A stretch of DNA of 64,000 bases, from NCBI GenBank assembly GCA_964252035.1, contig OZ176200.1; one strand, given 5' to 3'. Shown piece by piece: positions 1-64,000 of this stretch. The notes beneath the pieces were generated by a model, which did no database searches, was not told the DNA's origin, and was given only the letters and a program-made list of their open reading frames with translations. The translations under genes and the position numbers were made by a program. Within the stretch, counting starts at the first letter, position 1; each line of letters starts with the position of its first letter. This stretch comes from Podarcis erhardii. Its lineage: Eukaryota.

Positions 1-609
1 CTGGGTTTCCCCAGCCACTCTGGGTGACTTCCAACAGAATATTAAAATGCAATAGTCTATTAAACATTAAAAGCTTCCCTAAATACACAGCATCTGAACT
101 TAAGAGACACAGTGGATTTTAATCAGGTTATGTTTAGGCATGTTAGAATTGTGCTCTAAAGACAGCCATGCTTTCTATCTCCTAAAGTGATGCGTTAGTC
201 CAGGTAACCCAAAAGGTCACTGTCTTTGGTCCTTCCAGTCATCTACACTGCATTCATTATGGACACCACGGTGAAGTGCCAAATGCAATTGCCTTGCCAT
301 AGTCTTTGTTACTATGCTTTGAGGGAGTACAAGTAAAGCAAATGCAAGCATGTCACTGACTCAGAGGTGACATGAGCATTATGAGGATGTGATTATGTTT
401 CACAGCTTTCCCCAATCTGGTACCCCCAAAATGCTCTGGGCTACAGCTCCCACCTGCCAGAGACAGCACAGCCAATCATCAAGGGTGGTAAGAGCTGGAG
501 CCCAAAACGTCTGGAGGGCAGCGGGTTGGGTGGAATGCAAACCACAAGACAGTTTCCCTGTTCTGATCCATCCCAGTTAATTTCCACAAAGTATACGACC
601 AATACCTAC

Positions 610-3600
610 CCCACAGTTGGATTATCTAATTTGTCTAGGCTTGGCTTGTAGTGGACAACGGGACGGTAATTGGTTTTATATCCTGCTCCAGAGTGGATGC
701 TAGTCCGAGGACGAAACCCTGCTTGACCTGGCAAAGGAAAGGGAGGCAATGGCAGATTTGTATTGCCTATTTATATCTTCACTTACTTACTGCATTTATA
801 AAGCACCGTTTTCCCACTGCACACTCAATACAGTTTACAATATAAAGTAATAACTAATTGTCAATTCAGGTAGGTAGCCGTGTTGGTCTGACGCAGTCGG
901 GGGGAAATAAATTGTCCAGTAGCACCTTATAGACCAACTAAATTTGTTCTGGTATAAGCTTTTGTGTGCATGCACCAGAACAAACTTAGTTGGTCTATAA
1001 GGTGCTACTGGACCATTAAAAAAAAAACTTTTTAAAATCTAATTGTCATGACACAGAAGGAAAGATGGGGAAGGAAAAGCAAAACCAAGCAAATTTGAGT
1101 ATACTAACTCTTGCATGATTGGAGCAAGGTGTTACATAATGTTCAGGTGGGATGATCACTACAGCAGAGGAGTGGAGGAGCTACATGGCAGTTGACCCCA
1201 ACCGAATCAAGAGAGATGCTGTGGGGCCTCCCTTTGGAGCAGCTGCAAATAGCGACTGTTCCAGGAGGACAGGAGCCAAATGGTAGTTTGTCTCAGCTAG
1301 GCAGATAAAGGGGTCCTCACCTTTCCCCCTAATACACCTGGTATGATGGCTCCAGATGGAAGCTACTCTGGTAGGAAAAAAGGCAAAAGAGAATTGGTGC
1401 CAGCCAAGCTGACGGAGGGGGCCTCACTGTCATTTCTCTCTCTACAAAAGCCTCTGCAAGAATCAGTTCTGGAGGATGGAAGCTTCATGCTGGTTAGAAG
1501 GTGGGAGGGGGTGGGGTTTCTCCAAGAACATTCTTGTAATCTTTGGTGCTTTGGCCTGTGATAATATCTAAGCTTCAAGCTGGGGCTGGGGAACTGGTGG
1601 CTCTCCAGACATTGTTGGACTACAACTCCCATGGTCCCTGGATATTGGCCATGCAAACTGGAGCTGATAGGAGCCCAACAACATCTGGAGGGCACAGGTA
1701 CCTCAGCCCTGGCTGTGGTAAGGGGTTCTGACATGAAATGTGTCTAACTCGAGGCATCCCTGTTACATGTGTGCCCAGCGCATGCATATTTGCAGTATTG
1801 TCAGCACGATGCTGATTTAGTAGGAAGCAGCAGCAATAGTGGAACATGGATGGAACATGGATGGGCCTAACTCAAGTGATCCTGTTGTTTCAACAGGGAC
1901 ATGTTTCACTGTTTCCAACTGAGTTAAAATAGGAAATTACAGCACTGCAGACACTGCCTATAACAGAATGTAAGCAGCTTGGGAACCAGGCAGGGGCAAA
2001 GCACTTTGAGATAAAGAACACAACCTCTGCATAGATATGCCTGGGAGAAAAGTTATATCTCAGGTGAATTTCATTCCAAACAATTCTTGAGATACATGGG
2101 AGGTAGCAGCATAAGCAAACTGCCTAGAAAACTCCATTGAGCTCAGTGGCTCCCTGAGCAAACATGTTTAGAACTGAGTTCCAGTTACAGATAGGTAGCC
2201 GTGTTGGTCTGCCATAGTCAAAACAAAATAAAAGAAAATTTTTTTCCTTCCAGTAGCACCTTAAAGACCAACTAAGTTAGTTCTAGGTATGAGCTTTCGT
2301 GTGCATGCACACTTCTTCAGATACACACTGAAGTATCTGAAGAAGTGTGCATGCACACGAAAGCTCATACCTAGTTGTTTGTTCTGGGTACATTCAGATG
2401 CAACACTCTAAAGGGCTTCTTGCTTCACACAACCTTCCAATGCTTGCAGCAAACTTTTCATCCAAACATGGTTTGTGCTTGCTTGAAAAACCAGGATCAG
2501 ACAAGCCTTGGGTTTCGGTTCAGCACACATTGTAGTTTGCTACTTAATTTCTTTTTTTGAAATCATTTTTATTTGATTTTATGAATGCAAATTAATTACC
2601 ATGCCAAATACATATCCATAAAGAGATATTTCTCTGAATCTCGCAACTCCCCCCCCCCATGGGTCCTAATGTCAAAAATCCCAACTGCATATTATTTCAT
2701 AGTCTTATGTTTTATATCATGGGACGTGGGTGGCGCTGTGGGTAAAACCTCAGTGCCTAGGGCTTGCCGATCGCATGGTTGGCGGTTCGAATCCCCGCGG
2801 CGGGGTGAGCTCCCGTCTTTCGGTCCCAGCTCCTGCCCACCTACCAGTTCGAAAGCACCCCTAAGTGCAAGTAGATAAATAGGTACCGCTTTATAGCGGG
2901 AAGGTAAACGGCGTTTCCGTGTGCTGCACTGGTGCCGGCTCCCCAGAGCAGCTTCGTCACGCTGGCCACGTGACCCGGAAGTGTCTGCGGACAGCGCTGG
3001 CCCCCGGCCTCTTAAGTGAGATGGGCGCACAACCCTAGAGTCGGACACGACTGGCCCATACGGGCAGGGGTACCTTTACCTTTATGTTTTATATCTATCC
3101 ATATTGTCCATAATATTTGTTATATTACAAGTGGGGTTAAAACCCTGCCAATGTTTTCATCTGCTTACAGTGGTCTCCTAAATAAATTATTAACTTTTCA
3201 CATTCTTTCTTGGATTTCTTGTCTTCTTGGTCTCTGAGTTTCCCGGTCAGTTTTGCCATTTCAGCTGAGTCTCACAGCTTAGTTTGCCAGTCCTCTCTGG
3301 TAGGAACTCTTCCTTCTTTCCACCTCTGGGCTAGTAGCAACTGTGCTGCTGTTGTCGCATACATGAAAAGTCTTTTCTGTTCCTTTGGAATGTCGGTACC
3401 TATAATTCCTAATAAAAAGGCTTCTGGTTTTTTAACAAAAGTTTTCAATTTATTTTGCATGGGTTCCCAATAATCAAGAATCAAAAGTTACTAAATGTGG
3501 CACATGATGGAAGCTTGAATCTCATTATTGCAACAACAAACCAGGGATTAGAATTATGCCTGAACAGCCTACCATCCTTTTGGGTAGTAAACTAGCCACA

Positions 3601-3745
3601 GATAAGATAAATCCCTTCCCTTATCGAAGACGTCCTTACCATAAGCTGTGCCATAGCTGGTACAGTAGAATTTCATGGGGTCCATACACCCACCAGAGCT
3701 AGTTTTTACATAGGGAGAAACAATCCCCAGGGGAAGACGACCCAT
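610..3745 (-). CDS. SAXO4: SAXO4/PPP1R32 (ciliary microtubule inner protein), first two coding exons; gene runs off the left edge
   Basis: Coding exons 3745-3640 (MGRLPLGIVSPYVKTSSGGCMDPMKFYCTSYGTAY-G) and 727-610 (GQAGFRPRTSIHSGAGYKTNYRPVVHYKPSLDKLDNPTV-G), GT-AG boundaries, phases consistent (1 then 2). Matches the remembered human N-terminus MMGKLPLGVVSPYVKMSSGG...GYKSNFQPVV; synteny next to SDHAF2. Confidence 0.9.
864..1038. mobile_element. Penelope-like element remnant with internal inverted duplication
   Basis: GTAGCCGTGTTGGTCTG...GTAGCACCTT..AGACCAACTAA motif followed by its reverse complement; direct repeat CTAATTGTCA at 854-863 and 1039-1048 (putative TSD). Family assignment from remembered reptile Penelope pLTR consensus. 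Confidence 0.65.
2287..2324 (-). ncRNA. Minimal type I hammerhead ribozyme motif, sense to SAXO4 pre-mRNA
   Basis: Exact reverse complement of 2333-2370. Confidence 0.65.
2333..2370 (+). ncRNA. Minimal type I hammerhead ribozyme motif (Penelope-associated)
   Basis: GUAU-CUGAAGA-A-GUGUG/CAUG/CACAC-GAAA-GC-UC-AUAC: stem I GUAU/AUAC, core CUGANGA and GAAA, stem II 5 bp, minimal stem III. Confidence 0.65.
2721..3084 (+). mobile_element. Sauria SINE (tRNA-derived head), full length
   Basis: GGGACGTGGGTGGCGCTGTGGG head, B-box-like GGTTCGAATCCC, tail GGGGTACCTTTACCTTTA; TTATGTTTTATATC repeated at 2705-2718 and 3082-3095 (TSD). Confidence 0.85.
3096..3490 (-). mobile_element. L1/Tx1-clade LINE ORF2 C-terminal fragment
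   Basis: ORF 3272-3484: KKPEAFLLGI...LFMYATTAAQLLLAQRWK...PTREDWQTKL, resembling squamate L1 ORF2 ends; T-rich (minus-strand A-rich) tail continues at ~2545-2720 beyond the SINE. Confidence 0.6.
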
Positions 3746-5499
3746 CTTCTCTGAAGATACAGAGGTGGATTTACTGATGAAAGGTTTCCCTGGAGGAATA
3801 GAAATGGAAGATGATTGACCACTAATCATTCTGGATAGCAGGAATACTATTCAGCCTCTGGACAAATAAATCAGTCTGACTTGAAGCAACTGTTCATCTG
3901 CATTGTGTGCATGTCTCCTTAGAAACAGTGAGGTCACACACACAGCATTGTGATGTCACAGACTCAGGATTTTTAAAGGGGGCTAATGATACAAACCCGG
4001 CCATTCGTGGTCTTAATACATCAGGGTCAGGTCTTAAACACTCCTTATTGGTTGCAGGTGCACTGGGACTCAAGTGAAGCAATAGAACCAACTCCTTCCA
4101 CAAAAATGGAGATACAGTACCAGAATATACCATTTTACCTGAAGATTGTAAAAATATTCAACCTTGCTATTCTGTTCCAATTGGCAAGTAAGACACCCTC
4201 AGGGAAATCCCTGTTGAAATGGAGGGGAACCACACAAGAGTAGGGTGGCACTTTTCCTTTTTATAGAGGCTTTTAAAGAAAAGCTTCCAGAAGGATTTGA
4301 AACACTGAAGATCAGGAAAAATGTTCAGGGATCTCCCAGTACTGGGTGGGTGGGTGTGAATGTCCTTCCTTCTATGAATCAGGAACCAGTTCGTATGATA
4401 GTCCCCACCCCATGCTGTAGCACATGGATTCTGCACACTCCACACAAAGCACTAGCTAATCTGTACCCCTCCCACAATTTCTGCCTGTCCTTTTTCTAGA
4501 ACTCTTCTATTGCATCTTTCTTGCTGTTCTTCTGCTGTCAATATAGGAGTGCTTGTGGTGATTGTAGCACTGCACTATTATTGACATGTTTTCAATCTAT
4601 CCACCTCACATTTACAATAACCTCTGAGTGGGAAATTGTTATGCTCCATATTCATTTCCAAACCTCCATTTTGTGTTCACTGGTGAGCAGCTGTGACGAA
4701 CCACTTTTTCTTATTTTCCCTTCATAAATTCAACTGCTTTGTTCTGAAGTACCACAGAGAACTTTCCATTTTAATTTTCTCCACCCTCCCAACACACCTG
4801 AAGTGCTATACATGTCTTGACAAAATATATGGCACCTGTTAATAGGTCAGTTGAGAGACCACCTTACTCCTTATATACATAGCAGATTATTGTGTTCTGC
4901 AGGAGTCTCCCTCAAGTTCCAAAGATCTTAGAATCCCAGTTAACAGTAGCTCAGAGGAAGGCTTTCAGTGCTGCTGCCCCTGTTCTGTAGAACAGCATTT
5001 CTGTCAAGATATGGCAGAGGCCATTTTTTGCACATTCCAGAAACAATTGAAAATATGTTTGTTTTGCTGGAGAAATTTCTCACAGACAATTTAACCAAGC
5101 TTTCCCAGCTGGCTGAAGAGGCCTCTCTCTGCCTTAGTGTTATGTACTGAAGTTCTCACCCTGGGCCAGCAGGGGGATACTGTAGATAGTTTTCACTCAG
5201 GTCCACGTCAGTTATTTTAGGCGGGAAACCCTGGGTTGTTGTTGCTACAATGTTGACAGCCGGCTGCCTATAAAAGCAGGCCGGCTGAGCGGTTTGCTGT
5301 TCAATTCTGTCCAGCTTACAAATAAAGAGCTGCTCTGGAGAAATCGCTGTGTCGTCTGCTATGTTCGCCCACAACTTAACACTTAGATTTAAAAGCAATA
5401 TGAGTGAATACCTATCTCTAGGGGTTTTTTTTCATTGTTAGTTTTAAAAGCAATTTTTAGCTGTTTTTATTATATCCTGCATTGCAAGGGGTTAGACTC

Positions 5500-5544
5500 G
5501 AAGAAGAAGAAGAAGAAGAAGAAGAAGAAGAAGAAGAAGAAGAA
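5500..5544. repeat. (GAA)15 microsatellite
   Basis: Perfect GAA run, adjoining a reverse-oriented LINE 3' end (ATTTATATCCCGCCCTCCCC...). Confidence 0.95.
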
Positions 5545-6509
5545 ATTTTATTTATATCCCGCCCTCCCCAGCAGAAGCCGGGCTCAGGGCGGCTAACATC
5601 AATAAAACAGTACAAAAGTACACCACAAACAACACTCTAAAATCATTCATTATAAAATTAATGACCCTCGGGGTTCCTTCCAACTCTATGGAAATCCAAC
5701 ACACATTCACAGTACATTATTTCCCCCAAGGAATCCTGGGAACTGTAGTTCTTTATGGGTGAATTGCAGCTCCGTGAAATGGAAACTACAATTCCCAGGA
5801 TTCTTTAAGGGAAGCCATGTGTGTGGCATGTGCTTTAAATACATGGTGTGCATCTGCCCTAAATCATTTTGACACACGTAGGTGATTTGTAAGTAAGTAA
5901 ATAAATAACCTCCTGGCATGTGGTAAAGCATGGCTGCCACTTGGGTGGGGGAGGGAGGCTCCAACCATCTTCTGCATCTGGCAGCCATGACCAGCAGCTC
6001 CACTACTTGGCCAGTCCTGCAGCATCTCACCCATGTGGCGAGGCTCTCCTCTTTGGAGCAAGGCAGGGAGAAGGTAGAGACAACAACAAGAAAATGTTGC
6101 AGATGACTCCTCCTGCTTTGAGGTATAGCATACACACAGTTTTATTGTGCTTTTGCATGGGTCGTATGTTTTGTGTATTGTCTTCAAGGGGGGGATGGGA
6201 TAGAAAATTACTTATTGCCATTCACTGCCCCTTTTGTCAGGAACACTGACGCTAAGATTTTTACTTTCTTAGTAAGTTATGTGTCTAGGACACATGCCTT
6301 TTTACCATAAGAACTACTGCAAAATTATTAACAGTGGTTACAGACTATTCTGCCCATCTGTCTAGTCTGGCTGCTGGCTCCCTTGTTCCCTCCTGGGCAA
6401 GGGAAGCCAGGAAACAGGACAGGTGTGCAATAGACCCCTCCTGCCACCACTCCCGAGCCACTCATATTCAGAACCATCCTACCTCTGATCCTGAAGACAG
6501 GATGCAGCC

Positions 6510-6900
6510 ACCATGACTAGATGCCAATGACAGCCTTATCCTCCATGAATTTAATTCCCTTTTAAAAAACATTAAATCGAGCAGCTATCACTTTGTCTTT
6601 TGGTAGTGAATTCCATGGTTTAACCATACGCAGTATGAAAAATACTCCACTTTCAGAATTAAGAGTCCTCAAATGCTAGGACCATTCCTTGTAAAGCTTG
6701 TATTGGCTGCCCCTTTCCCGAGCCTTTTCCCGCTCTTCTGTATCCTTTTTTGGGCAAGGCAACCAGAACTGCACACTGTATTTTAAAGTGTGGACACACC
6801 ACATATTTGTATGAAGATGTTTCCTTTCGTAACAATGCAAACACTGAATTAATATTTTCACGCAGCTGTCTCAACATTTGCACTGAGCATTTCTCCTGGT
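6510..6900 (-). mobile_element. CR1 LINE reverse-transcriptase C-terminal fragment
   Basis: Minus frame HTLKYSVQFWLPCPKKDTEEREKARERG resembles the CR1 motif RPHLEYCVQFWSP.LKKD.E.LEKVQ.RA. Confidence 0.7.
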
Positions 6901-7569
6901 TGGTCGCCATTAGCTCAGACCCCATCAGCATATAGGATCTTTTTGCCCCACCGTGCATCACTTTACACATAGGTGGTCATGGTTGTGCTTGGAGTGTTGG
7001 ACTAGGACCTCGGAGACCAAGCTTGAAAACCCTGCTCAGCCATTAAGCTGACTGGAAGCCACAGCCTCAAAGTCTAACCTACCACACAGGGTTGCTGGCG
7101 ATAAAATGGGGAGGAATTGATCCATATACACTATCCTGAGCTCCTTAAGTGGAAATATGGGATATAAATGGAATAAATAAATGAACTGCATTTGCCATTT
7201 TAATGCCTATTCAGCCAGTTCCACTTGGAATCCCATTTCATTTCTATTGACCTGAATAATTTGATGGTCTCAGAAAATATCCATCATTGTAGGAAACATT
7301 GCTGTACACACCAGACATGTGCATACACATATCTGGGAACCCAGCAAGAGAAATGAAATGTATACATATGTCCTTACATAGGGTTGTGCACAGAGTGTAG
7401 GAGAAAGACCTAAATCAGGTATTAAACCACATGACCACATCCTAACAGATTCTCCAAAAACAGCAATTAGCCATTGCCCCTTATCTTGTTGTTTTTCTAA
7501 AAATTAATATTTCCAATCTTCCGAGCACAGAAAAGGGGGCGGGGGAAGGACTATTTAACTTAGGTACAG

Positions 7570-7720
7570 AAGCATAGTTCAGGGTCAGACCATGTTTTTT
7601 GTCCCAAAGATCTAAAGTTCAGTCTCTGGTAGCTCCAACCAAAAAGGTCTTAAGATTGCAGAGTTGGGGAAATCCTTGGCTAGTCACTTCCAGTCAAAGT
7701 ACTGAGCCAGTGCAGTGCAA
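7570..7720 (+). mobile_element. Degenerate Squam3-type tRNA-SINE
   Basis: CATAGTTCAGGGTCAGA...CCAGTCAAAGTACTGAGC, similar to copies at ~18140, ~20790 and ~31630; boundaries approximate. Confidence 0.45.
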
Positions 7721-7853
7721 GGGAGACCAAAGGACACTGTAGAGAAGTTTGTGAGACAACATGCTTCTTCCTCACACAAAGCTAAATCCACTGTGGACAG
7801 CAGCCTGCAGCCACCAACCCCATTTCACCTCATGAGGATGACATTGTCCTTAC

Positions 7854-7990
7854 CTGTCCCAACCAACGAGGCACTGCTTGCTGGCTGATGGTAGCAAGCA
7901 GAACTAGATGTCCAAAAGGAACGAACCATTCATTTATTTAAGGAACTGAAGTTGGGAACTTGACGGACGAATGCAGAAAGCTGAAGTCTA
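7854..7990 (-). other. SAXO4: Probable non-coding first exon of SAXO4 (5' end approximate)
   Basis: Strong minus-strand donor CAG|GTAAGG at 7854/7853 just downstream of tandem X-boxes; acceptor of next exon at 3789. Confidence 0.55.
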
Positions 7991-7997
7991 GCAGCAT

Positions 7998-8024
7998 GTA
8001 ACCTAGCAACCAGCACCTAGCAAC
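7998..8024. promoter_or_regulatory. Tandem RFX X-boxes at the SAXO4 promoter
   Basis: GTAACCTAGCAAC (7998-8010) followed by GCACCTAGCAAC (8013-8024); fits the RFX consensus GTHNYY-AT/TA-RGNAAC. Confidence 0.7.
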
Positions 8025-9576
8025 TAGCTCGACAACATTGCTCTCCTTCCAATGGCCTTATAGTTCAGAGGGTATTGGGAACGACTGCAGGGGCCCTAGG
8101 CACACATGCCCAATACGTACATGAAATGGTTCCGATTATTTGGATTCCTAAATATAGCCCTCGAGGAGTTGAGGTCTGTGTGTTTCCTGAGCCATTGTCC
8201 CATTGTATTCAAGTTGAGCTACTAGATAGGAGTTGGGGAGGTATGCAGCAGTTGAACAAGGTAGTCACCAGAATCAGTGCTGCCACCGCTCCCAGGTCCG
8301 TAAAACATAGAACAGTACCAAGTGGGCAGAAAGGAACATGTATAGGCTGTGTGCCTACTAAATGTCTGCAGTCACAGCTGTGCAGTGTAATTCAAGTGTA
8401 ACTTTAGATGTCCGGCACACAACTCTTGAGAATTTAAGCCTTCATTCCATTATCCCACCTCCCAATGTTCTGCATTTGTATCTGTGAAATAATATTGAAA
8501 TGTTAGTGTAAAGTCTTAGAAATATCAGTTGTGGGTTTCAGATAGCTCTGTTTTGGTGCTGTGTGATTTTGTTGCTTACCTAGGACTAAAATAAGTGTAT
8601 TTGTGTTATATTTTACTCATGTCGTTGAATGTGGCATTACTTGACACAGAATCTCTGCAATCTGAACTCTGACACGGAAGAGAAATCTCTGAGCATACAA
8701 AATTAAAGATATGTAAGTTACACATCACTTTTGATCAAGGATGCATGTGAATATTTAGTACTGAGCAAACATCATCATGCTTATAATGACACCATGTGGT
8801 AGTTTAAAGGTAATGCCATAAACTAGGTTGCTGCAAAGAAACATGTAACCTTAAGCATGACTTTTAAACTTCTGTGTGATAAGGGGTGGAGGGGAAACCA
8901 ACTCTAGGAGGGCCAAGCTGTATTTCAAATTGTCACACAGCTAGCAAGTTTTAGTAGGATTTTTGTAATTAAAAAAAGTACATGACATAAACCATGTTCT
9001 GTAGAAACCCCTGGGTGTCTGAAAGTGTTACTTATATGATTATTGAAGTATTTATGTATCCTAGAACAATTTCAAACACCTGTTTTGAAAATACCTGACT
9101 CCCAGTAATTGACCGAAAAGTGGAAAAGAGCCTAACAGGGTTAGACACAAGTAACACAGTACTGTTTTCTTCTTTTTGCACCATCAACTTCTAAAAATAG
9201 AATAGCGAAAGTTCATTCAGCTAGGAATGCTAGCAGTTGATTGGGTGAAAAAAGGAAATACAAGCAGACTGAATAAACAGCGTATGTTTATGACAAATTA
9301 TGACCAGAGACATAGGCTGATCTATTTGCGTTTTTATTTTTAAGTATTTCACATAGAATTTTCAAATGGAAGGGTGGTCCCCTTTGGAATAAGGAATTTG
9401 GAGTGAAGAACCTTGTTTTCTCAGCGAATGGCAGACATTTTTGTGTACTGGGAAACGATAATGTTCTTGTAAGTTAAATTCTACTTTCGACTTCTAATTT
9501 TTTGTTCTCATTTTGTCTATGTTGAGAACTGCCCTGTGATCTTTGAATGAAAGGCAGTATAAAAATGTAATAAACC

Positions 9577-9770
9577 AGAGTTGGAAGGGGCCCAAGGGTC
9601 ATCTAGTCCAACCCCCTGCAATGCAGGAATCTCAGCTAAAGCATCCATGACAGATGGCCATCCAATCTCTGTTTAAAAACCTCCAAGGAATGAGAGCCCA
9701 CCACCTTTCACGGGAGTCTGTTTCACTGCCAAACAGCGCTTACTGCCAGAAGGTTTTTTTGAATGTTTAG
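9577..9770 (-). mobile_element. CR1 LINE 3' end
   Basis: AGAGTTGGAAGGGGCCCAAGGGTCATCTAGTCCAACCCC is the reverse complement of the CR1 3' terminus. Confidence 0.75.
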
Positions 9771-11225
9771 TTGGAGATATTCATTGTTTAACAGTATCTT
9801 GTGTACTTCTATATAAAACTTTGCTTAGTATAGCAAGTGGGTGGGAATTATTCTACATCTGGGGGTGGAGGGAGACAGTGTGAGTATTCACTAACAGCCA
9901 AACTCATCAAATTACAACTACAAAGGACAGACAGTATCCATTTAATGCAGCAGCTGCCACTATATCAGACAGTAGCAAATGAGGGAAGAGAAGTGAAATG
10001 AATAGACACCGACTATAAAGGATAGGGTCAGCAGGGGAGAAAACAATAACCATGTGCTACTGGTTTTTACTGACAAGTGCCAGCTAAAACCTTGAGTCCC
10101 AAGTTGGATTAAGGTAGTTGGGGACCCTGGTGCAATTCCCAACATATGACTCTCTTCCCCCCCACAAAAAACACATGAAATAAGGTACCACAGTATAGGG
10201 GCTGCCGTCCACTCTGTGAAGGAATTAAGCCCCTCTATGCACACACTGTCACCGAGTAGCAGTAATTACATCTGCCTGTTGCCAATGATGGAAGAGAAGG
10301 AATGTAGGGCCACTCCACTGGGACAGCTGAGAGATCAGTAACTTTTGGCGCCTCCTCTCCTTGCATTTTCCCATCCCAGCTGGTCATTAAAGCAACTTGA
10401 AAACATGGATTTGAACCAGAGTTTGCCTATTTCCTCCTAGCTCCCTCCATTTCCTTTTGTGTCATATATTTTTAGATTGTAAGGCTGAGGGCACATGTAG
10501 TGATTTTAATGATTTGTAAGCTGCTCTGCGAGCCTTTTTTGGCTGAAGAGTGGGATTAAAAAAATCTTTAAATAAATAATAAACACACACACACTGCCAA
10601 GGACATACACGAGGGCAATATGCAAGGACCAAATCTTCCATATGCAGCTTGTTAATGTTGGCCTCATTGATTTACTGAAGCTGTACCAACAAACAGCACC
10701 AATATGTACAAGTTCTGGTGGAGCCTTCAACTGATGTCTCAAAATTCCTGCAAAAATATTTGTGGCTAAGAATAAGAATAAGACACAGGAGTTGTAGCAA
10801 TTGGACAAAGGCAGTAGCAAATGCAACCTATCAAGCAGAATGGAAGGAAAGTGATGGGCACATCCAACAGTGCATAGGCTGACACAGCTGAAAACTGGTA
10901 AGTACCGTATATCCAGGACAAGGCTGCACTTGTGGGGAGGCCTGAGGCAACCCCATTGCTGTCATGTGACTGCATGGAGTCAGATCACTGCACCAACTCC
11001 AGCAATTGGCTTAAGGAATATACTCTCAGCATCTAAGATGTCGTGTTATTACTTATATGGGGTTGCTATCCACTCATTATTGAAAATACACTTATAGTAT
11101 AAAGAGTACTATAGACTTCCACAAATCTATGATTCTCAATCATTTGTTCACCTTTTGGACAGAATCATACAATACAGAAATCTGCCCAGGAATCCTGGAA
11201 CTGAGCAGAATATAAAATACTACTA

Positions 11226-11475
11226 CAGTCGTACCTTGGAAGTCGAACAGATCCGTTCCGGAAGTCTATTCAACTTCTGAAACATTCGTCTTCCAAAGCG
11301 CAGCTTCTGATTGGCTTCAGAAAGCTCCTGCAGCCAATCGGAAGCTGCAGAAGCCCCATCAGACATTTGGCTTCCAAAAGAACATTCGAAAACCGGAACA
11401 CTCACTTTCAGTTTTTAATCGTTTGGGAGCCGAAACGTTTGACTCTCAAGGCATTTAGGAGCTGAGGTACAACTG
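11226..11475. mobile_element. Tc1/mariner (Tigger/pogo-like) MITE
   Basis: TIRs CAGTCGTACCT...AGGTACAACTG, TA at 11224-11225 on the left. Confidence 0.65.
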
Positions 11476-11884
11476 TGATTTGTTTTGTATAATTTAACAA
11501 TCATGTGCATTTCTCAAGGAACCAGAACACACGACAATGCCTTTTGTTTTTATCAATCACCCTACAGTCCTATAGCAGTGGTATTGCTGAAGTGCATTCT
11601 GAGTCAGAAAAGATACTGTCAACACTTCTATACCTGTCTTCTCAGAAGTAAGTTGCATTGAATTTAATGGGAGCTATAACCAAGTATCTAAGGGACCGCA
11701 TCCGGGGGGGCGGGGCGGCAATTAGTCTTCAAGAAAAAAAAGCATTGAAGCTTTATTACAGATAAGCAAAGCATGGAAAACAGTGACCATTCACAAGAGT
11801 AGAACTCAAGAGGCCTGAATACCACAGTGTGTGCTTCTAGTTTTCAAAGGATGTCCAGAATGGCCTTCTCCAGAAACCACAAGA

Positions 11885-14800
11885 TCAGTGTGAAGCTTCA
11901 GCAAGATACTCAAGATCTGGTTGTTGCAGTCTCTTTTCTCTGTTCTTGTTTTTGGTAAACTCTCTAAGCATCTCCATGACTTCATTTTCAAAGATTTCTG
12001 GAGCAGGCTTTGCTTCTTTGGGGAGAAAAAAGGAAGAAGTGAAACAACAGTATAAGCTCTGCTACCAATGTCTGAAGATTCTGTACACTGAGGTGTCCAC
12101 CAGATGTTGGATTCCAACTCATCAGTGCCAGCCAACAAAGATAAGAGTTGTAGTCCAGCAAAATCTGGATGAAATCACATTGGCTACCCCTGCTCAGAAC
12201 TACAGAGTCTACAGATCTAGTAGGTTTTCCAAGATCATTTTGTCACTGGACTTAAAATTATTTGTCAAGCACCATTTCAAAGACATCCCAGTTAGTGTGT
12301 TAAGTACAGAAAAGGAAACAAAATGGAATGCTTGCTTTGCAAACAAACGAAAGACATTTTTTATGTGTCAGGGAGCAAGAATGTTTTTGGAACTTCTTGT
12401 AAAATGGCAGTGGGAAGTCTCGGCCCGTGGCCCTAATTAGGCTGGTGCAGGTCACATGAGGCTGTTGCCCACAACCCACAAGACGTCGTAAGTGAAATGG
12501 GGCAGGTATGGGCAAGAAAAGAACAATCAGGAGTTTAAGTGAGTTCTCAATTATTTCTTTGAAAGAAGGGTTCTCTGTCAGCACCAATCAGCTGATTAAT
12601 GCAGACAGGGAGCCCTGCTGGGAGTCAGTGGCACTCCAAACAGAGCATTTTCCCCTTTGTAGAGAAAAAACAACTAGCTGTTTGGAGCAAACACTTTGAA
12701 TCCTAATTGCTACCTCCAAATGGACTTCAAAGGTTCCCTGTAATGTTCGTCAGCTAATTGGTGCTGAAAGTGCATCTTCAAAGAAGATTGTTGTATAGTA
12801 ACCCATTTGAATGTTGATAGGTGTCATTTGATGTATTATGCCATCAGGTGACTGACAGTTGGGTGGTCCCATGCATCTGTCAAAGTTGGCCCATGGGAAG
12901 CAGAGTATTGGCCTACTAGCCAGATCCAGTTCCCCACCGCTGCCATAAAATATATAATATACAGTGTTACCTCGGGTTACAGACGCTGCTAACCCAGAAA
13001 TAGTATCTCGGGTTAAGAACTTTGCTTCAGGATGAGAACAGAAATCGCACAGCAGCGGCACAGCAGCAGCAGGAGGCAGTGGCGTAGCGTGGGTTGTCAG
13101 CACCCGGGGCAAGGCAAGTAATTTGCGCCCCCTAACCCGTGGATTTGCGCCCCCTAACCCTACCCCTAACCCCCAGATGTTGCGCCCGGTGCGGCCGGCC
13201 CCCCCTGCACCCCCCACGCTACGCCACTGGCAGGAGGCCCCATTAGCTAAAGTGGTGCTTCAGGTTAAGAACAGTTTCAGGTTAAAAACGGACCTCCAGA
13301 ACGAATTAAGTTCTTCACCTGAGGTACCACTATATTGTCATTAACTATACAGCAGTTCTGCAACCTAAAACTATACTTGTTAAGGAGGATGTTAAGTTCT
13401 ACTAAATTCAAAAAGGGCTTACTGCAAATAAAAATACATATGTTTTAAAGGTAGAGTATACATTAATTATACTCTTGATCAGCCTGACTGCTAGAGTTGG
13501 AATGTTTATATGGTGAACATGACAATTTTTAGACCCTGCTCATAGCTAAAACTGTATTTCAGGTTGTCAGTGACAAATCCTTCTAGGACAATCACCTTTT
13601 CAGGACAGAGGTTGAAATATTACATGTACTGTGCTGCTGTGTGTGGTCCAGAGGGCAGCAACACGAGAGCAAGCATTTTCTGTGATGGCTCCCCACTTGT
13701 GGAATGTTCTCCCCAAAGGGGCTTGCCTGATGTCTTCATTTACATATTTTTAGGCATCAGGTAAAAACATTCCTGTTCTCTCAGGTCTTTGGCCTTTTTA
13801 ACTGTGTGCAGGGGGGTTATTGTTTTTGTTTGTTACTATGTTGTATATTTTTAAGTTTTTATATTGTGAAATGCCCTTCATAAGACACGCCCCCCAAGTC
13901 ACATAAGAGCCAATAGCAAGTGACCCCAAAATACAGTGTTTTGCTTTACCTGTTGCCCAGTAGTAGATATCCCAATCATTGCTGGGCTCATTAATCAGGC
14001 GATCATAAAGATCCAGCTGTTGCTCATTCATTCGATTCAGATTCTCTTTGGCAAAGAAACTATGGAAACAATAAAACAGCATACTGGGAAAACCAGACGA
14101 GGTAGAAAAAAATACCACAATGTAATAAATATACTACATTCTGGCCATGCAAGTGTCAGAAATTTCTGCACACCCATTCAGACAAACAAAAGGCATTATT
14201 ACAGTTCAAGGTCCAGGCAAAAGCAATGAGGAGCAGGGCTACTGAGGGGTGTGGCCTTTGGAGAAGAGTCCCAGAAGCTGGATAGAGGGGCTCAGAGGGG
14301 AGACCACATTCAGCCCCAGGTTCCCTCTACCAGTTCAAGATAAACCAATGTCTGACTATACCCTTGATAACCAAGAGAAAACAGAATGGACAATCTTCTC
14401 CTTTTTCCTCTATAAGCTGATTTTCAACATTTCATAATAATGCTTTCTAGCGCTGTCCTTGCATAAGGGTATTTCCAAGTGCAAGGAGAGAGCAACATTT
14501 CTTTTTTTAAAAATGTAGGTTTATAAAATGATGCACAATATGGAGAAAGTAGACAACAATGATTTTGTACTCACTGTTTTTCAGCTAAATTTCCAGTTGC
14601 ATTTTATCAGTTTAAACTGCCCAGAGAACATACGGTAGTTTCATCATTCTTATCTCTGTTTTATATACATTATAAAATGAAATAACAATTATAATATTAA
14701 TATTAAATATTTTAATATTTAAAGACTCGATTCTTAACATGGTTACCAGGAAACAAGCCCAAGTTGAAAGCAACGAGGAGGTTTAGGAAAGGCAGAACAG

Positions 14801-15380
14801 AAGGCGACGGCTCACCTGAGCAGGAGGCAGTTCTCCAGCATGCCCCTCTTGCGGCTCTCGTACAGCAGCCTCGCGCGCTTCCTCGCCGGGGCTTCGTGGG
14901 GCCGGGCCTGCCAAGGCGGCAGAGGGATCTCCAGCAGATCCCGCCCGGAGTCGGAGGGAGAGTCCCCGCGGTAGCAGCACTTCGACGAGCGGAGGACGCA
15001 GGCGGGGAGCAGAAAGAGGCGCTGCGAGACAAACAGGCAGGGAAACGGCGTAAGGCAACCAAGGGCAGTAGCAGCAGCAGCAGCGTCCGACCCACCACTC
15101 CGTTACTACGCGAACGCGCCGGAGCCCCTGCTGGTGCCACGGTTAGGGAGTCGGACTAGGACTCGGGGAGGCCGTGACGCTCAGGGGGTGACCTTGGGGG
15201 CCAGTCGCTGCCTCTTAATCTCAGCCTAGGCCACCTCGCAGGGCTGGTGTTGTGGGGCCAGGAAGCCTATGCGCTTCACCCTGAGCTCCTGGGAGGCGAA
15301 GCGGCGGACACGAATTCAACAAATGCCTAGATACATAACGTGCATCTCCCTTTACTCACGCGAACGCTCAGCGCCGCCAT
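11885..15380 (-). CDS. SDHAF2: Succinate dehydrogenase assembly factor 2, complete, 155 aa
   Basis: Exons 15380-15360 (MAALSVR), 15021-14816 (...[22 protein letters not shown]), 14059-13950 ([36 protein letters not shown]), 12015-11885 ([17 protein letters not shown]...EASH*). All GT-AG, 468 nt in frame; minus-strand AATAAA at 11752-11757. Confidence 0.97.
12962..13332. mobile_element. Tc1/mariner MITE in SDHAF2 intron 3, interrupted by a hAT MITE
   Basis: TA-CAGTGTTACCTCGGG...GAGGTACCACTA-TA; same family as 56610-56851. Confidence 0.8.
13077..13229. mobile_element. hAT-type MITE (nested)
   Basis: 17-bp TIRs CAGTGGCGTAGCGTGGG / CCCACGCTACGCCACTG; 8-bp TSD GCAGGAGG at 13069-13076 and 13230-13237. 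Confidence 0.85.
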
Positions 15381-15800
15381 CCTGGTTTCCTCCGCAGCCG
15401 CTCTACCCTTCGCGGCCCACCATAGACACAGAGGCCTCTACGGAAGCCTCTCAACTTCTCCACAACGCATGCGCCCTAAAGCAACCTCTCGGCCTCCCAC
15501 GCCTACGGAGAGGGGCCTTTTCTGTTTTTGTTTACTCCTGCGAGAGGCGGCACAGCAACAGGCCGGAAGGGGCGGGCCTTGCGGAAGGGGCGGGCCTCGG
15601 CAGGGAGGAAGGGGCGGGGCAACGGGAGGAGGCGCTGGCTGTAGCGGTGAGAGGAGGAGGGGAGGAGGAGGAGGAGGCGGCCGAGGACGAGGGGGGGTGG
15701 GGGTTCGCGCGCGCGTTTTGGGCCTGCCTGGGATTGCTAGGCCTTGAGCAGTATAACGGGCCCCGAGCGGCGCCGGGGAGGCGTCGGAGCTTCGTGGCCG
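15381..15800. promoter_or_regulatory. Bidirectional CpG-island promoter SDHAF2/CPSF7
   Basis: High GC/CpG from ~14800 to 16400; NRF1-like CGCATGCGC 15466-15474, several CGGAAG ETS cores, GC boxes; divergent genes on both sides. Confidence 0.8.
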
Positions 15801-16228
15801 GGGTGAGCGCGGGGGAAGTGGGCAGCGGCGGCGGCGGCGGCGTGTCTCCGTCGCAGCGCGGGAAAAAGGAGGCGATGGCGGGCGCGAGCGTCCAGGCGCG
15901 CGCAGCTATGGCGGCCCGCGGAGGAGGGGAAGCGGGAAGGGAGGCGGCGGCGGCGGCGGCCCGGCTCTCGGCTTCTCCGCTGCCGGCGGAAGGTCCCGCC
16001 GTCCGAGTGGCACTGAGGCGGCGAGGGGGGCGGGGCCGCCTGCGCGGGATCCTGGGCTGCGCGGGGCTGCGCGGGAAGGGGCCTGGGCTCTGCCGGCGGC
16101 GGCCGCGTGAGGCGGCGATCTCACTAACCTGCGTCTCCTTCCCCCTTCTCTTTGCTCCGTGACCCCCGCAGTGCGGCTCTTTCTTCTCCCCCCACCCCCG
16201 GTTCTCTCGGCGGCTCCCCTGGAGAAAT

Positions 16229-19200
16229 ATGTCGGAAGGAGTGGACCTCATCGACATCTACGCCGACGAAGAGTTTAACCAGGTGAGCGCGGCTGCGGAC
16301 CCCGCTGGGTGGGCGTAAGGGCTGCGCCACCGTCTCGGCGGGATGTGGAAGGGCGGCAGGTGAGCGCTAGAAGAAGAGGCGAACTCTCCACGAGCCCCGA
16401 AACTTCGGCCCGTGCTGAGGTCTCAAAAGAGAGGTTTGTCCTCAGGTGCGTTGTTAGGCTGCTGGAGCATCCTTTCCTTTCACGGTAGAAATACAAAAAT
16501 CTCTGTAGAAGCAAATTCCGTTGTGTGAAAAGTTCGTTGAGTGAGAAGTGAATAGTGTTAAATCAGCGTTATAACTGGAGATTTCCTAATAAACTCCTCA
16601 CATTTGCCAATTGGTGTGAATTGTTTTACTCTACAGGAAAGAAAACATCATGAACCAAATGAATGCATGTTGGAAGAAATGTTGAATCACTATTTGTGCG
16701 TGTGTGTTTTGGAATGTATGAAGTCTTCCTTTTAAAAAAAGAAATAGGAAGTTACAGCATGATAGAAATAGAAAGTAATAGCATGTTAGTCTACGTAGTC
16801 TCTCAAGTGAGAGGTGCCTTCCTGGAATCAAGTTAACATTAACAGTTGAGGATGCTGAATCTTTTAGAAATATGTAACCTGGGTCAGTGAGCAGACCAAG
16901 ATGGTTGGTACAGTAGCTCCTGCATATGTGATTTCAAGTTACATAGTATTCTGTCCCATTCGTCGCATCACATTGACACAAAAAAATTAAACATGGAAAC
17001 TGACAGGCAATTACGCAGTTAATCACAGGCAATACTAGCACCTTCATAGGAAAAGATCCTTCAGTTTTGTGCACACATTGCTTGCAGTATATATTCTTTA
17101 TAGCCTAAAAAGTGAACAATTAAGTGATAGTTACAGATAGGTAGCCGTGTTGGTCTGCCATAGTCAAAACAAAATAAAAAAATTCCTTCCAGTAGCACCT
17201 TAAAGACCAACTAAGTTAGTTCTTGGTATGAGCTTTCGTGTGCATGCACACTTCTGTGTATCTGAAGAAGTGTGCATGCACACAAAAGCTCATACCAAGA
17301 ACTAACTTAGTTGGTCTTTAAGGTGCTACTGGAAGGAATTTTTTTATTTTGTTTCAATTAAGTGATGTTAGGGGTGTAGGTAACAGCAACTTTAGTCCAC
17401 CTTACAGTTCTACTTTTCATGCCTGCTTATACCTAATATTTTTTGTTACAATTATAAATTGGGTCATCTTAGTTGTCGAAATGACTGTGTTTAATGGGAG
17501 AAAGAAGTGGGAAGACAGGATAACCTTTTCTGTCTGATGTATTAACTTTGTGTGAGAGTGCATTGCACTAGAAATCAAATCTGGTTTGTGGTGTATATTG
17601 TTCCCTATTGATTTCAATCCTCAAGGCTTGATTACTGTAGCACACCTTATGTGGGGCTACCCTTTATCTAGTCCGGAAGCTTCAATTTGTGCAGAATGCA
17701 GTGGCCAGACTGCTCAAAGGAGCAACATACTACTCTGCTGCTGAGGGAGCTGTTGTGGTTGCCTGTTTGTTACCTGCCTAGGTTCAAGGTACTTATATTA
17801 ATTCACAAAACCCTAAACAGTACAGGCCTTTGCAATACAATTTTTCTCTTTAATGATGTTTTATTGATGCTTTTTGCTGCTTTTATTTTTATATGTTGTT
17901 AACCACTTTGGTATATTTTGATGAAAGTGTGGATTATAAATAAATAAATAAATAAATAGAAATAAACACCCACATGTGTTTCAAGTGTGTGTTTATGTAT
18001 TACTTTAAATAGAACATTAAGAAGGCCGTGCAATTCCATAAGCAGTAGGACTGGAACCAAACTTACACTGAACAGAATTATACTGTAACCACAGAAACAT
18101 GGCAACCAGCAGCCAGTTTGTTCATAATAACTCCTTTAGTGGCATTGTTCAGTGGCAGAGCACAACAAACCACGCAGGAGGTCCCAAGAGCAGTCCCTGC
18201 CATCTCCAGATAGTGACTGACTGCTGTCTGAAGCCCTGGAGAACCTTTGCCAGTCAGTCTAGCAAATACTAAGCTATATGGACAGTGGTCTGACTTGCCT
18301 TAAACCAGCACCCGATATTCCTACAAACCTGGGCTGAGGAACGTATAGCTCCATATGCTTTAGGCCTCCCCCTGCTACCTTCTTTCCTGGGCCACATGGT
18401 TAGTGCTCAGGGATGATGGACATTGTAGTTAAGCACATCTGGGTGGGTCACAGGCTTCCTACATGTGCAATACTCATAGTCCTTACTCCAGGTAAAGATA
18501 AAGCATATAGCTTATATTGCCAAGGTCCCAAGTTTGATCTTGCCACCTCCAAGCAGCAGCATTTCATCTCCATTTTGTCCCATCCTTAACTCCTGGTCAC
18601 ACCCATTCTTTCCTGTTGATTTATTTACTACTATGCATAAGTTTCATTTCACAAGGGTTCTAGTTTATGCTCATTGTGTATCCCTGTATGTGGTTATAGC
18701 ACTAGATTGATTGGTCTACAAGAGAGGATTAATACCTATATGTCAGCTTTCCTGTATCTTGGTTTGGAATGTGTAGGAACATTTCCTCTTTTGGGTTGAC
18801 GTTAGGGGTGGCCAGTGCTAATTCCCTCCAATGTCAGGTGTACATTCAGGTGTATTCATGTACATGCCATCTTGCATTCACAACTAGTGCAAAGGCACTT
18901 CACTGTTTTCAGTAATTTTGAATATATGAATGCTGGTGAAGTTGCAACATCACACAGGGTTTCTGCTGCTGCACTAATTGTTTTTTCTGACTGCATGGCT
19001 CTAGGTAATGACCACATTTCATCTCTGGGAGCATTGGATGGATGGATGCTTGTCTCTGGAAGGCATGGGGTGTATGTTAAATGTTCCACTTGATCAGGGA
19101 AACTTTATTGTATTCTGCCTATAGTACCCCATTTTTAAATATTCTGTTCCCTATCAAGAGTAAAAGAAGTATAATACGAGTATGTAATGAATTAATTTTA

Positions 19201-22200
19201 TCTATAAGAGGTTTTCATATTTCTACAATAGATTTCTAGAGTAAAGGATTGTTCTTGTAAACTTGGTAATCTGTTCTGGCGAAGGTGTTCTACCCTGAAA
19301 AATTTTTAATTACAACAAATCACTGGTGTAGATGACACCATTATAGCTTTCAGACAAATATGTTTTATATATTTATTTGAAATTCCTAGTTGTGGCAAGA
19401 GAAGAAACATAAAATATATTGAGGACCAAATCCTCTTGTTCAGTATTGGTTACATAATTCAAAAACTTTATATGACTTTTGTGCACATTCATTGTGTCTG
19501 CTATGTCTATTTCCTGTAGTATTTCTGCCTACCATACACTTCATTCTGTATACCTTTAGCCACTCCTCTTTAATGTGTGCTTACCCAGTCTTCACCCATA
19601 TTGGCTTGTTCCCCAGTGGATAGATTTAGGTCACATTCACAGCATACTTTTAAAGTACTATGATACCACTTTAAACTGTCATGGCTTCTCCCAAAGAATT
19701 CTGGGAGCTGTTGTTTATTAAGCATGCTGAGAATTGTTAGGAAATCCCCATTCCCCTCACAGAGCTACCACAGTTCCCACAGTGGTTTAACAATCAGCCC
19801 CTCTGCATAGGGAACTCTAGGAATTGAAGTTATGGGAGGGGAATAGGAGTCTCCTAACAACTTTCAGCACCCCAAGAGTGCTTTAAATGTATGATTTGAA
19901 TGTGACCTTATCAGTGTACATGGTGAGAAAGAAAGAACAGTATTTATAGGCCTATAGTTGCTTCTTCATCATGTATTGCCAATGATGTCGTCAGCCACAC
20001 TTGATCTGTTGCAGAATAAGAAGAATAGTGAAAATGTACTCCCCATTTCTTCACTGTATACATGGATGGCGCTTCCCTGGAGGCGGGGGGGGGGCGTACT
20101 CTGGCTGTGGATAGCAACTTCAACTTGGATGGTGGTGTTTTGTGGTGGGGTACGGTATTTGCTACTATGTATGGCTTATTCCCCACACTGCTTACCTTTC
20201 ATGGGAACCTGCTTACTAGTGTGCATCTCCTTTTGTAAGTACAGGAGTTGAACTTCTTAGCTGTTTGTGTACTGAGCAATGAGACAGGCTGCTTCTGGAG
20301 AGCCTGAAAACATAGTAAACATTGGACACCTGCCCTTTCTTCCTTTCTTTTTCTTATTTGAATCTCACCCATAGCCATAGTTGTGACATCTCTGGCTGCT
20401 ACATAAGTGCAGAGTTGCATCACCACAATGGTTTTGACAGATGTGAGCTATGTGCAGGTGTAAATGTTCCATTTGTGTTAGAGTAGGGCTCCTTTCCATG
20501 GTGCAAAACTTGTCAGTTATCACGGGTTTTTTCCACTATGGATAGCAGGGAACTGTCTTCACATTAGATGCTGAATTCCCAGTTCATGATCTGCCCTACC
20601 AGTCTGATCAGGTTGTGTGCATAGAGCTCATATTTTTTAATACATGTATTTCAGAATAGTTTATGTACTGAGTCTTGTTACGTGTTTGGTGTTTGGCACC
20701 TTCTGATTCCATGTGCTTGTTCAAGAGTGTGATGATTAGCTATGCTCTTTTTTTCAGTTGGGGCTGTACCTGAACCTCTGCTTGAGGAACATGGGAAGCT
20801 GCCTTATACTAAATCAGACCATTTGTCTCTGTAGCCCAGTATTGTCTACAGTGACTGGCAGTGGCTCTCTGAATTTTCAGATGAGGGTATCTCCCAGCCC
20901 TATCTGGTATGTCAGGGATTGACCTTCTGATATTCTGCATGCAGTGCTGATGCTCTACCTTTCAGCTATGGCCCAGTCCCAGATCCTCTCTGGAGTGGGT
21001 TCTGATGTAATGGATGCTGCTGCCCATGTTATTTCCCCTTGTTTAAGAATAACTTGGTTCCCATAGCTTTTCAATGGGTTGTCTTTATATGCTAACCATT
21101 TCATTTCAGAGTTCTGTCCCTGTGTGGTTTGGCAGGAGGGTTATTCATGCTTGTCTAACGGTGGAGGGTGTGTGCTGTTTCCTATGAGGTAGTATAATGG
21201 TTATCAATGTACACTCATGGTCCTTGGATAGAATGCTAATGAGCAACATATTTTTTTCCATTAGTTTCCTTTTCTTCCATCTTAGCAGCATTAGCAGCAC
21301 ACCACAACTTCACTAGTGCAGTAGTATTACATGGATGTGGGAATACACCTTTGGACCCAGAGATGCAAAAGTTGCCTGTAAGCTTTCTTGTCCATAAGAG
21401 AATCCACTGAAGAACTAGAGAAGACATGACTAAATAACAAGAACAATTGGACCAAGAGCCTGTGAGCTTACTGTATGTAGGGATTCATCTGGAGGCCTTT
21501 GTCAACTTAGAGCCTTTTCAGTAGTGGCACACACCTTATTAAATACCTTACCCAATGAGATTGTTTTTAAGTAGCAGGCAGAAACATGACTGTTTAAGAA
21601 GACTTTTGACTGCCTTCTCCCCACTCTCAGTTTAATTTGTTTAATGTTGTGCCCTTATGTGATTTTCAGGAATTACTTATATTCTTCGACCTGGCATGTT
21701 AACAATTGCTCATTACCACTATTTTTTAGAATTGCTGCTCTTTTATGTTTTTACATTGTATGAAACTTTGTTTTGGAAACCACCCTGATTCCATTTCCCC
21801 CCCTTAAAGGCAGGACATAGGTTTTTACAATAAATCAATTGTAAATTACAATAAATAAATTGAGCCAAGAATTTAGCACCGTGTTCTAGGATAAAGTTTT
21901 GGAAATGGAAATCTCAGTGTATGGAAGTAGGCGAAAGATTTGATCAAAGTTTCAGCAAACTATTTGTTTCCTCTGCAGATTCAGAGTGCAAACAAGAATG
22001 TGTTGCAAATGCAGCTTCATGAAAAATACACATTGTAGAGAATTCAAAGCCTCTGTGCCATGCAAAAGTAAAGAAGCACATACTACGGCTTGGGTCCAGA
22101 GTTCCTGCAGGCAGAACTTCACTCAATCTGTGCTCCCATTGGAGGAAAGGAAAAGCAATCTCCACTGATGCTTCCTGCTCCCTGAAAAATTCTCTGAGGC

Positions 22201-25200
22201 GAGGGTGTTGAGGAAGATCCTTTGGAACTGCATGGGAGGTAGCAGGAGGAGGAAATCTGCAAAAATGGCCATCTTGGCCTCCCTCCAGCAGGAGCCTTTC
22301 CTTCCACAAATGAAGGGAAACTCTTGATGAAGCCTCGTGCATTTAAATTTTGAAGAAAAGGATCGGGCTTTCCATGGAATTGAGCTTTACTCTGATTGTA
22401 AAAAGAAATAAGATAGTCATATTTCAAATTTGAAAAGGGTCCAAAGTAATGAAAAACAAAGTATGAAGCCGGTGAAATTCCAGCTGCATATTTCCTATAC
22501 GGAGCTTTTTCTTACTCCAAAGGTTTTAAAACTCACTCTAAAAATGTCTTAACAGTTCCTGATTCACTTGGAAGTACTAGGGTGTAGGGGTAAAACAAAA
22601 ATTAACCCCAAATCTTTTCCTATACTGCTAAAAAAAATATTGTATGCTGTTGTGTCTTTGGAATACCAATTGCATCGAATGGTCTTGATTCACGTTTTCA
22701 AGTTCCAATAAATATTGTTTGGAAAAAAATAAAAAAATTGAGAGCCATCTAGGATGCAGGGAGAAACTGTGTAAATCATCAATTCTCTATTTGTGGAATT
22801 AGAAATGAATAAACTCTGGAATTCCCTCTTGCCTTGAAAAAGTGGATATCAGCATTGTAGTATCAAAAGAATGCAGTTTGAGTCTGAAGAGACACAACAT
22901 GTAGCACTGTCTCCTTGGGAACCGTGGCCAGTGGAAAGAGAATCTCTAGGTGTTGCAGGGAAGTTGCTGAAAATAAATAGGTCTGTATTATTTATTGAGA
23001 CTATACTGTATTGTGTGTAGGGAAGAACTCTTGTGTCAGGCCTATTGCATGGTTCAAAAACTGCCCAGAAATACAGCAAATAAAATAAAAGCTGTTACCT
23101 ATTTGAGACATGACCAGATAACCAAGAATGTGCAGGTCTTGCTCACATGATGCTTGCAAACACATTTAACATGATCTTTGGAAGGTTTCAATAGCATCAT
23201 CAACAGCCACTACCCTTGTTCCTGATGATAAATCATCAGGAAACTACTTTGTAGTATATGTGTGGGTGGTGTTGCTGGATATGCACTGTTTTCTCCTTCC
23301 CTGTAGCTTATATGATTCTGCCTTAGGTTCCTGGAGGCTATTGGGGACATTCTTCTGATGGTGTGGGCTTTTCATTGCCTTGCAATGGCAGTCAGTATTT
23401 GCTACAAGGCTAGAGTGGTCTTGTGCCCCTACTGTCTTAGTTTAGTTGAAAATGAGTATCACAAGCTGTACTGTGGTCTTTACTGAGGAAATCTAAATAC
23501 AGTGGTGCCTCGCAACACGAAATTAATCTGTTCCGCGAGTCTCTTCGTCTTGCGGTTTTTTTGTCTTGCGAAGCACGGCTATTAGCGGCATAGCGGCTTA
23601 GCGGCTATTAACGGCTTAGCTGCTTAGCGGCTTTAAGAAAAAGGAAACAAACTCGCAAGAACGTTTCATCTTGCGAAGCAAGCCCATAAGGAAATTCGTC
23701 TTGCGGAACGACTCAAAAAACGGAAAACTCTTTCATCTTGTGCGTTTTTCGTCTTGCGAGGCATTCGTCTTGCGAGGTACCACTGTATATTTTTCTTGAT
23801 GTCAGGAAGCTAACAATAAGTAAGTTTCCAATCTTCTGCTTTGCAGATTTAAGAGGTATCTTAAAAATATAATTAAGTGCTGATAGCTTGAAAATGTTGA
23901 AGTGACTTGATTTTCCTATCACCCTTTAATATCACTGCTGTTCTTAATTGATAACATTTTGTTTGTAGTAACTTTTCTTTTTCTTATGCGTAATATCCAT
24001 TCCTTATTGCGGATTTGTCTCGTACTACTATGTAAAACTATTTCTACTGCTAGTAAGTTTTTTGTAGCATGTACTACTTTCTACTTGAAGACTTCCCAGT
24101 ATTTGACTTTATAAAGATTGCTTGAAGCAGGAGCTGCTGCTATGTTTAAAATGGTCTGAAACACCCAAGTTTCTTTTATTCTAGATAATTGGAATGTAAC
24201 AAGCATATCACTAGTTCTATGAAACCAACAAATGGTTGTGACCTGCATCCCAATATATTGACTTTAATCCAATTTAGCATACTCATGCTAAAGCCCATTG
24301 AAAACTATGTAACAGGCTAATTGCGATTAAAAGTTCGATTCATTTCAGCGGAATTAAGCACATCCATCTGAAATTAAGACAGTGACCATGATTCAGTACA
24401 TGCCAGAATTCTGATGTTCTTGATAACATATGATAAATAGTTGAATTCAAACCCATAACAAATGCTAGAATTTGATTGTTTATATCCTGCATGAGTTTTT
24501 GCAGTCTTGCTAGTTTAAAACATTGAAGAATCCTTCCGGTGGGAAGCCATACCTTACAATAATCTGTGAATTACAGTAATAGTAATGTGTATTTGTTTTA
24601 TTTATTCAATCTATTAGTTGCTTTTTTACCAGAGAAACACAAAGCGACTTTGAGTATATAAACAGACACACACATTAAAACTGGCATAAAGGAAAAGAGG
24701 AAAAAATCTGAAAAATAACCCTGTTTTTAAAAGGCAGTACAAGCTTTATGTTCTAGCTGCTGCTGTGTATACAAATTGGGCCAGATTATGTTGCATGGGA
24801 AGATGAAAATTTTATATACCACTCTACATAATACTGGATTTCATATATATATATATATACAGTGGTGCCCCGCAAGACGAACGCCTCGCAAGACGGAAAA
24901 CCCGCTAGACGAAAGGGTTTTCCGTTTTGGAGGCGCTTCGCTAAACGAATTTCTCTATGGGGTTGCTTCGCAAGACGAAAAAATCTTACGAGTTCCCGCG
25001 GGGTTTTTTTGCTCCTCCCCCCTTTCCTAAGCCGCTAAGCCGCTTATCAGCTGTTCCGCTGATAAGCCGCTTAACAGCTGATCGCTAAAAGCCGCTAGAC
25101 CGCTAATAGCGCTAATCCGCTAAGCTGTCAATGGGCTTGCTTCGCAAGACGAAAAAACCGCTAGACGAAGAGAATCGCGGAATGGATTCTTTTCGTCTTG

Positions 25201-28200
25201 CGAGGCACCACTGTATATATATAGAGTGTGTTTAGTCGTTTATATCCCATTGTTACTGTATTCCATCTTCTAGATAACTTTAGGCTGATAGGAATTATAC
25301 ATGTGTGTGCTTAATGTGCATATTCATGTATTAGAATTCTTTTACGGTGCATTTTTTTAGCTAGCAAATGATTGCAGTGTGAATCACAGAAGACTATAAC
25401 TACATTTTCAGAAGACCAGTGAAATATCATTAGAGTTTCAATATAATTGTTTGCTTCTGATAGTGACTCTTTAAATGTTGTGAGGATGAAATAGTACTGC
25501 ATGATACCTGACTCCTCTGAAGAAAAATGTAGAGGCTGATTTCTAGTGGAGTTCAGTATAAATCTTGACACAACCTGATCACCTTTCATGAACAGCCTGC
25601 AACATGATACTGCTCAAATAATCCAATATAGGGAAAGAAACCAAGAGGCCTTTCTGCCAAGTTGAGTGGCCTCTTGTAGAGGTTGGTGGTTATGCTATAT
25701 GTGATAGTCTCCTTCACTGCATATATGCAACAAGGAAATACCGCTCATTGGAGCAGTGAGGAAAATGAGGTGGGTCTGCACACAGTGTAGATTGGGGGAG
25801 GGGGGGATGTAAAAATGTGGTTCGATTACCCAGTCCTCCACAAAGAATGGAGAGGCAAAACGTCTTGTGCAGTAATAGATGGCAGTGAAACATGCATTCT
25901 CCTCATCTCAGAGAAAATGATGGGGAGCTTGGGGCTACATGAAATAGCTAGTCCTACTATACTCTTTGCTCTTCCTTGCAACTAGCAAAAAGAGCATGCT
26001 TCTTTTTGAGAAGCAGGTTTTACGTTATTACTTAAATTCTAGAAAATTATTATTTGATATAGGTGTGCTGCTATTCTGTTACGAAAAGAACTAATGTGGA
26101 GAATTGGCCCTGCTTTGCCTCTGCGTGTGCTCAGTGATATCTTGTGTCTTCTAGGACTCTGAGTTTAGTAATGCTGACCAGATGGATCTATATGACGACG
26201 TGCTAGCTGCCAGCTCACAACCTTCTGAAAGTTGCCCTAGCAGCTCCGAGCCACCACCCGAAAACCGTCAAGAGCAGTCTCCTAAGCCAAACAGCAAATC
26301 ACCTGCTATCCTGTATACCTACAGTGGGCTGCGTAATAAGAGGGCTGCTGTTTATGTAGGCAGCTTCTCTTGGGTGAGTGCGTTCCATAATCGGAGCAGA
26401 AAGTAAAGGGCCTAACAAAAACAAAACATTTGTGTGGAAAGGCTGCATCTGCACTTTAATCTTACTGCAGATGCACTGTTCTTTAATAGAGTATAGAGCC
26501 CCATGTGGGTGGGTAGGTTTTATGCTGCTTGCCAACCTCCGTCCTCACAACACATTGGATAAATAACTAGAAGCATTGTTCATTATGACACATTGCTCTG
26601 TTTAGGACATTTTTATCCTGCTTTTCTCACAAAGACTCAACAGTGGCTTCAAATAAGTAAGCTACAGCAACATAGTATTGCGTACTATGCTAAAAAGCAA
26701 CACATCTCAGAGTTGGAGAATATGATGCTCTTGCATTAGCAGGGTAACTTTTAAGAGAAGAGGATTTAACACATTTAAGATACATCAGAAAATATGATAA
26801 TAGTAGAATTGAGGCCCTTAAAACGCCATGATAGAGACATTTTCACAAAATTTTCTGTAGCTGGCATACAGGTATGAGAGTTTTCTCCTATGAATGAATC
26901 TCTTAGGACCTGAGTAAGTCATATTGGGCCTGCTGTGTCATGATTTAGGGTGTGTAGACTCATCACTGCCCTAAGTGCATGCAGTTCTCTTTAATACCTG
27001 TGGTATGTGTTGGGAAAGGGATTGCTGCTGCTGCTCCTTCAGTTACGTAGGTCTGTCTAGAACTTTCATCTTCTAGGAAGATACATGTTCACACATGTAT
27101 GTGCTCACACATCCGCAGCTCCAAAAGTGACTGTAGTGGGAGGGGTTTAATCAGATGTTCCTTCATTAGACTATAGCAGGAACAGTATAGGAGCTTGAGA
27201 AGGATGAGTTCTCTTACTAATATAAGATGTGGGTTCTCTAAAAGGTTTCAGGTTATAATGTAATTTTCTGCTTCTTCTTACATAGTGGACAACTGACCAG
27301 CAGCTGACCCGAATAATCCGTTCTGTGGGTGTTTATGATGTGGTGGAACTCAAGTTTGCTGAGAACAGAGCCAATGGCCAGTCCAAAGGGTGAGCACTCC
27401 AAGACTGCTCCATAAAAGGACCCATCATGCGGGGCTGTTATTGTGGGAGGAATGGTCTAGGGACCTGTGTGGTTGATAATGGTGTGCACATAAGTCTGGT
27501 TTACTTGCTATTTTTTAAAGGTGGCCTTAGAAGTCCCTGTAACTGTCCGGTTTGGATGCCACTGCCTTCAAACTAAACGACTACTTGTTATATGTGATTC
27601 ACGAAGGCGGTGGGCTCTGTCCAATTCTGCAGAGCGATCCCTTGTCAATGTGCTATTTGCTGCTGCTCTTAATGACAGCTTTAATTTGGAGGGCATGGAG
27701 CTGAAAATTCTGCACTGTTAATGACACTGTGCTTGTAGACAGCGGGGTTGGCCTGAGAAATCAATCAAATCGGGAATGAGAGAACCTTGGGCCTGTGGGC
27801 CACATCTGGCCGTCAGAGGATTCCCATCCAGCCTCCACAGCCTCTTGTTCTTGGCTCCTGGGCTGGCTGTGGAGGGCAGTGTTAGAAACTGGGATAGGAA
27901 TACTAGGAGCCATGTGGGTGCCAAACCAAAATGTGTCGTGGGCCATTTTTATTGCTCCCCCCACCAGACCAGGCAGCCCCACAGCAATAAAAATTAAAAA
28001 TGCTGCTGGGTGACTCAGGAGGTATGCAGTGTAGTGTGGCAGCAAAAGACAAGTCTTCTGCTACCTCTCTACCCTGCCAAACACCTGGTTCACCTGGCAG
28101 CGGGGCAGCAGCAAAAAACAAAGACAGATGGAGATGCTAGGCACCAAAAGTGGCACCTGGACATCTCCATCAAGTTGCAAAAGGCCAATTGCAAAATGTG

Positions 28201-31200
28201 ACTGGTGCCCGCTAATTTCAAACCCTGGTGGAACGAGCTCTCTGTCTCCCAAGCTATCACAGAAGGAGGCACAGGAACTTCATCTGGATAAGTACTGCAG
28301 TGGGAGATAAAGGGATGAAACCCCTTACCTCTCGCTCCTGACATGGATTGGGCCCCCACACCTGCAATTTGCCTGGAGGGGGCACTCACATAGGAACAAA
28401 TGGGAGGTTTTCCCTCAAAGCATCTGTGTGTATGCGAGAGAGATAAATGTAATGAATGGTGTGAGCTCATATGTGTGAGCAGATGAGGATGTGGGGGGTG
28501 AGAGAGGGAGTGTTGTGGCCCTGTCCAATTTTTCCTCCCATCCCACCCACCAATGCTATATAGCAGTGACATTTTGTAGACTTTGGGTGGGGGAAGATTT
28601 CTTGTCTTGGATTAGATGGTATTCCTTACTAGAAGTTGCTGACAGTCTTCAGCTCTTTTTCCTCTGTGACCAGGTACGCAGAAGTGGTGGTTGCCTCTGA
28701 GAACTCCGTCCACAAACTTCTGGAGCTGCTACCAGGGAAGATTCTCAACGGAGATAAAGTGGAAGTGAAGTTGGCTACCCGGCAGAACCTTGCACAGTTT
28801 GAGGCTCAGGCTCGAAAAAGTAAGTTTAGATGGGGGTTGCGTTTGCCAAGTAGGGAACAAGGCAGAATTACAGGGCATTGGTTAGGTCTTAGAGAAACCT
28901 GAGCAGAGCTTTAAGCCAGAAACAATTTAAGTTACAGTTGGATGTGTATGAATATCCAGGGAGTGTCCATGTATATTTTCTTTTTCTGTTGCTGCTGAGT
29001 GACGCCCAAGTAGATTTTATTATCCCCTTGCATGATTTGTTGCATGATTTGAGGCACGCTTCAAACTGAATGGGCTTAAGCTATTGAAGCTGTTATAGCT
29101 AGGACCACCCCCAGCTCCTCTCTGAACCTTCTCCAGAATTTGTGCAGCCCTGAAGAGGTAAGGTGCCCTGTATTGGATGCAGTGCTCCAGCTGGGGCCTT
29201 ACCTCTTGGTCATATAATTCATTTACCATTATTTATAAAACACATATCCCACCCTTTCTCCCAAAGGAGCCCAGGGTGGCAAAGGAGGACCATAATAGAT
29301 GGCCCTGCTTGTCAATTTCTGTAAAAGGTATGCTGTTGTATGTACTATCTGACTTAGTAAGTGGAGAAGAGGGACAGTTTCCTCTGTTGTTTGCAGAATT
29401 AATCTGGACAGTTAGGATCCACCGTTTTGTATGATCCTGTCATAGTCTCAACTGACTATAGAGTTGCAGCCTTGTCAGCTTCAGCTCAGCTGCGTTTTAA
29501 TGGCCTCCATGTTCTGCCCTAGAAAGTGACTGAATTTCAGTGCAGAAAGTCATGTTGTTCCTGTGTCCCTTATCTCCACGGGGTGTCATGGTGCCTGTGG
29601 TCCATTTCTCTGTGGTAGGAAGGTCAGTCATTGTTGTTGAATCATAAGATGAAGCAGAGCTGCTTTTAGCCCTCATCAAGCTTTTCCCTGTGAAAAACTG
29701 CTTAAAGGGGCTTATCTTATCTTCACTAGGAGGTCGCGCTGGTGAATGGCAACGCCTGACAGTAACCATGGCACGTCACCATTTTTGACAAGGCCTTCGT
29801 AAATGACTTCCACCACTTTGTGATTCCTCGCCCAAAGGGCCTGAGAAATACAAATTTGTTGTTTTTAGTAATTTTATTTACACTCTGCCTCTCTCTAGCC
29901 CCCAAAGTGGCGAACTGTAAAGCAGACAAGCCAGTACGATAAAGAAAAACACATGCACAAGTTAAACGTTTGAAGTTCTCTTTATTGCACTCTCCTATTT
30001 ATCACAAAGGAAACCTAAAAGTGGCTTCCGTTCGGTGACCATGAAGTGAATTTTTAATGTAATTCAGACACGTGCTGAGTTTGAAATATGAATGTTATTA
30101 GATTATCCCAAACTTGCTGTCACCAAGTCTCATGTGGTGATGGTATAACAGATTTCTGTGACCCTAATTATTGTGTGTCATTGCAATTGTATGATCATGG
30201 TTTTTTTCTTTTGAAATGTTTCTCAGCTATATTTGCAATTAATTAATTTTGCCACATTGGGACAAGATCGCAATATGTTTCAAAATCCATCTTCTCAACA
30301 TTCTCTCCATGGTTTTTTTTTAGTTCTTTTGATTATTGATTTCTTTCAATTATGCTTTAGATTCTCTATCTTGAATAAAGGTCTTAATTTTTTAAAAAAA
30401 TAATGTATCAAATCTCATAACATACTATAGTTGAGCTTATTGTACATTAAAATTCCAAATTAAGATGACACAGCTTTTTTTAACCTGGAGTTTTTGAAAT
30501 AATATATTTTTGCTTTACGCAGACATTGTAAATCTTTGTAAATACTTCCTGTAATGCCCTTCCATATTATTGCCATCTTGGTTTGTGTCAAATAAAGTTG
30601 ACTCTAAGTACAGTACTTTGGTCAGCATGGCTTGATTATTTCTCTGGGGTCAATAACTCTTCATTGGGAAGAATAAAGGAGTCATGTTTCCAGATTTAGG
30701 AAGCTTTCTGACTTTGAGGCCAAGCAACCGGCCTGGTGGGGCAATGGTGGATAGTATTGATTGCCTTCCAGTACTTGGGTATTGTCCCCTTGTTTTTCTA
30801 ACGTTGCATTTATTAAGAATGTAGATTTCTTAATTGTAGCCAGAAGTATTAATGACAACTGAATCTAGTTTAATTCATTAGTCAGGATCTGCTGATGTAT
30901 CTAAAACTATATTGCTCTCACAAGGACCATAGGTTTTCTTCCATTCCACAGATAGTTGCTTATTTCAGTTGCTTATTTTATGTAGAAGGAGATGCAGTTT
31001 GTATTACAGATTAAGGTTCAGAGACTTCTCTACATCTACATTTTGTATTCTATGAGAATGGAAATGTTGATTATTTTCTGGATGTAGTGGAAAACACTCA
31101 GTTTGCAGTAGGTGTTCAGGAAGTAGTTCAGTGACTTAAAAGTAGCAATATGTATATAAGCCTGTTGATATTTGCCTTTATATAAAGCAACGTATACGCA

Positions 31201-34200
31201 TATATTGCAAGGTAGTTGATATTGGCATATTAGGTTTTAATATTTCAATTTATTGAAGAATTCTACTAAAATAACCAAATGTTCTGCTGAGTGTATTCAC
31301 TAAGCAGTAGGTTCCTGAGGTCATTATTTCAGGGGACAGGGGGAGGAGTGGGAGTTAAGCATATCTCCCAAAATTATGGGTCTTGAGGATTCTGTATAAT
31401 TGTGTAGTGTTAGAATGTTCAGTTTTCCACTCATTAGAATACTTATAATAGGAAAGGAGTAGGGATAACACTATAGCCAATTAGTGATTTTACTGAAGAC
31501 CATTCTTGCATAATCCAGTGCTTGTATAGTGTTAGCCAGAATTTCAGACACATTTTACATAATTAGTTAAGAGAATTAGCTCAGTGAGAAGGCCATTCAT
31601 GTACAGTTTTGTAGCTGTTGCCTGCAGTTTTCAGAGGGTAGAACAATTGCTTTGTCTGCAGAAGTTTCCATATTTAATCCCTGGCATCGCCATGTAGGAT
31701 TGGAAAGAGTCTTCTCTGAAGTCCCAGAGAGCTTCTGCCAATCAGTGTAGACTATACTGAACAAGATGTGTCGATCACAGAATCAGAATTGTAAATGTTC
31801 TGACTTGGATTAAGTCAACTTCCAAGTTCCTAGTCATCAAATGATAACCCATTTGTGGTGTTACGTTTGCACATTGGGCTTCCATTAACACATTGAACTC
31901 TGCTCATGCAGCATTGGATACAGCACCGTCTATTTTAGTTGTCACTGTACTAAAGTGTGGGTTAGTCAAATATTCTCCTTATATTCAGCATGGTTTGATT
32001 ATTTTTTATGCTGTCTGTCACATTTTCGTTCTTTTCTCTTGAAGCTTCCTGATTTTGCTTTTCCTTAAATGAGAAAGTTCAATACATTTGTCTCTGATAG
32101 TATGTGATGTTCTAATCAGTTACATTAAAAATGAATATTTTAATATATCTTTTTATATAATATAACATACTGACTATGGCTAAGATGTAAACAACATAGA
32201 CACCAGTTCAGATTTCACCTTGGCTATAAGCTCAGTAACTAGGTAATATTAGGTAAGCCACACTTTTTCAGCCTAAACACCTATCTAGAATCTTTGCGAT
32301 AAAGATCTGTCAAGTAGCTTTATTAGCAAGTTTACTGTGCTAATACATAAAGCATTTTGAACACACTATAAGCACTATATGAATGATAAGTATTACTTGA
32401 ATGCTCAGGCAAAATTTATTTCGCTGAAAGTGAACAATGTAAAATACACTCAAGACATTCTAAGACCATAAATGAAATGTTCTCAGTTCAGTTTGGACAC
32501 ACTGCTATTGTAAAGTGTAATTAAAGTTAAGCATTGATTTAGCATGTTATGCTGCCTGTCCATCTGACTCATAATCAGTGCATGATACAACTATCTCTGT
32601 CAACTCAGCACACAACACTTAAGAGAGCTCTTACAGGTCTCTTGGCCAAGACTGGGAATGCCCAGTTCCAGAGCAGGAAGGTATCTCTCTAGATACCTCA
32701 ACATTTGCCCAAATCAACCCAAAAATCTGTGTGCACATACCAATAAAACCTACCTTTTCTCACATGTATGAGATAAGAGTTCTGATATTTGGGCAAGATG
32801 TTATTGCAATTCAGGGGCATGATGGTTGACATGGGTGTACTTACTGGAAAGCGGGGAGAGGGTTATTTTGTCAGAAAACTGACCTACCCAACTGCTACAG
32901 TGTTGAGCGCTTTTCCTCTTCTGTGATGTCTGACAGGGGTGCCTCCGAGGGCTCACTCAAGGGATTCCTCCGACTCGGTAGATGGCCGAGCCACTCCGAC
33001 AGAGAATGCTGTGCCGCCGCCACGCATTGAGAAGCCTCCTGTGTTGCCTTTCTTCAACCGCCCTCCTTCTGCGCTTCCTCTCATGGGGCTGCCACCTCCA
33101 CCCATACCACCCCCTCCTCTTTCCTCAAGCTTTGGGGTTCCCCCTCCCCCTCCAGGAATCCACTACCAACACCTCATGCCCCCTCCCCCTCGACTTCCTC
33201 CACACCTCACTGTGCCACCTCCTGGGGCCGTGCCACCTGCGCTGCACCTCAACCCAGCCTTCTTCCCCCCACCCAATGCAGCAATGGGGCCCCCGCCAGA
33301 CACCTATAACAAGACCTCTGCAGCATACAACCACAGCAGGTGAGAGCAAGCCCATTCCCGGGAATCTGAGAAGAAAAAAAATCAAAACTAAGCAGTGCAA
33401 AGAACAGTAGCTAAGCCTCTTGTTTAGCAAGGCTGCAGACCTAATTCTCCAAGGGCTTAGTTATTTTGTTTTTATGCAAAGAGTGATGGTTCGACTAGAC
33501 ATGAAACCACCTTCTCGTTGGTGGTAGAAAATGTCTCGTATAGCTCTAGAGCACGACAGCTGACAACTTGGTTCTTAAAGGATGCTACTTAATGTCTGCT
33601 TTGGGGGGGGCAGTACCTGGTCAACCACACATTGCTGTTTTGAAAGGCCTTGAATTGCCATGTCTATGAATAAGGAACTGTGTCATAGTTCTGCTTGAAG
33701 CTGCTTATCCTCTGTGTGTGATGGGTGTGTGTTTGCGTACTACAGCCGGGAACTGGGCCCATTGCCACCTCCTGTCAGTGAAGCTGAATTTGAAGATATC
33801 ATGAACAGGAATCGAGCAATTTCCAGCAGTGCCATTTCCAAAGCTGTGTCTGGTGCCAGTGCAGGTAACCAGAGCTGGCTTTTGCTACCTCTTGCCATTT
33901 CTCACTCCTGGTCTCATTCTTACCATGCCGCCTTTGCTCTGTTATATTGCAGGAGACTACAGCGATGCCATTGAGACCCTGCTCACAGCCATCGCTGTGA
34001 TTAAACAGTCACGTGTCGCAAATGATGAGCGGTGTAGAGTCCTTATCTCTTCACTCAAGGATTGTCTTCATGGCATTGAAGCCAAGTCTTACAGCATGGG
34101 CACCAGCAGCAGCTCCTCCAGGTGAGCTTCAGGCACAGTTATTGCCAAGTCATCCAGCTACTGTCACTCATGTTGCTGATGAGCAAGTCTCAGTTGTGCT

Positions 34201-34477
34201 CTGGTCCCCTTCCTGGGCTTTGTACAGCCAGGTAGGAATAAGTGTTTTTGGTAGGGGAAAGGGTCTTGTTACAGCTTGCCAGTAACTAGATACCTCATTG
34301 TTTTCCAGAAAACGGCACCGGTCTCGGGATAGATCACCCAGTCGGTCTCGTGAGAGCAGCAGGAGGCACCGAGACGTCGTCCATAATGAAGATCGGCATG
34401 AAGACTATTTCCAGGAAAGAAGCCGGGAGCATGAGCGACATAGAGACAGGGACAGAGAAAGAGACCGACATCACTGA
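16229..34477 (+). CDS. CPSF7: Cleavage and polyadenylation specificity factor 7 (CFIm59), complete, 460 aa
   Basis: Coding exons 16229-16282 ([18 protein letters not shown]), 26155-26373, 27286-27389, 28674-28819 (RRM), 32937-33339 (Pro-rich), 33746-33864, 33953-34121, 34309-34477 (RS/RD tail ...DRERDRHH*). All GT-AG, 1383 nt in frame. Confidence 0.97.
17130..17350. mobile_element. Penelope-like remnant with inverted duplication; hammerhead motifs broken
   Basis: Near-identical to 2184-2376; plus-strand motif 17258-17295 has GAAA->AAAA, minus-strand motif lacks CUGA. Confidence 0.7.
17630..17825 (+). mobile_element. L2 LINE ORF2 C-terminal fragment
   Basis: Frameshifted DYC...VGLP...LQ.VQNA.ARLL and [27 protein letters not shown], resembling the L2 motif LHWLPV..RI.FK. 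Confidence 0.65.
18138..18322 (+). mobile_element. Squam3-type tRNA-SINE
   Basis: TCAGTGGCAGAGCAC head; CCAGTCAGTCTAGCAAATACT..TGGTCTGACT body; boundaries approximate. Confidence 0.55.
20783..20975 (-). mobile_element. Squam3-type tRNA-SINE
   Basis: GGAAGCTGCCTTATACTAAATCAGACCAT...CAGCTATGGCCC is the reverse complement of the same family. Confidence 0.6.
23500..23785. mobile_element. Tc1/mariner MITE
   Basis: TA-CAGTGGTGCCTCGC...GCGAGGTACCACTG-TA; internal repeats of TCTTGCG and GCTTAGCG. Confidence 0.85.
24860..25213. mobile_element. Tc1/mariner MITE related to 23500 copy, in a (TA)n run
   Basis: TA-CAGTGGTGCCCCGCAAGACGAA...TTCGTCTTGCGAGGCACCACTG-TA. Confidence 0.85.
29020..29230 (-). mobile_element. 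CR1 RT fragment
   Basis: [15 protein letters not shown]...ILEKVQRGA in the minus frame. Confidence 0.65.
31630..31815 (+). mobile_element. Squam3-type tRNA-SINE
   Basis: TTAATCCCTGGCATC...CCAATCAGTGTAGACTATACTGA; boundaries approximate. Confidence 0.5.
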
Positions 34478-34955
34478 GAGAAGTGAGAGATGTTTCTAGG
34501 GTGCTTTACCTTTCCCATCCCCTCCACCCCTACCCAGTGTATTTTCCTTTCCGAAAAGAGCACCCTGCTCTTCAAGTTGAGTATCATCCCTCTTGTAGAT
34601 GCTGGCTAGGTAAGGTTGATTTCCCTTATGCTCTGGAAGCCTTTCCATGGCATAATCTCACACTTCTCTCCAGTGAGTGTACTGGTCATGCATGGATCTT
34701 AAGCTACCAGGGCAAATACATATTGTCTTGCGTTCTCCATGCAGTATGTTCTGCTAGGCAAGATTTTTCAAAAATAAGGGAGTTGTCTGCTCCCTGATTG
34801 ACTTGCCCTTTGACTACATGCTTGAGCTGTTTATTTTCTAATTTAGTAGATTTTTAGTATATTCAGCTGGGCCCTGAATGACTATGTGTCTCAGGCCAAC
34901 TATGCAACTTTGTTAGGGTACTTTTCCTTATTCCTTGTACTGTGACCGTGGATTG

Positions 34956-35546
34956 CCGTATTTTTCGTTCCATAAGATGAACTTTTTTCTTCCTAAAAAG
35001 TAAGGGGAAATGTCTGTGCGTCTTATGGAGCGAATGTGTAGTCCCTGAAGCTGAATTGCCATGGGGCGAAAAGCAGATCATGCTTTTCCTTTTCTTTTTC
35101 TTTTTTTGAAAGAGGGAAGTGGGTGTTGAAACAAAGCCGCTGATCGGCAAGCGATCAGGAGGGAGATCAGAGATGCTAGCAATAAAGGAGGCTGCCTGGG
35201 ATGGGGGAGGTAAAAGCCCATGGATCCTCAGGATTTTTGCATTGGGTCACCCAAAATTCACCATCAGATCACATAGCATGTCCATGGCTACAGCCTGCAC
35301 CAAAAAAATCATGCACCCACTGTTTCGTTGGGGCCGCAGTGGCGCAAAAACGTGGTTACAAAGCATGGATCCACATGGATTCTCAGGATTTTTGCATTGG
35401 GCTACCCCAAACTCACCATCAAATCACATGTTTGTGGCCACAGCATGAACCACAAAAATCATACATCCACTGTTTCATTCAGAATATTTTTTTTCTTGTT
35501 TTTCTCCTCTAAAAACTAGGTGCATCTTACGGAGCGAAAACTACGG
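34956..35546. mobile_element. Non-autonomous Tc2/Kanga-like DNA transposon in the CPSF7 3'-UTR intron
   Basis: TIRs CCGTATTTTTCGTTCCATAAGA / TCTTACGGAGCGAAAACTACGG-TA; internal ~150-bp degenerate tandem duplication (35218-35480). Confidence 0.65.
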
Positions 35547-36642
35547 TATTTCTGTAGGTTAGAATCAGATGCTTGGTAAATGTGTCAAGGGCCCAGTCTA
35601 TATATTGCAATAAGTCATGGTTACTGTGAACTAGTAGCATGCTAATGCAAACTGCTCAGTAGCTGCCAGTTTGCTGCTGCCCTGCCATGAATGACAGCAA
35701 TAATCTGAACAAGACACAATCCACAAGCCAAAGTTTATTCTTGACTTACTGACTATTGTTAAAGAGAAACAAGCTGTGATTCCAATGTGCGTGTTAATGA
35801 CAAGCCAATCCCATGGCTTATTGCTCCCAACCATGCCATGGGAGAAGTAAAGTGGGAGTGCTTGGGCAGTTTTGTTTTTAAGTTTGTGCACAAAGCTACT
35901 TTTGCCCTTCCCGACTGTATTGATTGTGTCTGAGGCTGTACCTCTGCAAGCATTAAATTCAGATTCAGTCATCATTGGTGTGTTTGATTTATGGAATCCC
36001 TGATGAGCCGAGCTATGAATCACAGACGTAACTATCTCTTTGAAGAGTTTTTACCGTCTCTGTGTTCATGTTTGCTGGTCTTGTTTGCCTCTTTGTAAAG
36101 CAAACCAATAAACCCACCAAAAATTCAACTGACTTATATTACTTTGAATTCTCAGACCTAGCATAAGGGAGAGAAATTGCAAAAAAAAAAAAAAAGAGTT
36201 CAGATCTTTTATTTCAAGAGGGGCATCACAGACTAGTATTGGTAGAATAACTTCTCTAACTTGAAAATTAGCCAATTTTTTCCAATGGCAATCTGCCTTG
36301 GGTGCCCTGGAATAAAAAGTGGAGTAGAAACTACAAAAATAAGTAGAACATAGCCTTGCAATCTCACCACCCACTTTGCTTTATGATTGTGACTAGCACC
36401 TAAGGTGGCGATGAGTCTGACTTGAGAGTAAGTTTGATTCAGTGGGTAAAGTGCTGAGTCTAATCCAGTTCAGCCATGAGCTAAGACAAGCCTGTAGCTT
36501 TGGTTCCCTATTGCATGTGGAAATAACTGTGACTTCCCCACGGAGTTACAGTCCAGGGTTAATGGGCAAAATTCTCAACAAACCTCTTTGAAAGTGCTAT
36601 AGAACTTACCAGCATTTCCAATTTTGTTTTGTCTCTTTCTAG

Positions 36643-38850
36643 GAGCGTGGGAAGCATTCAGTGTTTTTATGGACTCTTATCTCCTCTCCTTAATCAAGAC
36701 TAAAATATGGAGACTTCTCCACCCCCTCCTTCCCACTGCCCTCTGCTCTTTCCGGACCCCTTGGAAGGGACTTTGCCTGCAGAACTCCATCTGGCACACC
36801 ATGGTATTGGGACCTGAGCTCTGCCTGTGTGCTGTCGCTGCTGCTTGATGGAGAAGCACTGAATGACTTGGAGGGTGGGAGGGGTTGGTTGTCTGAGCCA
36901 CCGTGACCAGGGGCCACTTCAATCCATGGATTCTTGGACCCAAAGAGAATGGTGCTTTCCACAGAGGTCTCTTGCCTCTTTCCTTTCCGTGGCTTTTTTA
37001 GGAGCACTGGGGAAGGAGCCCATCCAGCTCGTCTCCTGCGAGAAAAACTGGTGCTTCAGCACAGTATGAGATGTCTGACCCTATTCTCCCCGGAACTCGT
37101 GTCCACGGTCCACACTGCATTGTTTTCTTAGGCATCGAGGCATCCATTCCTCCTTAAATCTGATCCTTTTTCCAAAGCAGCTTCAGTCTCGCCCTCCAGC
37201 ACCGTTGTACACAGCTTAGAAAACAGTATTTCCCTGCTAGGATGGAAGGCAGGCTGGCTGCTTCTTCGGGTCACCCCTCTTCTCCCTTCCTCCTTTAGTT
37301 GCGGGAAAATGTCACCTCCTTCCCACCTGGCTTCTTCTAGAGGGGCCTGCGTTGGTCAACCGGCTCGCAACGTTGAATCTCCCTTAAAAAATAGATCTGG
37401 CTACTGCAGGTCCGCTTTCCACTGATTTGCTAACCATTTTCCTCGCTTTGTTTCATGCAATAGCTGCTCCAGTTGTAACTTCTGATGTAAACCTTTGTTT
37501 CTGGGGCCAGCCCCTCCCAGATTGCCGCCTTCCTTGTTGTAGAGGAAGTGTTGTGAACGGAGACCATAGAATGGAACGGGGCAAAGTCAAGCTGGGGCTA
37601 CCTGGAAGTTACCGAATGCAGCACACCCTAAGCATTTTTAAAATTCTATGTGATGTACTTGTTGAACGTGTTGATTTAAGGTCCAGAGCTTTCCTTGGCC
37701 CCTGCCTCCTTTTAAAAGGAGTTCCTTTTTGGAGTGGTTCACTCATGAGTTTGCTTCAGATAGCACCATACCTCACTGATCTCTGGCATGCCAGTCTAGG
37801 GAGACGATTAGAGACAGTGGGAGGCGTCTCTTCACACCACCATATTTAGCTGTGTTATGTAATCGTAAGTAGGGTTTCTGGAGCCACTCTAGTCACCAGG
37901 CAGCCCTTTGAGACCAGTTGCAGCAAAAACCTGCTTGTTCGGAGCATTAAGGGACAAAAGCACCTGCAGAGCTCTCATCTTTGAGTTGCAACCCTTTGGG
38001 TGTTCATTTTCAGCTTTCATTGCTCCATCCTAGCCTGAGCACCCAGTTACTTAAAATCAAGGTAACACGTTACACCCTGGAATATGCAGTCTCCAGCAAC
38101 TGGGTCTCGGTAGTGAGGCCAAGCATCTGTTGTGTTCACAAACACTTAATGTGATTGTTCAGCTGCATGGTGAAGCCTCCCTTGTAGAAGGACCCTGTTT
38201 TGTCTCACAGAACAATGTTGTGGCCCAAGGTGGAGGGGGTGGTGTCTGGCAAAGGATGTTCTTGTGTGATGTGGCACCTCCTTTTGTACTGTTGATCACA
38301 GAGGTGCTCAGCTCTAAATGTGGTTTTTTAAAAAAATAAAACGGGGAAAGTTGTGTAAGCAATGGAGCGACAACTTAAAATGTAAAATATATTAAAAATT
38401 GATGATTGGAAAAGTTGCTTTTTACATAATGGACATTTTTAGTTTGTTTTGAAATAATGGAAGTAAGAAAAGAAAGAAATGAAACAACAGAAACATAGCC
38501 TTGGTTCCTCTCAACTCACCCACCCCTGTTCTTCGTGATTTGATTTGTTTGTCTTTTTCTGATAGGTTGGAAATTGTGTAATAAACTTGATGATATTGTC
38601 AATCTTTTATACTGCATTGTATGGCTTCTTTTCATTTTGTAACTATTTTGAATGCTGGGTGAGCTGTTTTCTAGAATCTCCACTAAATATGAGCGGGGGG
38701 CAGGGGGGATGGAAAAGAAGATGGATAGATAAGACAGGTGCCATATTTTGGCTGGGTAGTAGCCCTTGTACAACCATGGTGTTATGTACTGCTAAACTAG
38801 TTCCAAAACCACTTTATGTACACATATTAAAATGATTTTTTAAAGCTTCT
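36643..38850 (+). other. CPSF7: CPSF7 terminal non-coding exon (3' UTR)
   Basis: Donor GTGAGA at 34483, 5 nt after the stop; acceptor TTTGTCTCTTTCTAG ending 36642; AATAAA 38580-38585 and ATTAAA 38826-38831. Confidence 0.75.
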
Positions 38851-39429
38851 ATCTCTCAGTCATCTCCATTTAAAGGGGAGTGTCTGGTAGCAAGCCAAGG
38901 AAAGATTTGAGAATTTCTGCCAGTGTGAAATCAGTACACTGAATGAAGATTCAATGTTCAGCATCATTTTAAGTTGCTCCTTTAAAAAATATTTGCTCTG
39001 GAAAACATGAACAGAAATCACAGGTTTCATAAAAAGGGATAAGCATTATGCTGAACAGAGATGGGGAAATGAAGCCACGATGGAAACAGATGAAACTCAA
39101 GCACTTTGAAAGGGGATTGTGCCTTTCATGTGAAATTGAATATTACAGGCAAGGATGCAAGGAAATATAATAGCATATAAGGGCTTTCTGTCTATGGCAG
39201 GAAAAGGTTCAGTTACAAGAATATTGTCCTGATTGCTAGTGGTATTCAGTGAAATGTTTCTGGGGTTCATAGGCTTGCACAGATGGTTTGTGTTTCATCT
39301 TCCTGAAGGTTTGTCATACAAGGGCATTTGCCTGTGACTGGCGGGTGAGGTGGTAGTACTTTCAGAATGCAGCTTGAGTGGTGAACAGCCTGTGGGAGGG
39401 GCTTAATGCTGAGTGGGTGGGTTTACCTG

Positions 39430-39442
39430 GTTGCTAGGTGAT
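39430..39442. promoter_or_regulatory. RFX X-box-like site ~95 bp upstream of the fascin-like ATG
   Basis: GTTGCTAGGTGAT: perfect GTTGCTAGG half-site, same core as the SAXO4 boxes, second half imperfect. Confidence 0.5.
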
Positions 39443-39536
39443 GATTGTGATCTAAGGGACCAAGGATTAATCTCAAGTGAGCCCAGATAACTGGTCTGAT
39501 GAATGGGTACCATTCAAGTCTCTTGTTATTCTCACC

Positions 39537-42500
39537 ATGACATACTCACTAGAATTTGGCCTTGTTAATGCGGCCAACCGGTACCTGACTGCTGAACCTT
39601 TCCGTTTCCAGGTGGCAGCCACAGGCAAGCAACTGAAGCCTCGCCAGTTGTGGGTACTGCAGTTTGTGAGCCCACAGGGAGCTGGGGCAGCTGGCCCAGG
39701 AGAAGGGGCTGGCCAAAAGCTTCACCTGATCAGTGCACTGAAACGCTACTTGGCGGCTGACGCAAATGGAAAAGTCACCTGTGACCAGGACAAACCAGGG
39801 CCTCAGACCTTCTTTCTCTTGCATCAATATCCAGATGGCAAGGTGCTGTCTCTCACCCAAGCACAAGCATCCTATCTCTCAAGTGTAGCTTATGTCCAAT
39901 ATTATCGGGCTGGAATTCTGGACAAAGAGGGTTGGTTGTGGTTGGGTGGGTGAGATGGAGGGCAGAAGGTAGGAAAACAATGCTTAAAGTTGCTTCAGTA
40001 GGGCCTCAAAACTATTCCGCTATTGCCCAAATGTGGGTCTCTTGTTTTGCTTACAAATGTTTTTTTACAATTAAGAGGAAGAAGTGAGGGCAGGATTGCG
40101 CTCGATTTGCAGACTAGTTTGCTGTGGTGAGAAGCAGGGTCTTTTCTTAGTGTGCAAGTTTTTAGATTCTTACGGGTAAGTCCAGGCAGCAGATTCCTGT
40201 AAAGTGCATCAGGAAGAGTGTAAAATGTCCCTGGACTTCCCCCACCCCCATGGTCTCCTTGGAAAGCCAGTCACATGAGCCAAAGCTCTTTGCCCCTGTC
40301 GGCCAAACAGTATGATAGCCAGCCACTATGGGCTGAAGGGGAGAGAATGTGTCTGAATAGCTTATTTGAGTCCCTGTGCCTGGTGTATCCTTCAAGGTGC
40401 CCTAGCCACTTCCCATCCACAACTGGAAACAACTGTTGCACAATGGAACTTAGGTGATCATGGCAACTCCATAAGCCAAAAGGTGTAACATAATTGGTGT
40501 GATGATACCTGAATTTTATTCTGCCGTGTTCTTTGCTCATTGAGAGTGTTCCTGCTTTTCTTGTCTTGGGCAATGTAGTTGACCAGACATCCTTCCCTCC
40601 CTGCAGGTGTCCTTGCAAAATGAACAGTCCAAGCGCTACCTGGGTGGAGCAGAGGATAATGTTACTTGCTTTGCCCAGGCTGCCACCGAAACTGAAAAAT
40701 GGACCCTCCACCTGGCTGTGCACCCCAATGTTGCCATGTACAACCCCAACAGGAAGCGTTATGTGCGGTGTGATGATAAAACTGGGGTGCTGCGCTGTGA
40801 CCGTGACATGCCCTGGGGAGCTGAATCAGTCATCACTATCTACTATGATTTCAGAGGTGGGTGGTGGCATTTTCCTATTTTGTTTTCAATTGATATGTGC
40901 ATTTTTCTCTCTAATACTGTAACACACATCTCCCCCCCCCCTTTGTTGGGGGAGCGTGTTAAAGAAGCAAAACATTCTGCTGTAGGGTTACACACACACA
41001 CACACAGACACACACACAGTAATTCCTGTTGCAGGTGAGGACTTATAGCTACCATACTAACAAGAAAGTTGCTTCTTCTGAACTAAGGATTGTTTAAAGT
41101 TTTCTGTTTTCCTCTCCAACTATGGAGCAGACACCTGGGGTAAGTCTGAACACCTGGAAAGACTTGAGAAATTTGAGAGATGGAGAAAGTTTGTACCAGT
41201 CACAGGCTTTCTCCTCCCACAGTGAGAAAGTTGCTACTTTATTCTACAGATGTTTGTCTGCTTGTGATTTTACCTGTACATGAGGATTTCTAAGTGCTAC
41301 AGGTGGGTGGGGTGGCCTGGGAAGGCAGTAAGTGCTTCTAAGTGGAAGGTCTTAATTCAAAAAGTTTGAGTAACACTGCCTTATTTACACATCTCTATCC
41401 AAAAGCCACCCAAGCACCTTCTAAGATAGTCCTCTGTTATTGATGTGTGAAAAAGTTCAGTTTGAGTCATTTGCATCTCCTCCAATAGGTCTGGAGTCCA
41501 ATGGTGAGAGAAGGCAATTTTCCCCATACATACCAGGTGAATTCAAATTCTGTTTACCCAAGAAGTCACTGTGGCTGGCAGGAATTTTGGTTTCCTTAAC
41601 ATCATTAATTAGCTTGGGTAATTCTTAGAACTACTAATTGCCCTATGCAAGACTTTCTGGTAAGTTAGACACCAGTGCAAACTTTCCAAATAAGACAAGA
41701 AAGGGAATTGTCTGTACAGAGAAGTTTCCAAGTGCAAATCCTCTTTCCTGACCATATTGATGTTGGAGGTTCCCCACTCTCTCTCACACACTTTTAAGTG
41801 AAATTGCACACTAGGCTAAAGAATCTAATACAACCAGTTTTTAAAACACACATGTAGTGTGGATAAAGGTGTGTATTAGTGCAGATGAGAACATTATTTC
41901 AATCCCAATCTCAGCCTGCATGTGCCCATGGCACATCTCACTATACCTGGGTTGGGGCAATGGCCTCTAGCTTTATCAAGCACACACGTAAACCCCCAAA
42001 GTAACTATGCAAGAAAAATAGGGTGTAATCTACGAGGAAACAAATGAAGTGTCATGAAGTGTCAGCACCACCAATGCTGTACAAAGCTGAGACCCAATGA
42101 ACGTCAACTTGCCTGTCAGAACAAAGCACAGGGGGCTGTTTACACACATGTACAAATGATATATGAGATTCTGGGCAAGGGAAATACAATGGGAAATGTT
42201 AAGGGCGAACAGGACTAGGGTACTCTAAAGGGTTGGTGTTTGGAACTGCAGGCAGGGTGGGCCTGTATGGCAATTCTGCAGTGAAACAAGCATCAACTCT
42301 GATGCTACTTTGTAAGACAATTGATTTGGAGATTGTTTTCCAGGACTAAACATCAAACTGCTGTCAACCTCTCATTTCTCTCACCTTTATCTCCAGCAAA
42401 GAAGTATGGATTGAGGAATGGGGCTGGCAAACTGTTGGCTTCCAATGGCTCACTAGTGCCAGATGTTACCCCACAAACGTTGTATTCCCTGGAGGTGCAT

Positions 42501-45500
42501 GGCGGCTTGGTTGCTCTGCGGGATGAGGAGGGAAAGTACTTGACTGGGCGAGAGGGTAGCATGAGAACCGTGAAGATGGACAAACCTGGACGGGAGGAAC
42601 TCTTCAGCATGGAATCCAGCCCTGCCCAGGTCTCTATGCGCTCTTCTTCTACTAACAAGTTCATTTGCTGCAGGCCAGGTAAGTCAGGAGAAAACAGCAC
42701 TATCTATATTGCATTGCACTTTGTGAAGCCTCTGAAGCTGATTGGCTGTTCCTGTCTGATGAGACAGAATGTTTGTGACCATTCCACCTGCTCAGAAAAT
42801 GAGGCACAGTGGTAGTCCACATTCTGCAAGCAATGGGGCAGTTGTCAGTTTGGTTGGGTAAAACTGAGATAAGACTGACTCAGGAGGCAGGGTGAAGGCT
42901 GGGAGGAGTTCTTAGAAGGTAGGTAAGCTTAGATGCTGGGACCTCAGAGGCAAGATGGATGAAGAGAGGGTGCAGAAGTAAGAAGCAGGAAAAGTGCACA
43001 TACAACTGAAGTAGCAAGGATCCAGTAAGATTACGGTCCCTGAAAACCCCCACAGCATTTCTTATTAAAAGTGGTGTGACAGAAGTGCTAGGGAAGCTTG
43101 CACGTGACGTTTTGTGCTCTTAAACCAGCCTGCCTCCAAAGATAAAGATAGGAAGGTCCAAATGATCCTAGGTCAGTTGACACACAGACAATGCCCCCAT
43201 TCTCTGCACGATGTTTTCCTCATTCAATCCACAAAACACTGATTTCAGCCTGCAAGGAGTGGGCAATGGCATATGTAGGAATGCTGACCTAGGGTGTTTC
43301 TTCCCTGCCCCCTGCAGGTGCTGATCTCTATGCCAATGCTATGGCTGTTGGCAACACAGAGATCTTCCAGGTGCTGTTTGATGACACCACAAAGAAGGTC
43401 TGCTTCCGTAGCCACAGCGGCGCATATATGTCCTTGGTGAGTGTGCCTGCCACGCGTTACGAGGAACAGCAGCGATCAGGCAGGACCTAACTATGTTTCC
43501 TAACTACGGAGAAAGACGGCAGCTCGTAGGTGGTAGAGCACCTGCTTTGCATGCAGAAAGCCCCAAGCTTTTTTCAGCCACAGCCACTCATTCCAGTCTT
43601 GTCCCCAACCTCCTTCCGACTATATTCTACAATGGGCAACACTGAGACTAAGGAGGGAGGAAGCTGACAGGCAGTCCCACCCCATGACTGGTTGTGAGAA
43701 TGTGGGGACTGATCAAGGGCAGAGTGAGGATGGTGGGGCAGAGCCCCTTTTGCCCAAGTGGATCAGCCTCCACTAGATACATCTGTGCCCAGATTGTGGT
43801 GCACCAACTTAATCTGGAATTCTTTTAAATGTGAGCAAGGAGGTGAGTGAGCTGCATCCTCGACACTTGGCTGCGAGCATTCACAAAAATTGTGGCCTGG
43901 TTCAAAAAACAAAACAACTTAAGCTTGAAACTTGATGTAGTAGAGGCTTTGCCACCTCAGGTGTTCACCAACTCTCCCCAGATGAAGATATATCTGTGCC
44001 GTGTGTGTATTAATACAGAAAGGCAGGCTGCAAATCAAGAGGATAATAATATAGCAAGCAGGGAACTGATAAAAGGAGGCTTGTTAAATAGCAGTAGATG
44101 GCTCTTGGTCCTGGACTTGTTTGTTAATGTTAGTAAGGACTGTCTCAGTCCTTTTCCAAAACATTTTTGTCAACTTTAGTGTGGGTGGGGGGAGTTACTC
44201 TATTCTACAAAGCAAAGCAGGGCATTATACACAATCCTCCTTGTGGAAAAGTGAAAAATTGTTTTTTGTACACTGAGGATGGAGAACCTGTGGCTCTCGA
44301 GTTGTTGTACTCAAATGCCTATTGTCCTTGATCATTGGCTGGCAGTTATTACTCCAACATATTCAGGGCCTCAGGTTTCTCATCCCTGCCACAGATGAAA
44401 TATGTAAGAGTGCAGTAGGAATGCACAACTTCCTGAACAACCTCTTAAGAGAAAGCTAACTGCTTAAGCCTGGAGGGCTGGAGACATCTTTTTCAGGTCT
44501 GCTATACACTTACCTGGGAGTAAAACTTACTTATAAGTAGAGTTGAAGGTGATCTTCTGGCTGCATTGTTGTTCCTGGTGTGCACATACACTATCTGCTA
44601 TGGACCATGGTCAGAAATTTTACAGATTTTTGTTGTGCTTCAAAACTTATACTGTCTACATCTAACATACCATTTAGAAATCTTAATAGTTTGGCTTCAG
44701 TCTGGGCTATGGTTCACATAGTGCAACTTGAAGTGTGAAGTCAACAAGAAAGTGGCTTTGAATAAAGCCAAGGTCCACCACCATCCCTATCTTGCTGATG
44801 CTAGAAACCCTCCACTTTTGGAGGTAACTACTGCTGGATGCGGGTGGCGCTGTGGGTTAAACCACAGAGCCTAGGACTTGCTGATCAGAAGGTCAGGGGT
44901 TCAAATCCCCGCGATGGGGTGAGCTCCTGTTGCTTGGTCCCTGCTCCTGCCAACCTAGCAGTTCGAAAGCACGTCAAAGTGCAAGTAGGTAAATAGGTAC
45001 CGCTCCGGCGGGAAGGTAAACGGCGTTTCCGTGCGCTGCTCTGGTTCGCCAGAAGCGGCTTAGTCATGCTGGCCACATGACCTGGAAGCTGTATGCCGGC
45101 TCCCTTGGCCAATAAAGCGAGATGAGCACCGCAACCCCAGAGTCTGTCATGACTGGACCTAATGGTCAGGGGTCCCTTTACCCTTTACTGCTGGACTAAC
45201 CTCCCTGGTATTGAGATGCTCATGCATTGCTGTACTCTTGTGTTGCATCACCCACCACAATGGGATTCTCAGTCTTCATGCAGCACCCAATGCCTTCCAC
45301 TGAAAATATATCAACATGGATCTCAGAACGTAGCTGATAAAGGGACTGCAGCAGGAGGTTTCTATCAGACAAAGTAAGCTGAAAGCACAAAAAGCACTTT
45401 CCAGTGAATGCATCCTGTCTTTTGCAGGGTCCTAATGACTGTATTAACAGCAACACTAAACAGGACAGGAATGTCTGGTTCGACATCCAGTACCAAGACC

Positions 45501-47499
45501 AAAAGGTGTGTCTCCGCATAGCAGACAAGCAAGTGTCCATGCGGCCCAATGGACAGCTCCTGGCAATTCCCAAAGCTGCAGGTACAAGTTGGTAGAGAGC
45601 TTCTCTTACAAGCACCAGGGCATCAGGGTGGACAGGGGAAGACAGCTAGGGTGGGAAGAGAGACTGCACACTGCCAGCTGCAAATTAGCTTTAGGTAGTT
45701 CTAGGGGAAAGGAGTGGAAGCGACAGCCTTGCCCCAAGTCCCTAGATAGCCCTCTAGAGGAATAATGTGGGGAAAGTGTATGCACAGAAACCAAGCTGTC
45801 CCTGGATATAAAATTGGAACATGGGGAGCCAACCTTAAGCTCATCCCATGAAATGGCTTTTTAGACACCTCAAGGGCTTCTTGTTGGAAACCAGCAACCA
45901 AAACTTTCATAATCTTGCTCCTGCAAGATGGAATGAGTTCTGTTTACACTCTCTTCCTTACACTTTGGAGTAGCTAACATCACTACAAATACAGCCTAGA
46001 TGAAAGAGAAAAAAACACCCTAAGACTCACTAAAACACTGCCCCTCTGTGCATATAATCCTGGCCCCCAGAACTGCATACCAAGTAGGTTGACACTGCTT
46101 CTGTAATATGATCTGGGAAGCTGTCAGAGAATGAGTTCCAGTTTGGGGAGAACCACCACCAGAAATAGCTGTGCAGTTGTTGTCCATAGTGGTTACTTGA
46201 ATGAACTTTGGGGCAAATGCCACCGACAGTAGAAATCGGGATAAAACCCAAGGGAAGAACAGTATTTGAAGTCCAAGCCATTAAAAGCTTTCTGTGCCAT
46301 AAGCAGCACCTTGAATCAAGTAAGAAAGACTAGAGGGAGACATTGTGAATTCTGGGCCCCTGTTACAACACTCAGCCTGGCTTCTCAGTGTGGGGCGATT
46401 TCTCCTGATCTTTAGCACTGAGGTTGACTTTCCCTGGGGAGCTGATTCCCTCTTGAGAGCAAAAGGAAGGGTGGCAAAATAGTTCTCTTTGAAAGCCAGG
46501 TGCGGCCAATGCGAAAGGTTTCCCTTGTACCTTCAGGGAAGAGTGAAGATTTCCTGCTGGTGCTGGTGAACCGGCCACTGCTTGTCCTGCACAGTGATGC
46601 CGGCTACGTGGGTCTGTGTTCTGACATGAGGAAGTTGGAAGGGAACTGCGTCAGCTATGTTGCCAGCAGCCTGTCGCTCACCGAGGAAGGCTACTACAAC
46701 TTCCAAGTTGGTTAGTATGTTTCCAGGTGGAACTAAGTATATTCCAAGGGGTTGGGGTCTCCTAGTATCTGTGTTGCGAGAGAAACATGACCTACTCGTA
46801 AATGGGAGCTGCCATCAAAGGATTTTTATAAAAACAAGCCTAGTTTATACGTAGCCATAAGAGGGAGCCAAAACTTGCTTTCCCAAACCAAAACAATGCA
46901 AGAGAGCGCATCATCACTATCCCCCCACCCTTGCCATTTGTTTTGCTCCATGACCTCTGGACAATAGTTTCCTAGGCCCAATTGAGGATAAACTACTGTT
47001 CAGGTTGGATGGCCATCTGTCATGGTTGATTTAGCTGTGATTCCTGTGTTTCAGGGCGTTGGACTAGATGACCCCCAGGGTCCCTTCCAACTCTATTATT
47101 CTAGGTGTCGGTCATGTTTTCACTTTATACATGGTTTCTTTCTAAACCATACCTAGTATTGCCATGACAAGCACATCCTAATTACCTGTGATTCTTTTAC
47201 CTTGTAAACATTAGAGAGATCCAAGAGCTGGTCTTGCCACGCCTCTACCTTCCCTGACCCTCACCCTTCCTTCCACTAATTCTGCCACTTGACTTGCAGG
47301 CAGCAAGTACTGGGCTCTGGATAACGATGGACAAATCTTGGTAAACAGTGACCGTCCCAGCAATTTCACCATCCAGTTTGCATCCTCCAGCTGCCTGATC
47401 ATCAAAGCACCCAACAACAAGTTTTTTGTGGCTGAGCAAGGAGGCCGACTATGGGCAGGGGCTTCAGACGCATCTGGAGCAACACTGTTCCATTTCTGA
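39537..47499 (+). CDS. Fascin-family actin-bundling protein (four beta-trefoils), divergent paralog, complete, 494 aa
   Basis: Exons 39537-39842, 40607-40856, 42397-42678, 43318-43436, 45428-45581, 46537-46710, 47300-47499; all GT-AG, phases 0,1,1,0,1,1, 1485 nt with no internal stop. Fascin motifs: FGLVNAANRYLTAE, RYLAAD.NGKVTC, CFAQ...EKWTLHLAVHPNV, RKRY, DRDMPWG, NRPLLVL, KYW. CACCATG start; AATAAA 47526-47531. Confidence 0.92.
44839..45190 (+). mobile_element. Sauria SINE in fascin-like intron 4
   Basis: GCGGGTGGCGCTGTGGGTTAAACC head, GGGGTCCCTTTACCCTTTA tail; TACTGCTGGA at 44829-44838 and 45186-45195 (TSD). Confidence 0.85.
47020..47105 (+). mobile_element. CR1 3' end
   Basis: GTTGGACTAGATGACCCCCAGGGTCCCTTCCAACTCTATTATTCTA. 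Confidence 0.75.
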
Positions 47500-47914
47500 G
47501 AGCATCTGACCTTGCTCTTCCCACCAATAAACTTTTTCTGTGTGGGCTTACTTCATGCTTATCTCAACTGATGCCCAATTGGCCCATGTGTTAGACCTCT
47601 TGGAAATGACCCTTCCTCCGTAGATCCTCCCTCACACAGGGCATACTTGAACTCTAAATGAAAGCTCTGCTACCTACAGCAGACCCAAGCCAGGACCCTT
47701 TCATGTGAATTTCCTTATGCAAAAACTTTCTGTGCCTATGAGGTCCCTTCTGAACTGCCTTCATGCAGCTAGGATGATTTGCAAAGCCTCAGTTATCTTA
47801 AAGATGTGTACCTCTCTTCAGCCCAAGAGGGGCCCCCCATGCTTCTAGGAGCACTGTTGTTCTCCCAGTGTACCAATGTTTGTCTGAAGCTCCACATAGC
47901 TACAGTAGTTTAAA

Positions 47915-47928
47915 AATAAATATTTATT
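47915..47928. terminator. Palindromic poly(A) signal AATAAATATTTATT
   Basis: AATAAA on + (47915-47920) and on - (47923-47928), between convergent fascin-like and TMEM216 3' ends. Confidence 0.6.
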
Positions 47929-48535
47929 CCAAGGATGCAGTAGAAAACCAAGTATCACAAATTATCAATACACACCAATAACAACACTGATTTGGGGGGA
48001 AGCGGCACAAGGCCTGCTGCCCTTATCCCTACCCCCATTCAGGAAGAGGGCACAGGAGGTAACACAACAATTAGGGAGGATGAGCAAGACTGCCCTCCTG
48101 AGTCACTGCACACATGCTAGAGTCTTGAGTTGTTAGAATGTACCACGCTGGGGAATTCAGAGGACACACCAGCTGCAGGCAAAGTCTGATTATTAGGTGG
48201 CATTCACTGGCCCATAGTCTTTTGACTTGCGAGAGTCAATTACCCAACGTACAACGTTGGAATGGATCAATCAGCGCCCTCCAGGAGGATTGCAAGCTTA
48301 GTTAGGGTGGGTGGGTCTGTCATCTCATGAAAACTGTTTCCAGACACTGGAGACCCTGCTAATGGTGCTCTACCTGAATGAGCTTGAAATGAGAAGTTGA
48401 GCCGCCTTCTTTCAGCTTCTTGGGGGAATTGGACCCACACCTCATCTTGTTCCAGCCACAGAAATGGAGGGTTCATGCAGCCTCTCTCCAATCTGAAGAG
48501 CACACGGTTCCATACATTGCAGCCCACAAAGGTTC

Positions 48536-51500
48536 TCAGTAAGAGTCCAAGCTGCAGAAAATAGAGAGCGAAACATGAGGATCTTAGAAACAGCGACAGC
48601 AAATACCTCGGCCTTCTTACCCAATTTACAGTGGAACAGACTGAACACCTATTCCAAGGATGGGGAACCTGCAGCCCTCCAGATGTTGGAATCCAACTCC
48701 CACCATGGCCAATAGTCGGTGATGATTGAAGTTGTCTAGCAACATCTGGGGAGCCCATGTTCTATTCCATTGATTCCCCTGTTTGAAGAAATAAGCCAAC
48801 CAACATAAATATATGATAAGCCACCTGTGCAATTTAGCATTACATCATTGAGCCTGAATCAATCAGAAAAAGAACGTCAAACTTGCATGTTCTCCCACAA
48901 CAGCCAAGGAGGACTTCAGCAGGATTTTATGTTCTCTATTTAATTCTACTTTTAAAGAATCCTAGCTTAGCATTATGTCTGAACCAGGAATCCTGGTTTA
49001 AAACTCTGGTAAGTGCCATAATAAATCAACTTCACACTATGGGTTATGAATTTGGCTTCTTCAACTGATCAGAGTTACAGTATACCAATTTGCAGAGAGT
49101 ATAACAGAAAGGTTTGCATTCAACACAGCGCTAAGAAGAAAAAATTCTCCTTGTGCAATTGAACATTTTCCCCACCTGCATGCCCCTTAAATCTGCTCTG
49201 GGAATGGCATAGGGCACAGAAGTCCCACTGTACTAATATGAATCCTTGCACTAATGTGGATACTTGGTTGAATATTGTCCAGTCTTTGAGGGACATTAAA
49301 GGCTAAGCTAACACATTTATTACAGCTTAAGCCAGTCCATGAAAACTTATGCCATAACTAATTTGATGCTTTTTAATGTGCCACAGGACTTTTGTTGTTT
49401 TAAACCAGGATTCTTGGTTCCAACATGATGCTAAATGGGGATTTAAAAGTGAAAGGAAATCCTTCCAAGTCCTCCCAGCCATAAAGGAAGAGGATATGGG
49501 GACTCACACACGAGCCTGAAACTTCACTTAGCACTAAACCCAACATTACCAGTCAGTGTCTTAAGAAACAAAGTCTAATCAATGCACATAAAAAATATTT
49601 CCCTAAAATACCATAATGGTAGGCAAGTAAAGTACCTGGAGAAGGCAGCCAGAGTGAGAACACCCAGTAACAGCTCCACAGCATAGAAGAGGAGGAGGAT
49701 GGCATTAAGGATGGCCTCCAGCCGCAGAGCATAAGTCTGCAGCAGCAGATAATAGGCTGCCATCACTGCTGCTGGAAAGGTTAAAGCCAGACTGATAGCA
49801 AGTGGCACTTTCCGTTGACAGAGGTTCCCTTTTGAGCCTGCCATACACAGAAAATATGAAAAAGAAAATGCATAGACCTGTTCAGCATAAAAGCCACAAT
49901 ATTTGGAATCTGAGGGCACAAAATGAATAGTTCTACTTTTCAGGGATCAGTTCTCATTTAACTAAATAAGTTAAAAAATTGTCCAGTAGCACCTTTGAGA
50001 CCAACTAAGTTTGTTCTGGGTATAAGCTTTTGTGTGCATGCACACCTCTTCAGATACACTGAAACAGAAGTCACTAGACCTTTATATAATGGGAGGTGGG
50101 GTGGGGTATTTCTCGGAAGGGTAGTAGGAGATGGGTGATTGGCTCAATGGGTATGGTAAACCTGTTGACGACTGTGAACATTTTTTTAATTTTTTTTAAA
50201 ATATAATTTTTTAAAAAAAATATATTTATTTCAACTGCATCAGACCAACACAGCTATCTACCTGAATCAAGAATCATTTAACTGAGAATAAGGAATGGGA
50301 TTTTGCATTTAACATTTGTACCGTAGTTCATAAGCTAGTCTCAGGTCAGGAAGGACAGTCAGACTGGATGAATGGGATCTCATATTTCCACCCACATAAT
50401 GTTGTCTTGCCTCCTACCTACTCCCGAATTAGGGAATGTACCACAGAGCCCCTTTTTCAGCCTTTGGGCATCATTTCATTGGAGGCACCTATTCCAGTTC
50501 AGCAGAATAATTAGGAAGGCCTGGAATGATGGGAGTGAAGGCACTGTCAGCAATTTACACTCTGCTCAACTACTCTACTCTCAAACACCTTTGCTGTTGG
50601 AGAAGCAGAATTTATCAATGAGTGAACCACAACAACAACAATAATAAATTTTATTCATATCCTGCCCATCTGGCTGGGTTTCCCCAGGAGTCATCTTTTC
50701 AGGTCAAGTGCCATCGAAGATGCTCACAAAATGGCAGGTGAGTGCAATACTCGTAAGAACATTTTTATTGAATACTCACCAAAAAATATCCGGGTCACTT
50801 CAATCCCAAGATAGAGAAAAAGCATAATCAGGTCCAAAGCCAAATTGGCAGAGGGGTAGGGCAACAGGAGTCCTAAGTGGGTGCACAAATGGACATATGC
50901 ATTAAGAGAACAGCAAAGCAACAAACACTGGGACATGGATGGTTCTAAAAAAGGCTGTGAACTCTCAAGCAGCTAGGTGAGAAATAATTACACTATCCAC
51001 TTTGTTCTTTCACTTTCTTCAGGTGAGAGCCACAAGGTAAATGCGTAAAAAAAACCTTCTGCAGGCAACCCAAACACATCATCCCTTCAAAGTCTCACCT
51101 TTATAGACAAATATGAAAATCTCCAGCAGAAAATATGTTGCGTAATACCAGCCATTCAGGAACAGGAGAATCTCCAGAGGGGTGGAGGAGAGCTGGCGAT
51201 CTAGGGGGTGAAACCAGAACATGATTATCTATGGGGTACACATTTTGTGTTCCACTCTCACCTTCTCTCAAAGAGGAACAGTACAAACTTTCATGAGAGA
51301 CTATATAAGGGTTCATGTACAATTCATCTTGTCCCCCTGCTTTCCAGCTGAATCAGAGCCAATGGCAATTCTGGTTTTCCCAGGACTGCCATTTGTTCCA
51401 ATCCATCCCAAGGTGGGTTTTCGGAAATGAGCAGGGCAAAGGGTGTGAGTCAAGCAGAAACTGCTGCTAAGAAGCCAAGCAGCAATGAGAAGGTCTCAGT

Positions 51501-52255
51501 TCTGTTCTCAACTCAGTCAACAGAGACCGGTGCGAGGTGAAGATTGTCAAAATGGAAGCCCTGAGATGACAACAGCCATTAGGAGACGCCAATATTTGTA
51601 CTGGGCTGGACAAGGACAGAAAACACAAGCCCTGTGTGTAGCCACTCTCCATTTCGCCTTTCTTGTATTTGCACTGGACGTTGTGAGCTCAAAATTGGGA
51701 TGCTGCCTCACCAGCTTAGCGTGGAACCTCAGCACACGGTCTAACATACCTCAGGCAAAGGGAAACCAACCAGCAGCAGAGAATAAAAACCCTAACCCAC
51801 CGATCTGAACCCCTTGGAAGGGTCCAAAACCCCGTATTTGGGCAGCTTGATGCTAGGAGAGGGTTGCGAAGGGGCAGCCTCCCGCAGGACGTAGCGCCGA
51901 GTCTACCACCCTCCTCTGGCAGGATGGTTTTTCTGGGGGAGCTCAGCGCGAGGGTGAGCCAAGAGGGGGACCCGGGGGCCACTCTGCCTCCTTCCCCTTA
52001 GCTCCGGCTATTCCTCCCGCCTGGGGAGCGCTTGGCGGGATGCCGTCGGATCCCCGCCGTCGCTGCCGGGCTGCAGCCGGAGCCCGGTTCCCGTCCCTGC
52101 TGCAGGGCTCGGCGTGTCCTGGGCGGCGGGCCGGGCGAGCGGGGTGGGAATGAAGAAGAGCCGAGCCCTCCACGGGACCAGTCGCGGTCACGTGACCTCG
52201 CAGCCCCCAGGGCCCTAGAACGCTGCCGGGACCCCGACTTACTGCGAGGCGCCAT
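48536..52255 (-). CDS. TMEM216: Transmembrane protein 216 (ciliary transition zone, MKS2/JBTS2), complete, 141 aa
   Basis: Exons 52255-52243 (MAPR), 51200-51099 (NRQLSSTPLEILLFLNGWYYATYFLLEIFIFVYK), 50872-50780, 49837-49636 (GSKGNLCQRKVPL...LAAFS), 48551-48536 (SLDSY*). GT-AG, 426 nt; the last exon is the least certain. Confidence 0.93.
49965..50268. mobile_element. Penelope-like remnant in TMEM216 intron 3
   Basis: GTAGCACCTTTGAGACCAACTAAG...GTGTGCATGCACAC..CAGATAC, plus inverted CAGACCAACACAGCTATCTACCTG near 50240-50265. Confidence 0.65.
52187..52196. promoter_or_regulatory. Palindromic E-box/CLEAR-type GTCACGTGAC in TMEM216 intron 1
   Basis: GGTCACGTGACC 52186-52197 within the CpG island. 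Confidence 0.5.
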
Positions 52256-52260
52256 CTTCC

Positions 52261-52274
52261 ATCGCCATGGAAAC
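52261..52274. promoter_or_regulatory. RFX X-box in TMEM216 5' region
   Basis: GTTTCCATGGCGAT on the minus strand, 6 nt upstream of the ATG. Confidence 0.7.
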
Positions 52275-52565
52275 CGCTACGCAGGAAACCCACTTCCGGC
52301 GGGGCTCACGGCACGAAAGCGGGAGAGGGCGGAGTGGCGCGCAGCGTTCGCGGAGGCAGAAAGGTCTGGGTTGGCGAGGCGCGCGCTCGCTCCCTCGCTC
52401 CCAGCACGTTAGACCGAATGGAAGCAGAGCAGAGCCGCTCTATCCCTCGCCTCTTTGTGCCGGAAGACCCGTTAGAAAGGCAAAAAGCTCCATGCGATAC
52501 CGGATATCAGAGCCGCGTCTCTTTGGGGCGGAGGCCCAGATTCCGAGCGGGGACGGCGTCGCCTC

Positions 52566-52579
52566 GTCTCCATGGTAAC
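52566..52579. promoter_or_regulatory. Consensus RFX X-box between TMEM138 and TMEM216
   Basis: GTCTCCATGGTAAC, full 14-bp consensus match. Confidence 0.8.
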
Positions 52580-53875
52580 CCATGAATTCTACCCGCGCTT
52601 CCTCCGCGCGAGTTGTGGAGGCAGGAAATAAACACAAGGGCTCCGTTCTCCCGCCTTCTGACAAGGAGCGACACCTATTTCTTTGCTTGTTATGCAACGG
52701 CCCCGTTTTTCTTCTGCCCTTTCCTCACACGCACATTTTTATTTTAGATTTTACAAGCTTTTTTTCCCGGGAAGCGGGGACAACATACACGCACATCATA
52801 CAAAGCACCTCGGATTGCTCAGTTCACATGGCCCAAATGACACTTAGCTCGTATATATCCGAAAATCCACTCCCAAATCCAACACTTACCAAGTTACCCA
52901 GCATCATCTCCTGCCCTCGAAAGCTTTTTTATTATTCTGTCAAAGGCCCACAGCGTTCCACAGTTAATGCTACTGTTAGGAGTCTTGCCCCACATTTCAG
53001 AGTACAAGATTTCCTGGGTATTGCGCTTTAGGAACAAGCTTCTGTTTTCCCTCCCAGTTTATTTTTTCTGTGAATTTCATTATCTTACCCTAAACCACAC
53101 ACATGCCAGGCATAACATCCATTTGTTTCCTGTATTGAAATGTTGCTAAATTATATGGTTTATTTTTAATATCAATAGCACAACACAGAGAACTGCTGGT
53201 TAATAAATCAAGCCTTGGAATGAAGGAAACCCTTTTACTACCACACATTAGAGGAAAAACAATAAAGCAAGATCACCACGCTTTGGTTTCTGAAAAAGAG
53301 CCAATTTATTTTCTCACCATTTATAAAAATGCAAGTACAAAAGGGGAATCTAACAAGTCAATGAGAGTACATTTGCTCAGGCTGAATACTGCAAAGCCAA
53401 ACCATAGTCTTTATGCCTTGTCACACTGTCAGAGGTACTAGTGAAGGCAGGAATCCTTTTCTGTCACAGGGGAGCTTAGGGCAAGAAAATATTCTCAAGG
53501 AGGAAAATGCAGCATTGCTACTCAGTGGGAGTTGTCAGCCAAATCTGTTTGGCACTTCAGATCGTTCCTCAGTAAGGCTGCAGCCAAATCCAGAGTGCAG
53601 TTTGCTGAACTGAAAGGAGGATTGTGGAGTGCTTGGAGACTGAGAAGCAAACTGTAGCAAGCAGGGTATCCACAAAAGAGCAGTTCCATTGATGGGTAGC
53701 CTAATGTGCATGAATGTAGGAAAGGGATGAAGTCATTTGACCACATGAGATTTAGAACTTGACTGTAGGAGACAAATTGTAGCGGGAGGAGGGGAACTTG
53801 CTGCAAGATATTGGTAAAATCTCTGTGGACATTCTAGCAAGCTGGCCTCTGCTCCAAATGATCCAGAAGCAGCTG

Positions 53876-56800
53876 TCAACTGTGTGCTTGCGCAAACTCT
53901 TTCCGTAGCCAAAGAGAGTCCTGGTAGAAACGGGGATCTCCCAAGTGCACAGCCGTCCTCTTATAGAAGTAGTAGTACAGCACAGCCACTGCAACCAATC
54001 AGAAATAAGTCACAAGCCAGCAAGGTCAACACCTGTATCAACTTTACTAATTTTCTTACATTCAACTTCACCATTATCCCCCTAGCTACACTCCCCCTGC
54101 TCCCTGTCCCATCTGCTTTCTGTGGGGAAGCACAGATGCAACCAGCCTCATTGATAAATTTTAAAGCTTTGCTCCGAAGTCACGACACGGGGGAGAAAGG
54201 AAACAGCCTCGTACCCATTCTCTGGAAAACAAAAAGAGTCTGCAGCCCATCTGTCCACACAAAATAGTTGGAATTTTTCCAGCGAAGGTTCTGTGGGAAA
54301 GAAATGTATGAAACATTAAAGGCAGGAAATAGACTGTTCCTCCCAGAACAACACAAAACAATACCAACCATCCTTTCAGCCTTTCTTCAGCGCCCCATCT
54401 TCCTACCAAATTCCTTCAGAAACATGGCTCCCATTTTCCTACTCCCAATAATTATTTATATATTTGGGAAGCAGCAACATTCCTAACTCCTTCTCTTGAA
54501 AGTTCAGAGATTACTACAATCTCAGATAAACATTCTAGAAACTATGCAACAATCCAGGACAATTAAGAAGGCCTGTGGTATCCCATTGGTGTGTCCCCTT
54601 CCTTCATCCCACTCAAGAAAGCTTCCACATTTTTCCAAGTATAGTAAACCAGGACTTATGCAATTGTATCTATAAAAATATTTTCACAGATAAAATAAAA
54701 ACCAAAAGTTGATCCACATTAAAATTAGACACAATATTTGTTGAGCTTGTTGGAAAAAAAGAGTAATGATGTTAGTTCCACTACTAGAGAGTTTCCAAAA
54801 CTCATGTTCCCAGTCATAATAGGCTATTCCAATTCTTTATTAACAGTTAAGCAACCAGACACCACATGGAATGGATGCCAGCACTAGGAGCAGCTCAGGG
54901 AGCAAAGAAAGGTTAATCGGATCAGCAGATTTATACAGAACAACCAGACCTATTCTAGCTCTCAACAACTGATCACAGAAAATCCTCTTAAATCCTCCTG
55001 CCTCACCAAGCAAGGTTTAGGAAAGCAGTAGTATCCAACTTTCAAGCTAGATTGCTTCATCTAACTTCAAAGATGAGATATTAATTCCCTAAATATCAGA
55101 TGACAAGATACTAGGTCTTAACTACAATGTGTACCATTTTGTCCAGTGTATTCTAGGCAGGTTTACCATTTACAAATAATGGCATGCAATCTTAAAAGAA
55201 AGAGTAAAAAAAGAGATGGGGAATGAAAAGGAAAATAGGCACACTAAGTTATTCAAACTGGAAATGAGGTGAGATTGAAATAAATCTATTGTTAGCCTCC
55301 ATAAAGCCCTCACTCATCTAAAGAGAGCCAAATAAATCCATAGGGAGGTACTAGACTATTGAGGCTGTAGATATGAGAAGGTTTTTGCCTTCAATGCAGT
55401 GAATTCATATCAATGCAAGCACTGCTTTGGAATTTAAACATTCTAAGAAGCCAAGGGTGCTGTACCACGAACTTTTATGACTCTTTGGCAATATAGCCCA
55501 TCATCAATGGTAAGTCATTGCATGTCAATGACACCTGTTCATTGTAGTTGTTTGCTCCACTGAACAAAACTTGGACTGAATTGAAATATGTATCCTTCAG
55601 TTAGGCAGCTGGATAGCAAGACACACGAAGAACCAGAAATAAGGACCTCGTTTTTAAATCCAACATCTGTTGATATTTGAAAAGTAAATCACACAGATCA
55701 TTGCCTATTGCGACAACAGCAAAAATGCTGAGTGCTTACAATGGATCAGGGTGTCAAACAGAACATACAGTTTGATCAACCAAATATACTTCCTGGCCAC
55801 TGTTCCAAGACAACTTCTGCACAGCTTCCTGACGCTTCCAAATACCCTGGAAACCTACAAATCTTTTGTCCCAAATGCTTCTGTCCTCCTTCCCTTTAAT
55901 TACCCAAATTACAGTGACCTCTGTTAAACTTCACAAATCTGTCCAGGAAAAAAGGTGAATGATATAACAGTTATTAAAGCTCAAGATATGTGATATAGGA
56001 CAAATGCCCAGGCACACTGCCTAGAAGGACAAGACAAACCTAAGAGATAACTACAGAACCGAGCAAATAGAGCCAGAACAAAGAATACCGTATATTGCTC
56101 ATTCTATGAGATTTCAATGATCCAATCGGCTCACCCCAATCAAATAATAGCATAGCAAGATTCAATGGAATAATGGGCTGTGAACAATGCTGCAGCCAAG
56201 AAACTTACTTATACAGCCAATGATCAATAAATTAGAGAGGCCACCTTTATACAATATTACAAAATAATAGTAAGCATATGACATTTCAACCAGACTTCAC
56301 TAGGACTACACTAATGCCAGTACTGAGCAAATTAGTGAGTTACATTCCAATACTCCATTTGTGTCCATAGCTGCAGCTGCAAATCAGCATGGTAGTCATG
56401 TAGTCATGACAAAACTGCAGATAAAGTTTGGAAGTCTGTTATAAGAAACAAAAGATCATTTTTCTTGTTGGTTCTTTTGAAAAAGACATCAGCCTTCCTT
56501 ATTGTTGGGATTGTTTGTTTTTGCTTCTTAAAATAAGAAAGAGTTAAAAGATTAAGAAGAGATTCTGCTACAAGCATATTAAGCAGTGTAAAGGGATACA
56601 AAGCCTATATAGAGGTACCTCGGGTTAAGTACTTAATTCATTCCGGAGGTCTGTTCTTAACCTGAAATTGTTCTTAACCTGAAGCACCACTTTAACTAAT
56701 GGGGCCTCCTGCTGCCGCCGCGCCGCTGGAGCACGATTTCTGTTCTCATCCTGAAGCAAAGTTCTTAACCTGAGGTACTATTTCTGGGTTAGCAGAGTCT

Positions 56801-59800
56801 GTAACCTGAAGCGTATGTAACCTGAAGCGTATGTAACCTGAGGTACCACTGTACATTACATTGAAAAGATGTGAAGACAGCATGAAGGGGAAATGTTTTG
56901 GTGCATTAAGCAACAAGAGAAACCAGGAAATTGGAAATGCTATAAAGAATTAAGTACAATAAATTGTAAAGGGATTAAAGGGAAAATAAGGTTAGAACCT
57001 GTTAAGATAAATTATAGGACAAAGAATTGAGGAAGATGGAAAGGATTTGCTGAAACAATTAATTGAAGTGGGATACAAAAAAGTGAGGTGCGAGGAAGTC
57101 GCTGAAACAAGTTAAGGAAAGATAATAATATTGAAAGTATTGAATGTGTTTTTAATTGTTTTTCTTTTTGATTTGTTATATTTATGTAGTGTTATTGTTT
57201 TTGTGCTGTATTGTATTGTTTTGTTTTGTTGTGTTTGACTTTTTTCTTTTCTTTTTTTTGTAATTTCCAAATTCTTAATAAATATCATTTTAAAAAAAAA
57301 GAAAAAAGAAAAGAAAAGAGAGAAACCAGGAAATTGGGCGGTGGGGGGGATCTGAAGGCACAGCTTCCAAATCATAAGAAGTGCCAGTAAACAAAGTCAA
57401 GAAAATGTTAATAACCACTCAACTTACACATAATCACATGTACACAACAAGCTTGCCCTCAGTAAAAACCATAAGAGGGCAACTGTGATGCAGGATGCAA
57501 TACATTAACTTAGGGTGCTTTGTGTGATTTGCTATCAGATGAATACAGTATTAACAAAACGTACAATAGACCACTTAAATGAATTGCAAGGCCAATCATT
57601 TTTCATGGATCTCAGACACAGATATCTAAAAAGAATAAATTAATGTGAGCAGAAGTCAGTGTAACAAGATGTCCGAAGAAAACAAGAATAATGGAGCACA
57701 CTGTAAATTATGCTCATCAAGAACAAAATAAAAGTGTGCTTGTTCAAAAAGATCTTAGAAAAAGAAGTGATTGGTATGTATGCAAGAAGTCCAGGGTGTG
57801 ATGTTGAAGAACAAAGGACAGCTGAGAAAAACAGAACTGCCCAAAGGGGAAAACAAACACTGGTCAAAGAAGACTGTAAGGCCTCCTGTATCCAGCTAAC
57901 CATATCAATAGGAAATTCTAGCTGTATACTGACAAGATTCTGAAAGGTTGGAAGGTGAATTAGCATGCCAAGCCACAATAATATATTGCATTATAACAGC
58001 TGCAACAGCTAGGACCCCTTCCAGTTTATCCTGTTTCATCAGATGAGCTTTTAAATATCTTAACCGAAGGCAGCCCTCTTTAGGGAAGTTTTTAATGTCT
58101 AATGCTGTATTGTTTTTAATATTCAGTTGGAAGCCGCCCAGAGTGGCTGGGGAAACCCAGCCAGATGGGCAGGGTATAAATAATAAATTATTATTATTAT
58201 TATTATTAAATACTATTTGGTTTATCTAATCCAACTCCTTCCCAGGTCTTTATTCCAGGGAACTCCTCAGCCAGTTCAATGAGGCAGCTACTGTTCAACA
58301 AATTCTGCACACATTATTTATCACACAGAAGTTGGTACAAAAACCTGAGCTTCTTTTAAAAATATAATGGGTGTTGAAACAAATTTGGAAATCCACAGGT
58401 GGTGTTTGCAAGGGATTCCTAGGGTTCAATAGAGAGCACTTCTATCTTTTCCACAGCTACCTGTCCTAACCTAATCTGTTAGTTTCTTCTATTCATCCCT
58501 GTTCTTGCACAATATTTCTTCCATTTACCATACTGCTTTTTTGTTACATCCAGACCTCCATATTAAAAAAACTACACAGTGCAGAACCTGGGGGGAGCAT
58601 AAAATAAAGTTTGTTTCAACGTGTGTTTTCTTTGCTTGCACAATTACTCCTATATTCAGAATTTGGGCTTCCTTGATAACCAGTATAAGCAATCCTCTCC
58701 TGCCTTACCATGACCCAGATGTGGAAGGATATGCTCAAACCAAGGTATGTTGCTGACAAGACAATGGTCCCTTTAAATTTCTGGAACAGAAGATTAACCA
58801 GGCCAGCCTGGAAGACGAAGGTATTGAAGAACATGAGGAAGATGATGATGACATTGAAGAGGATGGCAATATCCTGAATGCTGTAAGACAGGCAAACATT
58901 TTAATGAGACAGAGATTGATAAATACCTTATACACAGAGGTGTACCTAGGTTCCCTTGCATCCTTGGCAAGGAGCTATATATCATCACACACACATCCTG
59001 GTCCCTTGCACAATTGCATTTCTCCACCAAAGCACCCACAGGAGCCTGCATGCTTTGCCTAGCCACCCATAATATTGAAAGAGCGGCCCGGCCCAGGGAG
59101 CACACGAACAGGCGAGCAAGTTCCTAGCCTCTCCAAGCCAGAGTGGAGAGGCACAATTTTTGTGCACACACTCCAGGCCTGCACCCTTGGCAGGGGCTCA
59201 CCTAACCAACTCCTAGGTATGCCCCTGCTTGTGGCTCTCCAAATACTACTGGACACCAGCTCCCCACCACCACCCATGGTCAGAGATAATGGGAGTTGTG
59301 GTCCAGCAACTTTTGGAGGGCCACAGACTCCCCACAACTGTGGCTAAAGCCTAGTACTTGGAGAACAAAAAGTACATTAACATAGCTGCAGAAGTTTTCA
59401 CTGTCCATGCTGCCAACTGAGACATTAGTCCACCAATTGCAGAGGAAAGGGAACCCCAAAACCCTTGCTAGAAGATTACAATGGAAATAATACCTGCTGC
59501 AGCTACCTCTATTTCCCCCCTGCTTATCACTCTTTCTCATAATCTGGGGGTAGAACTTTATGTAATGGCAATTGAGTTAATAGCTGCTAATACCCACAGA
59601 GAAAATATAGAATGAATAGATTATAATAGCACCACCCTTTTAAAAATATCATTCAACACAATATAGCCTATTAACTGCTGATGTTTCAGGAGTAGGGAAA
59701 GAATAATAATTTTCTTGGTATCTTTTATTCTACTTCATTGCTCCATTCGTCTCTTCTCTGACACTCTCTTCTTCCCATTTTCCTGAATGAGAGTGTCCCA

Positions 59801-60385
59801 AGAAGAGTAGAAACAAACAGAAAGGGCATTCCTGTGCATGTTTACTCAAAAAAGTTCCACTGTGTTCAATGTGGCAAATTCTCTGTAATCCTAAGCACAT
59901 TTACTATGGATCAAGTCCTCTTGTATACATAAAGGCTTAAGCTGCAATTCTATGCACACTTACACAACAGTAAGCATGACTGAAAACAATGGGACTTCCT
60001 TCAGAGTCCACATAATATATAAGATTGCACTGGTGCTCCTGAGTAGATATACTAACCATCTCCATTCCAAATCACTTACCGTACTCAAGCACTAGTCTAC
60101 AGTTCCATCCAAGGACCTGATGAGTAACCACATTTTTGATCCCTACAGCTTATTTAAGAGCTCATAGCACTGTTGAGCATCTTTTCAGAGACAAATGTAT
60201 ACAAGCCCTTTAAAAAAACCAGACAGTGACAAGCATCCACTGTTGTGCCATACTCACATGAAAAGCACAAGCTGGATGACGGGCGCCATGCGCAGCAGCT
60301 CTGAGAAGGAGTTGACAAAGAGGTCATAGAACAGCAGTAGGAACTGCAAGGAAAGCACCAGGCTATAGTTGCTGGTTTGGAGCAT
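53876..60385 (-). CDS. TMEM138: Transmembrane protein 138 (JBTS16), complete, 162 aa
   Basis: Exons 60385-60258 ([31 protein letters not shown]...), 58880-58709, 54290-54215 ([25 protein letters not shown]), 53988-53876 (...[14 protein letters not shown]). GT-AG, 489 nt; minus-strand AATAAA at 53159-53164; non-coding exon 1 donor at 61080/61079. Confidence 0.97.
56610..56851. mobile_element. Tc1/mariner MITE (uninterrupted relative of 12962-13332)
   Basis: TA-TAGAGGTACCTCGGG...GAGGTACCACTG-TA. Confidence 0.85.
56935..57318 (+). mobile_element. 5'-truncated LINE (L1-like) with A-rich tail
   Basis: 19-bp direct repeat AGAGAAACCAGGAAATTGG at 56916-56934 and 57319-57337; AATAAA then A-rich tail before the second copy. 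Confidence 0.75.
58060..58207 (+). mobile_element. LINE (L2-like) 3' end with (TTA)n tail
   Basis: GTTGGAAGCCGCCCAGAGTGGCTGGGGAAACCCAGCCAGATGGG...(TTA)n; reverse copies at 1-50 and ~50630-50690. Confidence 0.6.
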
Positions 60386-61097
60386 CTTCCTTGCCTCAGT
60401 GTCTGCATCCCAGATGAGAGGGACACCTCATGCTCCCGCAACAGACGGATACAAACTTTTCCCTCCAGCACAATCACTCATAGCTCCCTTTGGGCAGAGA
60501 CCTGAAACCTGCAGAAACACCAGGTGGGGGAAAGAGGGAGAATAAGGTGAACAGCACTTGCAATAATAGCGGGGAGGGGAAGGGCATCACAAATCTGGAG
60601 CATACCACACACAATCTAGCACTAGAGAGCAAAGATAAACCAGTCAGAAATACAAGCAATGAATAAGAATCCCTTTGTTGAAGTAAGCCGGTTGCACCGT
60701 TAACTGCTATTGCCTAACACTGTTCTTAACACTTTTCCGTGAACTAAGAACTTTACTCTTGCTGCCCCTCCGCGGCTTTTCTCCTATTTCTACACAGGGG
60801 AAAGCAAGGCACGAGGGTGGGTGGCGAGGGCTGACTGGCCACAGCCACCTCCAAGGGGCTGGAAAAGGCGCTTTTTCTTCCTGGGCAACACGGATGCAAG
60901 CGCCACAGACCTCATCTCCTTGGTCATCAAGATTTCGATCCGGGTACACGCGATCTCGTTCTGTGGGCTCCCAAGCGCCCTCGACCTCACACTCCCCGTG
61001 TTAAGTAACGGGGCACGACAGGTCGCGAAAGACAGGCCCGTCGCCGCTCCAGCTCGCGCTCTTTGCTCCCGGCCCTCACCTGGCGCGGCAGTTGCCC

Positions 61098-61111
61098 GTT
61101 CCCATGGAGAC
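61098..61111. promoter_or_regulatory. RFX X-box in TMEM138 first exon
   Basis: GTTCCCATGGAGAC. Confidence 0.75.
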
Positions 61112-61149
61112 GGCGCAGCCACTCAGGGGAGCGTAGGAGGCAGCCTGGA

Positions 61150-61330
61150 CGGAAGCCGCCGCGCTTGCGGTCACGGTCACAGAGTTGTAAATGACAGAGC
61201 GGACGGAGAATCGCGTGGCCCGGATAGGAAACTTCCGCCCTGCCTCTGGAAGCCATTTATAAAGTCTTCCACGGGGCGGAAGTGGATGCGTCTGGAAGAA
61301 ACCCGTGATTCTACAGCGGCTTAGAGGGGA
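61150..61330. promoter_or_regulatory. CpG-island promoter of TMEM138 (likely bidirectional)
   Basis: ETS/GABP cores ACTTCCG 61231-61237 and CGGAAGT 61277-61283; in human TMEM138 is head-to-head with CYB561A3. Confidence 0.65.
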
Positions 61331-62289
61331 CTACTTTTTTGCTGCTTGGTTGTTGTTGTTTTAAAAATATATTAAAACATGGCCCGGCACACTCGGATCA
61401 CATTTCACCATCTCTAAATTGTGTGTGTCGGGGTTTGTGGCTTGGAGAGCTGCTTATAACAGCCCTGCAAGGACACTATTAATGGTGCAGGTCAGAAGTA
61501 GCACGAACGTTTGCATTTGCAGGTTACAGGAGTCTAGTTCATTTGCCTCTTCATACCACCCTCATCCACTAAACTCCGTAGACTCCGCGTTACACTCGCA
61601 AATGTTTACAAGGGTGTGCGCGCGCCTCTCAGCTGATACAAGAACCCGAGTTAGAAAGATGATAGACGCCTCTCTTTGCTGCTACTTTTTGTTCGTTATG
61701 TGGGCACCTGCTTCCCAACCATTGCTAAAGTAAAATCTTCAATTTCTCCTTTGATTTCTATGAGCAGCTGAAATTCCGCGTGCAGACGACGACCGCTGAC
61801 GCTCTTTTTCTCTATTTGTATGATACATGGCGCGGAGGGCGTGTTTTTTTTTTTTGTTTGTTTTTTTTTGCCTTTATATACCCTTTGCCGCTGATCTGGC
61901 TTTTGAGCTTTTCTGGTGGGTTATTACCACTTCGGTGCGAAAGAAAGAATTCTCTTCCTTCCTTCGGTCTCCTTCAGCGCACTAAACTGGGACTTCCAGC
62001 AGCTGAGAGGCATTCCACCATTTGATGAAAACAGTCCGTGTTTATTGGCTCAATTTTTAAAAATGCAGACAGTCATTCCAGTGGAATCAGACCACCAGAA
62101 ATCTATTTTTGTTTTGATACCACAGCTACAGGAGCGAAATCCTGCAGCGCGATTTCAGCAGATTAAGGGGGCACCTAACGCCGCTGCCAGTCTACAATAA
62201 TAACTTATTGGCGTGGAACAGGGAGTTATAGAAAAGGTTGCCAACCTGCCAACTCCTCCTTTGCCTTCAGCTCTTGCTGAGTGACACTC

Positions 62290-62750
62290 AAAACTTCGTC
62301 ACGTGACGCGTTTCCTATTAATACACCTGCATACATACCTGCAATATACCTATACCAGCTCAATTTGCTGGGCACTTAGGCATCCAGGAAGTCCCTCATC
62401 TCTTTGACGCAAGGGAAAACAGTAATGACGGGTGCACCTAGGTACATTGCAAAGGCAGAAGCCAACGAAGAAGCTAGTAAAGCTCCTTAAATGAGAACTT
62501 TCCCGGCTCGATTCCCCGCCGTGTTCATGCCCAGCAATATACTGTACAGTACTGTACAGATCTTGCTGAGAAAACTACATTTCCCAGAAACCCGTCGTGG
62601 CGTTGGCTGGGCAGTGCCATAAACTTCGCTTAGACTAGTCTGGAGTGCCTCCTGTCATGAGCAGAGACGATGGAGCTGAAGGGGACCTGGAGCTTTGGAA
62701 CTACTTTTCCCGGCGCTCCCCGCGACTCAGGCGGAAGCGAGGTGTGAGCT
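62290..62750 (+). promoter_or_regulatory. Second CpG-rich promoter-like block, probably 5' end of CYB561A3 (by synteny only)
   Basis: GTCACGTGAC 62298-62307; ZNF143/THAP11-type ACTACATTTCCCAGAA 62574-62589; possible donor GAG|GTGTGA near 62742. No CYB561A3 coding sequence recognised in the window. Confidence 0.45.
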
Positions 62751-64000
62751 GTTGCTTGTATTTCTCGGTTCTTTGGATGCGTGGTCGCAGCTGGGTCGCG
62801 AAAGCAAACCCTCTTGCGGCTGTTCTTAGGCGCTTCCCTGCAAGGGGCGATCCCGCTACCCATTTATACGTTATGCTATCTAGCAAGTGTCACTTCCTTA
62901 TTGCTCCTCATATGTGCTTTAATGGCGCGGTCAGGGGTGTGCACTGGGCAGCTGAACCCGCAGTGCTTGAAACTGCTTGCAAGTTGCTCTCTGGAACTGC
63001 TGTGGGTTCAGCTTCGCTCGACAGCCTGGATCCAATAGATGTTTCGTGTGCTAGTTGAACAGAGATGCGACCGGGGATCCTGCAGCCCTGCAGGTGCTTC
63101 TGGACTCCAGCTCCCATCAGCCTCAGCCACAAGGGGGAGGTGGCCTGGGTGATGAGAGCTGTAGTCTATCAGTATAGCAGCAGGTGCCCCAGTTGTGCAA
63201 GGTAACTGTACTGTATGTTGCTTAGGAAGGCTGTTGCCGCAGCAAACCAATTTATCGCTTAAATGCCAGCAGCTTTCTTGCGGCAGAGCACTGGACGTCA
63301 CGGGACTTCGTGCTTTATTGTTAACTTTATGAGGCTGGAGTTGGTTCCTTGTTCAGCACGCATGAGGGAGCAGGATGAATATGGAACTGACGTTTGCACA
63401 CTTCTGCGCCTTGCGATAAGTTGTCGGCAGCCGCGTTTCACTGCCAGCGTCACCCCGAGAGACTGCCAGCTATAAGTAGTGCCAGCTTAGCATTCTCTCC
63501 CATCCGAGGTTTGTTTTTGTTTTTGTTTTGCATTGGCTGCCGTTATGTTCATGAAACCGAGAGACGGTGAAATTCAAGGCTAAAAGACGGGGTAGTTTGT
63601 CACAAGTTAAATCTGTTCACCAGTCGATGCCAGAAATTATTCTAATTTAAATATCGACCCACAAGTGCTTAAAGGAAAGCAAAAGCAGCAACCACCTGGT
63701 GCGATTTTCAAAAGGGGCTCTTTGGCATGGTAGTGCATCAGTGTTTATTAGTTCTTGTTACAGTGGCCATTTTCTGCTCTTCTCTTTGACCCCGCTTATA
63801 CTTTGCAGTAAAGCTATAAGACTGTAAGTAAAAAGGTTGATCATAAAGATAAATGATTCTAGTCAGGTAGCTGGTCAAAACATGTTAGCAAAACCATATT
63901 TTGAATGAAACATTTCCAAAGTTGGCTGTAGTTTCTATGTATTTCTTTTCTTATCTTACACCTACTTACCCTTGATGTTTACACTTCCTTTCCTAAGGGT

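Follow-up and report, generated by a model that had tools for sequence, protein, structure and literature searches.

Is the fascin gene that lies between CPSF7 and TMEM216 in the lizard Podarcis erhardii a fourth ancient vertebrate fascin, or is it one of the known fascins at an unfamiliar locus? The gene is located in a window of 64,000 nucleotides of contig OZ176200.1 (assembly GCA_964252035.1), and we know of no fascin in the CPSF7-TMEM216 interval of human or other mammalian genomes. Reviews credit vertebrates with three fascins (PMC7698196, PMC9174856, PMC4996939), and a literature search found no paper on the lineage at this locus and none on an "FSCN4". Here, the fascin lineage between CPSF7 and TMEM216 is given the working name FSCNX. 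The window gene is very probably a functional fascin of a gnathostome-wide FSCNX lineage, distinct from FSCN1 and FSCN2; it likely encodes an actin cross-linker, the regulation of which is probably different.

The gene consists of seven exons on the plus strand (39537-47499) that splice into 1485 nt, i.e., 494 codons and a TGA stop without any internal stop. All six introns are of the GT-AG type with pyrimidine-rich acceptors, and the start codon lies in the context ACCATGA. Coding exon 1 (39537..39842, 306 nt, 102 codons, phase 0 donor AAG/gtgctg) matches the Pfam Fascin model with an E-value of 8e-10 and has the same length in the orthologues of Lacerta agilis, Liasis, and Tiliqua. It is followed by exon 2 (40607..40856), whose 250 nt recur across all tetrapod orthologues mapped and which contains the motifs CFAQ, HPNV, RKRY, and DRDMPWG, and by exon 3 (42397..42678, 282 nt, donor CAG/gtaagt, Pfam Fascin E-value 3.6e-9), the length of which is constant from sawfish to lizard. 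Exons 4 (43318..43436, 119 nt) and 5 (45428..45581, 154 nt) precede exon 6 (46537..46710, donor TTG/gttagt), which measures 174 nt in every orthologue mapped, and exon 7 (47300..47499, 200 nt) ends with the stop codon at 47497-47499. A predicted AATAAA polyadenylation signal (47526..47531, plus strand) is found 27 nt past the stop. Upstream, a block shared with Liasis in blastn begins 180 nt 5' of the ATG (39357..39536, plus strand) and is a putative core promoter or 5' UTR, judging from sequence conservation. The exon-size series 306/250/282/119/154-157/174/200 is repeated in L. agilis, Liasis, Tiliqua, a turtle, the alligator, and a frog, and this recurrence raises the gene model well above chance. 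The preliminary description, which had claimed an intact seven-exon fascin reading frame of 494 residues with a good start context, a poly(A) signal, and the motifs CFAQ, HP.V, RKRY, and DRD.PWG, is borne out in each of these respects, down to the residues at both protein ends.

An open frame might be fortuitous in a decaying or unexpressed pseudogene, and we regard this as very improbable, as it is contradicted by the selection data. An uninterrupted frame occurs in about 20 squamates, turtles, alligator, frogs, and fishes. NG86 dN/dS values between the window gene and its orthologues are 0.03 for L. agilis (dS 0.09), 0.09 for Liasis, and 0.15 for Tiliqua, and the turtle-alligator pair gives 0.32; the proposed check on dN/dS thus returned 0.03-0.15 in squamates, not values near 1. 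Across the gene, DNA conservation in the snake (Liasis) and the skink (Tiliqua) is limited to the exons and one cassette exon, and splice sites are retained. The window gene is functional and under purifying selection. It is probably expressed, to judge from the isoforms that RefSeq models for its relatives and from a Callorhinchus FSCNX protein that presumably derives from a cDNA.

The preliminary description had placed the gene between CPSF7 and TMEM216, and both neighbours were recovered in Pfam and PDB matches. Upstream lies the 3' part of CPSF7 (28636..38856, plus strand), with an RRM exon at 28636-28902, an RSLD exon at 33829-34125, and a 2.3-kb 3' UTR block (36572-38856, plus strand) that is conserved in Liasis and Tiliqua. 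The assignment to CPSF7 follows from the PDB match to CPSF7 (3n9u, E-value 1.4e-21, vs 5e-4 for CPSF6), and there is also a match to Pfam RSLD_CPSF6. Downstream, an exon of TMEM216 (Transmemb_17 family) is found on the minus strand (49575..49919, Pfam PF09799, E-value 3.6e-15). The gene is thus flanked by SDHAF2/CPSF7 on one side and TMEM216 on the other, with no actin gene within the window. Mammalian FSCN1 adjoins ACTB; in L. agilis, no other gene is located within 10 kb of FSCN1 (P0257). TMEM216 likewise adjoins the orthologous fascin genes in loci L001 and L005-L009. The order CPSF7-FSCNX-TMEM216-TMEM138 is shared by L. agilis, Liasis, Tiliqua, and a turtle; the alligator has FSCNX-TMEM216-TMEM138-CYB561, Ascaphus FSCNX-TMEM216, and the sawfish CPSF7-FSCNX. 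In full or in part, the locus is therefore preserved in the window and seven other species, from sawfish to lizard.

FSCNX orthologues were found in cartilaginous fishes, sturgeon, coelacanth, the frogs Ascaphus and Discoglossus, turtles, alligator, and many squamates. The gene had been proposed as an ancient paralogue retained in squamates and perhaps in other non-mammals; its age and its presence in squamates stand, and its range goes well beyond them. Protein searches with a turtle protein, an FSCNX profile, and a frog protein recovered mammalian FSCN1 and returned no FSCNX from any bird, mammal, or teleost, which agrees with the proposed absence from mammals. No protein identifiable as FSCN3 was among the matches to exon 1 or to the same three queries. 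Several other fascins were considered as FSCN3 because of their length or an N-terminal offset (P0022/P0017/P0020, P0332, and P0063/P0114) and proved to be bird FSCN1 or fascins that are not FSCN3-like. Cartilaginous fishes carry a second FSCNX copy, an intronless retrocopy under selection; it was also considered as an FSCN3 orthologue and rejected, as it is a single-exon retrocopy that nests with the multi-exon copy of the same fishes. In genome annotation, the lineage already appears, though only as "fascin-like" (the RefSeq label) or "fascin", as had been anticipated.

Could FSCNX derive from FSCN1 or FSCN2, by recent copying or as an orthologue that diverged? Its closest pairwise matches are FSCN1 (37% identity) and FSCN2 (34%), and two ML trees (LG+C20+F+G4) that cover FSCN1, FSCN2, and FSCNX place it as sister to FSCN1 with support of 92/87 and 95/88. 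AU tests do not reject a clade of FSCN1 and FSCN2 without FSCNX (p 0.35, or 0.20 with lampreys added), and the deep placement of FSCNX is unstable. In both trees, FSCNX forms one clade (support 100/100) whose internal order tracks the species tree and which lies outside the FSCN1 clade (99-100) and the FSCN2 clade (99-100), the latter sampled from a ray, teleosts, a newt, a turtle, a crocodile, and chicken. Each of the three clades is monophyletic and has fish and tetrapod members. The FSCNX stem is very long (1.2 changes per site), and its branch point falls within the vertebrate radiation, after the tunicate and amphioxus fascins. Moreover, L. agilis carries both FSCN1 and FSCNX, on separate chromosome records. 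Intron content differs as well: FSCN1 has four introns and FSCNX six, of which three agree in position and phase, leaving two or three extra ones in FSCNX (L. agilis exons of 826/157/125/168/203 nt in FSCN1 vs 306/250/282/119/154/174/200 nt in FSCNX). The FSCNX introns map to alignment columns 192/275/371/411/465/523, and intron 1 is confined to tetrapods. An origin as an FSCN1 or FSCN2 copy is already contradicted by these data and retains hardly any probability, and the claim of a separate, diverged, and ancient paralogue holds with respect to these two fascins. The invertebrate fascins, singed of Drosophila and that of sea urchin, share the four-domain fold at 28-29% identity; they are the single-gene ancestors of the family, whereas FSCNX branches inside the vertebrates.

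The product would be a protein of about 55 kDa with four beta-trefoil (Fascin) domains, 494 aa long or 510 aa when a 48-nt exon is included. Among the window exons, 1-3 match Pfam Fascin (PF06268) above the threshold and 4 and 7 weakly, and full-length orthologues (P0154, P0159) contain four Fascin stretches, in line with the fourfold match that had been proposed as a check. Their score of 171 bits (cut-off 23) is less than half of the 377 bits of FSCN1. For fold comparison, the Varanus orthologue, which is 89% identical to the window protein, was used as a stand-in; its AlphaFold (AF2) model is all-beta with a pLDDT of 91.6. In Foldseek, this model reaches a TM score of 0.89 at 37% identity to human fascin-1, 0.84-0.90 to about 24 PDB fascin-1 chains, and about 0.89 to the AFDB models of FSCN1, FSCN2, and FSCN3. 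Fascin-2 of retina and hair cells has the same architecture (TM 0.90, 33-34% identity), and its clade leaves FSCNX out with support of 99-100. Fascin-1 (human Q16658; PDB 3LLP/1DFC/3P53) resembles FSCNX in its length of about 490 aa, its four Fascin beta-trefoil domains, and the motifs CFAQ, RKRY, and DRDxPWG; it differs in clade and locus, and the cassette exon is found on the FSCNX side.

Residues were numbered by Antechinus FSCN1 with offsets checked on the motifs. A mammal-like FSCN1 from a metagenome (P0019) was discarded as reference because its C-terminal part is unlike fascin, the last identity to Antechinus FSCN1 being at position 322. The Ser39 site, S-L-K-K-K in FSCN1 and FSCN2, reads Q-L-K-P-R in the window protein, which thus lacks the serine that serves as the PKC off-switch. 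Elsewhere in FSCNX, position 39 is V in turtle and alligator, I or S in sharks, and S in Ascaphus and sturgeon. The PKC serine is a regulatory feature and does not define the fascin fold. The Ser274 position is Cys in the window protein and likewise in tetrapod and sturgeon FSCNX. Equivalents of R149-K150-R151, K247, K353, K358, and R383 are retained, and the equivalents of R389, R398, K399, K460, and K471 are gone throughout the lineage. We take the latter five to be among the basic residues of the actin-binding site formed by the N and C termini of fascin-1, and presumably about half of the basic residues implicated in actin binding by mutagenesis are kept. Judged by homology and fold, the most likely role of FSCNX is to bind actin filaments and cross-link them like fascin-1; with half of those basic residues changed, bundling cannot be taken for granted. 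The protein is probably regulated differently and has probably altered one of its actin-binding surfaces, because Ser39 is replaced by Gln, Ser274 by Cys, and basic site residues are lost.

The testis fascin-3 (FSCN3; Q9NQT6, Q9QXW4) has the same fold as FSCNX (TM 0.89), and both are long-branched and highly diverged, although FSCNX, unlike fascin-3, evolves slowly within squamates. The FSCN3 locus is ARF5-PAX4 (PMC3563606, PMC3759438); PAX4 has FSCN3 and ARF5 as neighbours in mammals and not in the fishes examined (PMC3563606), so the ranges of FSCNX and FSCN3 may be complementary. Such ranges would be compatible with reciprocal loss and equally with an orthologue that changed its locus, and we consider a fourth paralogue and a non-mammalian counterpart of FSCN3 about equally likely.

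There is an even chance, in our judgement, that FSCNX is a true fourth paralogue, so that FSCNX and FSCN3 would be different ancient genes, possibly 2R ohnologues. Mammals, birds, teleosts, and most amphibians would then have lost FSCNX, and non-mammals would have lost FSCN3 or never retained it. The locus speaks for this, as it is CPSF7-TMEM216 from sawfish to lizard and not ARF5-PAX4. So does the Foldseek identity between FSCN3 and FSCNX (25-26%), which is no closer than that between FSCN3 and FSCN1 (26-27%); an FSCN3 nested in amniote FSCNX would be expected to share the stem of 1.2 changes per site and to resemble FSCNX distinctly more. UniProt points the same way, listing FSCNX entries as "Fascin-like domain-containing protein" only, unlike those of FSCN1 and FSCN2, which carry projected names. 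On the other hand, identities of about 25% approach saturation, and a mammal-only FSCN3 would imply at least five independent FSCN3 losses in addition to the FSCNX losses. Identities to FSCN1 and FSCNX are 41/29% for singed, 34/28% for sea urchin fascin, and 26.5/25.5% for FSCN3, so that, measured against the outgroups, the distance between FSCN3 and FSCNX is smaller than expected, a hint of some shared history.

This slight excess favours an alternative to which we give somewhat less than an even chance, namely that non-mammals have, in FSCNX, the orthologue (pro-orthologue) of FSCN3. In stem mammals, the gene would have been moved, or copied with loss of the original, from CPSF7-TMEM216 to ARF5-PAX4 and would then have evolved very fast as a gene of the testis. 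The ranges seen are indeed complementary, with no mammalian FSCNX in searches that returned mammalian FSCN1, and nr gives the Callorhinchus member the name "fascin-3". The coding exons of tetrapod FSCNX number seven, and human FSCN3 presumably has seven exons as well, compared with five in FSCN1 and FSCN2. Orthology is weakened by the different synteny, by an FSCN3-FSCNX identity below that of Drosophila singed and FSCNX (29%), and by the Cys at the Ser274 position, where FSCN3, we assume, retains Ser.

Returning to the fourth paralogue, the fuller account, that of a fourth gnathostome fascin kept beside CPSF7 for more than 400 My, which mammals, birds, teleosts, and most amphibians lost independently and which acts as a differently regulated bundler, is one that we hold to be as probable as not. 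Such a gene would have persisted in cartilaginous fishes (with a fixed retrocopy), sturgeon, coelacanth, archaic frogs, and non-avian reptiles, and its protein would lack the Ser39 phospho-switch and have a remodelled actin-binding site 1. The conserved extra lineage alters the history of the fascin family either way, as a fourth ancient paralogue or as FSCN3 counterparts elsewhere. If the former is true, the textbook count of three vertebrate fascins is a mammal-centred undercount. If the latter is true, an orphan-like, fast-evolving testis gene has slow-evolving non-mammalian relatives at another locus, which would offer a handle on the ancestral function of FSCN3. In practical terms the lineage carries modest weight, as it is common for genes to persist in reptiles and sharks but not in mammals, and this one is already annotated. 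FSCNX also constitutes a natural experiment on a fascin without the Ser39 switch, with part of actin-binding site 1 missing and a squamate cassette exon.

This alternative cassette exon (41489..41536, plus strand, 48 nt) was absent from the preliminary description. It encodes GLESNGERRQFSPYIP, is flanked by AG/GT, and keeps phase 1, so that its inclusion yields the 510-aa isoform, and it is included in the RefSeq model of L. agilis (P0159, 510 aa). Homologous inserts are present in proteins of Python, Erythrolamprus, and Eublepharis, and the exon is described as squamate-specific. At the DNA level, the block is 82% identical in Liasis, where the exon is intact and 57 nt long, and 76% identical in Tiliqua. 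In the protein, the insert is located in a loop of trefoil 2.

The fascin gene of the window lies on the + strand at 39537-47499. Seven open blocks (39537-39842, 40607-40856, 42397-42678, 43318-43436, 45428-45581, 46537-46710, and 47300-47499, the last ending in the stop TGA) are joined through canonical GT-AG introns, with a pyrimidine tract at each acceptor, into a 1485-nt ORF with 494 codons before the stop. The start ATG has an A at -3, and an AATAAA is found 27 nt 3' of the stop. The preliminary description of an intact fascin gene is thereby confirmed, as its coordinates, length, terminal residues, splice sites, start context, and poly(A) signal were all recovered when the window sequence was re-read. 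The Pfam Fascin model, which it had expected four times, matches exons 1-3 each above threshold and exons 4 and 7 weakly, and yields four stretches in full-length orthologues of the lineage to which the gene belongs (here called FSCNX). A scan of the window with ARAGORN gave no tRNA call. A peptide motif (..RKRRLPSR..) recurs in two spurious - strand ORFs (2692-3048 and 44885-45112, the latter inside fascin intron 4); the two resemble copies of a single interspersed repeat that may be a SINE.

Exact coding sequences were reconstructed for seven species from their genomic loci and compared by the Nei-Gojobori method. dN/dS, proposed earlier as a check, is 0.03-0.15 between the window and other squamates (0.03 for Lacerta agilis, 0.09 for the python Liasis, and 0.15 for the skink Tiliqua), 0.12 between Liasis and Tiliqua, and 0.32 between turtle and alligator. 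The dS of 0.09 to L. agilis means that the window derives from a species close to it and not from an L. agilis assembly. When the gene was aligned with snake and skink DNA by blastn, only the seven exons, a cassette exon, and about 180 nt 5' of the ATG matched. Low dN/dS and this exon-limited conservation exclude a pseudogene.

The cassette exon was absent from the earlier gene model. Compared with the window protein, P0159, the 510-aa RefSeq protein of L. agilis, has three substitutions and an insert of 16 residues. In intron 2, an AG/GT-flanked, phase-preserving block of 48 nt (41489-41536, + strand) encodes GLESNGERRQFSPYIP, one further residue different from that insert. Judged from sequence, this block is an alternative cassette exon of several squamate lineages, because proteins of python, colubrid, and gecko carry homologous inserts (16-19 aa) and the block is conserved in Liasis (as an intact 57-nt version) and Tiliqua DNA; blastn gave no matching alignment in the turtle or alligator loci. 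Its inclusion is predicted from P0159 to give a 510-aa isoform; in the AF2 model, the insert maps to a loop within trefoil 2.

As described before, the gene sits between CPSF7 and TMEM216. CPSF7 was identified by its RRM exon (PDB match to CPSF7 with E 1.4e-21 vs 5e-4 for CPSF6) and its RSLD domain exon, TMEM216 by the Transmemb_17 family; an SDHAF2 exon lies further upstream. The order CPSF7(+), FSCNX(+), TMEM216(-), TMEM138(-) is found in L. agilis, Liasis, Tiliqua, and the turtle Lepidochelys, while the alligator has FSCNX, TMEM216, TMEM138, and CYB561, the frog Ascaphus has FSCNX next to TMEM216, and sawfish has CPSF7 next to FSCNX. Since these neighbours are conserved from sawfish to lizard, the locus is ancestral for jawed vertebrates. 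FSCN1 of L. agilis is on a different chromosome record. Located 3' of the last CPSF7 coding exon, a 2.3-kb block (36572-38856) shows 73-77% identity to DNA of python and skink, and turtle and alligator retain parts of it; it probably represents a conserved, long 3' UTR of CPSF7. Because just ~0.7 kb separates its end from the ATG of the fascin gene, the promoter of that gene must either be very compact or overlap the block. Two GC-rich islands with long spurious ORFs on both strands (14001-16300, GC 0.56, and 51900-52700, GC 0.51, vs ~0.43 elsewhere) are probably CpG-island promoters, the former divergent for SDHAF2/CPSF7 and the latter of TMEM216 or TMEM138.

A search with exon 1 gave a sharp break between close matches (137 bits) and ordinary fascins (79 bits). 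Orthologues, gathered from cluster names and word-index protein searches, were found in about 20 squamates (79-96% identity), turtles (61%), alligator (57%), the frogs Ascaphus (48%) and Discoglossus, coelacanth, sturgeon, and many sharks, rays, and elephant shark (40-44%). The proposed retention in squamates thus holds but is too narrow, as the range extends from cartilaginous fishes to reptiles. No FSCNX-type protein was returned from birds, mammals, teleosts, salamanders, caecilians, or neobatrachian frogs by the same searches, which did return their FSCN1 or FSCN2; the absence from mammals agrees with the original claim, and losses in all these groups are suggested by negative evidence limited by the word-index method. 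Nearly all entries are named 'fascin-like', 'fascin', or 'Fascin-like domain-containing protein', as anticipated, except for the elephant-shark member, 'fascin-3' in nr. FSCNX is already predicted by annotation pipelines. Reviews count three vertebrate fascins (PMC7698196, PMC9174856, PMC4996939), and a paralogon study covers FSCN1 and FSCN2 only (PMC3560075); our literature search found no description of the lineage and no paper under the name 'FSCN4'.

In two ML trees (IQ-TREE, LG+C20+F+G4 PMSF, 51 rows each, FSCN3 not among them), FSCNX forms one clade (100/100 in both) on a very long stem (1.16-1.19 changes per site). Within the clade, branching matches the species tree, with chondrichthyans first, followed by sturgeon, coelacanth, and frogs, by turtles plus alligator, and finally by squamates. 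FSCN1 and FSCN2 form separate clades (99-100 each), both with fishes and tetrapods, and FSCNX nests in neither; it is firmly a vertebrate-age lineage apart from both, as first interpreted. A sister relation to FSCN1 received 92/87 and 95/88, but the exact branching is not firm because AU tests did not reject a clade of FSCN1 and FSCN2 (p 0.35), or of these with lamprey fascins (p 0.20), without FSCNX. Gene structure agrees with a separate lineage: three of the four FSCN1 introns recur in FSCNX in the same position and phase, whereas the fourth differs, and the region of FSCN1's large first exon is interrupted by an extra intron in every member mapped and by a second in tetrapods. P0019, a mammal-type FSCN1 from a JGI metagenome/metatranscriptome contig, shares its last identical residue with Antechinus FSCN1 at 322 and continues into unrelated sequence; it is frameshifted or chimaeric and thus should not serve as reference over the C-terminal third.

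We give an even chance to FSCNX being a fourth vertebrate paralogue distinct from FSCN3. Its locus is unlike the ARF5-FSCN3-PAX4 arrangement (PMC3563606, PMC3759438), and Foldseek comparison of AF2 models gives FSCN3 an identity of 25-26% to FSCNX vs 26-27% to lizard FSCN1, values close to saturation; an FSCN3 derived from amniote FSCNX would be expected on the long FSCNX stem and clearly nearer FSCNX. The same locus difference and lack of closeness count against FSCNX as the non-mammalian counterpart of FSCN3, which we hold tentatively as a serious possibility. In its favour is the size of the gap: true outgroups are 6-12 points nearer FSCN1 than FSCNX (singed 41% vs 29%, sea urchin 34% vs 28%), FSCN3 only one. 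Human FSCN3 has seven exons, the same count as tetrapod FSCNX, and the 'fascin-3' label in elephant shark points the same way. The ARF5-FSCN3-PAX4 arrangement, reported for mammals, is absent in the fishes examined (PMC3563606), a hint that FSCN3 may be confined to mammals, while FSCNX was found only outside mammals.

FSCNX exon sizes are near-constant from frog to lizard (306/250/282/119/154-157/174/200 nt). Sawfish lacks only intron 1, with exons 1 and 2 fused into one 526-nt exon (Pristis pectinata locus L002:10001-10526); the intron, seen here only in tetrapods, was either gained on the bony-vertebrate side or lost in chondrichthyans. The alligator model (582 aa) carries an ~85-aa N-terminal extension from a 570-nt first exon (L005:10001-10570) and the olive ridley model (513 aa) begins in an additional 33-nt exon (L006:10001-10033), both probably annotation differences since the proteins of squamates, frogs, and sharks share a single start Met. 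Cartilaginous fishes have a second copy on another chromosome, a single intronless ORF of 1464 nt (487 aa; L003:10001-11464 in P. pectinata and L004:10001-11464 in Amblyraja radiata). This copy is a retrocopy common to sharks and rays; its identity to multi-exon FSCNX is 56%, and its dN/dS of 0.18 (sawfish vs skate) indicates that it is functional.

Modelled by AF2 (pLDDT 91.6, pTM 0.89), the Varanus orthologue is all-beta with four trefoils, is disordered only in a Gly/Ala-rich loop (residues 48-56), and can be superposed with TM 0.84-0.90 on chains of human fascin-1 solved by crystallography and cryo-EM. FSCNX was aligned to FSCN1, with numbering verified by motifs, at positions implicated in fascin-1 function by mutagenesis and phosphorylation work and by PDB titles. 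Retained across FSCNX are K22 (as R), E27, F29, R110, R149-K150-R151, K247, K353, K358 (as R), R383, and K464, while R389 (H/Q), R398, K399, K460, and K471 are gone in all members. In tetrapods and sturgeon Cys replaces Ser274, and Ser39 is Gln in squamates (Q-L-K-P-R vs S-L-K-K-K). FSCNX is predicted to be an actin cross-linker that would lack the PKC off-switch at position 39 and would have an altered first actin-binding surface.
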